Made by a program: the position numbers and the translations under genes. Positions 1 to 34,656 of a stretch of 34,656 nucleotides of DNA are shown here, piece by piece. Location: NCBI GenBank assembly GCA_021107835.1, contig JAIOSD010000048.1, positions 1 to 34,656 of the forward strand, written 5' to 3'. The notes under the pieces are model-generated. The model was not told the origin of the DNA and ran no database searches. It saw nothing but the letters and a program-made list of their open reading frames with translations. Numbering within the stretch: the stretch's first letter is position 1; every line of letters starts with the position of its first letter. This stretch comes from an archaeon. Lineage in GTDB: Archaea; Nanobdellota; Nanobdellia; SCGC-AAA011-G17; PNOQ01.

Positions 1-352
1 AGTAAAAACTCGCAGCCTGATAAGCTACATCATCCCATAATTCACCAGTAGCATGGGCACTAATATTTACATAATTATTCCCATCATTTTGGATTGTAAT
101 ATAATCTTCTGCTATTTGACTATCATTAGATATTGTTCTAGCCAAATCCCCAAAAGCAATTGTAGTATCAATTGCCGTACAGCTTGTAACAGAAGATACA
201 GTCAAAGTAGTTGTCCCCTCAGTAGTATCAGTAGCAAACCCAGTTAATTGGTTTAATTCACCAATATAAGAAACACTAATCCAAGTCCCCCCAATAGAAA
301 TAATCATTGCCAAAACTAATAAAACAATTAAACTATTATTTGATACTTTCAT
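1..352 (-). CDS. N-terminally anchored surface/secreted protein, 3'-truncated by window edge (absent from ORF track)
   Basis: ATG at 352..350 (minus), open to position 1. My translation is MKVSNNSLIVLLVLAMIISIGGTWISVSYIGELNQLTGFATDTTEGTTTLTVSS... It has a single N-terminal hydrophobic helix followed by a Thr/Ser-rich region. It overlaps the upstream ORF 336..554 by 17 nt and shares the helix-end motif SIGGT with it. Confidence 0.5.
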   Translation of the reverse strand, partial: MKVSNNSLIVLLVLAMIISIGGTWISVSYIGELNQLTGFATDTTEGTTTLTVSSVTSCTAIDTTIAFGDLARTISNDSQIAEDYITIQNDGNNYVNISAHATGELWDDVAYQAASFY

Positions 353-554
353 CAAACTCCCCCTCAGATTCAACTTCATCAATAACATTCAAAGTAACCA
401 TGCCTGTACCACTACCAAACCCAGAACTTAAATCATCAACATTCTCTTTAAAATCTTGAACAGATTCATAAACAATAATAGTTCCACCAATAGAAAAAAC
501 TATTGCAAAAATGAGTAAAATTATAACCACCCTATCAGAAACCTCTTTTTTCAT
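336..554 (-). CDS. small N-terminally anchored acidic protein (paralogous N-terminus to 1..352)
   Basis: 72 aa, MKKEVSDRVVIILLIFAIVFSIGGTIIVYE..., with an acidic C-terminus. It is loosely reminiscent of archaeal pilin N-terminal domains (VS..V..ILL.AI). Confidence 0.5.
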   Translation of the reverse strand: MKKEVSDRVVIILLIFAIVFSIGGTIIVYESVQDFKENVDDLSSGFGSGTGMVTLNVIDEVESEGEFDESIK

Positions 555-579
555 AATAAAACTAAAGAGATACCCCTAT

Positions 580-1434
580 TTAAACTTTTCTAAATATCAT
601 CTGTCCAGAAACATTTTCATCCAAGTATTTTTGTGCTTTTTTGTTTAATTCCCCATTACCTAAAAACAAAACTGGCAAATTACTCTTTCCAGCCTCATCC
701 AAAGCAGATAACAAATCAGAATCAGTAATATTCTTTTTATTCTTAAACTTAACAAAATACCTCAATTGCCCAAGATTAGAAGGAACATCAATAACAAAAT
801 TAAATTCTCTACCTTTCCTAGCAATATTTTGTGAAATAACATACATTTCATTCTCTTTAAAATAATCTAAAATTAGATCAAAAACGTCATTATCCTGCTT
901 AATCTCTTCCTTTACAGGTTTTTCTAGAATTTCTTGCCTTTCAATTGGTTTCTCAACTTTCTTTGGTTCTTCTTTCGCCTCACTCTTAAAATCACCGAGC
1001 AATTTCTTAATCAAAACCTTAGCATCATCATTAGCAGTCAAATACCATTTCCAAAAAGTCTCTGCCTTCCCAGAATGATTAACCGTCAAAGGAACTGCAA
1101 AATCCTTTAGATCTCTTAGAGCAACCCTTTGCCAAGGTAATGCTTCAGAGTCCCTGATTACAATCTTTTCGCTTATTAAATCGTAAGCCTCCTTAACTTT
1201 TCCAGAAAGAAATTGCGCAAGATCCATTAATTTCTCTTCTTGACCTGAAACATAATAAAAAGGAGAACCCCCCCTTTTAATATAAGTTAATTTAACCTTT
1301 TTCTTATCTACCAACTCAGATAAAATTGCACTAGCAAATAAAATATTTGTATTTATTGTAGTAGATATCTGTGAAGGTAATACCGGTCCATTTTTCATAA
1401 CAAAAGCCAAAGCTTCATTGCGAGCATCCATCAT
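580..1434 (-). CDS. hypothetical protein with probable tandem winged-helix N-terminal region
   Basis: Long ORF of 284 aa. The N-terminal segments look wHTH-like (ALAFVMKNGPVLPSQISTTINTNILFASAILSELVDKKKV). No catalytic motif was recognised. Confidence 0.55.
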   Translation of the reverse strand: MMDARNEALAFVMKNGPVLPSQISTTINTNILFASAILSELVDKKKVKLTYIKRGGSPFYYVSGQEEKLMDLAQFLSGKVKEAYDLISEKIVIRDSEALPWQRVALRDLKDFAVPLTVNHSGKAETFWKWYLTANDDAKVLIKKLLGDFKSEAKEEPKKVEKPIERQEILEKPVKEEIKQDNDVFDLILDYFKENEMYVISQNIARKGREFNFVIDVPSNLGQLRYFVKFKNKKNITDSDLLSALDEAGKSNLPVLFLGNGELNKKAQKYLDENVSGQMIFRKV

Positions 1435-1466
1435 AAATAAAAGAAGACTTACTTAATATAAAAACC

Positions 1467-1997
1467 TTATGGCCGAGTCCACTTAACTTCATAAAAAGTT
1501 ACATCCCCTTCATCATCCACAACACCAAGTAATAATTTCTTTTTAGTAGAATTAGCAACCCTATTCTTAGCAGAAAAATCATACCAGGTCATAACTTCCC
1601 TCTCATGAACAGAATACATCACCCATTTAGCATGGTCCTCACCAGGTTTAACACCCCTACCATAAATTCTAAAATCTGCACCAAATTTCAAAGCAGTTTT
1701 AACAATATAGCCCCTTTTCCGCATTTCCTTATAAGCAATATATTTAGTCCAGAAACGAGGTTCTACCCTTCTAGCCCTTTTAACAAAAGAATCAAAATTT
1801 AACTTTTTATTTCTTCCATCAAATAATTCCATCTTTTCTTCTTCTAACAAATAAAGAGCTTCAACAAAAGAATAATAAAATCTCTTACCCTTTTGCTCTC
1901 CAAAACGAGATTTGTCATAAATCTGTTTAGCAAAATCACCTTCAGGGGCCATAATTACATCCTTCGAAAATATAGCAGTAATTTTTTCTTTATCCAT
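1467..1997 (-). CDS. endA: tRNA-splicing (intron) endonuclease, short alpha4-like form
   Basis: Motifs: FVEALYLLEE..., KYIAYKEMRKRGYIVKTALKFGADFRIYGRG...HAKWV. I place the start at the ATG at 1997 (MDKEKITAI). The track start at 2090 would overlap the divergent RNase Z gene. Confidence 0.85.
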   Translation of the reverse strand: MDKEKITAIFSKDVIMAPEGDFAKQIYDKSRFGEQKGKRFYYSFVEALYLLEEEKMELFDGRNKKLNFDSFVKRARRVEPRFWTKYIAYKEMRKRGYIVKTALKFGADFRIYGRGVKPGEDHAKWVMYSVHEREVMTWYDFSAKNRVANSTKKKLLLGVVDDEGDVTFYEVKWTRP

Positions 1998-2047
1998 AAA
2001 ACCATTTAAACAAAAACTATTTAAAAACCTTTCCTTAAAACAAAACC

Positions 2048-2938
2048 ATGAAATTAACATTTTTAGGAACTTCCAGCATGATTCCAACAAAAGATAGAAA
2101 TACTACAGCCATTCTACTTAATCATAAATCTGAAAATATTTTAATAGATTGTGGAGAAGGAACCCAAAGACAACTAAAAAAAGCAAACATCAGTCCAACT
2201 AAAATAACCAAAATATTAATAACCCATTGGCATGGAGATCACATACTCGGCTTACCCGGACTATTAGAAACACTAGCAAAACTGAACTATAACAAAACAT
2301 TAGAAATTTATGGTCCAACAGGCACTAAAAAATTCATAAAAGAATTATATAAAATCTTCATAAGCCAATTCAGCAAGATAAAATTAAAAGTAGAAGATAT
2401 AACAAAAAATGGAAAATTCTTCGAAGATAAAATTTTAACAATTTCTGCCCAAAAATTAGATCACACAACAACTTGCTATGGCTATGCAATTCAAGAAAAA
2501 GATAGAAGAAGAATAAATCTAAAATACACTAAAAAATTTGGATTGACAAAACATCCCCTATTAGGTAAACTACAGCAAGGAAAAACAATAACCTACAAAG
2601 GAAAAAAATTAACACCTCAAAAAGCAACTAAATTAATCAAAGGAGAAAAAATAACTTTTATTATAGATACAAAAAAACCAAAAAATATAACTAAATTTGC
2701 AGAAAATTCAGAAATACTTGTATCAGAATCAACCTATTCTACAAAAAACAAAGATTTAGCAAAAAGTAGAAAACACATGACTTCAAAAGACGCAGCAGAA
2801 ATAGCAAAGGCAGCAAAAGTAAAAAAACTAATACTAACTCACTTTAGTCAAAGATATCAAAACACAAAAGAATTAGAAAAAGAAGCAAAAAAAGTTTTCA
2901 AAAATACTGTAACAGCTAATGATTTCTCTACATTCTAA
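2048..2938 (+). CDS. rnz: ribonuclease Z (tRNA 3' endonuclease, metallo-beta-lactamase fold)
   Basis: MKLTFLGTSS..PTKDRNTTAILL, the HxHxDH motif ITHWHGDHILGLPGLL, and C-terminal LILTHFSQRY. Confidence 0.85.
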   Translation: MKLTFLGTSSMIPTKDRNTTAILLNHKSENILIDCGEGTQRQLKKANISPTKITKILITHWHGDHILGLPGLLETLAKLNYNKTLEIYGPTGTKKFIKELYKIFISQFSKIKLKVEDITKNGKFFEDKILTISAQKLDHTTTCYGYAIQEKDRRRINLKYTKKFGLTKHPLLGKLQQGKTITYKGKKLTPQKATKLIKGEKITFIIDTKKPKNITKFAENSEILVSESTYSTKNKDLAKSRKHMTSKDAAEIAKAAKVKKLILTHFSQRYQNTKELEKEAKKVFKNTVTANDFSTF

Positions 2939-3794
2939 CTTTAAGATAAGAAACAAACAAGAAAATGTCTATAAATGCGTTTACAAACACCAACACTATT
3001 TCTTTAATAAAATAAAAAACAATTAAAATAACAGACAAACCAACTGCACCATAAAACGCATCCATTATCACAATCCTAAAGAATTCAGAAAATAATCCTG
3101 CAACAAAGAGCAATACAATACTAATCCCCCAAACAGACATCAAATATTTAGTTTTAGATTTAAATAAATCCATCGCTTTAGTCAAAGCAGAAACTGCTCT
3201 AACATTTTCTCTGAACAAAATAGGATACCTAAACAACAATAACAACCTAATCAATAATAAAATAAGAATTACAGAAATAGCGACTAAAAAAGAAGAGCTA
3301 CTAATATAACCAGATAAGATAAACAAAGGCAAACTCAAAACTAAAGATAAGATAAGAATTAAAATAAATACCATAACCCTCATCTCAATAACTCTCCAAT
3401 AATATTTAGAACCACCAAAAATAGATTTTCTCAAACTAATTTTCTTTCCTTTAGCAGCACGATCAATCATAGAAAATTTCATAGCAATTAGTCCAGAACC
3501 CACAAAAAAGTTGGCAATTACAAATCCTGCTAAACTCAAAACAATTTTCAAAATTTGTGATTGTGTTATCAAAACAGAAGATATTTTCTTTGCAATTGCT
3601 GCTAAACCCCCGCTAACAAACAAACTAGAAGGATCTCGAAATAAAACAGGAAACAACCCATTCATATAAATAAAAATTAAAGCAAACACTAAAGAAGTTA
3701 AAAAAGCCATTAAACTTGGCACAATAATTTTCCAGTTTTTTCTGAAAAGAGATAAACTCTTAACAATATTATAAAAGTATACCATTTTTAACAC
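2928..3794 (-). CDS. polytopic membrane protein, unknown function
   Basis: 288 aa with multiple long hydrophobic segments. It overlaps the upstream phosphatase gene by 7 nt, suggesting an operon. Confidence 0.6.
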   Translation of the reverse strand: MLKMVYFYNIVKSLSLFRKNWKIIVPSLMAFLTSLVFALIFIYMNGLFPVLFRDPSSLFVSGGLAAIAKKISSVLITQSQILKIVLSLAGFVIANFFVGSGLIAMKFSMIDRAAKGKKISLRKSIFGGSKYYWRVIEMRVMVFILILILSLVLSLPLFILSGYISSSSFLVAISVILILLLIRLLLLFRYPILFRENVRAVSALTKAMDLFKSKTKYLMSVWGISIVLLFVAGLFSEFFRIVIMDAFYGAVGLSVILIVFYFIKEIVLVFVNAFIDIFLFVSYLKVRM

Positions 3795-4363
3795 TTAATA
3801 ACATACTCAAAACAATTATCATAAGGATTTTCTATTTCCATCATCTGCTTTACAGTCATCTTTTCAAAATATCTCCTAAATGGTCTCATAGAATTCCCAT
3901 GGGCAGAGATCGCAACATTAACCTTATCCTTTTTTATTAATTTAAGTAAATCTTTTATGAAACTTTTTACTCTTTTCTCTACTTGTTTAATTGATTCTCC
4001 CTTTGGAGGTTTAGTTTTATATCCTCTATGAAATTTATCATACTTCTCAGGAGAATTCTTTTTAATATATTGCAAATGCGTTTTTCCTTGTAAGGCACCA
4101 TAAGATCTCTCAATCATTCTGTCATCAGTTACAACAATTTTACACTCTTTATGGAATTTCAAAACTTCTTTTAGCGTCTCTTTAGATCTAATTAATTTAG
4201 ATTGATATGCTACATCTATTTTCTTATTTTTTAACCTCAATGCTACAATTTTAGCATCATCCTTTCCTCTCTTATTTAAAGGACTTTGTCTCCAACCAGA
4301 AAACTTACCAGCAGAATTATCTTCAGTAGTTCCATGTCTAAATAAATAAATATAACACCTCAT
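3788..4363 (-). CDS. histidine phosphatase family protein (phosphoglycerate mutase-like)
   Basis: RHG motif (YLFRHGTTEDN) and a second catalytic His context (ISAHGNSMR). Confidence 0.8.
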   Translation of the reverse strand: MRCYIYLFRHGTTEDNSAGKFSGWRQSPLNKRGKDDAKIVALRLKNKKIDVAYQSKLIRSKETLKEVLKFHKECKIVVTDDRMIERSYGALQGKTHLQYIKKNSPEKYDKFHRGYKTKPPKGESIKQVEKRVKSFIKDLLKLIKKDKVNVAISAHGNSMRPFRRYFEKMTVKQMMEIENPYDNCFEYVIKC

Positions 4364-4403
4364 ATTTTTAAAATTTAGTTTAGAATATTAAAAAGGTTTC
4401 TAT

Positions 4404-5201
4404 TTAAACATCGATAATTTTATGACCTACAACACCCAAATTATAAACCTCAGTTTTACCAACCCTAGTCATTCCTTCGCCTTCATGTATGTGGCCACAA
4501 AAAACATAAGGAGGTTTACTCTTTTTTATATAATTTAAAACAGTTTTACTACCTGCATGTTTACCTCTCCAATTAGTTGGCACCCCAGGAAAATTCACCT
4601 TATCTAAAATACCATAAGGCGGTTGATGACAAACCAGAATATCTATATCTTTGAATCTTTTAAGAACCTTTCTTGCTTTATTGGTCTCTCTTTTAGCACA
4701 TTGCATTGATTCCTTATAATCCTTCGGCTTAAACTCCTTTACCCAACAAGTATCCACAAAAAACTCCAAAAAGCCTATCCTAACCCCATTTAAAATTCTT
4801 AATTGATTTTTAACTAATTTGATTTTTTTCATAGAAGAAATCTCCTCCTTAGTAGAGATTAAGTTTAAATTATATTTACGTTTTTTCTCTTTAACATCTT
4901 TTATACTTGGAATGCCAACATTGCCTTGAATAGTATAAACCGGAGCAAACCCGGATAAATATTTTAGTAATTTAATAGTAGACTTATGGACCTCAAGATG
5001 GATTTTTTTAATCTGGACAAGGGTTCTTTCAATTTCAGGCAATCCTTTTTTCTTTCTTTTAATATTCTCAAAGTAAAGTTTTCTAGCCAAATCAGCCTTA
5101 CCCAAATCCCCAGTCAAAAGGATTAAATCTATATTTTTTATGGGAATCTTTTTTATTTTACCCACATTCCCATGTGGATCCCCAATCGCCAAAATTTTCA
5201 T
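4404..5201 (-). CDS. calcineurin-like metallophosphoesterase
   Basis: Motifs: ILAIGDPHGN, LLTGDLG, VCHQPP, FCGHIHEG. The start is set at the ATG at 5201 (MKILAIGDPHG). Confidence 0.8.
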   Translation of the reverse strand: MKILAIGDPHGNVGKIKKIPIKNIDLILLTGDLGKADLARKLYFENIKRKKKGLPEIERTLVQIKKIHLEVHKSTIKLLKYLSGFAPVYTIQGNVGIPSIKDVKEKKRKYNLNLISTKEEISSMKKIKLVKNQLRILNGVRIGFLEFFVDTCWVKEFKPKDYKESMQCAKRETNKARKVLKRFKDIDILVCHQPPYGILDKVNFPGVPTNWRGKHAGSKTVLNYIKKSKPPYVFCGHIHEGEGMTRVGKTEVYNLGVVGHKIIDV

Positions 5202-5291
5202 AAAACTAAAACAAAATTCAAATTTTATAAATCTTCCCCCCAACTAAAACATCGAAAACCTTTAAAACAAACACAACATTAACCAAAAAAC

Positions 5292-5906
5292 ATGGAAGAA
5301 GACATAATAATAACCTATGAAACACTATATGATATCCTAAGAAGAGAAAAAGACAGAGTAGAACTACAAACACTCCCAGAAACATTTCTACAAGACCTAA
5401 TAAACTACCTAAAGAAAAAGAAAGAAATACTCCAATCACAAGAAAAAAAGAAATCTATTTTCACAAGTATAGAAGTACAAAAAACAAGAAAACAAATAGA
5501 ATCTATTCAAAAAATAATAAAAGAACTGTATGAAAGAAGAGAATCAAAAATAATACAATTAGCAATTATATCCTCAAGAACAAACATAGAAACAGAAGAA
5601 AAAACAGTAATGTTACTAGAAGAACATGAATTATATGATTCTATAATAAAAAAATTAGATTATTACAGAGAAAATGTACTTTACCAACTAAGTAACGGAG
5701 ATGCTCCAAAAGTAAAAACAAAAGCTTTAAAAAAGCCTGAAAAGCCAAACAAAACAGCTAAAAAACTAAAATTTTTAGTAGATATCCCAAAATTCATAGG
5801 TACAGACCTAGAAACTTACGGGCCCTTCAATAATGAAGAAAAAACCAATATTCCAAACGAAATAGCAGATTTGCTAATAAAACAACAAAAAGCTGAAGAA
5901 ATATGA
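5292..5906 (+). CDS. GINS-like replication factor candidate (Gins51/15-type)
   Basis: The N-terminus ITYETLYDILRREKDRVELQTLPETFLQDLINYL, followed by ...RRESKIIQLAI, resembles the archaeal GINS A-domain pattern. This is from memory only. Confidence 0.45.
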   Translation: MEEDIIITYETLYDILRREKDRVELQTLPETFLQDLINYLKKKKEILQSQEKKKSIFTSIEVQKTRKQIESIQKIIKELYERRESKIIQLAIISSRTNIETEEKTVMLLEEHELYDSIIKKLDYYRENVLYQLSNGDAPKVKTKALKKPEKPNKTAKKLKFLVDIPKFIGTDLETYGPFNNEEKTNIPNEIADLLIKQQKAEEI

Positions 5907-6214
5907 AAGTTCCAAAAATAAAAAAGGCATATTGCAAGAAGTGCAAAGAACACACAGAACACAAAGTAACAGAGAATAAAACAACAGGTAAAAGAGGTAC
6001 TTTAAAAAAAGGTTCTATTGCTAGATCAAAAGCAAGAGGATTAGGAAGAGGTTTTGGAAACTTAGGAAAATGGGGTTCTAAACCTGCAATGAGTAAATTC
6101 AAGCGTACAGGTTCAAAATCATCAAAAAAAATAGCATTAAAATTAACTTGCCAAGATTGTAAAAAATCAAGTATTCAATCAATTGGTAGATTAAAAAAAG
6201 TGGAGTTCGAATAA
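5903..6214 (+). CDS. rpl44e: 50S ribosomal protein L44e (eL42)
   Basis: CKKCKEHTEHKV...GKRGTLKKGSIARSKARGLGRGFGNLGKWGSKP...LKLTCQDCKKS. There is a 4-nt overlap with the upstream gene. Confidence 0.9.
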   Translation: MKVPKIKKAYCKKCKEHTEHKVTENKTTGKRGTLKKGSIARSKARGLGRGFGNLGKWGSKPAMSKFKRTGSKSSKKIALKLTCQDCKKSSIQSIGRLKKVEFE

Positions 6215-6215
6215 A

Positions 6216-6380
6216 ATGAAATCAAAATTCATAAAAGTTAGATGTTCAAAATGTAAGAACGAACAAATTATATTTGAAAAACCTGCAACAATAATCAAAT
6301 GTTTAGTTTGTGAAAAAGTTTTAGCAGAACCAAGAGGCGGAAAAGCTAAAATAAAAACTAACGTTCTAGAAATAATCTAA
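6216..6380 (+). CDS. rps27e: 30S ribosomal protein S27e (eS27); under 60 aa, absent from ORF track
   Basis: My translation is MKSKFIKVRCSKCKNEQIIFEKPATIIKCLVCEKVLAEPRGGKAKIKTNVLEII (54 aa). It has a C4 zinc ribbon and occupies the canonical position between L44e and aIF2alpha. Confidence 0.85.
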   Translation: MKSKFIKVRCSKCKNEQIIFEKPATIIKCLVCEKVLAEPRGGKAKIKTNVLEII

Positions 6381-6382
6381 AA

Positions 6383-7153
6383 ATGTTTTATAAAAAATCT
6401 GGACTACCAGAACAAGGAGAGATAGTAATCTGTACAGTTACTAAAATTCTTTATCATTCCGTATTTGCTAAACTAGACGAATACAATCATTTAGATGGAA
6501 TGATTCACATATCTGAAATATCTCCAGGAAGAATTAGAAATATAAGAGATTATGTAAAAGAAGGCAAAAGAATAGTTTGCAAAGTTCTAAGAGTAAATCT
6601 AGATAAAAAACAAGTTGATCTTTCTATAAGAAGAGTAAACACCATGCAAGCTATTAACAGAAATAATGAATACAAACAAGAACAAAAAGCAGAAAAATTA
6701 TTGGAATTCATAGGTAAACAATTAAAAAAAGATTTGAAAACAATATACACTGAAGCAGGTTTCAAAATCATAGAAACATATGGTTCCCTCTATGAAGGAT
6801 TCCAAAGATTTGTTTTAGATGACGAAGTAATAAAAGATTTGAAATTAGACAAAACCCTAGAAAAAACATTATTAGAAATCGTAAAAGATAAAATAAAAGC
6901 ACCCGAAGTAGAAATTTCTGGGATAATAACATTAACTTCAGAAGCTACAGATGGGGTAGAAGTAATCAAAAAGATCCTAATAAAAGCTCAAAAAGGCGAA
7001 ATAAAAATAACTTATATTAGTGCGCCAAAATACAAAATCTCGGTAACCGCTTCTGATTATAAAACAGCAGAAGGAATTCTAAAAAATTCACAAGAAGAAA
7101 TAATAGCTTCAATTGAAAAAGCAGGCGGAACTGGTAAATTCAAAAGACAATGA
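6383..7153 (+). CDS. eif2a: translation initiation factor aIF-2 alpha subunit
   Basis: S1 domain: GEIVICTVTKI...GMIHISEISPGRIRNIRDYVKEGKRIVCKVLRVNLDKKQVDLSIRRV. Confidence 0.9.
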   Translation: MFYKKSGLPEQGEIVICTVTKILYHSVFAKLDEYNHLDGMIHISEISPGRIRNIRDYVKEGKRIVCKVLRVNLDKKQVDLSIRRVNTMQAINRNNEYKQEQKAEKLLEFIGKQLKKDLKTIYTEAGFKIIETYGSLYEGFQRFVLDDEVIKDLKLDKTLEKTLLEIVKDKIKAPEVEISGIITLTSEATDGVEVIKKILIKAQKGEIKITYISAPKYKISVTASDYKTAEGILKNSQEEIIASIEKAGGTGKFKRQ

Positions 7154-7308
7154 AACTTCAAATTCTAAAGTGTGAAAAATGTAATGAATATACATTAAAA
7201 GAAAAATGTTCCAAATGTGATTCTAAAACTATAAACCCGAAACCAGCTAAATATTCTGAAACAGATAGAATGAGCAAGTATAGGAATATTGCTAGGAAAG
7301 CACAATAA
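7150..7308 (+). CDS. nop10: H/ACA RNP protein Nop10; under 60 aa, absent from ORF track
   Basis: My translation is MKLQILKCEKCNEYTLKEKCSKCDSKTINPKPAKYSETDRMSKYRNIARKAQ (52 aa). Its ATG overlaps the aIF2alpha stop (ATGA). Confidence 0.85.
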   Translation: MKLQILKCEKCNEYTLKEKCSKCDSKTINPKPAKYSETDRMSKYRNIARKAQ

Positions 7309-7317
7309 GGAATACTT

Positions 7318-7725
7318 TTATTTGTCTATATACGCACCAAGTTCCCTATATAGATCTGCCAATTCATTAGCTCTTTTTTCATCACGTGTTTTTAAAATAG
7401 TTTCTGTTTCATTGTTAAGGATATCTACAATTTCATCAAATTTACGAACAGCTTCTGGATCACTATTTAATTTAATATATTCATATTCAGCCAGTGATGA
7501 ACATTCTTGAATTCTTTGTAAATAGTGGCGGGACCCGCATTTATCAAGGAATCTTACAATAGAGCTATCGTCCCCTTCTTGAACTAAATGTAAAATAGAA
7601 AAAACACCAAGAATTTCGTTGGTTGCATCTTTACAAAGTTTCCATCTTTCAAACACCTGATCTAGAAATGTTCTTTCCTCTCGGGTTAGTTTCATATCTT
7701 TTCTTTGTTCTTCTTCGGGAGACAT
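7318..7725 (-). CDS. hypothetical all-helical acidic protein
   Basis: The ORF track start at 7815 is a TTG. The first ATG at 7725 gives MSPEEEQRKDMKLTREERTF... No motif was recognised. Confidence 0.5.
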   Translation of the reverse strand: MSPEEEQRKDMKLTREERTFLDQVFERWKLCKDATNEILGVFSILHLVQEGDDSSIVRFLDKCGSRHYLQRIQECSSLAEYEYIKLNSDPEAVRKFDEIVDILNNETETILKTRDEKRANELADLYRELGAYIDK

Positions 7726-7821
7726 TTTATTTACCTTATTTAGTAAAATAATCCCATTTTTATGATTTATAAAACTTTCTATTTGTAACAACCATATAAT
7801 AACAACATTATTCAAACCTAT

Positions 7822-9045
7822 CTAAAAATCACCCAAAGTTTTCTGAGGACCAACAGAAAAATTAGGCTCGCCATAAACCCCATCATAGCCTGCTTTTACT
7901 TTTATCAACCCTCTACGATTACTCATTATAATATCAACCAACTTAGAATCTAAAACTTTCAATAAACTATCCTTACTTTCATTCAACAAAACATCAAATT
8001 CAGAGTTAAACTTATCAACAATACTCATATACTTAGCAAAAACATTTTTAGAATATAATTGTTTAACACCAAGAAAACCACTTAAAAGCTCAGATAGAGG
8101 AATCAACCTTTTAAAACCGGGGGCACCATCCAACCTAAATCCTTCAGGACGATCAGCCAGCTTCTCAACCCTATTCAAAACCCCAATAGTCAAAGGTCTA
8201 TTACACTTGGGACAACGACCATTGTGTTTAATACTTTCAGAAGGACTAAAACAAACCCCACATTTCCTATGCCCATCAAAATGATACTTTCCATAACCAG
8301 GATCCACTTCAATAGTACTATGCAAACCCTCACCAGTACGAATAGCTTTCAAAATAGCATTATAACTCACTTCACAATCAAAAATAGTAGCTTCACGACC
8401 AACTCTCCAAGGCCAAAATGAATGACTATCTGAAGAACTAACTAAATTAAATTTATCCAATGAAGAAATTCTCCAATTCATAGAAGGATCAGAAGACAAT
8501 CCAGTTTCAATCGCATGTATATGTTTAACCTTATCTCCAAAACATTCCTCCACAGAATCAAACCCCGATTTACTACCCAAAATACCAAACCAAGGCGTCC
8601 AGGCGTGAGCAGGAATTATTTCAATATCATCAGAAATTTCTTTCATCATCTCAACCAATTCAATAGAAGTAAAACCAAATATTGGACGACCATCATAATC
8701 AATACGCCCTTTCTTAAGGAAAGCTTCAGTAATTTGATCAACAACTTCAAAACTAGGAGCCAATAAAACATGATGCACTCTACGCCCTTTCAAATTTTGT
8801 GTATACATTAAACTAATCTCAGATTGTAGAATAAACTTTGAACCAGAAGGCGTTTTTAAAATCCCACTATCATCTTCGATTAAGTGTTCTTTCAAATGAG
8901 TATTCCACAAAGGATGCTGAAAATCACCAGTACCAAATATATCCACCCCCTTAATCTTTCCCCATTTCTCCAAATTAGGAATATCTAATTTAGGACTAGT
9001 AGCTCTAGAATACCGTCCATGTATGTGTAAATCAGCAATAACCAT
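7822..9045 (-). CDS. endoQ: endonuclease Q-like PHP-domain nuclease with C-terminal Zn ribbon
   Basis: Motifs: ADLHIHGRYS, GTGDFQHP, RRVHHVLL, DGRPIFG, PAHAWTPW, TGLSSDPSM, SSSDSHS, VGREAT, DPGYGKYH, CPKCNRPLTIGVLNRVEKLADR, GYDGVYGE. The motif order matches my recollection of Pyrococcus EndoQ. Confidence 0.75.
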   Translation of the reverse strand: MVIADLHIHGRYSRATSPKLDIPNLEKWGKIKGVDIFGTGDFQHPLWNTHLKEHLIEDDSGILKTPSGSKFILQSEISLMYTQNLKGRRVHHVLLAPSFEVVDQITEAFLKKGRIDYDGRPIFGFTSIELVEMMKEISDDIEIIPAHAWTPWFGILGSKSGFDSVEECFGDKVKHIHAIETGLSSDPSMNWRISSLDKFNLVSSSDSHSFWPWRVGREATIFDCEVSYNAILKAIRTGEGLHSTIEVDPGYGKYHFDGHRKCGVCFSPSESIKHNGRCPKCNRPLTIGVLNRVEKLADRPEGFRLDGAPGFKRLIPLSELLSGFLGVKQLYSKNVFAKYMSIVDKFNSEFDVLLNESKDSLLKVLDSKLVDIIMSNRRGLIKVKAGYDGVYGEPNFSVGPQKTLGDF

Positions 9046-9076
9046 AAAAAAGATAAGAAAAAGAAATATAAGAATC

Positions 9077-10000
9077 TTACGATTGTAAGATCTTTAACAA
9101 CTTAGACATTGATTGCACATATTCAAAGTCTAAAAACACTGTAATCTCTCTTTGATAATTTGCTCCAGTATTCTCCACAGGCATAGTACATCTAAGTGTT
9201 TTAGTTCCAGCAGTAAGCTTCAAATATCCTTCATTTCCTTCAATTCCATCAAACGATACACAACTAACATCTTCAGGAATCACTCTAAAATGAATTTTAT
9301 TTGCTTTATTTGCTTTAACAATTGTATCTCCAAGGCTTTCACAAGAAAAATCATCCATGTAAACGTCTCCAAACCCTTTGTTTTCAACTTCCATATTAAA
9401 TTTAACTTCATCTATACCATATACCTCTTCAACAAAACTAGTTATCTGTATAGGAGAGCTTGAAACTCTTTGGGAATTTATTCTTTCTTCACCTAAAACA
9501 CAAACGCTTTCTCCACCACCTTCAACTATTTCAGAAGAAGAAATACAAGCAGTAACCGCAGCTTCCGTTCTATAAGGGTAACACACTCTCGCATGTAATG
9601 TTGGATTTATATACTCTCCAGAAACACTTCCTTGATAATTAATTATACCCATATCCACGTTAACTTGAGCACCCTCTCCAATCAAACCCTTTTTAGTACC
9701 TAAAATTCCTGGAACAACAGAAACATAATCTGAACTCAAACTAAAATCACTCATTGCTAAACCATACAAAGCAACCTCTACAGAATTTTCAGGCAAATCA
9801 TATTCTCCTTTATTCTTTAAACCTATTTTAATTGGAACATCTGAATTAGCAGTAAACTGCGAAATAGGTGCTCCATCTACAAAACTAATTTCTAATCCAT
9901 CAGTCCCCCCAATAAAGGGCCCTTCAATTTCAACATCTTCACTACATCCAGAAATCAATAAAACAAAAGTAATTACAACCAAAAATGCTATTTTTTTCAT
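9077..10000 (-). CDS. secreted lipoprotein-like protein (lipobox LISGC)
   Basis: N-terminus MKKIAFLVVITFVLLISGCSED. Beta-rich segments of the xxNxGxxD type (IGLKNKGEYDL, MEVENKGFGDVY) and paired Cys. There is a 4-nt overlap with the upstream gene. Confidence 0.65.
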   Translation of the reverse strand: MKKIAFLVVITFVLLISGCSEDVEIEGPFIGGTDGLEISFVDGAPISQFTANSDVPIKIGLKNKGEYDLPENSVEVALYGLAMSDFSLSSDYVSVVPGILGTKKGLIGEGAQVNVDMGIINYQGSVSGEYINPTLHARVCYPYRTEAAVTACISSSEIVEGGGESVCVLGEERINSQRVSSSPIQITSFVEEVYGIDEVKFNMEVENKGFGDVYMDDFSCESLGDTIVKANKANKIHFRVIPEDVSCVSFDGIEGNEGYLKLTAGTKTLRCTMPVENTGANYQREITVFLDFEYVQSMSKLLKILQS

Positions 10001-10938
10001 AATAATCCCTCCTCATTTTCTACTAATTTAATTGTGCCACTAGGCAAAAGCACATAATAATCATGTACAAGTGTGATAAATATCGCCTCTGGATAGCCCC
10101 CTTGCCCTCCAAGTTCAGCAAGAAAATCACAACTAACAACCTTAGTAAGCCCTTCACTAAAGTCTAATAAGCCTTTACTATTTAAGTCATCACAATTGAA
10201 ATATCCTTGATTTCCCAATTGTGCCTCAATCTTCAAAAAATGATCTTGAGTATCTTCCCAAAAAACACTTCCTTTAGAATCTTTTTTTAAGTATACATCA
10301 ATCTTAACTACTGCTTTATTACCTTGTTTACCCAATCTCTTCACAACTTTTTCAACAATAACAGGAGCAAGGTCTCCTTCAATATTTCCTTGAGTAAAAG
10401 TTTGCCCATTTTCACAAGGAAAATCAATTTCAGTGGCCGGAAGTTTTACACAAACATCATTTAATTTAAATTCACTAATAACAGAGTACCTTAATTCTGC
10501 ATTTATAGTTGTTTTGTCATTTCCATGAGCAATGCCAGAATAAGAATATGCTCCGCCACCTTCAGGAAAATGTTTTAAAACAACACCAGGAACCAACCCC
10601 TCATTTGAATCTACAGTTGCTGCAGGAATTTCTATGTTTTTTATACAAGGTTTTAATTTAGGAATGCCCCCAATGGAAGCAGAAGCCAAATCAGAAACAC
10701 ATAATGTAGCGCCTTCAACTACTTTTGGAAGATTATTAGTTAAAAGAATATCTACCCCAAACTCATCATACTCATCCAAACAATACCCGGTAGAATCCTT
10801 ACAACTAGAATAAAACTCATTATTTTTTGTAAATTCTAAATCAACACCGCCCATATTTGTTTTAGCAGTTTGCTTATTACACCCAGAAATAGAAAAAACT
10901 AATACCATCAATAATAAGATAATAATAACACCTCTCAT
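9997..10938 (-). CDS. secreted lipoprotein-like protein (lipobox SISGC), distant paralog of 9077..10000
   Basis: N-terminus MRGVIIILLLMVLVFSISGCNKQ. Both mature proteins start with GG.D.LE..F, and both are Cys-containing and beta-rich. Confidence 0.65.
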   Translation of the reverse strand: MRGVIIILLLMVLVFSISGCNKQTAKTNMGGVDLEFTKNNEFYSSCKDSTGYCLDEYDEFGVDILLTNNLPKVVEGATLCVSDLASASIGGIPKLKPCIKNIEIPAATVDSNEGLVPGVVLKHFPEGGGAYSYSGIAHGNDKTTINAELRYSVISEFKLNDVCVKLPATEIDFPCENGQTFTQGNIEGDLAPVIVEKVVKRLGKQGNKAVVKIDVYLKKDSKGSVFWEDTQDHFLKIEAQLGNQGYFNCDDLNSKGLLDFSEGLTKVVSCDFLAELGGQGGYPEAIFITLVHDYYVLLPSGTIKLVENEEGLL

Positions 10939-10978
10939 ATCTATAAAATATACTATTCTCTTTTAAAAATCTTTCTAA

Positions 10979-12511
10979 TTAATAAGGGACATCAGTAATA
11001 CAAGAACCATCAAGATATTTACAATTACCAACCAAACAATAGTCATCATTACACTCTTTCTCACTAGAATAATCTGTAGTACAAGAGCCACCGCATTGTT
11101 CACATTTAGAAAAAACTTCCCCTTCATAAACAGGTTTGCACCCTTTCATAGGGATACATTTTGTTTCATTATAATAAGAACAAGGATCTCCGGCAGGAAC
11201 ATCAGCCTTAAAAAACTTTAAATTAATACTATCTTCCATAGCAAATACATAATCAACTTCTGCTTCAATAGGTGTTAAATAAAAACTAGACTGCTCATCA
11301 ATAAAAGGTAAAATATTCAAGTGACATTTTAATTTTAAATCTGTTTTAAAATACTTCATACAACTTTCTTCAGTCAAGCCAGTTCCTTGAAGCGCCTCAG
11401 GGGAACAATCTTTATTTACTTTTTCATTAAGAGCATAAGGCGTTAAGTGATAGATTTGATATTCTCCCTCAAATTCTCCAGTTGGTTCAAAATCACAAAA
11501 AATAGGGTTAACATCTAATTCAATCTCTGGGGGCAATTTTAAAAATATATCTTTCACAGAAATTAAATCCCCTCTCCAATTCTTAGTCAAAGAAACTTGA
11601 AAAGGAACTAAAGAAGTATACCCATCTAAAAAGGGTTGGTTTCTACCCGCCCCCATACCAAGATTTATTGGTCCAGCAGTTGTAGTAGAAGCCATAACAT
11701 TACCAAACCCTAAATTTGCCGGTCTTTCTCCTAAAAAATGCATCCATGGGTCCACCCCTGTATTATAAAAAAAAGAGTTATAGTCATGAGCCCTCATAAT
11801 ATAAGCATCATAATGAGCAATCGTCTTGGTCTCAAACAATACCTTAAAAGTTAACCTTTTAGTATTCAATTTAGTTGGGTTCAAAGACAAAGAACCATCA
11901 ACAGAGGGATTACAAAAAACCATTTCTGATTCAATTCTTCCATTTCCAGAATAATTAAACGTTTTAGGACTAACTGCAATTTCTCCCGTATAATCTTCCA
12001 ACTCACATTCAAACTTAACTTGGGATTCTTCTTGAGATAAACTAGATGCCTGAACCATGGCCGTAGCTGAAATATGGGGGAGTTTACCATCAGAAACGAT
12101 GAACTCACGAGGAACTGCCTCAAAACTAGTTATTTTTACTCCCAAATTACGATTATCTTTATTTTCCTCAACAATAGAACGATATGTTCTTGTTTTAGCA
12201 GGATTAAACACACTATCATATAGACTAGAAAACCAACTATTATCTAGATTCTTATCTATAACAAGAGATATATCTTTAGTAGTTGCTTCAGCAGATCCAG
12301 AAGAAATCTGTGCATAAGAAAAGGCAGCAATACCCACAATAGCTAAAACAAGAACTATTTTAAAAATCCATCCAAAAAACTTACTAAAAACCTCTCCAGG
12401 ACCTTCTACATATCCCCCACCTTTAGTTTTAGTTTTATAAACATGCTTCACACTTCGAGGCTTTCCAGAAGAATCATCCTCTTTCCCCCCTCCCTCTTTT
12501 TCCTCAGCCAT
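10979..12511 (-). CDS. type II-anchored surface protein with Gly/Lys-rich cytoplasmic tail and Cys-rich C-terminal module
   Basis: 510 aa. N-terminus MAEEKEGGGKEDDSSGKPRS...KTKTKGGG, then the TM segment FGWIFKIVLVLAIVGIAAFSY. The last ~68 aa contain 10 Cys. Confidence 0.65.
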   Translation of the reverse strand: MAEEKEGGGKEDDSSGKPRSVKHVYKTKTKGGGYVEGPGEVFSKFFGWIFKIVLVLAIVGIAAFSYAQISSGSAEATTKDISLVIDKNLDNSWFSSLYDSVFNPAKTRTYRSIVEENKDNRNLGVKITSFEAVPREFIVSDGKLPHISATAMVQASSLSQEESQVKFECELEDYTGEIAVSPKTFNYSGNGRIESEMVFCNPSVDGSLSLNPTKLNTKRLTFKVLFETKTIAHYDAYIMRAHDYNSFFYNTGVDPWMHFLGERPANLGFGNVMASTTTAGPINLGMGAGRNQPFLDGYTSLVPFQVSLTKNWRGDLISVKDIFLKLPPEIELDVNPIFCDFEPTGEFEGEYQIYHLTPYALNEKVNKDCSPEALQGTGLTEESCMKYFKTDLKLKCHLNILPFIDEQSSFYLTPIEAEVDYVFAMEDSINLKFFKADVPAGDPCSYYNETKCIPMKGCKPVYEGEVFSKCEQCGGSCTTDYSSEKECNDDYCLVGNCKYLDGSCITDVPY

Positions 12512-12513
12512 AT

Positions 12514-13656
12514 TTATTCATACCAAACTTTTATCTCATTAATTATAAAATCATTAACAGGAACAAGTTCTAAAAAATTATGTCCTTTCTTAACAAAACC
12601 AGTTATTTCTTTCTCAAAATAACTACTAGAAATATCTAACTTAATATCATGATTATTCACAAAAATATTTGCTTCCTTACCCCCACTTTCCATTTGTAGA
12701 GATAAATAAAATTCATCAGCAAAATCAAAAGCACTTTCTTCAATTTCAAACGTATAAGAAGGATATATCTCATCATCCAATCTATTAACAACTTTAACAG
12801 GGCTCAATAAAAAGTTCCCATTATCTATTATGAACTTAATCTCATTCTCACCAGAATTAAGTTTATTTCCAAGATCAATACTTCTTTGGAAACTAGTACA
12901 TTCAATAGATTCAGAGGACAAAAGCACATCATTCAAATAAATCTTTAGAATAGTCAAACCCCTTGCAGAAGTACAGAAAACAGAAAAATCCAATCTAGAA
13001 TCACTCAAATGACTCTTCTCAGTTTCACTAACAGAAAAACTTCTAACCTCCTCATAATGCACCCTCTCAAACTCCTGTCTTATTTCAAGATCCCTCAAAG
13101 TATATTTATTTTTCTTCCAAAAAGACAATCCAGGAGAATCCACATACAGTTTCAAATTGTTTTTTTCCTTCAAATAAGAGAGAGGTAAATTTATAACCTT
13201 TCCACTTGCCACTTCAATCTTCTCAGAAAAAATAGGATGTTCATTCAACTCAATAAATAATTTACCACTTGTATCGCTTGCTCTAAAAGTAAAATAAACT
13301 CTTTCCAAATTATCTAAATCCTCTAAAACAAAATTTAAATCTTGATCAACATTCCCAAACCAACCCCTATTAACAAACAAAGATTCAGCTAGGCTTTCAA
13401 CTTCATCATCAAACTTAATGTTTAAATTTACTGGGTTTAGATCATGTACAAATTCATCACTTGCATCCGCACCAAAAGCTTCATCAAAAAGTAAAACCCC
13501 CACAATCTCTTCTTCATCACAAACATCTTCACAATTACCAGGATCTAAAAGCTGACATTTATCACAAGGAGGCATAATCAACATATAAATCATTATAAAA
13601 ATAGCAATAAGAAATACCAACCCCCCTATAGAACCACTATTAGCTTTTTTAGACAT
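12514..13656 (-). CDS. N-terminally anchored surface protein with three internal repeats
   Basis: N-terminus MSKKANSGSIGGLVFLIAIFIMIYMLIMPPCDKC, followed by three similar segments (LFIELNEHPIF..., LKIYLNDVLLS..., ANIFVNNHDIKL...). Confidence 0.65.
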   Translation of the reverse strand: MSKKANSGSIGGLVFLIAIFIMIYMLIMPPCDKCQLLDPGNCEDVCDEEEIVGVLLFDEAFGADASDEFVHDLNPVNLNIKFDDEVESLAESLFVNRGWFGNVDQDLNFVLEDLDNLERVYFTFRASDTSGKLFIELNEHPIFSEKIEVASGKVINLPLSYLKEKNNLKLYVDSPGLSFWKKNKYTLRDLEIRQEFERVHYEEVRSFSVSETEKSHLSDSRLDFSVFCTSARGLTILKIYLNDVLLSSESIECTSFQRSIDLGNKLNSGENEIKFIIDNGNFLLSPVKVVNRLDDEIYPSYTFEIEESAFDFADEFYLSLQMESGGKEANIFVNNHDIKLDISSSYFEKEITGFVKKGHNFLELVPVNDFIINEIKVWYE

Positions 13657-13695
13657 ATTTTAAGAATATCCAAAGATAATTTAAAAGGTTTTCTA

Positions 13696-14106
13696 TTAAA
13701 CAATATGTTTAGAAAGTTCTGGAAATTCCTTAATCATCGCTTGTTTGGCCCTAACTTCCGATTCAGCCCCTTCACTTAAACTATTTACTTTTAATTTCTT
13801 CTTAAATAACACATGATAAAATTCATGCATAACTAATGCTTTAACAAAATCCTTATCTGAAGTTAATTGATTAATCATATCTTCACAAAGATAAACTGTA
13901 TCCCCTTTAACAGAATGTTTAACCAACGCCCCAACAATAATAGGTACCCCTTCTATAAGATTTTCCTCAATCAATTTACTTTCTTTAGAAATAGAGAAAA
14001 ATTCATCTCCCCCAACAAATTTTAAAGTGCACTTAACCTTATGTTTTTTAGAAAAGTCACAATGCGCTTCATTAAAAATACCAATTAATTCCCTTTTCGT
14101 AAACAT
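13696..14106 (-). CDS. small HExxH zinc-metallopeptidase-like protein
   Basis: 136 aa with no TM segment. HEFYH is encoded at 13813..13827 (VMHEFYHVLF). It is divergent from the prepilin peptidase gene. Confidence 0.55.
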   Translation of the reverse strand: MFTKRELIGIFNEAHCDFSKKHKVKCTLKFVGGDEFFSISKESKLIEENLIEGVPIIVGALVKHSVKGDTVYLCEDMINQLTSDKDFVKALVMHEFYHVLFKKKLKVNSLSEGAESEVRAKQAMIKEFPELSKHIV

Positions 14107-14158
14107 AACAATAACAATAACAAAAAAGATTTATAAATGTGCCTATCAACAAACAAAT

Positions 14159-15022
14159 ATGTTTGATTATATAATTGCCTTAATCGCTTTAATTTGGTTA
14201 ACAGCAGCAGCAGTAATAGATATAAAAACAAAAGAAATACCCAACTGGTTAAATTTCAGTTTAATAGCAGTAGCCTTCTCAATCTTCTTATTTAAATCAA
14301 TACAACTTTCAAGTTTTCAACCAATTCTAAGTAGTTTAGTTGGATTTGGGATAGTTTTCATAATAGGAAATATAATGTATTACACTAAACAATGGGGTGG
14401 AGGGGACGCAAAACTACTTTATGGTTTAGGCGCTTTATTACCTCATTATCCACAACAACTAACAAATTTTTTCAGTCCAAATCTAAACCTCCCTTTCTTA
14501 GCAATCTTATTCATAAACATAATGGTAATAGGCGCAGCATATGCTCTGTTAATTAGTTTCATACTAATAATAAAAAGAAGAAAAGAATTTTCAAAAGAAT
14601 TCAAAAGAACAACTAACAAAATAAAAGGATTATCTAAAGTCTTATTCACTTTATTAACTATTTTCATACTAGCAATAATATTTATCCAAAACAATTTAAC
14701 TAGAACATTTTTATTTTTAATTGTAGTATTCCCTATCTTATTTTTCTATTTATTTATTTCAATAAAAACTATAGAAAAAGTTCAAATGTATAAAAAAATA
14801 AAAACTTCAAAATTAGTTGAAGGGGATTGGATAACAGAAAAAATAATAATAAACAAAAAATTAATTTACAATCCAGAAAAATCTTTAGGAATAACAAAAA
14901 AACAAATAGCTTTAATTAAAAAACATAAAAAAGAAATAATAATAAAAGAAGGAATTGCATTTGTACCTTCATTCTGGATAGCAACAATAATTAGTTTAGT
15001 CTTTGGGAATATTTTGTTTTAA
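14159..15022 (+). CDS. A24-family prepilin/preflagellin aspartyl peptidase (FlaK/PibD/EppA class)
   Basis: First catalytic Asp in AAAVIDIKTKEIPN (GAT at 14219..14221) and second in WGGGDAKLL (GAC at 14405..14407). C-terminal IAFVPSFWIA. Polytopic. The start is set at the ATG at 14159 (MFDYII); the track start at 14027 overlaps the divergent gene. Confidence 0.8.
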   Translation: MFDYIIALIALIWLTAAAVIDIKTKEIPNWLNFSLIAVAFSIFLFKSIQLSSFQPILSSLVGFGIVFIIGNIMYYTKQWGGGDAKLLYGLGALLPHYPQQLTNFFSPNLNLPFLAILFINIMVIGAAYALLISFILIIKRRKEFSKEFKRTTNKIKGLSKVLFTLLTIFILAIIFIQNNLTRTFLFLIVVFPILFFYLFISIKTIEKVQMYKKIKTSKLVEGDWITEKIIINKKLIYNPEKSLGITKKQIALIKKHKKEIIIKEGIAFVPSFWIATIISLVFGNILF

Positions 15023-15633
15023 CTAGATTTATAATCTAATTTCGGAACATCTTCCATTCTTAGATCATGTATAGTTTCGCAAGTAATTCTAGGACAATCA
15101 GGATCAGAGTACATCCATGAATGGGGATCCAACAAAGAGAATTCAAAATACTCAAGACCCCCTTTAGTGGATTTAGAGTCCAATCTTAATTCATGATCAA
15201 TCTCTTGTGGAAGTGCAAGTAACCCCATATCCAGGGCAGAATTTCGCAACCCCCTATAAGTAAGCTTATCCAATTTTTCCAACACCCCATCATCTTTTCT
15301 GAGTTCTAACTCTCTCGCAAGTTTGCTATATACTGAACCTGGCTCATTTGAAAGTCTACCAAAAAAAGGAAGAGATCCCTTACTAATATCAAAAAGAATT
15401 GTATCTACATTTCCAGGATTTCTTTTATAAAAATCCCAACAAGTCATAATCGATTTAGGGAATAGTTCTCGTGCAATTTCAATAAAATAATTATATTCCA
15501 AACAAGTAGTCTTTATTTCAGCGCCTCCAACATTACCCAACATAATCTCATTTGGAAATAGGCCCTGAATACTAGCTCTAACAAGCATTTCATTCCTAAC
15601 ATTATCCGACAAATCATCCAATCTAAATGTCAT
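15019..15633 (-). CDS. hypothetical soluble protein, no recognised motif
   Basis: 204-aa ORF, less Lys-rich than its neighbours. It is convergent with the peptidase gene and overlaps it by 4 nt. Confidence 0.55.
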   Translation of the reverse strand: MTFRLDDLSDNVRNEMLVRASIQGLFPNEIMLGNVGGAEIKTTCLEYNYFIEIARELFPKSIMTCWDFYKRNPGNVDTILFDISKGSLPFFGRLSNEPGSVYSKLARELELRKDDGVLEKLDKLTYRGLRNSALDMGLLALPQEIDHELRLDSKSTKGGLEYFEFSLLDPHSWMYSDPDCPRITCETIHDLRMEDVPKLDYKSS

Positions 15634-15663
15634 AAAAAAGAGAATAACAAAAGAGATATAAAA

Positions 15664-15942
15664 CTAACCAATAGCCCTTCTAACATCACTTATTTCAGCA
15701 GAATTAACTTCTTCAAATTCTGAAACTTTCTCGGCAACAGGATCAGGACTTCCAAGACCCTCTTCCATAACAAAAAGAATTTTTAAAGCTTTCAAACCAA
15801 AAGCAACAGGCTCAATTTCAGTTTTAGTTTCCTTTTCTCCAACAAAATCTTTTATCACAACCTTAACTTTAGTTTCTAAAGCTTCTAAATCGGTATCAGG
15901 AGAAATAGGCATAACTTTTATGGTTGCAACTGCAAGTGCCAT
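15664..15942 (-). CDS. ef1b: elongation factor aEF-1 beta
   Basis: IKVMPISPDTDLEALE...EIEPVAFGLKALKILFVMEE..G..D..E... Confidence 0.85.
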   Translation of the reverse strand: MALAVATIKVMPISPDTDLEALETKVKVVIKDFVGEKETKTEIEPVAFGLKALKILFVMEEGLGSPDPVAEKVSEFEEVNSAEISDVRRAIG

Positions 15943-15944
15943 TC

Positions 15945-16127
15945 TTAATTAGGTCCCTCAAATCCACAAGAACAATTATACTTAATAGATTTATTTCTGC
16001 AATCCTTACATCTTACAATTTTAACTTTTCCACAACTAGGACAATCAAAACTAACAGAACCATTTATATTAGTTATATCCACATTACACGAACTGCATTT
16101 TGTAGCTTTACTTTTAACCATTTTCAT
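15945..16127 (-). CDS. Zn-ribbon protein (COG2888-like), conserved partner of aEF-1 beta
   Basis: 60 aa with CxxC pairs: CSSCN...CPSCG...CKDCRN...CSCG. It lies immediately upstream of ef1b. Confidence 0.75.
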   Translation of the reverse strand: MKMVKSKATKCSSCNVDITNINGSVSFDCPSCGKVKIVRCKDCRNKSIKYNCSCGFEGPN

Positions 16128-16159
16128 ATTTTGGGGCTTTAACCTATTTATAAATCTTT

Positions 16160-16792
16160 TTATCTTGGCACGATATGATGTTTAATACACACTGCACAAT
16201 ATTTTCTTATGTCTCCTCCACCCATTTCTTCAGATTCACTTTCATCTCCTGGAATAACCAATGGATCACTATAAAGAGCAGGTTTTCCATTTAACAATCT
16301 CTGAGTTCTAGTAGCAACTGCCCCACACTTTTGACCCAATTCATCAGTATACTGACAAAAAGCATGCCTTTTATCTACTTCATCAGCCAAAGCTTCTAAA
16401 TCACCCATAGGGCCAAAAGTATTTCCTCTAAAATCAAGGTCTAATCCAGCCAAAAGCACTTTTTTATCTGCCCTCAACAAAGTATTAACAATTCCAATTA
16501 ACCTTTTGTTAAAAAACTGACCTTCATCAATAATTACAAAATCAACACTACGATCTAACTTAGTTAGGATTCCTTGAGCCCCCCTAACCATGGTAGCAGA
16601 AATCTTATCTCCTGTTCTACTCTCTATAAACCCCTCAGAATATCGAGTATCTTTAGTTGGCTTAAAAGCCTGATAATCATACTTAGAATATTCCTCTATT
16701 CTTCTAGCTTGCCTAATTAATTCCTCAGTCTTTCCACAACCCATCGGCCCACTTATTACATACAAATAAGCAGATCTATCAAAACCAAACAT
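16160..16792 (-). CDS. tdk: thymidine kinase
   Basis: P-loop SGPMGCGKTEEL, VIIDEGQFF, and the C-terminal Zn site C..C...CAVC. The ATG at 16792 is used; the track start at 16804 is a TTG. Confidence 0.85.
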   Translation of the reverse strand: MFGFDRSAYLYVISGPMGCGKTEELIRQARRIEEYSKYDYQAFKPTKDTRYSEGFIESRTGDKISATMVRGAQGILTKLDRSVDFVIIDEGQFFNKRLIGIVNTLLRADKKVLLAGLDLDFRGNTFGPMGDLEALADEVDKRHAFCQYTDELGQKCGAVATRTQRLLNGKPALYSDPLVIPGDESESEEMGGGDIRKYCAVCIKHHIVPR

Positions 16793-16832
16793 TAAGAAAA
16801 GCAAATCAAAAAGAAATTAAAAAGGTTGTGGT

Positions 16833-17822
16833 TTAGACATCATCTCTAATTCCTGCATCTGTAATGTAAAACATGCATTCGCCATCCTTAAGTGCAGGTG
16901 CATCAACTAATTTAGCAACTCTAGACCCTTTCTTACCTCTTCTTAAATATAACCTAGTCGTAGACGCATGAGCAACAATATGGCCCCCAATAGCTTCAGT
17001 TGGATCTCCAAAAAAAGTATCTGGTTTCGACATAACTTGATTAGTTACATACACAGCAATATTATATGTGTGCGCCAACTTCAACAAAACATGCATGTGT
17101 TTATTCAATTTCTGTTGTCTCTCCGCCAAAGTCCCCCTACCAACAAATTCACTTCTAAAGTGGCTCATCAAAGAATCCACAATAACTAATTTAACAGGAA
17201 CATTATCTTTATTTATCAATTCCTCAACTTTCTCTGCCAATAACATTTGATGGTCTGAATTAAATGCTCTTACAACCTTTATTTTCCCTAAAATATCCTT
17301 ATAATCAAGATTACTAATCTCAGCAATTTGCTTAACCCTCTCAGGTCTAAAAGTCCCCTCACTATCAATCCAAACAACAACCCCATTTGCACCGCCTTCT
17401 TTCAAAGGCAACTGCGCAGAAACAGCTAATTGATGTGCTAAAGCAGTTTTACCAGAACCATAAGCACCATAACACTCAGTTATTGAACCAGATTCCATTC
17501 CACCACCAATTAACTCATTAAATCCATTTGAACCAGTAGTAATCTTAATAACACTTTTTCTCTTCTCTAATAAATCTAACCCACTCTCAAACCCCATATT
17601 AAGTTTATCTCTAGCAACCTGAATCAACTTCCTAGCAACACTATCGCTAACACCAGAAGCGTCACCTAACTGCTTTAAACTAGCAACAGCAATAGATAAC
17701 AACGTATCATAACCAGCATCTTCTAGTTTTTCAACAGTTGCAGGACCAACACCAGGTAAGTCTGCAATACCAAACTCACCAGTTGGTTCTTCAATAGTTA
17801 TTTCTTCTTTACTCATTTTCAT
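16833..17822 (-). CDS. radA: DNA repair and recombination protein RadA
   Basis: HhH region LPGVGPATVEKLEDAGYDTL, Walker A GAYGSGKTALAHQLAV, Walker B LVIVDSL, and VYVTNQV. Confidence 0.95.
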   Translation of the reverse strand: MKMSKEEITIEEPTGEFGIADLPGVGPATVEKLEDAGYDTLLSIAVASLKQLGDASGVSDSVARKLIQVARDKLNMGFESGLDLLEKRKSVIKITTGSNGFNELIGGGMESGSITECYGAYGSGKTALAHQLAVSAQLPLKEGGANGVVVWIDSEGTFRPERVKQIAEISNLDYKDILGKIKVVRAFNSDHQMLLAEKVEELINKDNVPVKLVIVDSLMSHFRSEFVGRGTLAERQQKLNKHMHVLLKLAHTYNIAVYVTNQVMSKPDTFFGDPTEAIGGHIVAHASTTRLYLRRGKKGSRVAKLVDAPALKDGECMFYITDAGIRDDV

Positions 17823-18063
17823 CTTCCTCTTTAGAATCTAATAATATATTCTCTTGTGCCTTTTGTAATACTAAGATCGCTTTAGGAATATCATTCCTTC
17901 TCAAATTAATAGTTGCATCTCTCCAGATATTTTTATCATCTTTCCAAGACTTTCTCAAACTAATCGTTTTAAACTCAACCTTATCACCATTTACTTCTCT
18001 TTCGTTAAGCCAAATAGAACTCTCAATCGAGCCAGATTTATATTTTTTTATTGGTTTATTCAT
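17809..18063 (-). CDS. small basic/acidic-tailed protein translationally coupled to radA (possible PC4-like ssDNA binder)
   Basis: The ATG at 18063 is preceded by AAGGAGGTGG with a 5-nt spacer. 84 aa, MNKPIKKYKSGSIESSIWLNEREVNGDKVEFKTISLRKSW...; it overlaps the radA start by 14 nt. Confidence 0.6.
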   Translation of the reverse strand: MNKPIKKYKSGSIESSIWLNEREVNGDKVEFKTISLRKSWKDDKNIWRDATINLRRNDIPKAILVLQKAQENILLDSKEEDENE

Positions 18064-18068
18064 GTAAA

Positions 18069-18078
18069 CCACCTCCTT
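18069..18078 (-). promoter_or_regulatory. Shine-Dalgarno sequence AAGGAGGTGG
   Basis: The plus strand reads ccacctcctt. It lies 5 nt upstream of the ATG at 18063. Confidence 0.6.
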
Positions 18079-18164
18079 GCTTTCGCGTCTTATTTCAACG
18101 GAAGTAAAATAGATAATTCAATCACATTTATAAACCCTTTTCTGGTCCGTGGCAAGCTGGCAAG

Positions 18165-18974
18165 CTAAGCTTTTCTCAATTTCTCACGGACAATTTCCTC
18201 ATCTTCAGGATTAGTAACACCTATCCAAGAATCAGGAGTTTTATAAAGTTTTATAGAAATCTTACCCAACTCAACCAGGCTAGATAACTCATTAGGAAGC
18301 AAACATTCTGCCCTACGATCCCCAACATGTTCTTCTTTAAACCTATCTAACTTTTCACCAAAATAATCAACAACCTCAGGAGTTAATCCAAAAATATTCA
18401 TACTACACAAAGAATCCAGTGTAAGACCTATAGACCCCAAATCAGATTTAACTAATCCAAAAGTTTCCACCAAACTTCTCATATAATTAGAATCATCAAC
18501 TTCAAAAATAGCCCTATTAGTACTCCCTTCCTCAGGAATACCATCTCCCAAAGCATATCCAATACTAGCACACCCAGAATCTTCTTTAAGATGATCAACT
18601 AATTTACGGAAAGTATTACTTCCATACAAATCATCGCCATTACAAACCACAAAAGGGCAATCAATCACATCTCTAGCAGAATAAAGAGCATCAACAGTAC
18701 CCCAAGGCTTATCTCTAATCTTCGGATCAAATTTCTGCAAAGCATAATGAACAGGAATCTCATTAAAACTATTTCCAAACATTTCTTTAAAAGGTTTCTC
18801 AGTCAAATTACCAACAATAAAAATAATCTTAGTAAATCCAGCAGGCAAAGCTTGTTTCAAAGAATATTCAATTAAAGTTTCTCCTTCAGGACCAACCTTA
18901 GCAAATTGTTTAATCCTTCCTCCAAATCTACTAGATAACCCTGCAACCATATAAACCAAAGCTATATCATTCAT
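18165..18974 (-). CDS. sugar-phosphate nucleotidyltransferase family protein
   Basis: N-terminal YMVAGLSSRFGG...K, the glycine-rich NTP-binding loop typical of NTP_transferase folds. The start is set at the ATG at 18974 (MNDIALV). Confidence 0.65.
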   Translation of the reverse strand: MNDIALVYMVAGLSSRFGGRIKQFAKVGPEGETLIEYSLKQALPAGFTKIIFIVGNLTEKPFKEMFGNSFNEIPVHYALQKFDPKIRDKPWGTVDALYSARDVIDCPFVVCNGDDLYGSNTFRKLVDHLKEDSGCASIGYALGDGIPEEGSTNRAIFEVDDSNYMRSLVETFGLVKSDLGSIGLTLDSLCSMNIFGLTPEVVDYFGEKLDRFKEEHVGDRRAECLLPNELSSLVELGKISIKLYKTPDSWIGVTNPEDEEIVREKLRKA

Positions 18975-19009
18975 AAAAATAAAGAAAAAAGAAGAGTTTA
19001 AATATTTTA

Positions 19010-19534
19010 TCAAACTAAACTCGCTTTAATAATTTTAACTTCTTCTAAAGGCCTATCTGAAGAATCTTTTTCAACTTTAGCAATTGCATCTACAACATCC
19101 ATCCCTTCAATAACAGTTCCAAAAACAGGATGCTTTCCATCTAAGAAATTATTATTTACTAAGTTAATAAAAAACTGACTTGAACCTGTATTGGGACCTG
19201 CATTTGCCATAGAGATAGTACCTCTATTGTTTTTAAGTTCTCCAAACTCATCTTGAATATTTGGAATACTAGGATCTCCCATCCCAGTACCAGTTGGATC
19301 TCCACCTTGTATCATAAACCCACTAATAACTCTATGAAAAATAACCCCCTCATAAGTCCCTTTTTCTACTAAACTTACAAAATTTCCTGTTGTAATAGGC
19401 ATATCCTCAGCCATTTCTATTTTAATATTTCCTTTATTTGTTTCAAGTAAAACCACTTGCTTATTTCCATTACCTACCATAAGTATAGCCCCCAATAATA
19501 AAACCAATATAATAATAATTATTTTAGTTTTCAT
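19010..19534 (-). CDS. cyclophilin-type peptidyl-prolyl cis-trans isomerase with N-terminal signal/anchor
   Basis: FHRVISGFMIQGGDPTGTGMG, NRGTISMANAGPNTGSSQFFI, HPVFGTV. The N-terminus is MKTKIIIIILVLLLGAILMV. Confidence 0.9.
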   Translation of the reverse strand: MKTKIIIIILVLLLGAILMVGNGNKQVVLLETNKGNIKIEMAEDMPITTGNFVSLVEKGTYEGVIFHRVISGFMIQGGDPTGTGMGDPSIPNIQDEFGELKNNRGTISMANAGPNTGSSQFFINLVNNNFLDGKHPVFGTVIEGMDVVDAIAKVEKDSSDRPLEEVKIIKASLV

Positions 19535-19570
19535 TTTAAATTTGAGATTAAAAGATATATATAAACTTAA

Positions 19571-20023
19571 CTATATCAAAATCAAAATAACACCAACTAA
19601 GAACAAGAAAAACAAAAAATAATCAATAATACTATTTCCTTTTAAAATCCCACTAAGTCTCGTTGTTAAAGGCCACAAAGGCCTTGTCCCTTTCTTAGTA
19701 AAACTATCTAAAAAGATGTGACTAAAATACCCAATAAGAACAGCTGCCCCATAAGTCTCTCCAAAAAGAACTACAAACAAAAGAAAAAAAGCAAAAGCTA
19801 ACAACAAACTATGTATTAAACCTCTATGCCCTAAAAAGAAATTAATCATCCAAGAAAAAGGTTTAGTTTTCTGTCCAATCTTACTTTTATGAAAATCAAT
19901 ATCTGGAAAAATAGCAAAGAAAGCACCAACTAAAACAAATAAAAATATATGTTCAACAGCAAAAGCTTTAGCAAAAAATATGCTAAGTAAAATACCAAAC
20001 ATTAAATGGGTTTTGAACATCAT
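19571..20023 (-). CDS. membrane-bound metal-dependent hydrolase (YdjM/DUF457-like)
   Basis: H..FG, PDIDF, RG.IHS and SHIFLDSFT motifs set in TM helices. Confidence 0.65.
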   Translation of the reverse strand: MMFKTHLMFGILLSIFFAKAFAVEHIFLFVLVGAFFAIFPDIDFHKSKIGQKTKPFSWMINFFLGHRGLIHSLLLAFAFFLLFVVLFGETYGAAVLIGYFSHIFLDSFTKKGTRPLWPLTTRLSGILKGNSIIDYFLFFLFLVGVILILI

Positions 20024-20118
20024 AAGACTAAAACTGGAAATACAAGTATATTAAAATAATTATGACGTAACATATAAGTGTATTTAAACAAGATTATCCC
20101 AATTAAGTAAGTAATAAA

Positions 20119-20280
20119 ATGGACAAAAAGGAAAGAAAAGAAGTTATCCAGATATGCCTAGAAGCAGAATTAATTTTAGAAAGACATTACGAAAAAGTTT
20201 GGGGAGAAGGAAATGAAGCAATCCAATACATTGAAGAAAAAATATATGGCATAAAATACGAAAATCAGACTGCTCTATAA
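20119..20280 (+). CDS. possible 53-aa ORF (absent from ORF track)
   Basis: My translation is MDKKERKEVIQICLEAELILERHYEKVWGEGNEAIQYIEEKIYGIKYENQTAL. It is the only plus-strand ORF within a 16-kb minus-strand block, and its coding status is uncertain. Confidence 0.3.
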   Translation: MDKKERKEVIQICLEAELILERHYEKVWGEGNEAIQYIEEKIYGIKYENQTAL

Positions 20281-20298
20281 AACTTCAATCATTTTAAC

Positions 20299-20907
20299 TT
20301 ATTTTATTAATCTTTTTATTTCATCAATATGTTTTTTACGATCCCCAATCTTAACTACTGGAAATCCATACTTTTTTGCCTCTCTTAAAATATATTTATT
20401 AAATTCTACCACCCATTCAATCTCTTTTTCTTTAACCGAATCAGGATACTTATCCGCATCACTCCATAAACCTCTTGTGAAAACAATTTCACGAATACGT
20501 TCAATATCATCTTCTAAAAGAAAAAGAATCTTAACTTCTTTACCAGGTATCGACAAATTCTTTATTAATTTAGGCAAAATGGCTACGCCTTCCACAATAA
20601 AGGATTTCCATACATAATCAGTCTCTATTAAAGCTTTAACCCCTTTCCAAACATCAACACTTTCATCATTCTGAAATTTTACAATTTGTTTAGCAGATCT
20701 TTTTGAAAGAAATTCAACCGCCATATCAGGAGTGGCGCCTTCAATATCAAACAATCTTGGAAAATCTTTTTTTCTAACAATTTTTCTCATCTGTAATCTA
20801 ATAGTATCCGTAGAAATCCAAGGCAACTTAAGCTCTTCTGCAATTTTTCTAGCAACATAACTTTTCCCTACAGTTGGAGCCCCCCCAATTAAAATTACTT
20901 TTTCCAT
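20299..20907 (-). CDS. P-loop kinase (2-phosphoglycerate kinase-like)
   Basis: Walker A ILIGGAPTVGKSYVA followed by ISTDTIR. Confidence 0.6.
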   Translation of the reverse strand: MEKVILIGGAPTVGKSYVARKIAEELKLPWISTDTIRLQMRKIVRKKDFPRLFDIEGATPDMAVEFLSKRSAKQIVKFQNDESVDVWKGVKALIETDYVWKSFIVEGVAILPKLIKNLSIPGKEVKILFLLEDDIERIREIVFTRGLWSDADKYPDSVKEKEIEWVVEFNKYILREAKKYGFPVVKIGDRKKHIDEIKRLIK

Positions 20908-20943
20908 AAATATACAAACAATTAAACCCTTTTATAATAATTT

Positions 20944-21930
20944 CTAATCACAAATTTCAATCATCTTAGCAGGATCCAAAGCCTTAATATCAGAACTAGT
21001 AAACTCTAACCGATCAAACATAGTATTTTTAGTAACTCTACCACTAATACTTAATTGCTTACCAAGAACCTCCTTCTTAAATCCCTCAAATATCTCAGAA
21101 CTAGCCTCAGCTATTTTATCATTTTTACAACCAAGTAACTGCTCAGCTTGATTAGAAAAACACACAACGCGAATATTATTGCTACCATCGTCAAAGAAAA
21201 TATTCACAATAGAAGATTTTCTGGCACTAACAGCACCATGAGTCTTACAAGACCCATCAGGAAGAACTTTACGATTACACTCAGGACAAGCCAAATAATG
21301 TCTAGGTTCAAATAGTTGCACAACAGTGCCTTGTAACTCAGCAAACATACCCTCTTTTAACTCACAAATCTTACAAACTTCAGCACTAGGCCTTTCAAGC
21401 ACTTGATTCTGAACCTCACCAATTTTCTCACCTTTAGGATTTATTTCCATCTGAGCCTTATTACCCAAATGTAACTCATTATAACCATTATTAACTCTAG
21501 AATAAGCATTACGAACTTTCAAAATATCTCCTTCATTAAGATTTCCTTCTTCAATCTCAGATATCAACTTCTCATCCCACATAACAACACGAATAGTAGC
21601 AGTTTCATCTCCAATAACAATATTAGCAACCTTACCACTACGACCGTTCTTATTAAACTCTCTAACACCATACATTTGCAAAACCTTACCCACTGCATTA
21701 ACAGAACCAACACCCTTAGGAATTTCTTTAATCTTTAAGCGTTTACCAGTTAAATCTTCACTCATTTTAACACCTAACTGATTAGCAACTATTTGCGCAG
21801 CACCTTCTTTACTAATTAAATCAGATAACTGAGAAATTTTCTCATTGATTTTCTCATCCAAATCTTCTTTAGAAATCTCTTTCTCTTTCAGAATTTTTTC
21901 AACAATATCTTCGTATTTTAAACCAAACAT
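20944..21930 (-). CDS. replication protein A-like ssDNA-binding protein (OB folds + Zn ribbon)
   Basis: N-terminal LISKEGAAQIVANQLGV, OB fold VGKVLQMYGVREFNKNGRSGKVANIVIGDETATIRVVMWDE, and Zn ribbon YLACPECNRKV..DGSCKTHG. Confidence 0.75.
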   Translation of the reverse strand: MFGLKYEDIVEKILKEKEISKEDLDEKINEKISQLSDLISKEGAAQIVANQLGVKMSEDLTGKRLKIKEIPKGVGSVNAVGKVLQMYGVREFNKNGRSGKVANIVIGDETATIRVVMWDEKLISEIEEGNLNEGDILKVRNAYSRVNNGYNELHLGNKAQMEINPKGEKIGEVQNQVLERPSAEVCKICELKEGMFAELQGTVVQLFEPRHYLACPECNRKVLPDGSCKTHGAVSARKSSIVNIFFDDGSNNIRVVCFSNQAEQLLGCKNDKIAEASSEIFEGFKKEVLGKQLSISGRVTKNTMFDRLEFTSSDIKALDPAKMIEICD

Positions 21931-22679
21931 TGAAATGTATCTCCAACCAAAGGATTCAACTCCTTAAAGTCAACAGCCGCCTTCAGAACCACCTCTTTTT
22001 CCCCAAAGACGTCTGTTATACTATCGGAAACCATCTCTACTTTAAATAGATTATTGTTCTCCTCAAAATAGAATTTTGCATTATTATCCCAACATCCTTT
22101 ATCTGCCCCACAAAGATCTACCACACTTTTAAGTTCATCTACATTTTCTAAAAAAGAATTAAAATCATAATCATAAAAAACATTAATATTACCCATAGGC
22201 CTATGTTTTATCTCATAACCATCTCTATCAACAACATACTCTTCAACAGAATCTAAATCTACAACCATTCCACCTTTTTCAAAAATTAAATCAGTTTCAT
22301 ACCCTCCAAAGAAATCCATTCTAGCATTCAAAAGAGAAATAAAACTACTCTCTAAACTACCAATATTAGGATAACAATCTACATCGCCCCTAACAAAATA
22401 AACATATCCATCATCAGTACTATCCCCTTCAAAATTACCCCCAAAATTACCAAATTCAACAATCAAATCAGAAAAGCCTTGTTTCAAAACCTGTTTATCA
22501 TAAATCAAATCTTTTTCCCCATCAAAGGATAACTGAATAAGATCTAACTGCATCTCACCCACATATCCTTTTTGATTTTCCATAGCTTGAGTAAATAAAA
22601 CTAAAGATAAACCAAAGGATAAAACTACAAAAACTAAAACAAAGTGGACCAACATCTCTCCTTTTTTATTTAAAGACAT
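21918..22679 (-). CDS. pilus-locus protein 12, N-terminal NKKG motif + TM helix
   Basis: MSLNKKGEMLVHFVLVFVVLSFGLSLVLF..., 253 aa, Cys-containing ectodomain. It overlaps the upstream gene by 10 nt and the downstream RPA gene by 13 nt. Confidence 0.6.
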   Translation of the reverse strand: MSLNKKGEMLVHFVLVFVVLSFGLSLVLFTQAMENQKGYVGEMQLDLIQLSFDGEKDLIYDKQVLKQGFSDLIVEFGNFGGNFEGDSTDDGYVYFVRGDVDCYPNIGSLESSFISLLNARMDFFGGYETDLIFEKGGMVVDLDSVEEYVVDRDGYEIKHRPMGNINVFYDYDFNSFLENVDELKSVVDLCGADKGCWDNNAKFYFEENNNLFKVEMVSDSITDVFGEKEVVLKAAVDFKELNPLVGDTFQCLV

Positions 22680-23125
22680 TTTTCCACCCCTTTCTCTTCA
22701 TATTCAGAAATATCCAAACAAATTTGAATTAAATCATCTTTACCCGGATAAGGGATACAAATACTTTTACCATTGTTTCCAGAACCAAATTCTAAATTAC
22801 CAAGATCTAGATAATAACAATCCCCATAAACTGCACTAAAAAGATTATTAGTAACACTCACTAATTTATCTTCATAAGAAGAATCAACTAAAAAAAGATT
22901 AATTAAGTCAGAAACATCACCAACCTCAACAGGTGTATTCAAATAATTGTTCAATACAAAAATATTCTCTTTTGCATAGAGAGCCTCTTTAACAGCAATT
23001 TCTTCATCTTTATCTTTAGTAACACCAGGAATAATAAATACTAAAAAAATTAAAAGTAAAAAAGCAAACACTAAGAAAACTCCAAAAGCTTCTGCCAAAT
23101 CCAAACTTCCTCTTTTATTTAACAT
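22670..23125 (-). CDS. pilus-locus protein 11, NKRG motif + TM helix
   Basis: MLNKRGSLDLAEAFGVFLVFAFLLLIFLVFII..., 151 aa, with an 11-nt overlap upstream. Confidence 0.6.
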   Translation of the reverse strand: MLNKRGSLDLAEAFGVFLVFAFLLLIFLVFIIPGVTKDKDEEIAVKEALYAKENIFVLNNYLNTPVEVGDVSDLINLFLVDSSYEDKLVSVTNNLFSAVYGDCYYLDLGNLEFGSGNNGKSICIPYPGKDDLIQICLDISEYEEKGVEKCL

Positions 23126-23594
23126 CAGTCACCACCAAAATATCTAAAATCCCTTGTTTAATTTCTCCACCATCTTCTATCAAAACATATTTCCTAGTAG
23201 AAAAACAATCATAAAAACTCCCCTTCATACCACAAGTAACTTTCTGAGCAACCATCCATTTATTTATTTCAGAAACACCAATTTCAACACCATCTAAACC
23301 ACTTAACTTTAACTCAACACCAACCCTTTCATTATCAGGAACATCAAAACAATTTTCAAGATTTTCATCATAAAATTTTCCAATATTAATCACACCAGAA
23401 GAGCCTAAACAATCATCAGAAGAAAACAACCTATAAACCGCTATTTTCTGTTCAAGTTCACTAGTCTTAACTTCCCTATGAACACTTTGTGTAAAACTCA
23501 CACTAAAAGATAACGCAACAATAATTATAAAAAAAATATAAAAGATTTGTTTTACCTGAAGCTTTTGGAGAATGTATCCTTTTTTATTTACCAT
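23115..23594 (-). CDS. pilus-locus protein 10, NKKG motif + TM helix
   Basis: MVNKKGYILQKLQVKQIFYIFFIIIVALSFSVSF..., 159 aa, with a 7-nt overlap upstream. Confidence 0.6.
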   Translation of the reverse strand: MVNKKGYILQKLQVKQIFYIFFIIIVALSFSVSFTQSVHREVKTSELEQKIAVYRLFSSDDCLGSSGVINIGKFYDENLENCFDVPDNERVGVELKLSGLDGVEIGVSEINKWMVAQKVTCGMKGSFYDCFSTRKYVLIEDGGEIKQGILDILVVTDVK

Positions 23595-24064
23595 TTTCCA
23601 CTAACTCCTGCCCCACCAGACTTTCCCCCTCCCGGATAAAAGGCATCTCCAACAACCACACCCCTCACAAAAAATTTATCTTGAGTCTTTTCAAAAACCA
23701 ACTTAGAATAATCTCCCAAAGCCAAAGATACCGTTTCTATATTTGAATTAGCAACACAACTTATTCTATTTCCAGAGTAAATGGGGGTATCATCTAAAAC
23801 CACACTAAAGACACAAGGAGACTCAAAAGAACTATCAAACCGATGTTCATCAGAATTAATTTCATAAACCAAATCAACTTCCCCATCAAAACCCAAAATC
23901 AAATCAGCACCCAGTTTCAAATCATTAGCAATTAAGCGTTCTTCAAATCCAGTTCCATCTGCAACCTTTTCCATAAAAAACCACATACTAAGGAAAACTA
24001 CTACTACAATAAAACCATAAGCTGCCCCTAAAAAAAGCCGAGGATCATTAGAGCTATCTGACAT
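23588..24064 (-). CDS. pilus-locus protein 9, N-terminal TM anchor, Gly-rich C-terminus
   Basis: MSDSSNDPRLFLGAAYGFIVVVVFLSMWFF..., ending in ...YPGGGKSGGAGVSGKW. It lacks the NKKG motif. Confidence 0.55.
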   Translation of the reverse strand: MSDSSNDPRLFLGAAYGFIVVVVFLSMWFFMEKVADGTGFEERLIANDLKLGADLILGFDGEVDLVYEINSDEHRFDSSFESPCVFSVVLDDTPIYSGNRISCVANSNIETVSLALGDYSKLVFEKTQDKFFVRGVVVGDAFYPGGGKSGGAGVSGKW

Positions 24065-24088
24065 AGAATAATTCTAACATTTATTGTT

Positions 24089-24100
24089 TATATTACTTTT
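24089..24100. repeat. 12-nt direct repeat copy A (TATATTACTTTT)
   Basis: Identical to 24411..24422. It flanks the G+C-richer ORF 24118..24375. Confidence 0.8.
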
Positions 24101-24117
24101 GTAATGTTTATTTAGTG

Positions 24118-24375
24118 TTAATCTCTCTGGCTATCCAATACTTGAACCATCCCTTCAATTTCGCTTCGGGTAACATAAGATAACCCCGCACTAATTGGGA
24201 CTCCATTAAAATACTTAACCTCGTTAACGGAAAGCAATGAATCAGTTACCCGGTTAAACTGCCTAAGCCATGTTGTCCCACTTGTTTCCTTAACAAACCC
24301 CATCGCCTCTCCAATCTCACTTCCATGATAGAGAACTTCCTGCTCCTCGCCCAATAGTAGACAAATAGATCCCAT
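24118..24375 (-). CDS. compositionally foreign 85-codon ORF inside the pilus locus (coding status uncertain)
   Basis: About 43% G+C by my hand count (111/258), against clearly AT-richer neighbours. Only 2 Lys in 85 aa, with frequent GAG/GGG/CAG codons. No TM segment. A TATA-like TTATAAAT lies about 25-28 nt upstream of the ATG, which would give a leaderless-type transcript. It has ~50-nt gaps on both sides, unlike the overlapping neighbours. Confidence 0.4.
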   Translation of the reverse strand: MGSICLLLGEEQEVLYHGSEIGEAMGFVKETSGTTWLRQFNRVTDSLLSVNEVKYFNGVPISAGLSYVTRSEIEGMVQVLDSQRD

Positions 24376-24410
24376 AAAAAAAGAAATTTAAATATATTTA
24401 TAACTTTATC

Positions 24411-24422
24411 TATATTACTTTT
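24411..24422. repeat. 12-nt direct repeat copy B (TATATTACTTTT)
   Basis: Identical to 24089..24100. It abuts the stop codon of 24424..24903. Confidence 0.8.
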
Positions 24423-24423
24423 C

Positions 24424-24903
24424 CTATTCAGTTATACTCAATTTAGAGCCAACCCATTTAAGTTGTAAGGGAACATATTCTTTTTGTCCTATACTAACAA
24501 TCCCTGAATCCATATTAGTTGGAATAAACCCTTCAAAATCATATGTAGCAATAAACCTAGAATTCAAACAAGATTCAGGAGCACCATCATTTCTACAAAC
24601 TATTAAACAAGCTTTATTAAAACACTCAGGAGGACGTTCATATACTCCAGAACCTTCATTAGCCGCCTTATCAAAAGCAACCAACATTTGATCCTTATTC
24701 ATATAAATAAGATATGTAGTTTCCCCCCCCGTTTCTAGGTACAAAACAGTCCCATCAAGCATATCAAAAGACTCCCTTGTTCCAGCATCAAAATCACTAG
24801 AAAACATAGACCACAACACCTCACTCGCAGGAATTAAAATAAAAATAATAACAATCGCTCCCGCAATAATACCAATTAAAGCACTAGTAGTCATCTTACC
24901 CAT
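24424..24903 (-). CDS. pilus-locus protein 7, N-terminal TM anchor
   Basis: MGKMTTSALIGIIAGAIVIIFILIP..., 159 aa, Cys-containing. It contains a G8 run (plus-strand C8 at 24723..24730). Confidence 0.6.
   Translation of the reverse strand: MGKMTTSALIGIIAGAIVIIFILIPASEVLWSMFSSDFDAGTRESFDMLDGTVLYLETGGETTYLIYMNKDQMLVAFDKAANEGSGVYERPPECFNKACLIVCRNDGAPESCLNSRFIATYDFEGFIPTNMDSGIVSIGQKEYVPLQLKWVGSKLSITE
24723..24730. repeat. C8/G8 homopolymer inside a surface-protein gene
   Basis: Plus strand ttCCCCCCCCg. It encodes T-G-G-E (ACG GGG GGG GAA) on the minus strand and is the longest G/C run I noticed in the window. Confidence 0.7.
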
Positions 24904-25114
24904 TATTCATCACATCCGTAAGATTTGTAGGGGCAGCTTCACTAGCCAACCCTAAAAGTTGTTTTACAGCATCAAAAACAGTGTTAGACTGACTACTAAA
25001 AATAGCTATAATTACAAAAAGAACTATTATAAAAATAATAAGACCAATAATAGTCTGAATAGATAATCCCTGCCCTTTTTTACATTTCAAATAAAAAAAA
25101 AGAGAAGTTAGCAT
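24896..25114 (-). CDS. class III signal peptide (type IV pilin-like) protein, paralog of 25108..25452
   Basis: ...KCKKGQGLSIQTIIGLIIFIIVLFVIIAIF... The ATG at 25114 sits in the last codons of the upstream gene (caATGcTAA). The alternative TTG at 25090 would give MKCKKGQ... The track start at 25129 is a TTG. Confidence 0.6.
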   Translation of the reverse strand: MLTSLFFYLKCKKGQGLSIQTIIGLIIFIIVLFVIIAIFSSQSNTVFDAVKQLLGLASEAAPTNLTDVMNNG

Positions 25115-25452
25115 TGTATTGCTGAACAAGCGGCTGCAGGCATTTCAGTACAGTATAAAGTAACGTCTGCCTTTCGATCATTATCAAGATCTACTTCAAA
25201 TGAAGCATGACAATACCTATCTCTAAAATTCTCATCACCAGATACTTCATAAGCTTGACAATAACCATTACATTGCAAAACTGCCCCTTGAGTATCTATA
25301 GCACTAGATCCCCAAACCTTATTCCACCAGTCTGCAAATTGCCCAGTACCTCCAGTTAAAGCAACAACTAATATGACTAAAACAAAGATTGCAAGGATAG
25401 TAATGATAATAGTATTAACAGAAAGATTTTGTCCTTTTTTATTATCCATCAT
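25108..25452 (-). CDS. type IV pilin-like protein, major-pilin candidate (KKG|Q class III signal)
   Basis: MMDNKKGQNLSVNTIIITILAIFVLVILVVALTGG..., with 6 Cys in the C-terminal half. It is preceded by GAGGTGAT (25456..25463), the clearest Shine-Dalgarno match I found in this locus. The track start at 25455 is a TTG. Confidence 0.7.
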   Translation of the reverse strand: MMDNKKGQNLSVNTIIITILAIFVLVILVVALTGGTGQFADWWNKVWGSSAIDTQGAVLQCNGYCQAYEVSGDENFRDRYCHASFEVDLDNDRKADVTLYCTEMPAAACSAIQC

Positions 25453-25455
25453 CAA

Positions 25456-25463
25456 ATCACCTC
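25456..25463 (-). promoter_or_regulatory. Shine-Dalgarno GAGGTGAT upstream of pilin gene
   Basis: The plus strand reads atcacctc. The spacer TTG precedes the ATG at 25452. Confidence 0.55.
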
Positions 25464-25500
25464 TTTATTAATCTATAAAATGTTTATTTAAACTTTTTGG

Positions 25501-26103
25501 TTATCCACAAACAGGTTTAGTAGGAAAACCAGAATCCACTATACAAAAAGACCCTTTATCCCTTTTTAAGATTAAATTATTTCCATTAACTGGATAAGAA
25601 ATTTCCTCTCCAGAAAGAGATTCATAATTCATAAAGCTAGAAGAACCTATAACTATTGAAACTTTAGAATCCTTTGCAATCTTAGACAAGTCTTGTATAC
25701 CACCTAGCTCATCAACACTACAGGGTATTATTCCAGTAATAACTTTTTCAGAAACAATTCCCCCAAGATTATTCAACAATCTTACTTTAGTACGAGATCC
25801 ATCCAAAGAAAAAACCAATTCATATTGATTGGGAAAAGAAAAAGTATCAGAAGTATCACAAAAACATCCAACAGAAGTACTAGTCTTACAATCAATTAAA
25901 GAACTAATAAATCCGCTATCAAAATTATCTTTTGCTTCATCATCCCCTGGAGCTTCTAAACCAAGACTCCATCCAAAAAGACCATTTGCAAGGGCAGCAA
26001 AAGATTTGTCTTGAAAAGCAACTATCCCAAAAATAACCATCAAAACTAAAAAAGCAGGAAGAAGCCACCGCCCAATACCCCCTTTCTTATTTAAAGATTT
26101 CAT
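25501..26103 (-). CDS. pilus-locus protein 4, NKKG motif + TM helix
   Basis: MKSLNKKGGIGRWLLPAFLVLMVIFGIVAF..., 200 aa with several Cys. There is an ATGA overlap with the upstream mini-ORF. Confidence 0.6.
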   Translation of the reverse strand: MKSLNKKGGIGRWLLPAFLVLMVIFGIVAFQDKSFAALANGLFGWSLGLEAPGDDEAKDNFDSGFISSLIDCKTSTSVGCFCDTSDTFSFPNQYELVFSLDGSRTKVRLLNNLGGIVSEKVITGIIPCSVDELGGIQDLSKIAKDSKVSIVIGSSSFMNYESLSGEEISYPVNGNNLILKRDKGSFCIVDSGFPTKPVCG

Positions 26104-26252
26104 CCACCAAACCTCAAAACATTTTTTATTGTATCCAACAACTCAACTAACTGCTCTTTTTGTTTAAAAATTATCAATAAAACTGCAATTAATAAAATTA
26201 AAATTATTAACCACGTACCTAGTTTATTCCAAACTATTTCTCCTTTTTTCAT
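26100..26252 (-). CDS. 50-aa mini-protein with KKG motif + TM helix (absent from ORF track)
   Basis: My translation is MKKGEIVWNKLGTWLIILILLIAVLLIIFKQKEQLVELLDTIKNVLRFGG. It has ATGA overlaps at both ends. Confidence 0.5.
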   Translation of the reverse strand: MKKGEIVWNKLGTWLIILILLIAVLLIIFKQKEQLVELLDTIKNVLRFGG

Positions 26253-27100
26253 TGATGACAAGCCCCCGCAACTTCTTCAGCACTACCAACATAAAGATAA
26301 GAAACATAATCTGTTTTCCTAGCAAGAGTTTCTGCAAAAACATCTATAATTAGTCCGCCTGCACACCCAATAACTCCTCCAACGGCAGTTCCAGCAACAG
26401 GAAGAACAACAGAACCAATCGCACCACCAATATACGCACCACCAACACAACTTCCAACACCTAAAACAATTTCTGTAGTATCTGGAGTTTCCCAAAAGTT
26501 TTTCCAAAGATCTGCCCTCTTATCTGCAAAAAAGACAACATAAAGAGAATCATTCAAATCAACACTAGAATCAGTAGAATAGCCCATATAACCAGAGCTA
26601 TCAACTTTGTAAAAATATTCATAAAAAGTTCTCTTAGATCCTAAAGGAATTCTCTCAGTAGCCAAAAAATCATTAAAGTCACTTAAAGGAATATTATTAA
26701 TCTCTTTTTTTATATCCTCTGAAAAATCTATCCTAGAACAAACAAAACACCAATTGTCCCCTTTCCATAAATCCCAATCAGGCATAAAATCCTTTTCTCC
26801 CTCAGCAAATTGATACCAACAATCATACATTTCTCCTGCAATAGTTTCATAAATTTCATCTTCATCTTTAGAATCTATTTCAACCAAATTAGTCTCACAA
26901 TCAAAATCCATTCCAAAAGGGGAATTTCCAAGTATTTTAGTTTGAGCCCGTAACAACACACTATTTCTACAAGCTTCTCTATCTAAAGAATCACTTCCAA
27001 GATTAGCAAATGCACCAGTAACCCATAATAAAACAACCCCAGAAATAAGAACTATTAACAATCCAACGATAGTCCACATAGTCATTCCTTTCTTATCCAA
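26249..27100 (-). CDS. pilus-locus protein 2: DKKG motif + TM helix, ectodomain, C-terminal glycine-zipper hydrophobic region
   Basis: With the TTG at 27100 the protein begins (M)DKKGMTMWTIVGLLIVLISGVVLLWV... The C-terminus is GVGSCVGGAYIGGAIGSVVLPVAGTAVGGVIGCAGGLII. The start is uncertain: GTG at 27127, TTG at 27100 or ATG at 27085. Confidence 0.6.
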   Translation of the reverse strand: MDKKGMTMWTIVGLLIVLISGVVLLWVTGAFANLGSDSLDREACRNSVLLRAQTKILGNSPFGMDFDCETNLVEIDSKDEDEIYETIAGEMYDCWYQFAEGEKDFMPDWDLWKGDNWCFVCSRIDFSEDIKKEINNIPLSDFNDFLATERIPLGSKRTFYEYFYKVDSSGYMGYSTDSSVDLNDSLYVVFFADKRADLWKNFWETPDTTEIVLGVGSCVGGAYIGGAIGSVVLPVAGTAVGGVIGCAGGLIIDVFAETLARKTDYVSYLYVGSAEEVAGACHQ

Positions 27101-27203
27101 GAAAACCAAGCCCCCCAGTAACAGCACTATAAAAAAGATAGATAGTTACAATTATTAAAACTAAAACAATAATCTCAGTAAGGGTCATACTACCACCTTT
27201 CAT
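27093..27203 (-). CDS. 36-aa mini-pilin-like peptide (absent from ORF track)
   Basis: My translation is MKGGSMTLTEIIVLVLIIVTIYLFYSAVTGGLGFLG. It is the first ORF after the platform gene. The alternative start at the second ATG (27188) is preceded by AGGTGG. Confidence 0.4.
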   Translation of the reverse strand: MKGGSMTLTEIIVLVLIIVTIYLFYSAVTGGLGFLG

Positions 27204-27220
27204 ACAATTAAAATAAATTA

Positions 27221-27234
27221 AAATATATATAAAG
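27221..27234 (-). promoter_or_regulatory. TATA-like box (CTTTATATATATTT) upstream of the pilin gene string
   Basis: It lies 18-31 nt upstream of the ATG at 27203, in the only non-overlapping gap (40 nt) after the platform gene. Confidence 0.35.
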
Positions 27235-27243
27235 ATTTCCTTA

Positions 27244-29388
27244 TCAAATCATATTGGAACTAGTTGTCAAAACCTGCGAAGCAATATAATTGAACAACAA
27301 AATACCAATCAAAGCAATCGCTAGATATATTAGAGTCCCCTTCAGAATATTCTTTCCTGCACTATTTTGCTCATTTAATTTATCCACTCCAAACTCAATA
27401 CCATTCACCAACACACTTAAAATATATATTATCTGGATTACATAAACCCCTACAACAACCTGAAACCAATATCCTGGAATAGCATCTGTTTTAGAAAACA
27501 TATCAGCTACAGTACTTACATCAAAACCAGCAGAAACATCTCCTGCATTTACTTGATCTAACAAATTACTCAACTTAGAAATCACCCCTACAATCATACT
27601 AGAAATACCTACAACAATGCCAGAAATAACAGGAGCCATAAATTTAATCTGGCTCTGCATACTAGAGATAATTTCAGCTAATAAATCTTTTAACCTTTCA
27701 TTAACTTTGTGAACATTACCCACATATTGAGAAATACTAGTTAAAGATTGTGCCACGATCTTTGGACCTTTTCTAGAACTTTCTAATAAAACTTCCATAG
27801 AACTCTGAACTAAAGGGCTCGGATAATCTAAATAAGCACCATTTTCAGGATTAAAAATAGCCTCTTTTAAACTCATCCCCCCTTTAACCAAATTCAAATG
27901 AACTTTTCCAAAAAATTTCCCTGCAGGAGTACCACTCATCGTTTTAGCAACATCTTTAAATGCTAATTCAGAAGGGATTCCATCCCCAATACGAGTCCCA
28001 AGTTGGAATAATGCAGTAGCAAACTCACTCTCTAATCTTTTAGTTTCTTTTCTAAGTTTCATAGCTTTTTTAGTTTTAGAGTTAAAATACATCCAAAGTG
28101 AAATAGCAAACCCAAGCGGAATAAATAAACCAATTAACAAAGCACCCAAACCAAAAGGCCCAACACAACCAGAATTATTACATTCAAAGTCTAAAAACTT
28201 TTCGCCACCAGATCCATCAGAATTTGACCAAAAAGTAATATCAAAACCAGGATTTATTTCATGAAGAATAAATGGGCTAGCCCCTATAATCAAAAAGAAT
28301 AAGGAGATTATAATTGCAGTAAAAGCCACCCCTTTCTTAGACTTAAAGGGCACTTTAACTTGTCCATAACTTCCAGGACGTTTGTTTAAAATATTAACTC
28401 CAACACTATAAACAAGTAAAGGCAACAAAACATTATATAATATAGCTAAGTGATACCACTTAACAGAACCCAAAAACACCCCAATTAAAGGAAACATAAC
28501 CAACCCTAAAATAGGTAAGATTACACCAAGCATGTGCAACATAGTAATAGGATTTTTCAAATCATGTGCATAATGCAACATCTTTTCATAAATTCCATCC
28601 AAAATAGTTTTTAGAGATTTATCTAATAATTCTGTTCTTCTTCCTTCACTGGGTTCATACAAACTACTTTCAATAAGGTGAAAAGAATTAACAAATTCTA
28701 AATTATGCTCCCTCCACTTACCAAGATAACTCTCTAAAGATTCTTTTAATGTTGAATATTTGCTAGTCTGAACATCCCAAAAAATCTTTCTCAAATCCAA
28801 AGACAAAGAACCACTTAAATGATCAGAAGCGAACTTAATAGCATTCTCTAAGTTAGAAGTATGCCTCATATAAATAACAATGTAAAGAATACAAAGCACC
28901 ATTTGATTGCTTGCATCTAATCTCCACCTACCAGCAATATAATTCGGCAATCTAGTCAAAGGACCAATAAGCAACACAGAAACCAAAATCAAAAGAAGAG
29001 CTACAAAAACTATCCCAAACCTATCTGTAAGAAAATAAGAAACCCCTCCAATAACCAAACCAATCAAAACCAATAAAGTAGAAACCAAAATGGCAAAGCT
29101 GGCAGCGCCAACAGGAGTTATAGCTAAATGAGAAATATCAATACTTTTTTCTATTTTTTCAATATCTTTATCAGAAGGATTTACTTTCACAATACTTTCA
29201 GAAAAATTACATAACTTCTCATATCTAGTAAACCCCTTACCAAGTGCTTCTTCTCTAAATTTGGAATATTCTTTAGAAAACTCTGGATCCGGTTGATATT
29301 CTTCAACTTCATCCAAAGTAACTCTTTTATCCAGTTTTGCTTTGTATTTGTTTAAGATATCTTGGATTTCTTTATTAGATATAGGCAT
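27244..29388 (-). CDS. FlaJ/TadC/PilC-like polytopic platform protein (T2SS F-type)
   Basis: 714 aa with many TM helices and two soluble helical blocks (for example KRLESEFATALFQLGTRIGDGIPSELAFKDVAKTM). Its ATG directly follows the ATPase stop. Confidence 0.7.
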   Translation of the reverse strand: MPISNKEIQDILNKYKAKLDKRVTLDEVEEYQPDPEFSKEYSKFREEALGKGFTRYEKLCNFSESIVKVNPSDKDIEKIEKSIDISHLAITPVGAASFAILVSTLLVLIGLVIGGVSYFLTDRFGIVFVALLLILVSVLLIGPLTRLPNYIAGRWRLDASNQMVLCILYIVIYMRHTSNLENAIKFASDHLSGSLSLDLRKIFWDVQTSKYSTLKESLESYLGKWREHNLEFVNSFHLIESSLYEPSEGRRTELLDKSLKTILDGIYEKMLHYAHDLKNPITMLHMLGVILPILGLVMFPLIGVFLGSVKWYHLAILYNVLLPLLVYSVGVNILNKRPGSYGQVKVPFKSKKGVAFTAIIISLFFLIIGASPFILHEINPGFDITFWSNSDGSGGEKFLDFECNNSGCVGPFGLGALLIGLFIPLGFAISLWMYFNSKTKKAMKLRKETKRLESEFATALFQLGTRIGDGIPSELAFKDVAKTMSGTPAGKFFGKVHLNLVKGGMSLKEAIFNPENGAYLDYPSPLVQSSMEVLLESSRKGPKIVAQSLTSISQYVGNVHKVNERLKDLLAEIISSMQSQIKFMAPVISGIVVGISSMIVGVISKLSNLLDQVNAGDVSAGFDVSTVADMFSKTDAIPGYWFQVVVGVYVIQIIYILSVLVNGIEFGVDKLNEQNSAGKNILKGTLIYLAIALIGILLFNYIASQVLTTSSNMI

Positions 29389-31677
29389 CTATACACTCCT
29401 TTTAATTTCTTTTTTCAACCAATCTTTCCATCTAAATAAGATTTTTTTATTATCTAGTTCTCCCGTTTTACTAAGCACCTCATCAGAGATTTTATGAAAA
29501 GCATCATTTGAAGCAAGTACAAAAGAAGCTTCTAATAAATCTTTTCTTTTAAGTTCATTAGCATTTTTAACTAACTCTTCTTTTATCTCCTTTCTAACCA
29601 TAATATTTTCCCAAACAGCATCCCAATTCCCAGCCCATTCTTTTACATTTCCAGCTATTTGTTTTATAACTTCAGAATCACCATTTAACAAATTATCTGT
29701 AGGTTCCAACAAATCAGTCTCAGGATTATAAACCATTAAATCAACAACCCCCCCTTCACGCAAAGGATCTTCTTCCCATTCCTTCCTTACTTCAGTAATA
29801 CTTAAAACTCTTCTAACACTCTTCAAACCATCTGGTGTTTTTATTGGATTAGCAACAACAATTATATCAGTCGCCTTAAAACTAGTTCTCGGAACTCCTA
29901 AATCATTAACCACCCTATCAAAAACAGAATAAGGGCTTCCACCATGAATAGTACCTGCAACAACATTTGCTAAAGCACCAATCCTCATTGCCTCATAAAG
30001 AGCCAAAGCTTGTTTACTTCTAACCTCTCCAACAATCAAACTACTATCGCCCAACCTCAAACTAGCCCTTATCCCTTCCTCTGCAGCTAATTCAGTCCCA
30101 CCTTCAGATAAAGCAGATCTAACTTTCAAAGGTTGTATATTGTATCCTAAATGTCTTAATGACCTAACTGGTAATTCTAAAGTGTCTTCAACCGTAATTA
30201 ATCTGTATTTTCTCATAATCTCAACCATACAAGAGCCAAGCAAAGAAGTTTTCCCACTACTTCTAGTACCTGCAACCAACATCGTTCTTCCCCCATCAAT
30301 TAAAAAACTCAAAAGGGCAGCACCAAGTGAGCTTATCATTTTATTATCAATAAATAAAGGCAAGGTCCAAGGTTTGTCTCTATGTCTCCTGAATGCATAT
30401 CCCAATCCAACAGGATTTAAAGGACTAGAAATAATTGCAACTCTTGCTCTTGCACCAGGAATTACTAACTCAGTGTCTAAAATAGGATTTGCTTCATCTA
30501 AAGGTCTTCCAGAAATCATTCTAAATTTAGTTGCCCAACCTTCACCATCTGCTTTACTGGGAATAATATTAGTTGAACATTCTCCATAATCTTGATGTAC
30601 AATATAAATAGGTGCCTCCCCAATAGGACCATTAACAACAATATCTTGTATCTTATCATCTCTTAATAAAACTTCTAACAACCCAAATCCAACAGTATAT
30701 CTAACCAAAATAGCAGCCAATTTTTTTATTTCCTCAAAAGAAATATTCATTTGCTGTCGCTCAGCCAACTCACTAATTAAATCTCTTCCAATATTAAAAA
30801 AAGTTTCCCTCATTCTTTCAGGATCAGTAAATTCTTCAGCAACAGGTTCGTGTTCAGAAAGAACAGATTTAGCAAGATCCAACAAACTTAATTTATCCTC
30901 ACTAAGTCCAAATTCAGGAGGGGTAATGTGATACCTGTTCTTTATATCATCATCCACTTGAAAAATCATAACACCAATATCTTCTCCAACAAGATAACTA
31001 TCTATTTCATTTGCATTAATGGGTGGTTCAGCCATTAACCGAGTATGTATAAAATTTGGAGTTATAATGGGTCTGAAAAAATTAGTATAGAGAGTTCTTT
31101 CCCCAATAGCATAACCATCTAAATCAGATTTAGCAAGTAAAATTAACTTTGTTTTTTCTAATAATTCAAGCATTTCCTCCAACGTCTTCAAATAAACATT
31201 TACTTGGGTTACATCTTCTGACAATTTTCCACTTTTAAGTTTTATTTTTTCTTCTCGCACCAGCCTTTTAAGCTCAACATAAGCTCCAAGAGGATCTGTT
31301 CTAAGTAAATTTGTAACAACATACTGTATATTAGCAAACCGCTTAGAAACCGCAGTAGATAAATAAGGATCTGCCCCAACAGAATACAAACTTAAAATCC
31401 TTTTTTGTTTAGTTAAAAAAATATAAATATTCGCAATCTCCCTTAACATTGCAGTCTGTTCACTATCATATTGATAGTTTCTATCAAAAGATAGTACAAT
31501 CCGATTAACACCTGGACTCTCAATTAATTTATCAATAATACTTGCCATACAAATACCATTATCTTCAATAGAAGGTGGATAAGATAGTCCAAAAAAATTA
31601 ACCCTCATTATATGCTCTTCGCCTTCTTCTACTAGCTCATACTCTCCAGGTTTCAATTTTTTTTGAGAAATTGTCAT
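29389..31677 (-). CDS. type II/IV secretion family ATPase (FlaI/VirB11/GspE superfamily), extended form
   Basis: Motifs: IQDIVVNGP, Walker A VAGTRSSGKTS (about 30247..30270), ITVEDTLEL, Walker B LIVGEVR, His box VAGTIHGG. The ATG at 31677 is preceded by GGGGAGTGGTGAT. An alternative ATG at 31701 would give 770 aa. Confidence 0.85.
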   Translation of the reverse strand: MTISQKKLKPGEYELVEEGEEHIMRVNFFGLSYPPSIEDNGICMASIIDKLIESPGVNRIVLSFDRNYQYDSEQTAMLREIANIYIFLTKQKRILSLYSVGADPYLSTAVSKRFANIQYVVTNLLRTDPLGAYVELKRLVREEKIKLKSGKLSEDVTQVNVYLKTLEEMLELLEKTKLILLAKSDLDGYAIGERTLYTNFFRPIITPNFIHTRLMAEPPINANEIDSYLVGEDIGVMIFQVDDDIKNRYHITPPEFGLSEDKLSLLDLAKSVLSEHEPVAEEFTDPERMRETFFNIGRDLISELAERQQMNISFEEIKKLAAILVRYTVGFGLLEVLLRDDKIQDIVVNGPIGEAPIYIVHQDYGECSTNIIPSKADGEGWATKFRMISGRPLDEANPILDTELVIPGARARVAIISSPLNPVGLGYAFRRHRDKPWTLPLFIDNKMISSLGAALLSFLIDGGRTMLVAGTRSSGKTSLLGSCMVEIMRKYRLITVEDTLELPVRSLRHLGYNIQPLKVRSALSEGGTELAAEEGIRASLRLGDSSLIVGEVRSKQALALYEAMRIGALANVVAGTIHGGSPYSVFDRVVNDLGVPRTSFKATDIIVVANPIKTPDGLKSVRRVLSITEVRKEWEEDPLREGGVVDLMVYNPETDLLEPTDNLLNGDSEVIKQIAGNVKEWAGNWDAVWENIMVRKEIKEELVKNANELKRKDLLEASFVLASNDAFHKISDEVLSKTGELDNKKILFRWKDWLKKEIKRSV

Positions 31678-31763
31678 ATCACCACTCCCCTTTAACAACA
31701 TAAAGTTTATTATAGTATCTAATAAAAGCTATATTAATCTGATTAAATAGTTTTCGTTTTAAA

Positions 31764-32153
31764 ATGAATCCAACACAACAAATACAGGCGCAATACAGCC
31801 CAATGAATGAAATAAATACTCGTGTAAGAATTCTAGAAGGAAAATATAACCTAACAAGAGAGCGTATGTTACTTATAAATCAAAATATGATAGATCACTA
31901 CAAAACACTAAGTACAGAGCTAAGAACAATAAATGAAGACCTGAAAGAAATAAAAGAAACACTAGAAACAATGAAAGAAACAACAAAAAATGTTGTAAAG
32001 GAAATGTCTTTTTTCGCAAGAAAAGACCAATTAAAAATTTTAGAAAAATATATTAACATGTGGAATCCATTAAACTTCGTAACTGAAAAAGAAGTCTTAG
32101 AAATTATGAAAAAAAAGAGGACAAAAAATGCAACTAAACGAAAAAGAAAATAG
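31764..32153 (+). CDS. coiled-coil protein with basic tail (FlaC-like?)
   Basis: 129 aa with heptad-like stretches (LSTELRTINEDLKEIKETLETMKETTKNVVKEM), then INMWNPLNF, and a C-terminal KKKRTKNATKRKRK. It is divergent from the ATPase gene. Confidence 0.55.
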   Translation: MNPTQQIQAQYSPMNEINTRVRILEGKYNLTRERMLLINQNMIDHYKTLSTELRTINEDLKEIKETLETMKETTKNVVKEMSFFARKDQLKILEKYINMWNPLNFVTEKEVLEIMKKKRTKNATKRKRK

Positions 32154-32748
32154 AGATTCCCCTATACAAAGAGTTTTAGATCTCAAAAGAGGCGGAAGAA
32201 CAAATCAAGACATTCCAAACACCCTAAGAAAAGAAAATTTTGGAAATCAGGAAATATCAAGTGCATTAGACCAAGCAACTGTAAAAGGAGAAATTAATCC
32301 AGATGAAGTGCCTTCTCCAGCACAAGCTACCCAAGAAATCCCAAAACAAGAATATTCTCCTCAACAAGAAGCCCCTTTACAATCAAATATACCGACGTTT
32401 GCTCCAGAACCAGCTGGAAGAGCAAACTACGAAATGGTAGAACAAATAGCAGAATCAGTAGTTTCAGAAAAATGGGAAGACATGGTTAAAAACGTTGGCG
32501 ATTTAAGGTTATGGAAAGAAAAAGTAGAAACAGATTTATCTGGCGTAAAACAAGAAATATTAAGAACACAATCTAGATTTGAAAATTTGCAAAAAGCTGT
32601 GCTAGGTAAAGTAACAGAATATAGTGCTGGAATAACTGACTTAAACGCAGAAATGAAAGCAATGGAAAAAGTATTTGAAAAAATTCTAGAACCTCTAACA
32701 AGAAGTGTTAAAGACTTGGAAAAAGTAACTCAAAAGATAAAAAAATAA
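32128..32748 (+). CDS. protein with small helical N-domain, Pro/Gln-rich linker and C-terminal coiled coil
   Basis: IQRVLDLKRGGRTNQDIPNTLRKENFGNQEISSALDQA, then a P/Q-rich linker, then LRLWKEKVETDLSGVKQEILRTQSRFENLQKAV... It overlaps the upstream gene by 26 nt. Confidence 0.55.
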   Translation: MQLNEKENRDSPIQRVLDLKRGGRTNQDIPNTLRKENFGNQEISSALDQATVKGEINPDEVPSPAQATQEIPKQEYSPQQEAPLQSNIPTFAPEPAGRANYEMVEQIAESVVSEKWEDMVKNVGDLRLWKEKVETDLSGVKQEILRTQSRFENLQKAVLGKVTEYSAGITDLNAEMKAMEKVFEKILEPLTRSVKDLEKVTQKIKK

Positions 32749-32749
32749 A

Positions 32750-32766
32750 GACTAAAAAGTTTAGTC
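32750..32766. terminator. perfect 7-bp hairpin (GACTAAA-aag-TTTAGTC) between convergent genes
   Basis: It starts 2 nt after the TAA of 32128..32748. Read on the minus strand it is followed by TTTATTTTTT. Confidence 0.3.
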
Positions 32767-32820
32767 ACCCACAAAACTCATTGAATATAACCTTTCTTAT
32801 GTCTAATTTCTTAAGGTACC

Positions 32821-33465
32821 TTATAGTTTTTCCATAAAGAAATAGTTTCCAATATGTTCTTTTTTTCCAGCAACCATAGTAATCAATTTAGCTTCAATTA
32901 TACGAAAATACGACTCAAATAATTCTTTCATCTCATCAAAAGATGAATAATATAATTTTGTTCCAGCAGGCATTTTTGCACCTTCAGGAATTATCCTTAA
33001 ATCTTTACCCTTCGCTCCAAAATCAGGATTTTGATTATTGAAACAAATTGATAAATATTTTCCTTTTTTATTCAAAATCCTTTTAATATTCTCTAAATAT
33101 TTATTTCTTTGTTCAGGTATTATATGGTGCAAAATTGCCCACTCGAATACAAAATCAAATTTATCATTTATTATATCTAAATCATCAACATCAAGAGCCA
33201 TAAATTTGATTTTTACACCCTGTTTCGTGGCATTTTCTTTTGCTAGTTTAATGGCATTTTCTGAAATATCTATACCTGTAACATCAAAACCTTTTGAAGC
33301 CAAATAAATCGCATAGAAACCTTCGCCACATCCAACATCAAGAACATTACATGGTTTAATCTCTCCACTTTCAACTAAGTCCCTTAATTCTTTAGGTGGT
33401 CCAAATTCTGTCCAGACGGCTACTCCTTCATATATTTTTTCAAACATTTCTTTATCATTGCTCAT
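32821..33465 (-). CDS. class I SAM-dependent methyltransferase
   Basis: Motif I VLDVGCGEGFYAIYLASKGFDVTGIDIS, plus FDFVFEWAILHH. Confidence 0.8.
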   Translation of the reverse strand: MSNDKEMFEKIYEGVAVWTEFGPPKELRDLVESGEIKPCNVLDVGCGEGFYAIYLASKGFDVTGIDISENAIKLAKENATKQGVKIKFMALDVDDLDIINDKFDFVFEWAILHHIIPEQRNKYLENIKRILNKKGKYLSICFNNQNPDFGAKGKDLRIIPEGAKMPAGTKLYYSSFDEMKELFESYFRIIEAKLITMVAGKKEHIGNYFFMEKL

Positions 33466-33603
33466 AACTTAGATAACTAGCTTGTATTATATAAAATTAA
33501 TGATTGACTACACCCAAGGAAACTCTAAAATTTTCCATCGGAACGTTGCACTAACTCTCAGTCTCCGCTACACCCAGACACAACTAACAACGATTATCTA
33601 TAA

Positions 33604-34116
33604 TCACTTCGTTTCTTTAACAACTTTTCCAATAAGAACAACTGCAATTAACATTATTAATAAAACCCCCAAAACATTAGGATGGAAAATAGTTCTCAAA
33701 GCCCACCAACCAGGATCTGCTCCTGCAGAGTAAGGTGTAAACACAGGCCCAAAAACATTAGAAATTGCCACAACAAGAATAGTCAAAGCAAGGTAAAACA
33801 CAATCTGATATGGCACATCAAGTTCAAAAATCCCATCTCCAGGAGTTGCACCAGAAGTATACAAAGCCAACATAATCAAAATAAAAGCAACTATCAACAA
33901 AACATACCAAGTAGAAACTACAGCAACAAATTTAACAGTACTTTCAGAAACCAAAGCCAATAAAGCAACCATCAGAGAAATAACAAAATCAGCTTTCTGA
34001 TACCCCCCAAGAATTTTAGATTTCTGTAAAATCGCAAAAATAACTACAAAAATTAAAATAAACACCAAAACTGGTGTGAAGTATTCCAAAACCCCTGTAT
34101 CCCAAAAAGTTGCCAT
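33604..34116 (-). CDS. 4-TM membrane protein, tandem paralog B
   Basis: MATFWDTGVLEYFTPVLVFILIFVVIFAILQKSKILGG... It shares the N-terminal motif with 34122..34622. Confidence 0.6.
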   Translation of the reverse strand: MATFWDTGVLEYFTPVLVFILIFVVIFAILQKSKILGGYQKADFVISLMVALLALVSESTVKFVAVVSTWYVLLIVAFILIMLALYTSGATPGDGIFELDVPYQIVFYLALTILVVAISNVFGPVFTPYSAGADPGWWALRTIFHPNVLGVLLIMLIAVVLIGKVVKETK

Positions 34117-34121
34117 TAAAA

Positions 34122-34622
34122 TTAACCCCTCAAACCTTTCAGAGTTATACCCTTATTATCCTTATTGTTTCCTGCAGCAACTAAAGCAATAACCAAAACA
34201 AGAACACCTACCAATAATAGTGCAGATATAACAGATTCACTCAAATAAAACCAATAAGGAAATGATGCTCCATAAGTACTAGAAGACAAAGACCACAACA
34301 AAGCAACAATAGCTAAAATAACCCCTGCACCAATACCAAATCCTTCAAATTTACTATTTCCTTTTGTTCCAGCAAACATAGCAACAACCAACATAAACAT
34401 GATACCTGCCACAATAAAGAACGCCATCCTAGACAAATACATATTCATAAACATAACCAAATCTGTTTGCACAACTAATAACGCAGCAATTATAAGAGAA
34501 ACTACAACATTAATATTTGTTTTTGGACCATCACTAGAACCTCCACCAAAAATATAAGTTTTCTCCAAAATAGCAAAGAGCACAACAAAAATTAACAAGA
34601 AAGGCAAAAAGAACTCATACAA
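34122..34622 (-). CDS. 4-TM membrane protein, tandem paralog A
   Basis: MYEFFLPFLLIFVVLFAILEKTYIFGGG... It is separated from paralog B by 5 nt. Confidence 0.6.
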   Translation of the reverse strand: MYEFFLPFLLIFVVLFAILEKTYIFGGGSSDGPKTNINVVVSLIIAALLVVQTDLVMFMNMYLSRMAFFIVAGIMFMLVVAMFAGTKGNSKFEGFGIGAGVILAIVALLWSLSSSTYGASFPYWFYLSESVISALLLVGVLVLVIALVAAGNNKDNKGITLKGLRG

Positions 34623-34656
34623 TCCACTAGACTCTAAAGTATATAAAATAGAATAA

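Follow-up and report, generated by a model that had tools for sequence, protein, structure and literature searches.

A probable type IV filament operon with ten pilin-like genes in a small-genome DPANN archaeon

Results

We analyzed a 34,656-nucleotide stretch of archaeal DNA (hereafter, the window) and conclude, with a probability of roughly 0.8, that the region between positions 21918 and 31701 is a type IV filament (archaeal pilus) biogenesis operon of a Woesearchaeales/Nanoarchaeia (DPANN) archaeon, its role being most likely adhesion to a host or another surface. This reading rests on the combination of a secretion-superfamily ATPase, a platform protein with two T2SSF domains, class III signal motifs in the small proteins, a prepilin peptidase of the A24 family and the synteny of these genes among related genomes (Table 1). 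All ORFs of the region lie on the minus strand, in the order and at the positions given in a preliminary description made from the sequence, and the ATG of the platform gene directly abuts the ATPase stop codon (29388/29389). No matches to archaellin, FlaH or FlaF/G were found in the array or in the rest of the window; an archaellum operon was accordingly rejected, as in the preliminary description, which had considered the locus type IV pilus-like.

Table 1. Coordinates and properties of the filament locus and its partner genes in the window
Feature	Coordinates	Strand	Properties	Motif and matches in related loci
A24 (FlaK/PibD-type) prepilin peptidase	14159..15022	+	PF01478 7.2e-17; NCBIfam FlaK 8e-17	
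s12	21918..22679	-	253 aa, pilin-like, NKKG/EMLVHFVLVF..., 4 Cys; last array gene	Motif in 17/18 orthologues
s11	22670..23125	-	151 aa, pilin-like, NKRG/SLDLAEAF..., 4 Cys	Motif in 7/8 orthologues
s10	23115..23594	-	159 aa, pilin-like, NKKG/YILQKLQ..., 4 Cys	BLAST matches in 29 loci; motif in 22/28, Q+1 in 9
s9	23588..24064	-	158 aa, N-terminal hydrophobic helix, 2 invariant Cys	K[KR][GA] missing in 12/14 orthologues
85-aa ORF	24118..24375	-	No hydrophobic helix, not conserved	No homologue in 84 loci
s7	24424..24903	-	159 aa, pilin-like, 4 conserved Cys	Motif in 10/14 orthologues
s6	24896..25114	-	Short helix-only pilin, KKG/QGLSIQTIIGLIIFIIVL..., ~55 aa when mature	Motif in 26/27 orthologues, Q+1 in 17
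s5	25108..25455	-	~113-aa pilin, NKKG/QNLSVNTIIITIL..., Q at +1, DxDxDG loop	Motif in 42/42 orthologues, Q+1 in 29
s4	25501..26103	-	200 aa, pilin-like, NKKG/GIGRWLL..., 6 Cys	Motif in 6/10 orthologues
s3	26100..26261	-	50-53 aa, helix-only class III-type, MKKG/EIVWNKLGTWLIILILL...	BLAST matches in 38 loci; motif in 32/37
s2	26249..27100	-	283 aa, TTG start, class III-like N-terminus DKKG/MTMW...	BLAST matches in 50/84 loci; motif in 46/49
s1	27093..27203	-	36 aa, helix-only class III-type, MKGG/SMTLTEIIVLVLIIV...; first gene past the probable internal promoter	Motif in 4/5 orthologues (e.g. MNKKGEIKEYLETIFIILFIIL)
AT-rich spacer	27204..27243	-	40 nt, TATA-like box CTTTATATATA	
Platform protein	27244..29388	-	714 aa, ~9 TM segments (TM scan)	
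Secretion-superfamily ATPase	29389..31677	-	762 aa when started at the ATG at 31677; 31701 is the start of the longest ORF	
u1	31764..32153	+	129-aa soluble alpha-helical, coiled-coil-like; divergent from ATPase	72% identity in L001, 46% in L002
u2	32128..32748	+	206-aa soluble, C-terminal half coiled-coil-like; same orientation as u1	

The ATPase contains a FlaI/GspE2/CpaF-like core at approximately residues 230-640, flanked by an N-terminal extension of ~220 aa and a C-terminal one of ~130 aa, neither with matches. Its start is supported by a Shine-Dalgarno-like GGTGAT upstream of the ATG and by the orthologues, which begin with MAISQKK. The translation shows the Walker A and B motifs, the Asp box and the His box, and the motifs from which the preliminary description had assigned the protein to this superfamily (VAGTRSSGKTS, ITVEDTLEL, LIVGEVR and GTIHG) are all present, an assignment now joined by a Pfam T2SSE match (3.7e-13). 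In NCBIfam, the protein matched FlaI (7.7e-38, 130 bits, far under the 550-bit equivalog cut-off), TadA (4e-32) and the bindosome ATPase BasE (1e-17), and in the PDB, GspE2 (2oap, 1.5e-28), CpaF (1.3e-21) and FlaI (1.7e-19).

Identification of the platform protein rests on remote evidence, because the sequence itself had no match in Pfam, NCBIfam or PDB sequence searches. The lack of a T2SSF match, which the preliminary description had named as refuting its reading, is thus formally the case in Pfam, and the platform identity is rescued only by remote homology and structure. T2SSF matches were obtained for 5 of 23 orthologues (best 2.3e-5) and, in both halves, for 7 of 10 distant members of the family, one of which exceeds the gathering score; furthermore, a protein of Aenigmarchaeota to which NCBI has given the name "type II secretion system F family protein" shares 29% identity with the platform (E 6e-92). 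The AF2 model (pLDDT 78.6) matched the cytoplasmic domains of EpsF (3c1q/2vma/2vmb), OutF (5nbg) and PilC (2whn) in Foldseek, with probabilities of 0.99-1.0 and TM(target) of 0.70-0.77. Judging by these remote and structural matches, the platform is a divergent double-T2SSF protein whose cytoplasmic domains are predicted at ~150-245 and ~450-540, and a small beta insert at ~380-413 would be extracellular; hhalign detected no internal repeat.

This ATPase-platform core is present in at least 587 Woesearchaeota/Nanoarchaeia species genomes, and the two genes are adjacent in nearly all related loci (numbered with the prefix L). The u1/u2 pair accompanies them, divergent and adjacent, in 61 of 62 loci, and is part of the conserved core; for u1, Pfam gives only weak matches to coiled-coil families. 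In some lineages, unrelated genes follow the core, so the pilin array is not an obligatory neighbor; the order of the small proteins is conserved across the related genomes. The relatives all belong to Woesearchaeota/Nanoarchaeia and include complete genomes of 737-829 kb, so that the source organism is, as anticipated, a small-genome DPANN archaeon, probably host-dependent. To our knowledge, no member of Woesearchaeota has been cultured.

The spacer between the platform and s1 is probably an internal promoter from which the pilin array is transcribed without a leader, or nearly so. Its TATA-like box, noted in the preliminary description and confirmed here, lies ~25 nt upstream of the next ATG, and a TTTATAWA box recurs in many related loci at the same position, 5-11 nt past the platform stop and ~25 nt before the first small-ORF ATG. 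A crude regular expression matched 47 of 82 loci; as these genomes are AT-rich, it is the conserved position of the box, not this count, that carries the promoter argument.

The array downstream of the spacer was originally described as twelve ORFs, of which 11 are conserved. The 85-aa ORF lacks homologues in the 84 related loci (including a tblastn search of L001-L004 at E<=1) and sits within a 359-nt gap between s7 and s9 that measures just 22-28 nt in L001, L003 and L004; it probably does not belong to the system as a gene and would be a window-specific insertion or non-coding DNA instead. The other features attributed to the array held up. Once likely start codons were assigned, 8 of the 11 junctions proved to be overlaps of 4-13 nt; in 11 of the 12 ORFs, a charged N-terminal segment leads into a hydrophobic helix; and the Cys number is even (2-8) in all eight larger proteins, with mostly conserved residues, a pattern that points to probable extracellular disulfides.

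A K-[KR]-[GA] motif immediately preceding a hydrophobic helix is the hallmark of class III signal peptides, and such a motif is conserved in ten of the small-protein families, KKG or KRG accounting for 250 of ~274 sites. Orthologues with 26-73% identity, from dozens of genomes, retain it at exactly this place in front of the helix, which identifies the signals as class III-type as opposed to ordinary Sec signals. A crude class III filter passes 9 of 11 array ORFs, compared with ~1 of 32 genes elsewhere in the window (Fisher p = 9e-7). Searches of Pfam and NCBIfam gave no significant match to a pilin or archaellin family for any of the small proteins, and no match to a substrate-binding or enzyme family.

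Among these proteins, s5 is a candidate shaft subunit: K-2, the six Cys and D89 are invariant in its alignment, G-1 is kept in >=90%, and the matches to EF-hand, TSP3, dockerin and Arch_flagellin are all sub-threshold. The N-terminus of s6 is paralogous to that of s5 (50% identity), and its architecture resembles Flp and EpdE. Glutamine at +1, dominant in both, is also typical of euryarchaeal EppA-type pilins. The window copy of s7 starts with MGKMTTSALIG and its orthologues with MNKKA... The s2 protein has an alpha/beta head with six conserved Cys, and its 45 database homologues are without exception named hypothetical. In the AF2 model of s2 (pLDDT 67), a 54-residue helix (3-56) carries a beta sheet head for which no PDB fold match was found, in keeping with the "lollipop" plan of pilins, a long N-terminal helix plus a globular head. 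Atypically for a pilin, however, a hydrophobic, Gly/Ala-rich segment without charges is conserved close to the C-terminus of s2, and s9, from the sequence, is probably an uncleaved, membrane-anchored accessory protein. Given this extra segment and the missing s9 motif, not all 11 small proteins need be fibre subunits.

The only A24 peptidase in the window is encoded 7 kb from the array, as described before, with both catalytic Asp motifs (IDIK...IPN and GGGD) in its translation. In L001, L003, L007, L008 and L010-L012, it lies on the strand opposite to the platform gene, ~10 kb downstream of the latter. The ten class III precursors are the presumed substrates of this enzyme.

Discussion

The same machine could work mainly for uptake and not as an adhesive fibre, with a short pseudopilus that retracts or moves like a piston in the manner of bacterial competence (Com) pili or the T2SS and brings in DNA or nucleotides from host or environment, but we regard this as unlikely. 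With its many proteins of minor-pilin type and its very short subunits made of a helix alone, the array resembles the pseudopilus sets of Com and the T2SS. The s12 gene overlaps the start of the gene for the ssDNA-binding RPA by 13 nt in the window, L001, L003 and L004, the array extends as far as RPA in 34 of 45 loci, and RadA is encoded 4 kb beyond. However, RPA, YdjM, cyclophilin and RadA are housekeeping genes, where a genome is compact and its gene order conserved, neighbors of this kind and short overlaps are nothing unusual, and L002 has a 55-nt gap in place of the overlap. Furthermore, no ComEC-like channel, ComEA or DprA was found within the window, and there is a single ATPase with no retraction ATPase. 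There have been repeated proposals that DPANN archaea use pili to attach or to import DNA, the latter specifically for Undinarchaeota and Nanohaloarchaeota (PMC7414124, PMC9563170).

It is improbable that the class III proteins, instead of building a fibre, are installed by the ATPase and platform as a surface assembly that stays membrane-anchored, like the Sulfolobus bindosome or another "functionalised" type IV filament (TFF) system. Sivabalasarma and Albers (2026) argued that, in archaea, TFF machines are in many cases functionalised by proteins that bear class III signals but are not pilins (10.64898/2026.04.22.720090), and the second hydrophobic segment of s2, the lack of a cleavage motif in s9 and the absence of pilin-family matches for the head domains would suit such an assembly. 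Against this, none of the small proteins matches a substrate-binding or enzyme family, the BasE match of the ATPase is far weaker than those to FlaI or TadA, and three helix-only proteins, s1, s3 and s6 (predicted to be 31-55 aa when mature), make sense just as filament packing subunits. That the small ORFs encode ordinary Sec-dependent or bitopic membrane proteins lying by chance beside a secretion ATPase, their pilin look being an artefact of AT-rich, Lys-rich coding, is very improbable: Lys-rich N-termini are indeed frequent in AT-rich genomes and pilin-family matches are missing, but the exact motif placement in divergent orthologues, its near absence from other window genes, the conserved gene order and the dedicated, syntenic A24 peptidase all speak against chance.

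Under the preferred reading as a type IV filament operon, the A24 peptidase would cleave each precursor behind the motif's G or A. The ATPase, as a hexamer, would dock onto the cytoplasmic T2SSF domains of the platform and pull the processed subunits from the membrane to build a helical fibre that coheres through their N-terminal helices. Candidates for the shaft would be s1, s3 and s6 together with the small, three-disulfide s5, and the larger Cys-rich s2, s4, s7, s10, s11 and s12 may be minor pilins that prime assembly and serve as tip adhesins. The s9 protein would be an uncleaved membrane component, and the cytoplasmic coiled-coil proteins u1 and u2 might be conserved partners of the ATPase-platform core with an accessory or regulatory role.

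The preliminary description had regarded the machine as uncharacterized and its subunit number as beyond that of known archaeal pili. The machine is less novel than this suggests. The number is high yet not unprecedented, as many minor pilins are also found in the 11-gene Epd cluster of Methanococcus and in bacterial T4aP systems. Moreover, Hamm et al. (2024) described cluster-2 DPANN archaea, Woesearchaeota among them, as sharing two conserved type IV pilus loci that encode CpaF, TadC and coiled-coil proteins, and proteomics of Ca. Nanohaloarchaeum antarcticus picked up some products of such loci (PMC11291902).

Thus, the locus is a divergent variant of a known machine type, not a new kind of machine, and what this study adds is the pilin set, ten previously unannotated pilin-like genes brought together in one array. 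As for what the fibre would do for this archaeon, we purely infer a function among adhesion, uptake and host contact, adhesion being the most likely.

Organization of the locus

The locus is best explained as a type IV filament (TFF) machine, and the four features that define such machines were all found here: an ATPase, a platform protein (recognized through remote homology), subunits with predicted class III signals, and an A24 peptidase with two catalytic Asp residues. The layout reported in the preliminary description, with the platform ATG directly after the ATPase stop, a 40-nt AT-rich gap and overlapping small open reading frames (ORFs), was confirmed at the same coordinates, and overlaps of 4-13 nt occur at 8 of the 11 small-ORF junctions once plausible start codons are applied. 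The feature itself is real, with corrections to the original observation.

Features of the locus and its surroundings in contig JAIOSD010000048.1, except where another locus is named
Feature	Coordinates	Strand	Remarks
Gene array	21918..31701	-	Tightly packed
ATPase ORF	29389..31701	-	770 aa at longest
Platform ORF	27244..29388	-	714 aa; ATG abuts ATPase stop
Spacer	27204..27243	-	40 nt, AT-rich; between platform and first small ORF
Twelve small ORFs	downstream of spacer	-	36-292 aa at listed lengths
Stretch between small ORFs s7 and s9	24065..24423	-	359 nt
ORF within that stretch	24118..24375		85 aa
A24 prepilin peptidase	14159..15022	+	PF01478 7e-17; NCBIfam FlaK 8e-17; IDIK and GGGD Asp motifs
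Gene pair u1 and u2	31764..32748	+	129 and 206 aa; overlapping
SAM-dependent methyltransferase	32821..33465	-	Methyltransf_25 3e-24
4-TM membrane paralog	33604..34116	-	~170 aa
4-TM membrane paralog	34122..34622	-	~170 aa
4-TM membrane paralogs, related locus L001	4710..6645		~170 aa
RPA	20944..21930	-	Start overlaps stop of small ORF s12 by 13 nt
RadA	16833..17822	-	4 kb beyond RPA
Four secreted/membrane-protein genes	9077..13656	-	No family match

The G+C content is 25-36% across the window and the GC skew is strongly negative throughout, consistent with the location of nearly all genes on the minus strand. Searches of the whole window for tRNAs and Rfam families yielded no match. The rest of the window is occupied by ordinary archaeal housekeeping genes, namely those for tRNA splicing endonuclease, a tRNase Z-like protein, GINS51, aIF2-alpha, RadA, thymidine kinase, EF-1-beta, cyclophilin and RPA. 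Beside the divergent A24 peptidase gene lie the four successive genes for secreted or membrane proteins; two of the products have lipobox-like N-termini (…ISGC), the others are N-terminally anchored proteins of 380 aa and 510 aa, and all four may be surface proteins.

ATPase, platform protein and peptidase

By its sequence, the ATPase clearly belongs to the secretion ATPase superfamily. It matches Pfam T2SSE above the gathering score (3.7e-13), and the Walker A, Asp box, Walker B and His box, the four motifs quoted in the preliminary description, are all present in the translation. Among NCBIfam models, the best match is FlaI (7.7e-38), followed by TadA (4e-32), both far below the equivalog cut-offs (for FlaI, 130 bits against 550 bits). 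In the PDB, the matches are Archaeoglobus fulgidus GspE2 (1.5e-28), CpaF (8rkd, 1e-21) and FlaI (2e-19), covering approximately residues 220-640. The ends of the protein, ~220 N-terminal and 130 C-terminal residues, show no match; subsystem-specific extensions are described as typical of archaeal TFF ATPases in a recent classification (10.64898/2026.04.22.720090). Translation probably begins at the ATG at 31677, as originally proposed: this codon is preceded by GGTGAT, and the orthologs begin with MAISQKK.

The 714-aa protein is a divergent platform protein. As a single sequence, it has no match in Pfam, NCBIfam or PDB sequence searches, and a 23-sequence profile likewise found no match in the PDB. 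The absence of a T2SSF hit, which had been named beforehand as grounds for abandoning the assignment, thus literally holds for this protein, but is countered by remote homology and by a structural match. T2SSF is matched by 5 of the 23 platform orthologs (best E 2.3e-5) and by seven of ten more distant relatives; in the latter, matches fall in the N-terminal as well as the C-terminal half, and one exceeds the gathering score. Furthermore, the platform protein shares 29% identity over 668 residues (E 6e-92) with a protein from Aenigmarchaeota named 'type II secretion system F family protein' at NCBI. A Foldseek search with the AlphaFold model (pLDDT 78.6) retrieved cytoplasmic domains of EpsF, OutF and PilC, with probabilities of 0.99-1.0, target-normalized TM scores of 0.70-0.77 and rmsd of 2.6-3.0 Å. 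A hydropathy scan indicates about nine transmembrane (TM) segments, the number also found in FlaJ. Comparison of the N- and C-terminal halves with hhalign detected no internal repeat (probability 0.2), a result that says little given the low diversity of the alignment (Neff 1.8).

The gene about 7 kb from the array that had been named as the cognate prepilin peptidase indeed encodes an A24 peptidase, with a family match and both Asp motifs. The gene occupies the equivalent syntenic position in relatives.

A pilin-like array with predicted class III signals

The spacer downstream of the platform gene contains CTTTATATATA ~25 nt upstream of the ATG of the first small ORF (s1), and a TTTATAWA box just past the platform stop recurs in related loci. 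These sequences fit an internal archaeal promoter for the pilin array.

A basic stretch followed by a hydrophobic helix is present at the N-terminus of 11 of the 12 small ORFs. The N-terminal plan noted in the preliminary description therefore stands, but the conserved set comprises eleven ORFs, not twelve: these eleven (s1-s7 and s9-s12, numbered in transcription order) have orthologs in the same order in related loci. The 85-aa ORF, the one that lacks the helix, was rejected as a twelfth component for want of a homolog in related loci. The stretch between s7 and s9 in which it lies measures only 22-28 nt in close relatives and has no Rfam match; it may be an insertion, the remnant of a decayed gene or a small RNA.

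In ten of the families, K-[KR]-[GA] directly precedes the helix in most orthologs: s5 (42/42), s2 (46/49), s6 (26/27), s12 (17/18), s3 (32/37), s10 (22/28), s7 (10/14), s11 (7/8), s4 (6/10) and s1 (4/5). The exception is s9, with the motif in only 2 of 14 orthologs. A crude motif filter was passed by 9 of the 11 array ORFs compared to ~1 of 32 other genes in the window (p = 9e-7). Given that motif and helix occur together in most orthologs, we assign the ten families to the class III signal proteins, with cleavage predicted from the sequence. The s5 and s6 proteins share the N-terminus KKG/Q-x-LS-x-x-T-I-I, with Gln at position +1, which resembles that of euryarchaeal EppA-type pilins.

Three proteins (s1, s3 and s6) are helix-only, with 31-55 residues in the mature form. 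In each of the eight larger ones, the number of Cys is even and conserved. The s5 protein has in addition a head of ~55 residues, in which six Cys are invariant and a DxDxDG loop is present. This conserved loop, DxDxDG(K)xD at residues ~85-97, is flanked by invariant Cys and gives weak EF-hand, thrombospondin-3 and dockerin-type matches in several orthologs; it may be a Ca2+-binding site in the candidate shaft pilin. Membership of s5 in a known pilin family was considered and rejected, as profile and per-member searches yielded sub-threshold matches only. These were Arch_flagellin at 0.016 in a single member, Flp1_like at 0.11, loops of the EF-hand type and the PDB entry 8fk7 'Flagellin' at 0.27.

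The AlphaFold model of s2 (pLDDT 67) consists of a 54-residue N-terminal helix and an alpha/beta head, the latter without a match in the PDB. Neither an s2 profile nor, by Foldseek, the s2 model gave a meaningful match there. Inserted in the head of every s2 homolog is an uncharged, Gly/Ala-rich hydrophobic segment of 30-55 residues with GxxxG-like spacing (residues ~205-255 here). This segment, modeled with pLDDT below 50, is unusual for a pilin and could either serve as an additional membrane anchor or insert into a membrane.

No small protein reaches significance against any pilin family, and hence it is their signal and architecture, and not their family, that make them pilin-like. They evolve much faster than the core, with a best database match of 46% identity for s2 compared to 81% for the platform, which is consistent with surface exposure.

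Distribution and conserved neighbors

The platform family has 3330 word-sharing homologs and 1297 clusters at 50% identity, and at least 587 species-level genomes encode it. Nearly all of these genomes are labeled Woesearchaeota, Nanoarchaeota or Nanoarchaeia; the few 'Methanosarcinales' labels are taken to be errors. The family is found in the complete genomes CP010426 (AR20, 829 kb) and CP066683 (737 kb) and reaches Aenigmarchaeota, consistent with a distribution across cluster-2 DPANN. Seven loci from NC_groundwater Woesearchaeota genomes (L017, L059, L061, L066, L068, L079 and L083) carry the ATPase-platform pair, and the isolate names of these genomes (NC_groundwater_..._Ag_...) match the Ag groundwater samples of the He et al. 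2020 preprint.

The ATPase gene adjoins the platform gene in nearly all loci. Divergent from it, in 61 of 62 loci, is the gene pair u1 and u2, encoding soluble, helical, coiled-coil-like proteins. Beyond this pair, 47-50 of 51 loci encode ~170-aa membrane paralogs with about four TM segments and the motif FLLPFLLIF..FAILEKT.IFG, usually in three copies after a PRC-barrel gene. Family searches with these 4-TM paralogs found no match, and they may be an unrecognized part of the machine. Between the coiled-coil pair and the 4-TM genes lies the methyltransferase gene, which is missing at this position in L001-L004 and is thus a local insertion into otherwise conserved synteny.

At the far end of the array, RPA comes next in 34 of 45 loci. 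The 13-nt overlap between s12 and RPA recurs in L001, L003 and L004. A DNA-handling gene may be transcribed together with the pilus array, or the genes may simply be neighbors in a compact genome with conserved synteny. Neither the array nor RPA follows the platform gene in L083 (12214..20500), L041, L050, L064, L067, L070, L071, L073 and L075, which come from more distant Woesearchaeota. Most of these nine loci retain the ATPase and the coiled-coil pair, and unrelated genes lie downstream in L083; the pilin genes of these lineages must be located elsewhere or carry a different motif.

Relation to known filament systems

Among the closest counterparts are two type IV pilus loci that, according to Hamm et al. 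2024 (PMC11291902), are conserved across cluster-2 DPANN including Woesearchaeota and encode CpaF, TadC and coiled-coil proteins. The gene content and lineage of the present locus agree with theirs, in a comparison made with the published description only: Woesearchaeota are listed, along with Pacearchaeota, Nanoarchaeota, Aenigmarchaeota and Nanohaloarchaeota, and an ATPase and a platform gene lie beside coiled-coil genes. The u1 and u2 proteins probably correspond to the coiled-coil proteins of that study. The preliminary description was therefore right about the kind of system but overstated its novelty, the system being known in outline. That account, in the portion available, differs in being centered on Nanohaloarchaeota and the coiled-coil proteins, with filament genes (FlaF, PilA) annotated in one locus only according to the Fig. 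4 legend, and in lacking an eleven-gene array with ten class III families, an internal promoter or a coupling to RPA. Makarova et al. 2016 (PMC4858521) note that nanoarchaea have an ATPase clade associated with coiled-coil proteins for which pilins 'could not be identified', a remark that fits a DPANN system whose pilins escape annotation.

The Epd pilus of Methanococcus maripaludis (TFF system 1; clade 1 in PMC4858521) resembles the locus in having a single long operon rich in pilin-like genes (11 genes in Epd), a major pilin that is a helix with no globular head, several minor pilins and K-K-G/Q-type sites, seen here in s5 and s6. The helix-only s1, s3 and s6 and the seven larger class III proteins are, however, Epd-like in architecture only. 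The system 1 cluster contains two platform genes and a dedicated peptidase gene (EpdA), neither of which was found at this locus, where a single 714-aa platform protein is encoded and the peptidase gene lies 7 kb away on the other strand; nor is a coiled-coil pair described for Epd. System 1 does occur in some DPANN according to Sivabalasarma and Albers 2026 (10.64898/2026.04.22.720090), whose classification of archaeal TFF systems does not mention Woesearchaeota.

An intracellular coiled-coil protein (arCOG07564) is likewise a specific component of halobacterial subclade 4F as outlined by Makarova et al. 2016, the ATPase clade to which the remark on nanoarchaea refers, but the 4F loci described there co-localize with CetZ2, CBS or SMC genes and an arCOG02945 adhesin, none of which was seen here. 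The CpaF-like ATPase, the short, Flp-like helix-only subunits and the multi-member minor pilin set, presumed to prime assembly, recall the bacterial Tad/Flp pilus and T4aP minor-pilin sets. In contrast to these, the sites here are of the archaeal class III type (K-K-G) and show neither the G/XXXXEY motif of Flp nor a conserved E5, and there is no secretin, TadZ or separate TadB and TadC, in a cell with a single membrane.

The archaellum reading, invited by FlaI as the best NCBIfam match of the ATPase, by a lone platform of the FlaJ type (two T2SSF domains, ~9 TM segments) and by the FlaK-type peptidase, was rejected, as the preliminary description had anticipated: no archaellin (PF01917), FlaH, FlaF/G, FlaC/D/E or FlaX was found in the array or the scanned window ORFs, the ATPase is ~250 aa longer than FlaI, and its FlaI score is far under the cut-off. 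The only KaiC-like match in the window is RadA (Rad51, 2e-88), and u1 matches FlaC_arch at E 0.07 only.

Possible functions

By analogy with other DPANN and CPR symbionts, the probable role of the filament is adhesion or host contact. Uptake of DNA or nutrients is a live rival, in line with the overlap of the array with RPA and with proposals of DNA import by DPANN in the literature (PMC9563170 and PMC7414124), although no channel or competence genes were found in the window.

A more elaborate reading, which we regard as improbable, combines the two in a host-contact and uptake device that goes beyond an adhesion pilus. The universally linked parts, namely the u1/u2 pair, the three paralogous 4-TM proteins and the PRC-barrel protein, would form a distinct TFF subtype; s2, the most conserved 'pilin', would insert into the host membrane through its glycine-zipper-like segment, and the translational coupling of the array to RPA, together with the nearby RadA, would reflect import of host DNA. 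If this were true, bacterial competence pili would have an archaeal counterpart in DPANN.

Significance

DPANN archaea account for a considerable part of the diversity of archaea, and their means of host attachment and feeding are little understood. Previous surveys missed parts of the pilus because the platform protein escapes the Pfam T2SSF model and the pilin-like genes match no family. The He et al. 2020 preprint describes the components of type IV pili as 'missing in DPANN genomes' and uses pili to classify imaged cells as CPR bacteria, whereas Makarova et al. 2016 and PMC9563170 found genes for the ATPase and the platform but none for pilins. The system itself is already known in outline, and what is added here is the pilin set with its cleavage motif, the putative internal promoter, the reason why the platform protein is missed by standard annotation, and several conserved partners without explanation. 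Because the underlying type of machine is well known, the advance is incremental, not conceptual. The ten class III families provide a candidate parts list, each with a cleavage motif, a Cys pattern and a place in the gene order, that is useful for annotation, metaproteome searches, interpretation of cryo-ET data and heterologous expression.

What the first reader, a model, noticed from the sequence alone, without database searches (positions are those of the whole stretch)
21918..27203. Shared [ND]-K-[KR]-G N-terminal motif in 9 of 12 ORFs, but several are non-canonical for pilins
The N-termini read directly from the sequence are:
- MKGGS-MTLTE (27203)
- (M)DKKGM (27100)
- MKKGE (26252)
- MKSLNKKGG (26103)
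- MMDNKKGQ (25452)
- KCKKGQ (25090/25114)
- MVNKKGY (23594)
- MLNKRGS (23125)
- MSLNKKGE (22679)

This looks like the K/R-G cleavage context used by A24 peptidases. In several proteins, however, the hydrophobic helix does not start at +1. Examples are G-YILQKLQVKQ-IFYIFF, G-SLDLAEAF-GVFLVF and G-EIVWNKLGT-WLIIL. That is atypical for pilins, whose +1 to +20 region forms the filament core. Either a subset are true pilins and the rest are uncleaved anchors, or the peptidase here tolerates a spacer.
Basis: seen in the sequence. Interest (0 to 1): 0.6.

Follow-up and report, generated by a model that had tools for sequence, protein, structure and literature searches.

The report
Prepilin signal shared by a DPANN pilus operon
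The shared N-K-K-G start is most likely the cut-off signal for pilus-type proteins in a tiny symbiotic (Woesearchaeota-like) archaeon, and it marks eleven unannotated pilin-like genes in one conserved operon.

Summary
Nine of the 12 minus-strand ORFs in 21918-27203 start with x(0-13)-K-[KRG]-G followed by a hydrophobic helix.

The stretch is the distal part of one operon. It runs from a T2SSE ATPase (29389-31701) through a fused platform protein (27244-29388) to 11 conserved prepilin-like genes and one window-specific ORF.

In 20 syntenic loci from relatives, 137 of 174 orthologues keep the motif. The -1 alignment column is G, A or S in 136 of 144 residues. Pfam-recognised pilins elsewhere in the same genome carry the same leader. 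Each of six genomes examined has a single A24 peptidase with both catalytic Asp motifs.

The "spacers" are conserved within each orthogroup, so they belong to the mature N-terminus. In orthogroups E, H, L and M they hold a conserved acidic residue at +5 to +7, comparable to Glu5 of bacterial pilins. Only C, E, I and L are truly atypical, with 5-14 partly charged residues before the hydrophobic core.

Some orthologues have lost the leader. In H their start Met falls exactly at +1; in K, L, I and C it lies near +1.

Cleavage itself is inferred, not shown. Fold searches found no solved pilin.

Verdict: a new variant of a known kind, of moderate interest.

The parts
29389..31701 (-). Secretion ATPase (770 aa) of the type IV filament family, first gene of the operon
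   Evidence: Pfam T2SSE PF00437, E 3.7e-13, 49.3 bits over the 24.9 cut-off. Best NCBIfam match is FlaI, E 7.7e-38, but below that model's cut-off.
27244..29388 (-). 714-aa polytopic membrane protein, a diverged fused two-domain platform (TadC/ArlJ-like)
   Evidence: No Pfam or NCBIfam hit. hhalign of a 25-sequence alignment (built from 28 fetched platform orthologues, 3 outside 680-760 aa dropped) against T2SSF proteins of the same genome: residues 52-263 at 93% probability, residues 446-611 at 39%. About 10 hydrophobic segments. Found in 40 of 41 related genomes at 47-73% identity.
27093..27203 (-). C: 36-aa domain-less prepilin-like mini-protein (MKGG|SMTLTE...)
   Evidence: A small TM ORF at this position in 20 of 21 loci. 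Twelve carry K[KR][GA]; the window copy has K-G-G; seven have no leader.
26249..27100 (-). D: 283-aa prepilin-like protein (TTG start, LDKKG|MTMW...) with a globular Cys-rich domain and a Gly/Ala-rich hydrophobic insert
   Evidence: Motif in 19/19 orthologues. AF2: helix 3-56, then an alpha/beta domain; residues 197-261 have pLDDT below 50. Second hydrophobic stretch in 16/19.
26100..26252 (-). E: 50-aa prepilin-like mini-protein (MKKG|EIVWNKLGT-TM...LRFGG)
   Evidence: Motif in 19/19. Conserved spacer E-[IL]-x-W-[DE]-K-[LI]-G-K-W and C-terminal R-[FY]-G-G.
25501..26103 (-). F: 200-aa prepilin-like protein (MKSLNKKG|GIGR...)
   Evidence: Motif in 7/13 orthologues.
25108..25452 (-). G: 114-aa pilin-like protein (MMDNKKG|QNLSVNTIII...), my candidate for the major subunit
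   Evidence: Motif in 20/20, Gln at +1 in 19/20, six invariant Cys. GAGGTGA lies 4-7 nt upstream of the ATG. Its profile matches in 266 of 301 genomes sampled across the phylum.
24896..25114 (-). H: 72-aa domain-less paralogue of G (MLTSLFFYLKCKKG|QGLSIQTII...)
   Evidence: hhalign G versus H: 99% over 56 columns. Motif in 14/17. Three orthologues without a leader start at +1. Translation from 25114.
24424..24903 (-). I: 159-aa member whose leader has decayed in the window (MGKMTTSAL...)
   Evidence: Eight of 17 orthologues carry NKK[AG] or K[KR]G plus a spacer of about 7 residues ending in Lys.
24118..24375 (-). J: 85-aa ORF without a TM segment; membership doubtful
   Evidence: No BLASTP match in any of the 20 syntenic loci.
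23588..24064 (-). K: 158-aa N-terminally anchored member, without a leader in this family
   Evidence: Three of 18 orthologues, all from other families of the order, start MNK[KR]G.
23115..23594 (-). L: 159-aa prepilin-like protein with the longest spacer (MVNKKG|YILQKLQVKQ-IFY...)
   Evidence: Motif in 16/20. Glu or Asp in one spacer column in 18/20. AF2 mean pLDDT 81.9, one helix 4-38 running through the spacer, then an alpha/beta domain.
22670..23125 (-). M: 151-aa prepilin-like protein (MLNKRG|SLDLAE-AFGV...)
   Evidence: Motif in 14/14. Asp or Glu at sequence position +6 in 9/14, plus Asn in 2.
21918..22679 (-). N: 253-aa prepilin-like protein with no spacer (MSLNKKG|EMLVHFVLV...)
   Evidence: Motif in 17/17, Gly at -1 in 17/17.
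14159..15022 (+). Presumed processing enzyme: 287-aa A24 aspartyl prepilin peptidase (PibD/FlaK-like)
   Evidence: Pfam PF01478, E 5.2e-17. It is the only A24 match in the genome. Asp21 and G-G-G-D 80-83 are invariant in 6/6 aligned orthologues.

Best explanation
The motif M-x(0-4)-[ND]-K-[KR]-[G>A>S] is this lineage's class III (prepilin-type) signal peptide.

The span 21918-27203 is the subunit part of a type IV filament operon that is conserved across an order of Woesearchaeota-like DPANN archaea. The operon encodes an ATPase, a fused platform protein and 11 prepilin-like proteins.

Inferred steps:
1. Each protein inserts with its N-terminus in the cytoplasm.
2. The genome's single A24 aspartyl peptidase (14159-15022) cuts after the G/A/S residue.
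3. The mature protein starts with an orthogroup-specific segment of 0-14 residues. In AF2 models this segment continues as one helix into the hydrophobic core.
4. In E, H, L and M the segment holds a conserved acidic residue at +5 to +7 that plays the part of pilin Glu5.

Inferred roles:
- G is the likely body subunit. It has the second-highest mean column identity of the six orthogroups aligned with that tool (41%, against 52% for the 50-residue E; D is also 41%), and its profile is found in 266 of 301 genomes sampled across the phylum.
- C, E and H are domain-less mini-subunits.
- D, F, I, K, L, M and N, which have unrelated globular domains, are minor, tip or base subunits.

Shown here: motif conservation, synteny, presence of the peptidase and helix continuity in models. 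Inferred: cleavage, filament formation and individual roles.
For: (1) Orthologues. In 20 syntenic loci plus the window, 137 of 174 orthologues in ten orthogroups have [KRN][KR][GAS] just before the helix. In MAFFT columns chosen without fixing -1, nine orthogroups give G 119, A 15, S 2 and other 8 out of 144 non-gap residues. A review reports this G/A/S set as required at -1, with a charged -2 critical in archaea (PMC4371748, passages). In ordinary N-terminal anchors of this genome, Gly follows the last basic residue in only 18 of 179.

(2) Protein-level selection. Gly codons are GGA 68, GGT 36, GGG 10 and GGC 8. Only 24 of 137 motif-bearing genes have both an SD-like core in the motif and an in-frame start within the next 5 codons. 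For 10 of 10 orthologues checked, public gene calls use exactly the motif-including starts. SD-like GGTG or GAGG sits 4-9 nt upstream of the window starts of F, G, L, M and N, and the genes overlap by 4-11 nt.

(3) Same leader on recognised pilins. A second locus has MKRG|QAAMEY, which scores over the Pfam PF04021 cut-off. A third has MNKRG|ISPLIATV, a sub-threshold PF07790 match.

(4) One peptidase. One A24 peptidase per genome in 6 of 6 genomes. Both Asp motifs are invariant in 6/6. It lies within about 5-12 kb of the locus in 5 of the 6, by coordinates.

(5) Orthologues without a leader. The three H variants place their start Met in the +1 column. K reads MEEERIYLW in one set and MNKRG|TEELQYIW in another. 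L, I and C behave alike.

(6) Shared module. Only the N-terminal 17-56 columns are shared between orthogroups (hhalign 85-99% for 15 pairs). The C-terminal domains are unrelated.

(7) Models. AF2 gives a long N-terminal helix followed by a globular domain for L (helix 4-38, pLDDT 81.9) and D (helix 3-56, pLDDT 67.5).
Against: - No N-terminus has been mapped, so cleavage is inferred.
- None of the 12 window proteins matches a Pfam or NCBIfam pilin family. None of 20 G members matches PF04021 or PF07790, even at E<=1.
- Fold searches of the L and D models found no solved pilin. For L, Foldseek found nothing at E<=0.001 and the best VIA Z was 6.3, to Cache/PDC-like sensors. For D the best Z was 4.5.
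- C, E, I and L have 5-14 partly charged residues before the hydrophobic core. The reviews I read do not describe this for archaeal pilins.
- E's Trp at +4 and +10 looks like a membrane-interface anchor.
- D has a second hydrophobic Gly-rich stretch, which would be awkward in an extruded subunit.
- The leader is missing in 37 of 174 orthologues, so processing is not essential for every member.
- Related genomes are not independent samples: 15 of the 20 loci come from one family.
- The -1 column was picked by maximising K/R and G/A/S counts.
Confidence: 0.65

Rival explanations
1. Mixed set. Only the members with a short or canonical N-terminus (D, G, H, M, N) are cut and polymerise. The spacer-bearing ones (C, E, I, L, perhaps F and K) are pilin-derived bitopic membrane proteins. 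They stay in the membrane as assembly or stator parts, uncleaved, and their K-K-G is an inherited positive-inside tail.
For: Spacers of 5-14 residues with Lys and Glu. Trp at +4 and +10 in E. Leaders lost in I (9/17), K (15/18), L (4/20) and C (7/20) without loss of the gene. The top Foldseek rows for L's globular domain (all weak, E 0.03 or worse) are small alpha/beta proteins such as GlnK/PII and CutA, not solved pilins. From recall, archaellum ArlF/ArlG have pilin-like uncleaved anchors.
Against: The -1 column is as restricted in the spacer families as in the others: E G14 A3 of 19, L G16 A2 S1 of 19, I G5 A4 of 11. A tail shaped only by charge would not keep Gly or Ala. The N at -4 is also kept.
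Confidence: 0.22
2. Artefact of start calling or composition. The A-rich AAY-AAA-AAA-GGN stretch is an untranslated ribosome-binding or initiation-enhancing element, or plain Lys richness of a 31% GC genome. On this reading the real starts lie downstream.
For: Lys makes up 9.9% of residues. Of 137 motifs, 53 contain GGAG, GGTG or GAGG. In the window, D, N and the 36-aa ORF have a Met just after the motif.
Against: - In 113 of 137 there is no SD-like core followed by an in-frame start within 5 codons.
- In the window, E, F, G, H and L have no in-frame start codon after the motif until codon 21 or later, or none at all in the first 40 codons, which is well inside or beyond the helix.
- Arg replaces Lys at -2 in 32 of 137, and the Gly codon varies.
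- The motif is about 5 times more frequent at N-termini than chance predicts (16 ORFs against about 3.2 expected), and it clusters on contigs that carry a T2SSE-family ATPase gene.
Confidence: 0.03
3. Ordinary Sec signal peptides removed by signal peptidase I after the hydrophobic region.
For: About ten large proteins of this genome start MK[KR]G followed by a short h-region and an Ala-rich end, which looks Sec-like.
Against: In the locus proteins the hydrophobic stretch is 19-41 residues long. In the two AF2 models it continues as a helix into the folded domain. The N-terminal module is the conserved part, whereas Sec signal peptides are discarded.
Confidence: 0.03

Closest known systems
Epd pili of Methanococcus maripaludis (archaeal T4F 'system 1'; EppA-processed DUF361 pilins)
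   Same: [quoted passage not shown] K-G|Q cut sites with Gln at +1 and an acidic residue a few positions later (PMC4371748 Table 1 and passages; PMC13705601 section 11). Here G has Gln at +1 in 19/20 and H in 10/17.
   Different: The platform is one fused 714-aa protein, not two genes. No second EppA-type peptidase was found: one A24 match per genome in 6/6. There is no PF04021 match. The acidic or Asn residue sits at +6, not +5. Eleven subunit-like genes sit directly in the operon. This genome also has a separate Epd-like locus with two T2SSF genes.
Bacterial Tad/Flp pili and their TadE/TadF pseudopilins (from recall: cut at G|xxxxEY)
   Same: Very small subunits without a globular domain (C 36-53 aa, E 49-55 aa, H 48-72 aa). 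Six of the 12 leader-bearing C orthologues read G|xxx[DE][YF]. PMC13705601 section 11 states that Tad probably derives from the archaeal Epd pilus.
   Different: The register is one residue shorter. No Pfam Flp hit among the families reported at E<=0.1. The host is an archaeon with a single membrane.
Minor pilin and pseudopilin sets of bacterial type IV pili and type II secretion (FimU-PilVWXE, GspHIJK)
   Same: Several co-transcribed proteins share only the N-terminal prepilin module and differ completely in their globular parts. They are thought to prime or tip the filament.
   Different: From recall, bacterial minor pilins are hydrophobic from +1. Here four orthogroups carry a polar extension. 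No structural match was found: XcpV/W appears only at Z 3.3, rank 43, for D.
Archaellum stator proteins ArlF/ArlG (from recall)
   Same: Pilin-like N-terminal helix plus a small globular domain. They stay at the base of the machine.
   Different: From recall, ArlF/G lack the K-G cut site. Here the site is conserved. There is no ArlH, ArlCDE or archaellin in this operon.
BasABC pilin-like proteins of the Sulfolobus bindosome
   Same: Small class III signal proteins next to an ATPase/platform pair that may not form a long filament (PMC2910488 passage).
   Different: No substrate-binding proteins in this locus, a different ATPase type, and far more subunits.

Membership tests
Archaeal class III (prepilin-type) signal peptide, substrate of PibD/FlaK | Short N-terminal leader with a charged residue at -2 | tested here: met
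   K 100 and R 32 of 137 motif-bearing orthologues. In the window the leaders are 4-14 residues long.
Archaeal class III (prepilin-type) signal peptide, substrate of PibD/FlaK | Gly, Ala or Ser at -1 | tested here: met
   136 of 144 non-gap residues in the -1 alignment column of nine orthogroups: G 119, A 15, S 2. The rule is as stated in PMC4371748.
Archaeal class III (prepilin-type) signal peptide, substrate of PibD/FlaK | Hydrophobic H-domain of about 20 residues starting at or next to +1, for orthogroups D, G, N (and H, M allowing one acidic residue) | tested here: met
   Distance to the first uncharged 10-residue hydrophobic window: N mostly 0, G 1-2, D 0-8, H and M mostly 6 with Asp or Glu at +6.
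Archaeal class III (prepilin-type) signal peptide, substrate of PibD/FlaK | Hydrophobic H-domain starting at or next to +1, for orthogroups C, E, I, L | tested here: not met
   Spacers: E 5-9, I 2-14 (mostly 7), L 6-14 residues, with Lys, Glu or Asp. C has about 8-10 residues.
Archaeal class III (prepilin-type) signal peptide, substrate of PibD/FlaK | Cognate A24 peptidase with two catalytic Asp residues in the genome | tested here: met
   PF01478, E 5.2e-17. Asp21 and GGGD 80-83 are invariant in 6/6.
Archaeal class III (prepilin-type) signal peptide, substrate of PibD/FlaK | Cleavage before the H-domain actually occurs | not testable with these tools
   Needs N-terminal mapping or a cleavage assay.
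Pfam PF04021 Class_IIIsignal (DUF361; EppA substrates) | Match to the family model | tested here: not met
   None of 12 window proteins at E<=0.1. None of 20 G orthologues at E<=1. As a positive control, a pilin of another locus scores 24.7 bits against the 23.7 cut-off.
Pfam PF04021 Class_IIIsignal (DUF361; EppA substrates) | Gln at +1 and Glu at +5 | tested here: inconclusive
   Gln at +1: G 19/20, H 10/17, L 7/20. The acidic or Asn residue is at +6, not +5.
Pfam PF04021 Class_IIIsignal (DUF361; EppA substrates) | A dedicated second (EppA-type) peptidase | tested here: not met
   One A24 match per genome in 6 of 6 genomes. The window's own genome is 85.7% complete.
Pfam PF07790 Pilin_N (archaeal type IV pilin N-terminus) | Match to the family model | tested here: not met
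   No hit for any locus protein. Two proteins of the contig C62 locus score 18.9 and 19.2 bits, below the 25.2 cut-off.
Type IV filament assembly system | T2SSE-family ATPase | tested here: met
Type IV filament assembly system | T2SSF-family platform protein | tested here: inconclusive
   No Pfam hit. hhalign to the genome's own T2SSF proteins gives 93% for the N-terminal half and 39% for the C-terminal half.
Type IV pilin fold | Long N-terminal helix carrying a globular domain | tested here: met
   AF2 of L: helix 4-38. AF2 of D: helix 3-56. Each is followed by an alpha/beta domain. Only 2 of the 11 proteins were modelled.
Type IV pilin fold | Structural similarity to a solved pilin or archaellin | tested here: inconclusive
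   No pilin among the Foldseek or VIA top rows for L. For D, XcpV/W appears only at Z 3.3.

The most novel reading that the evidence does not exclude
The spacer-bearing members (C, E, I, L) may be a so far undescribed class of prepilin-peptidase substrates. On this reading they are processed, and their mature N-termini carry a conserved polar or amphipathic extension. The extension either lines a charged filament core or, once exposed by cleavage, docks on the cytoplasmic face of the platform/ATPase. They would then be cleaved but membrane-resident assembly subunits of a DPANN-specific filament used for host contact.
Probability: 0.2. Interest if true: 0.7.

Novelty: new variant of a known kind. 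Interest (0 to 1): 0.5.

Why it matters
DPANN archaea live attached to other cells and have very small genomes. Even so, this roughly 10-kb, 14-gene operon is kept in 40 of 41 related genomes searched.

The latest census of archaeal type IV filaments (PMC13705601, section 7) reports that ordered loci are rare in these archaea and that their pilins are scattered. An earlier survey could not find the pilins belonging to some nanoarchaeal ATPases (PMC4858521 passage).

Here the subunit genes sit directly behind the ATPase and platform genes. Pfam and NCBIfam do not recognise them, and public records name them "hypothetical protein". The leader N-K-[KR]-[GAS] is a simple handle for finding them.

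The conserved polar N-terminal extensions also give a concrete test of how much sequence a prepilin peptidase and a filament core tolerate between the cut site and the hydrophobic helix.

Tried and rejected
- Pfam and NCBIfam scans of all locus proteins gave no pilin family.
- Profile searches of G, N and L against PDB sequences gave only chance-level hits, E 0.006 or worse.
- Foldseek and VIA-align searches with the L and D models found no match to solved pilins. The L domain gives middling Z values of 5-6 to Cache/PDC sensor domains, which I read as a common alpha/beta arrangement.
- ESM Atlas search. L's nearest clusters are unnamed Nanobdellota/Woesearchaeota proteins (score 0.95-0.96). 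The nearest named clusters are DUF7287 and DUF7288 for L (0.83, 0.78) and DUF7286 for N (0.77), which are leads only. Searching those three Pfam models in the window's own genome found nothing in the window. DUF7287 weakly touches the N-terminus of a pilin on contig C21 (E 0.12).
- The look-up of sequencing runs listed no RNA holder. The DNA is held by marine sediment metagenome runs of one study.
- Szabo 2007 and Albers 2003 are not held. The FlaFind rule and the PibD mutagenesis are therefore cited only through reviews, and FlaFind was not run.
- I considered a -1 frameshift site (A AAA AAG) as the reason for the A-run and rejected it. Arg codons break the run in 32 of 137, and the site lies at the extreme 5' end.
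- Literature searches for Woesearchaeota pilins or spacer-bearing class III signals listed no paper on them. Supplementary tables of PMC13705601 (S4, S5) were not opened and may list these genomes.

Full report
**What is there.** The window is contig C38 of an 803-kb, 31% GC genome in 67 contigs. Its close relatives are MAGs labelled Candidatus Woesearchaeota, Pacearchaeota or Nanoarchaeia. On the minus strand, genes are tightly packed with 4-11 nt overlaps and SD-like GGTG or GAGG motifs. In order they are:
- a 770-aa T2SSE ATPase (29389-31701; Pfam E 3.7e-13);
- a 714-aa polytopic membrane protein (27244-29388);
- twelve small ORFs down to 21918.

- [ND] at -4 occurs in 6 of the 9.
- The 36-aa ORF C has K-G-G.
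- ORF I (MGKMTT...) and ORF K lack the motif.
- ORF J has no hydrophobic segment at all.

**Is it more than chance?** I built a crude non-overlapping set of 1184 ORFs for the genome. In that set, [ND]K[KR]G occurs in the first 30 residues of 16 ORFs.
- Six of the 16 are among the 11 locus ORFs in the set (hypergeometric p about 9e-10).
- Fourteen of the 16 lie on the four contigs that carry a T2SSE-family ATPase gene.
- The density of the motif elsewhere in proteins predicts 0.0027 per N-terminus, or about 3 in the genome.

**Conservation.** The 714-aa protein is found in 40 of 41 related genomes at 47-73% identity. I fetched the DNA downstream of it from 20 relatives: 15 from the same family and 5 from other families of the order.

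The gene order is kept. BLASTP assigns orthologues to ten of the window's ORFs, and J has none. C is too short for BLASTP, but a small TM ORF sits at its position in 20 of 21 loci.

The motif [KRN][KR][GAS] directly before the helix is present in 137 of 174 orthologues:

| Orthogroup | With motif |
|---|---|
| D | 19/19 |
| E | 19/19 |
| F | 7/13 |
| G | 20/20 |
| H | 14/17 |
| I | 8/17 |
| K | 3/18 |
| L | 16/20 |
| M | 14/14 |
| N | 17/17 |

That pattern fixes -1 by construction. I therefore also tallied MAFFT columns. In nine orthogroups the -1 column holds G 119, A 15, S 2 and other 8, out of 144 non-gap residues. K was left out because the automatic column choice failed for it. The column was chosen by maximising K/R and G/A/S counts, which is a mild bias.

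In seven further loci from other families, 23 of 30 HMM-assigned orthologues carry the motif (counted by eye).

The motif is selected at the protein level:
- Gly codons vary: GGA 68, GGT 36, GGG 10, GGC 8.
- Arg replaces Lys at -2 in 32 of 137.
- Only 24 of 137 combine an SD-like core in the motif with an in-frame start in the next five codons.
- All ten orthologue sequences that I derived with motif-including starts exist letter for letter in public gene calls, named "hypothetical protein" where a name is given.

**Why a prepilin signal.** A review states that processing of type IV prepilins needs G/A/S at -1 and that a charged -2 is critical in archaea. It also states that only some archaeal pilins have an acidic +5, and that the PibD enzymes of Sulfolobus and Haloferax care little about +1 and +3 (PMC4371748, passages). 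The locus proteins fit the first two rules.

The same leader sits on pilins that Pfam recognises in two other filament loci of this genome:
- MKRG|QAAMEY on contig C21 scores above the PF04021 cut-off.
- MNKRG|ISPLIATV on contig C62 is a sub-threshold PF07790 match.

The genome has one A24 peptidase (14159-15022), about 6.9 kb from gene N. Five relatives, including three genomes in one or two contigs, also have exactly one. It lies 5-12 kb from the locus in four of them. Asp21 and GGGD 80-83 are invariant in 6 of 6. One enzyme must therefore serve substrates with Q, E, D, I, L or F at +1, which suggests PibD-like breadth.

**The spacers.** Each orthogroup has its own conserved segment between -1 and the uncharged core.
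- N has mostly 0 residues, G has 1-2 and D has 0-8.
- H has mostly 6 (QGLSxE-T-I-I; Glu or Asp at +6 in 14 of 17).
- M has mostly 6 (xTxLS-D; Asp or Glu at +6 in 9 of 14, plus Asn in 2).
- E has 5-9 (E-[IL]-x-W-[DE]-K-[LI]-G-K-W; acidic at +5 in 15 of 19).
- I has about 7, ending in Lys.
- L has 6-14 (Q-x-F-E-x-E-Q-L-K-M type; Glu or Asp in one column in 18 of 20).
- C reads xxx[DE][YF]L in 6 of its 12 leader-bearing orthologues.

For M and H the "spacer" is therefore the ordinary pilin N-terminus with its buried acidic residue one place later than in bacteria. C, E, I and L are unusual.

The window's own H and L have lost the acidic residue: Q at +6 in H, and YILQKLQVKQ in L.

In the AF2 model of L (20-sequence alignment, mean pLDDT 81.9), residues 4-38 form one helix that runs through the spacer into the hydrophobic core. 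An alpha/beta domain follows. D models as a helix 3-56 plus a Cys-rich domain. It also has a Gly/Ala-rich hydrophobic insert at 197-261 with pLDDT below 50.

**Leader loss.** Several orthologues have no leader. In H their first residue falls exactly at the predicted +1, and in the other orthogroups it falls near it.
- The three H variants put their Met in the +1 column.
- K reads MEEERIYLW in this family and MNKRG|TEELQYIW in another.
- L reads MSFQLSKEVTKM against MNKKA|QIIMAKEVPKI.
- I and C behave alike.

This fits a removable leader on a constant mature protein. It also shows that processing is dispensable for some members, so it does not exclude the uncleaved-anchor rival.

**What the proteins share.** All-against-all hhalign finds similarity only in the N-terminal 17-56 columns (85-99% for 15 pairs; G versus H 99%). 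The C-terminal parts are unrelated. This is the pattern seen in pilin sets.

The G-type N-terminus is widespread. Its profile hits 266 of 301 genomes sampled across the phylum at E<=1e-5, with full-length matches mainly inside the order. That tally includes the unpublished genomes G267 and G268.

The 714-aa protein aligns to the genome's own T2SSF proteins in both halves, at 93% and 39% probability. It is probably a fused, diverged platform.

**What speaks against.**
- Cleavage has not been observed.
- There is no family match and no PDB sequence match.
- There is no structural match to pilins.
- D's second hydrophobic stretch, present in 16 of 19 orthologues, and E's Trp-flanked spacer suggest that some members stay in the membrane.
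- The relatives are phylogenetically clustered.

**Comparison with what is known.** The closest systems are the Methanococcus Epd pilus and, through it, bacterial Tad/Flp pili. Shared features are small domain-less subunits, Gln at +1, an acidic residue near +5, and many minor pilins in one operon.

The differences are a fused platform, no EppA-type second peptidase, a shifted register, polar N-terminal extensions in four orthogroups, and no match to the existing models.

The 2026 census of archaeal T4F reports that ordered loci are rare in Nanobdellati and that pilins are scattered (PMC13705601, section 7). Makarova et al. could not identify cognate pilins for some nanoarchaeal ATPases (PMC4858521 passage). 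My four literature searches listed no paper describing this operon or spacer-bearing class III signals. I did not open that census paper's supplementary tables.

**Verdict.** The finding is real. It is best explained as the class III signal of a conserved DPANN type IV filament operon (confidence 0.65). It is a new variant of a known kind. Whether the spacer-bearing members are cut and where they end up remains open and can be tested.

Noticed in passing
window 24118-24375 (-): The 85-aa ORF J has no hydrophobic segment, is flanked by 48-53 nt gaps, and has no BLASTP match in any of the 20 syntenic loci. It may be a lineage-specific insertion or not a gene.
   Followed up: partly
window 26249-27100 (-), residues about 197-261: D carries a Gly/Ala/Val-rich hydrophobic stretch between its globular domain and a conserved C-terminal strand and helix. 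It is present in 16 of 19 orthologues and has pLDDT 31-44. It could be a membrane hairpin or a glycine-zipper loop.
   Followed up: partly
window 26100-26252 (-): The 50-aa protein E ends in a nearly invariant [LF]-R-[FY]-G-G and has Trp at +4 and +10. The function of the C-terminal motif is unknown.
   Followed up: no
window 25108-25452 (-): G has six invariant Cys and a D-x-D-G-D-G-K-x-D stretch. Weak EF-hand or thrombospondin-3 hits occur in a few of its 20 members, so it may bind calcium.
   Followed up: no
G000 contig C21:15820-24300 (L060) and C62:13100-21600 (L061): The genome has two more type IV filament loci. Each has a T2SSE ATPase and two separate T2SSF genes. One has KKG|QAAMEF-type pilins and a KaiC-like gene; the other has NKRG|ISPLIATV-type pilins. 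That makes three systems in a 0.8-Mb genome served by one peptidase.
   Followed up: partly
G000 contigs C24, C28, C29, C43, C45, C55, C60 and others: About ten large proteins (290-1630 aa) start MK[KR]G followed by a short hydrophobic region. They could be Sec substrates or further class III surface proteins.
   Followed up: no
window 2-388 (-) and 336-554 (-): Two adjacent ORFs have similar N-terminal anchors (...IISIGGT...). The first reads MKLNLRG-SLMKVSNNS-LIVLLVL, another R-G start with a polar spacer.
   Followed up: no
window 9077-10000 (-) and 9997-10938 (-): Two secreted proteins of about 310 aa have lipobox-like signals (LISGC, SISGC). One has a weak CARDB hit. Next to them are 510-aa and 380-aa N-terminally anchored Cys-rich proteins, the latter starting MSKKA|NSGSIGG.
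   Followed up: no
G000 contig C62:4527-4640 (-): A 37-aa ORF, MEMDCYSMMDKKG-DIKY-LLWIIFLVIV..., resembles the C and E mini-proteins but lies outside the locus.
   Followed up: no
whole window: There is a strong, steady negative GC skew (cumulative -10.7 over 34 kb), and most genes are on the minus strand.
   Followed up: no
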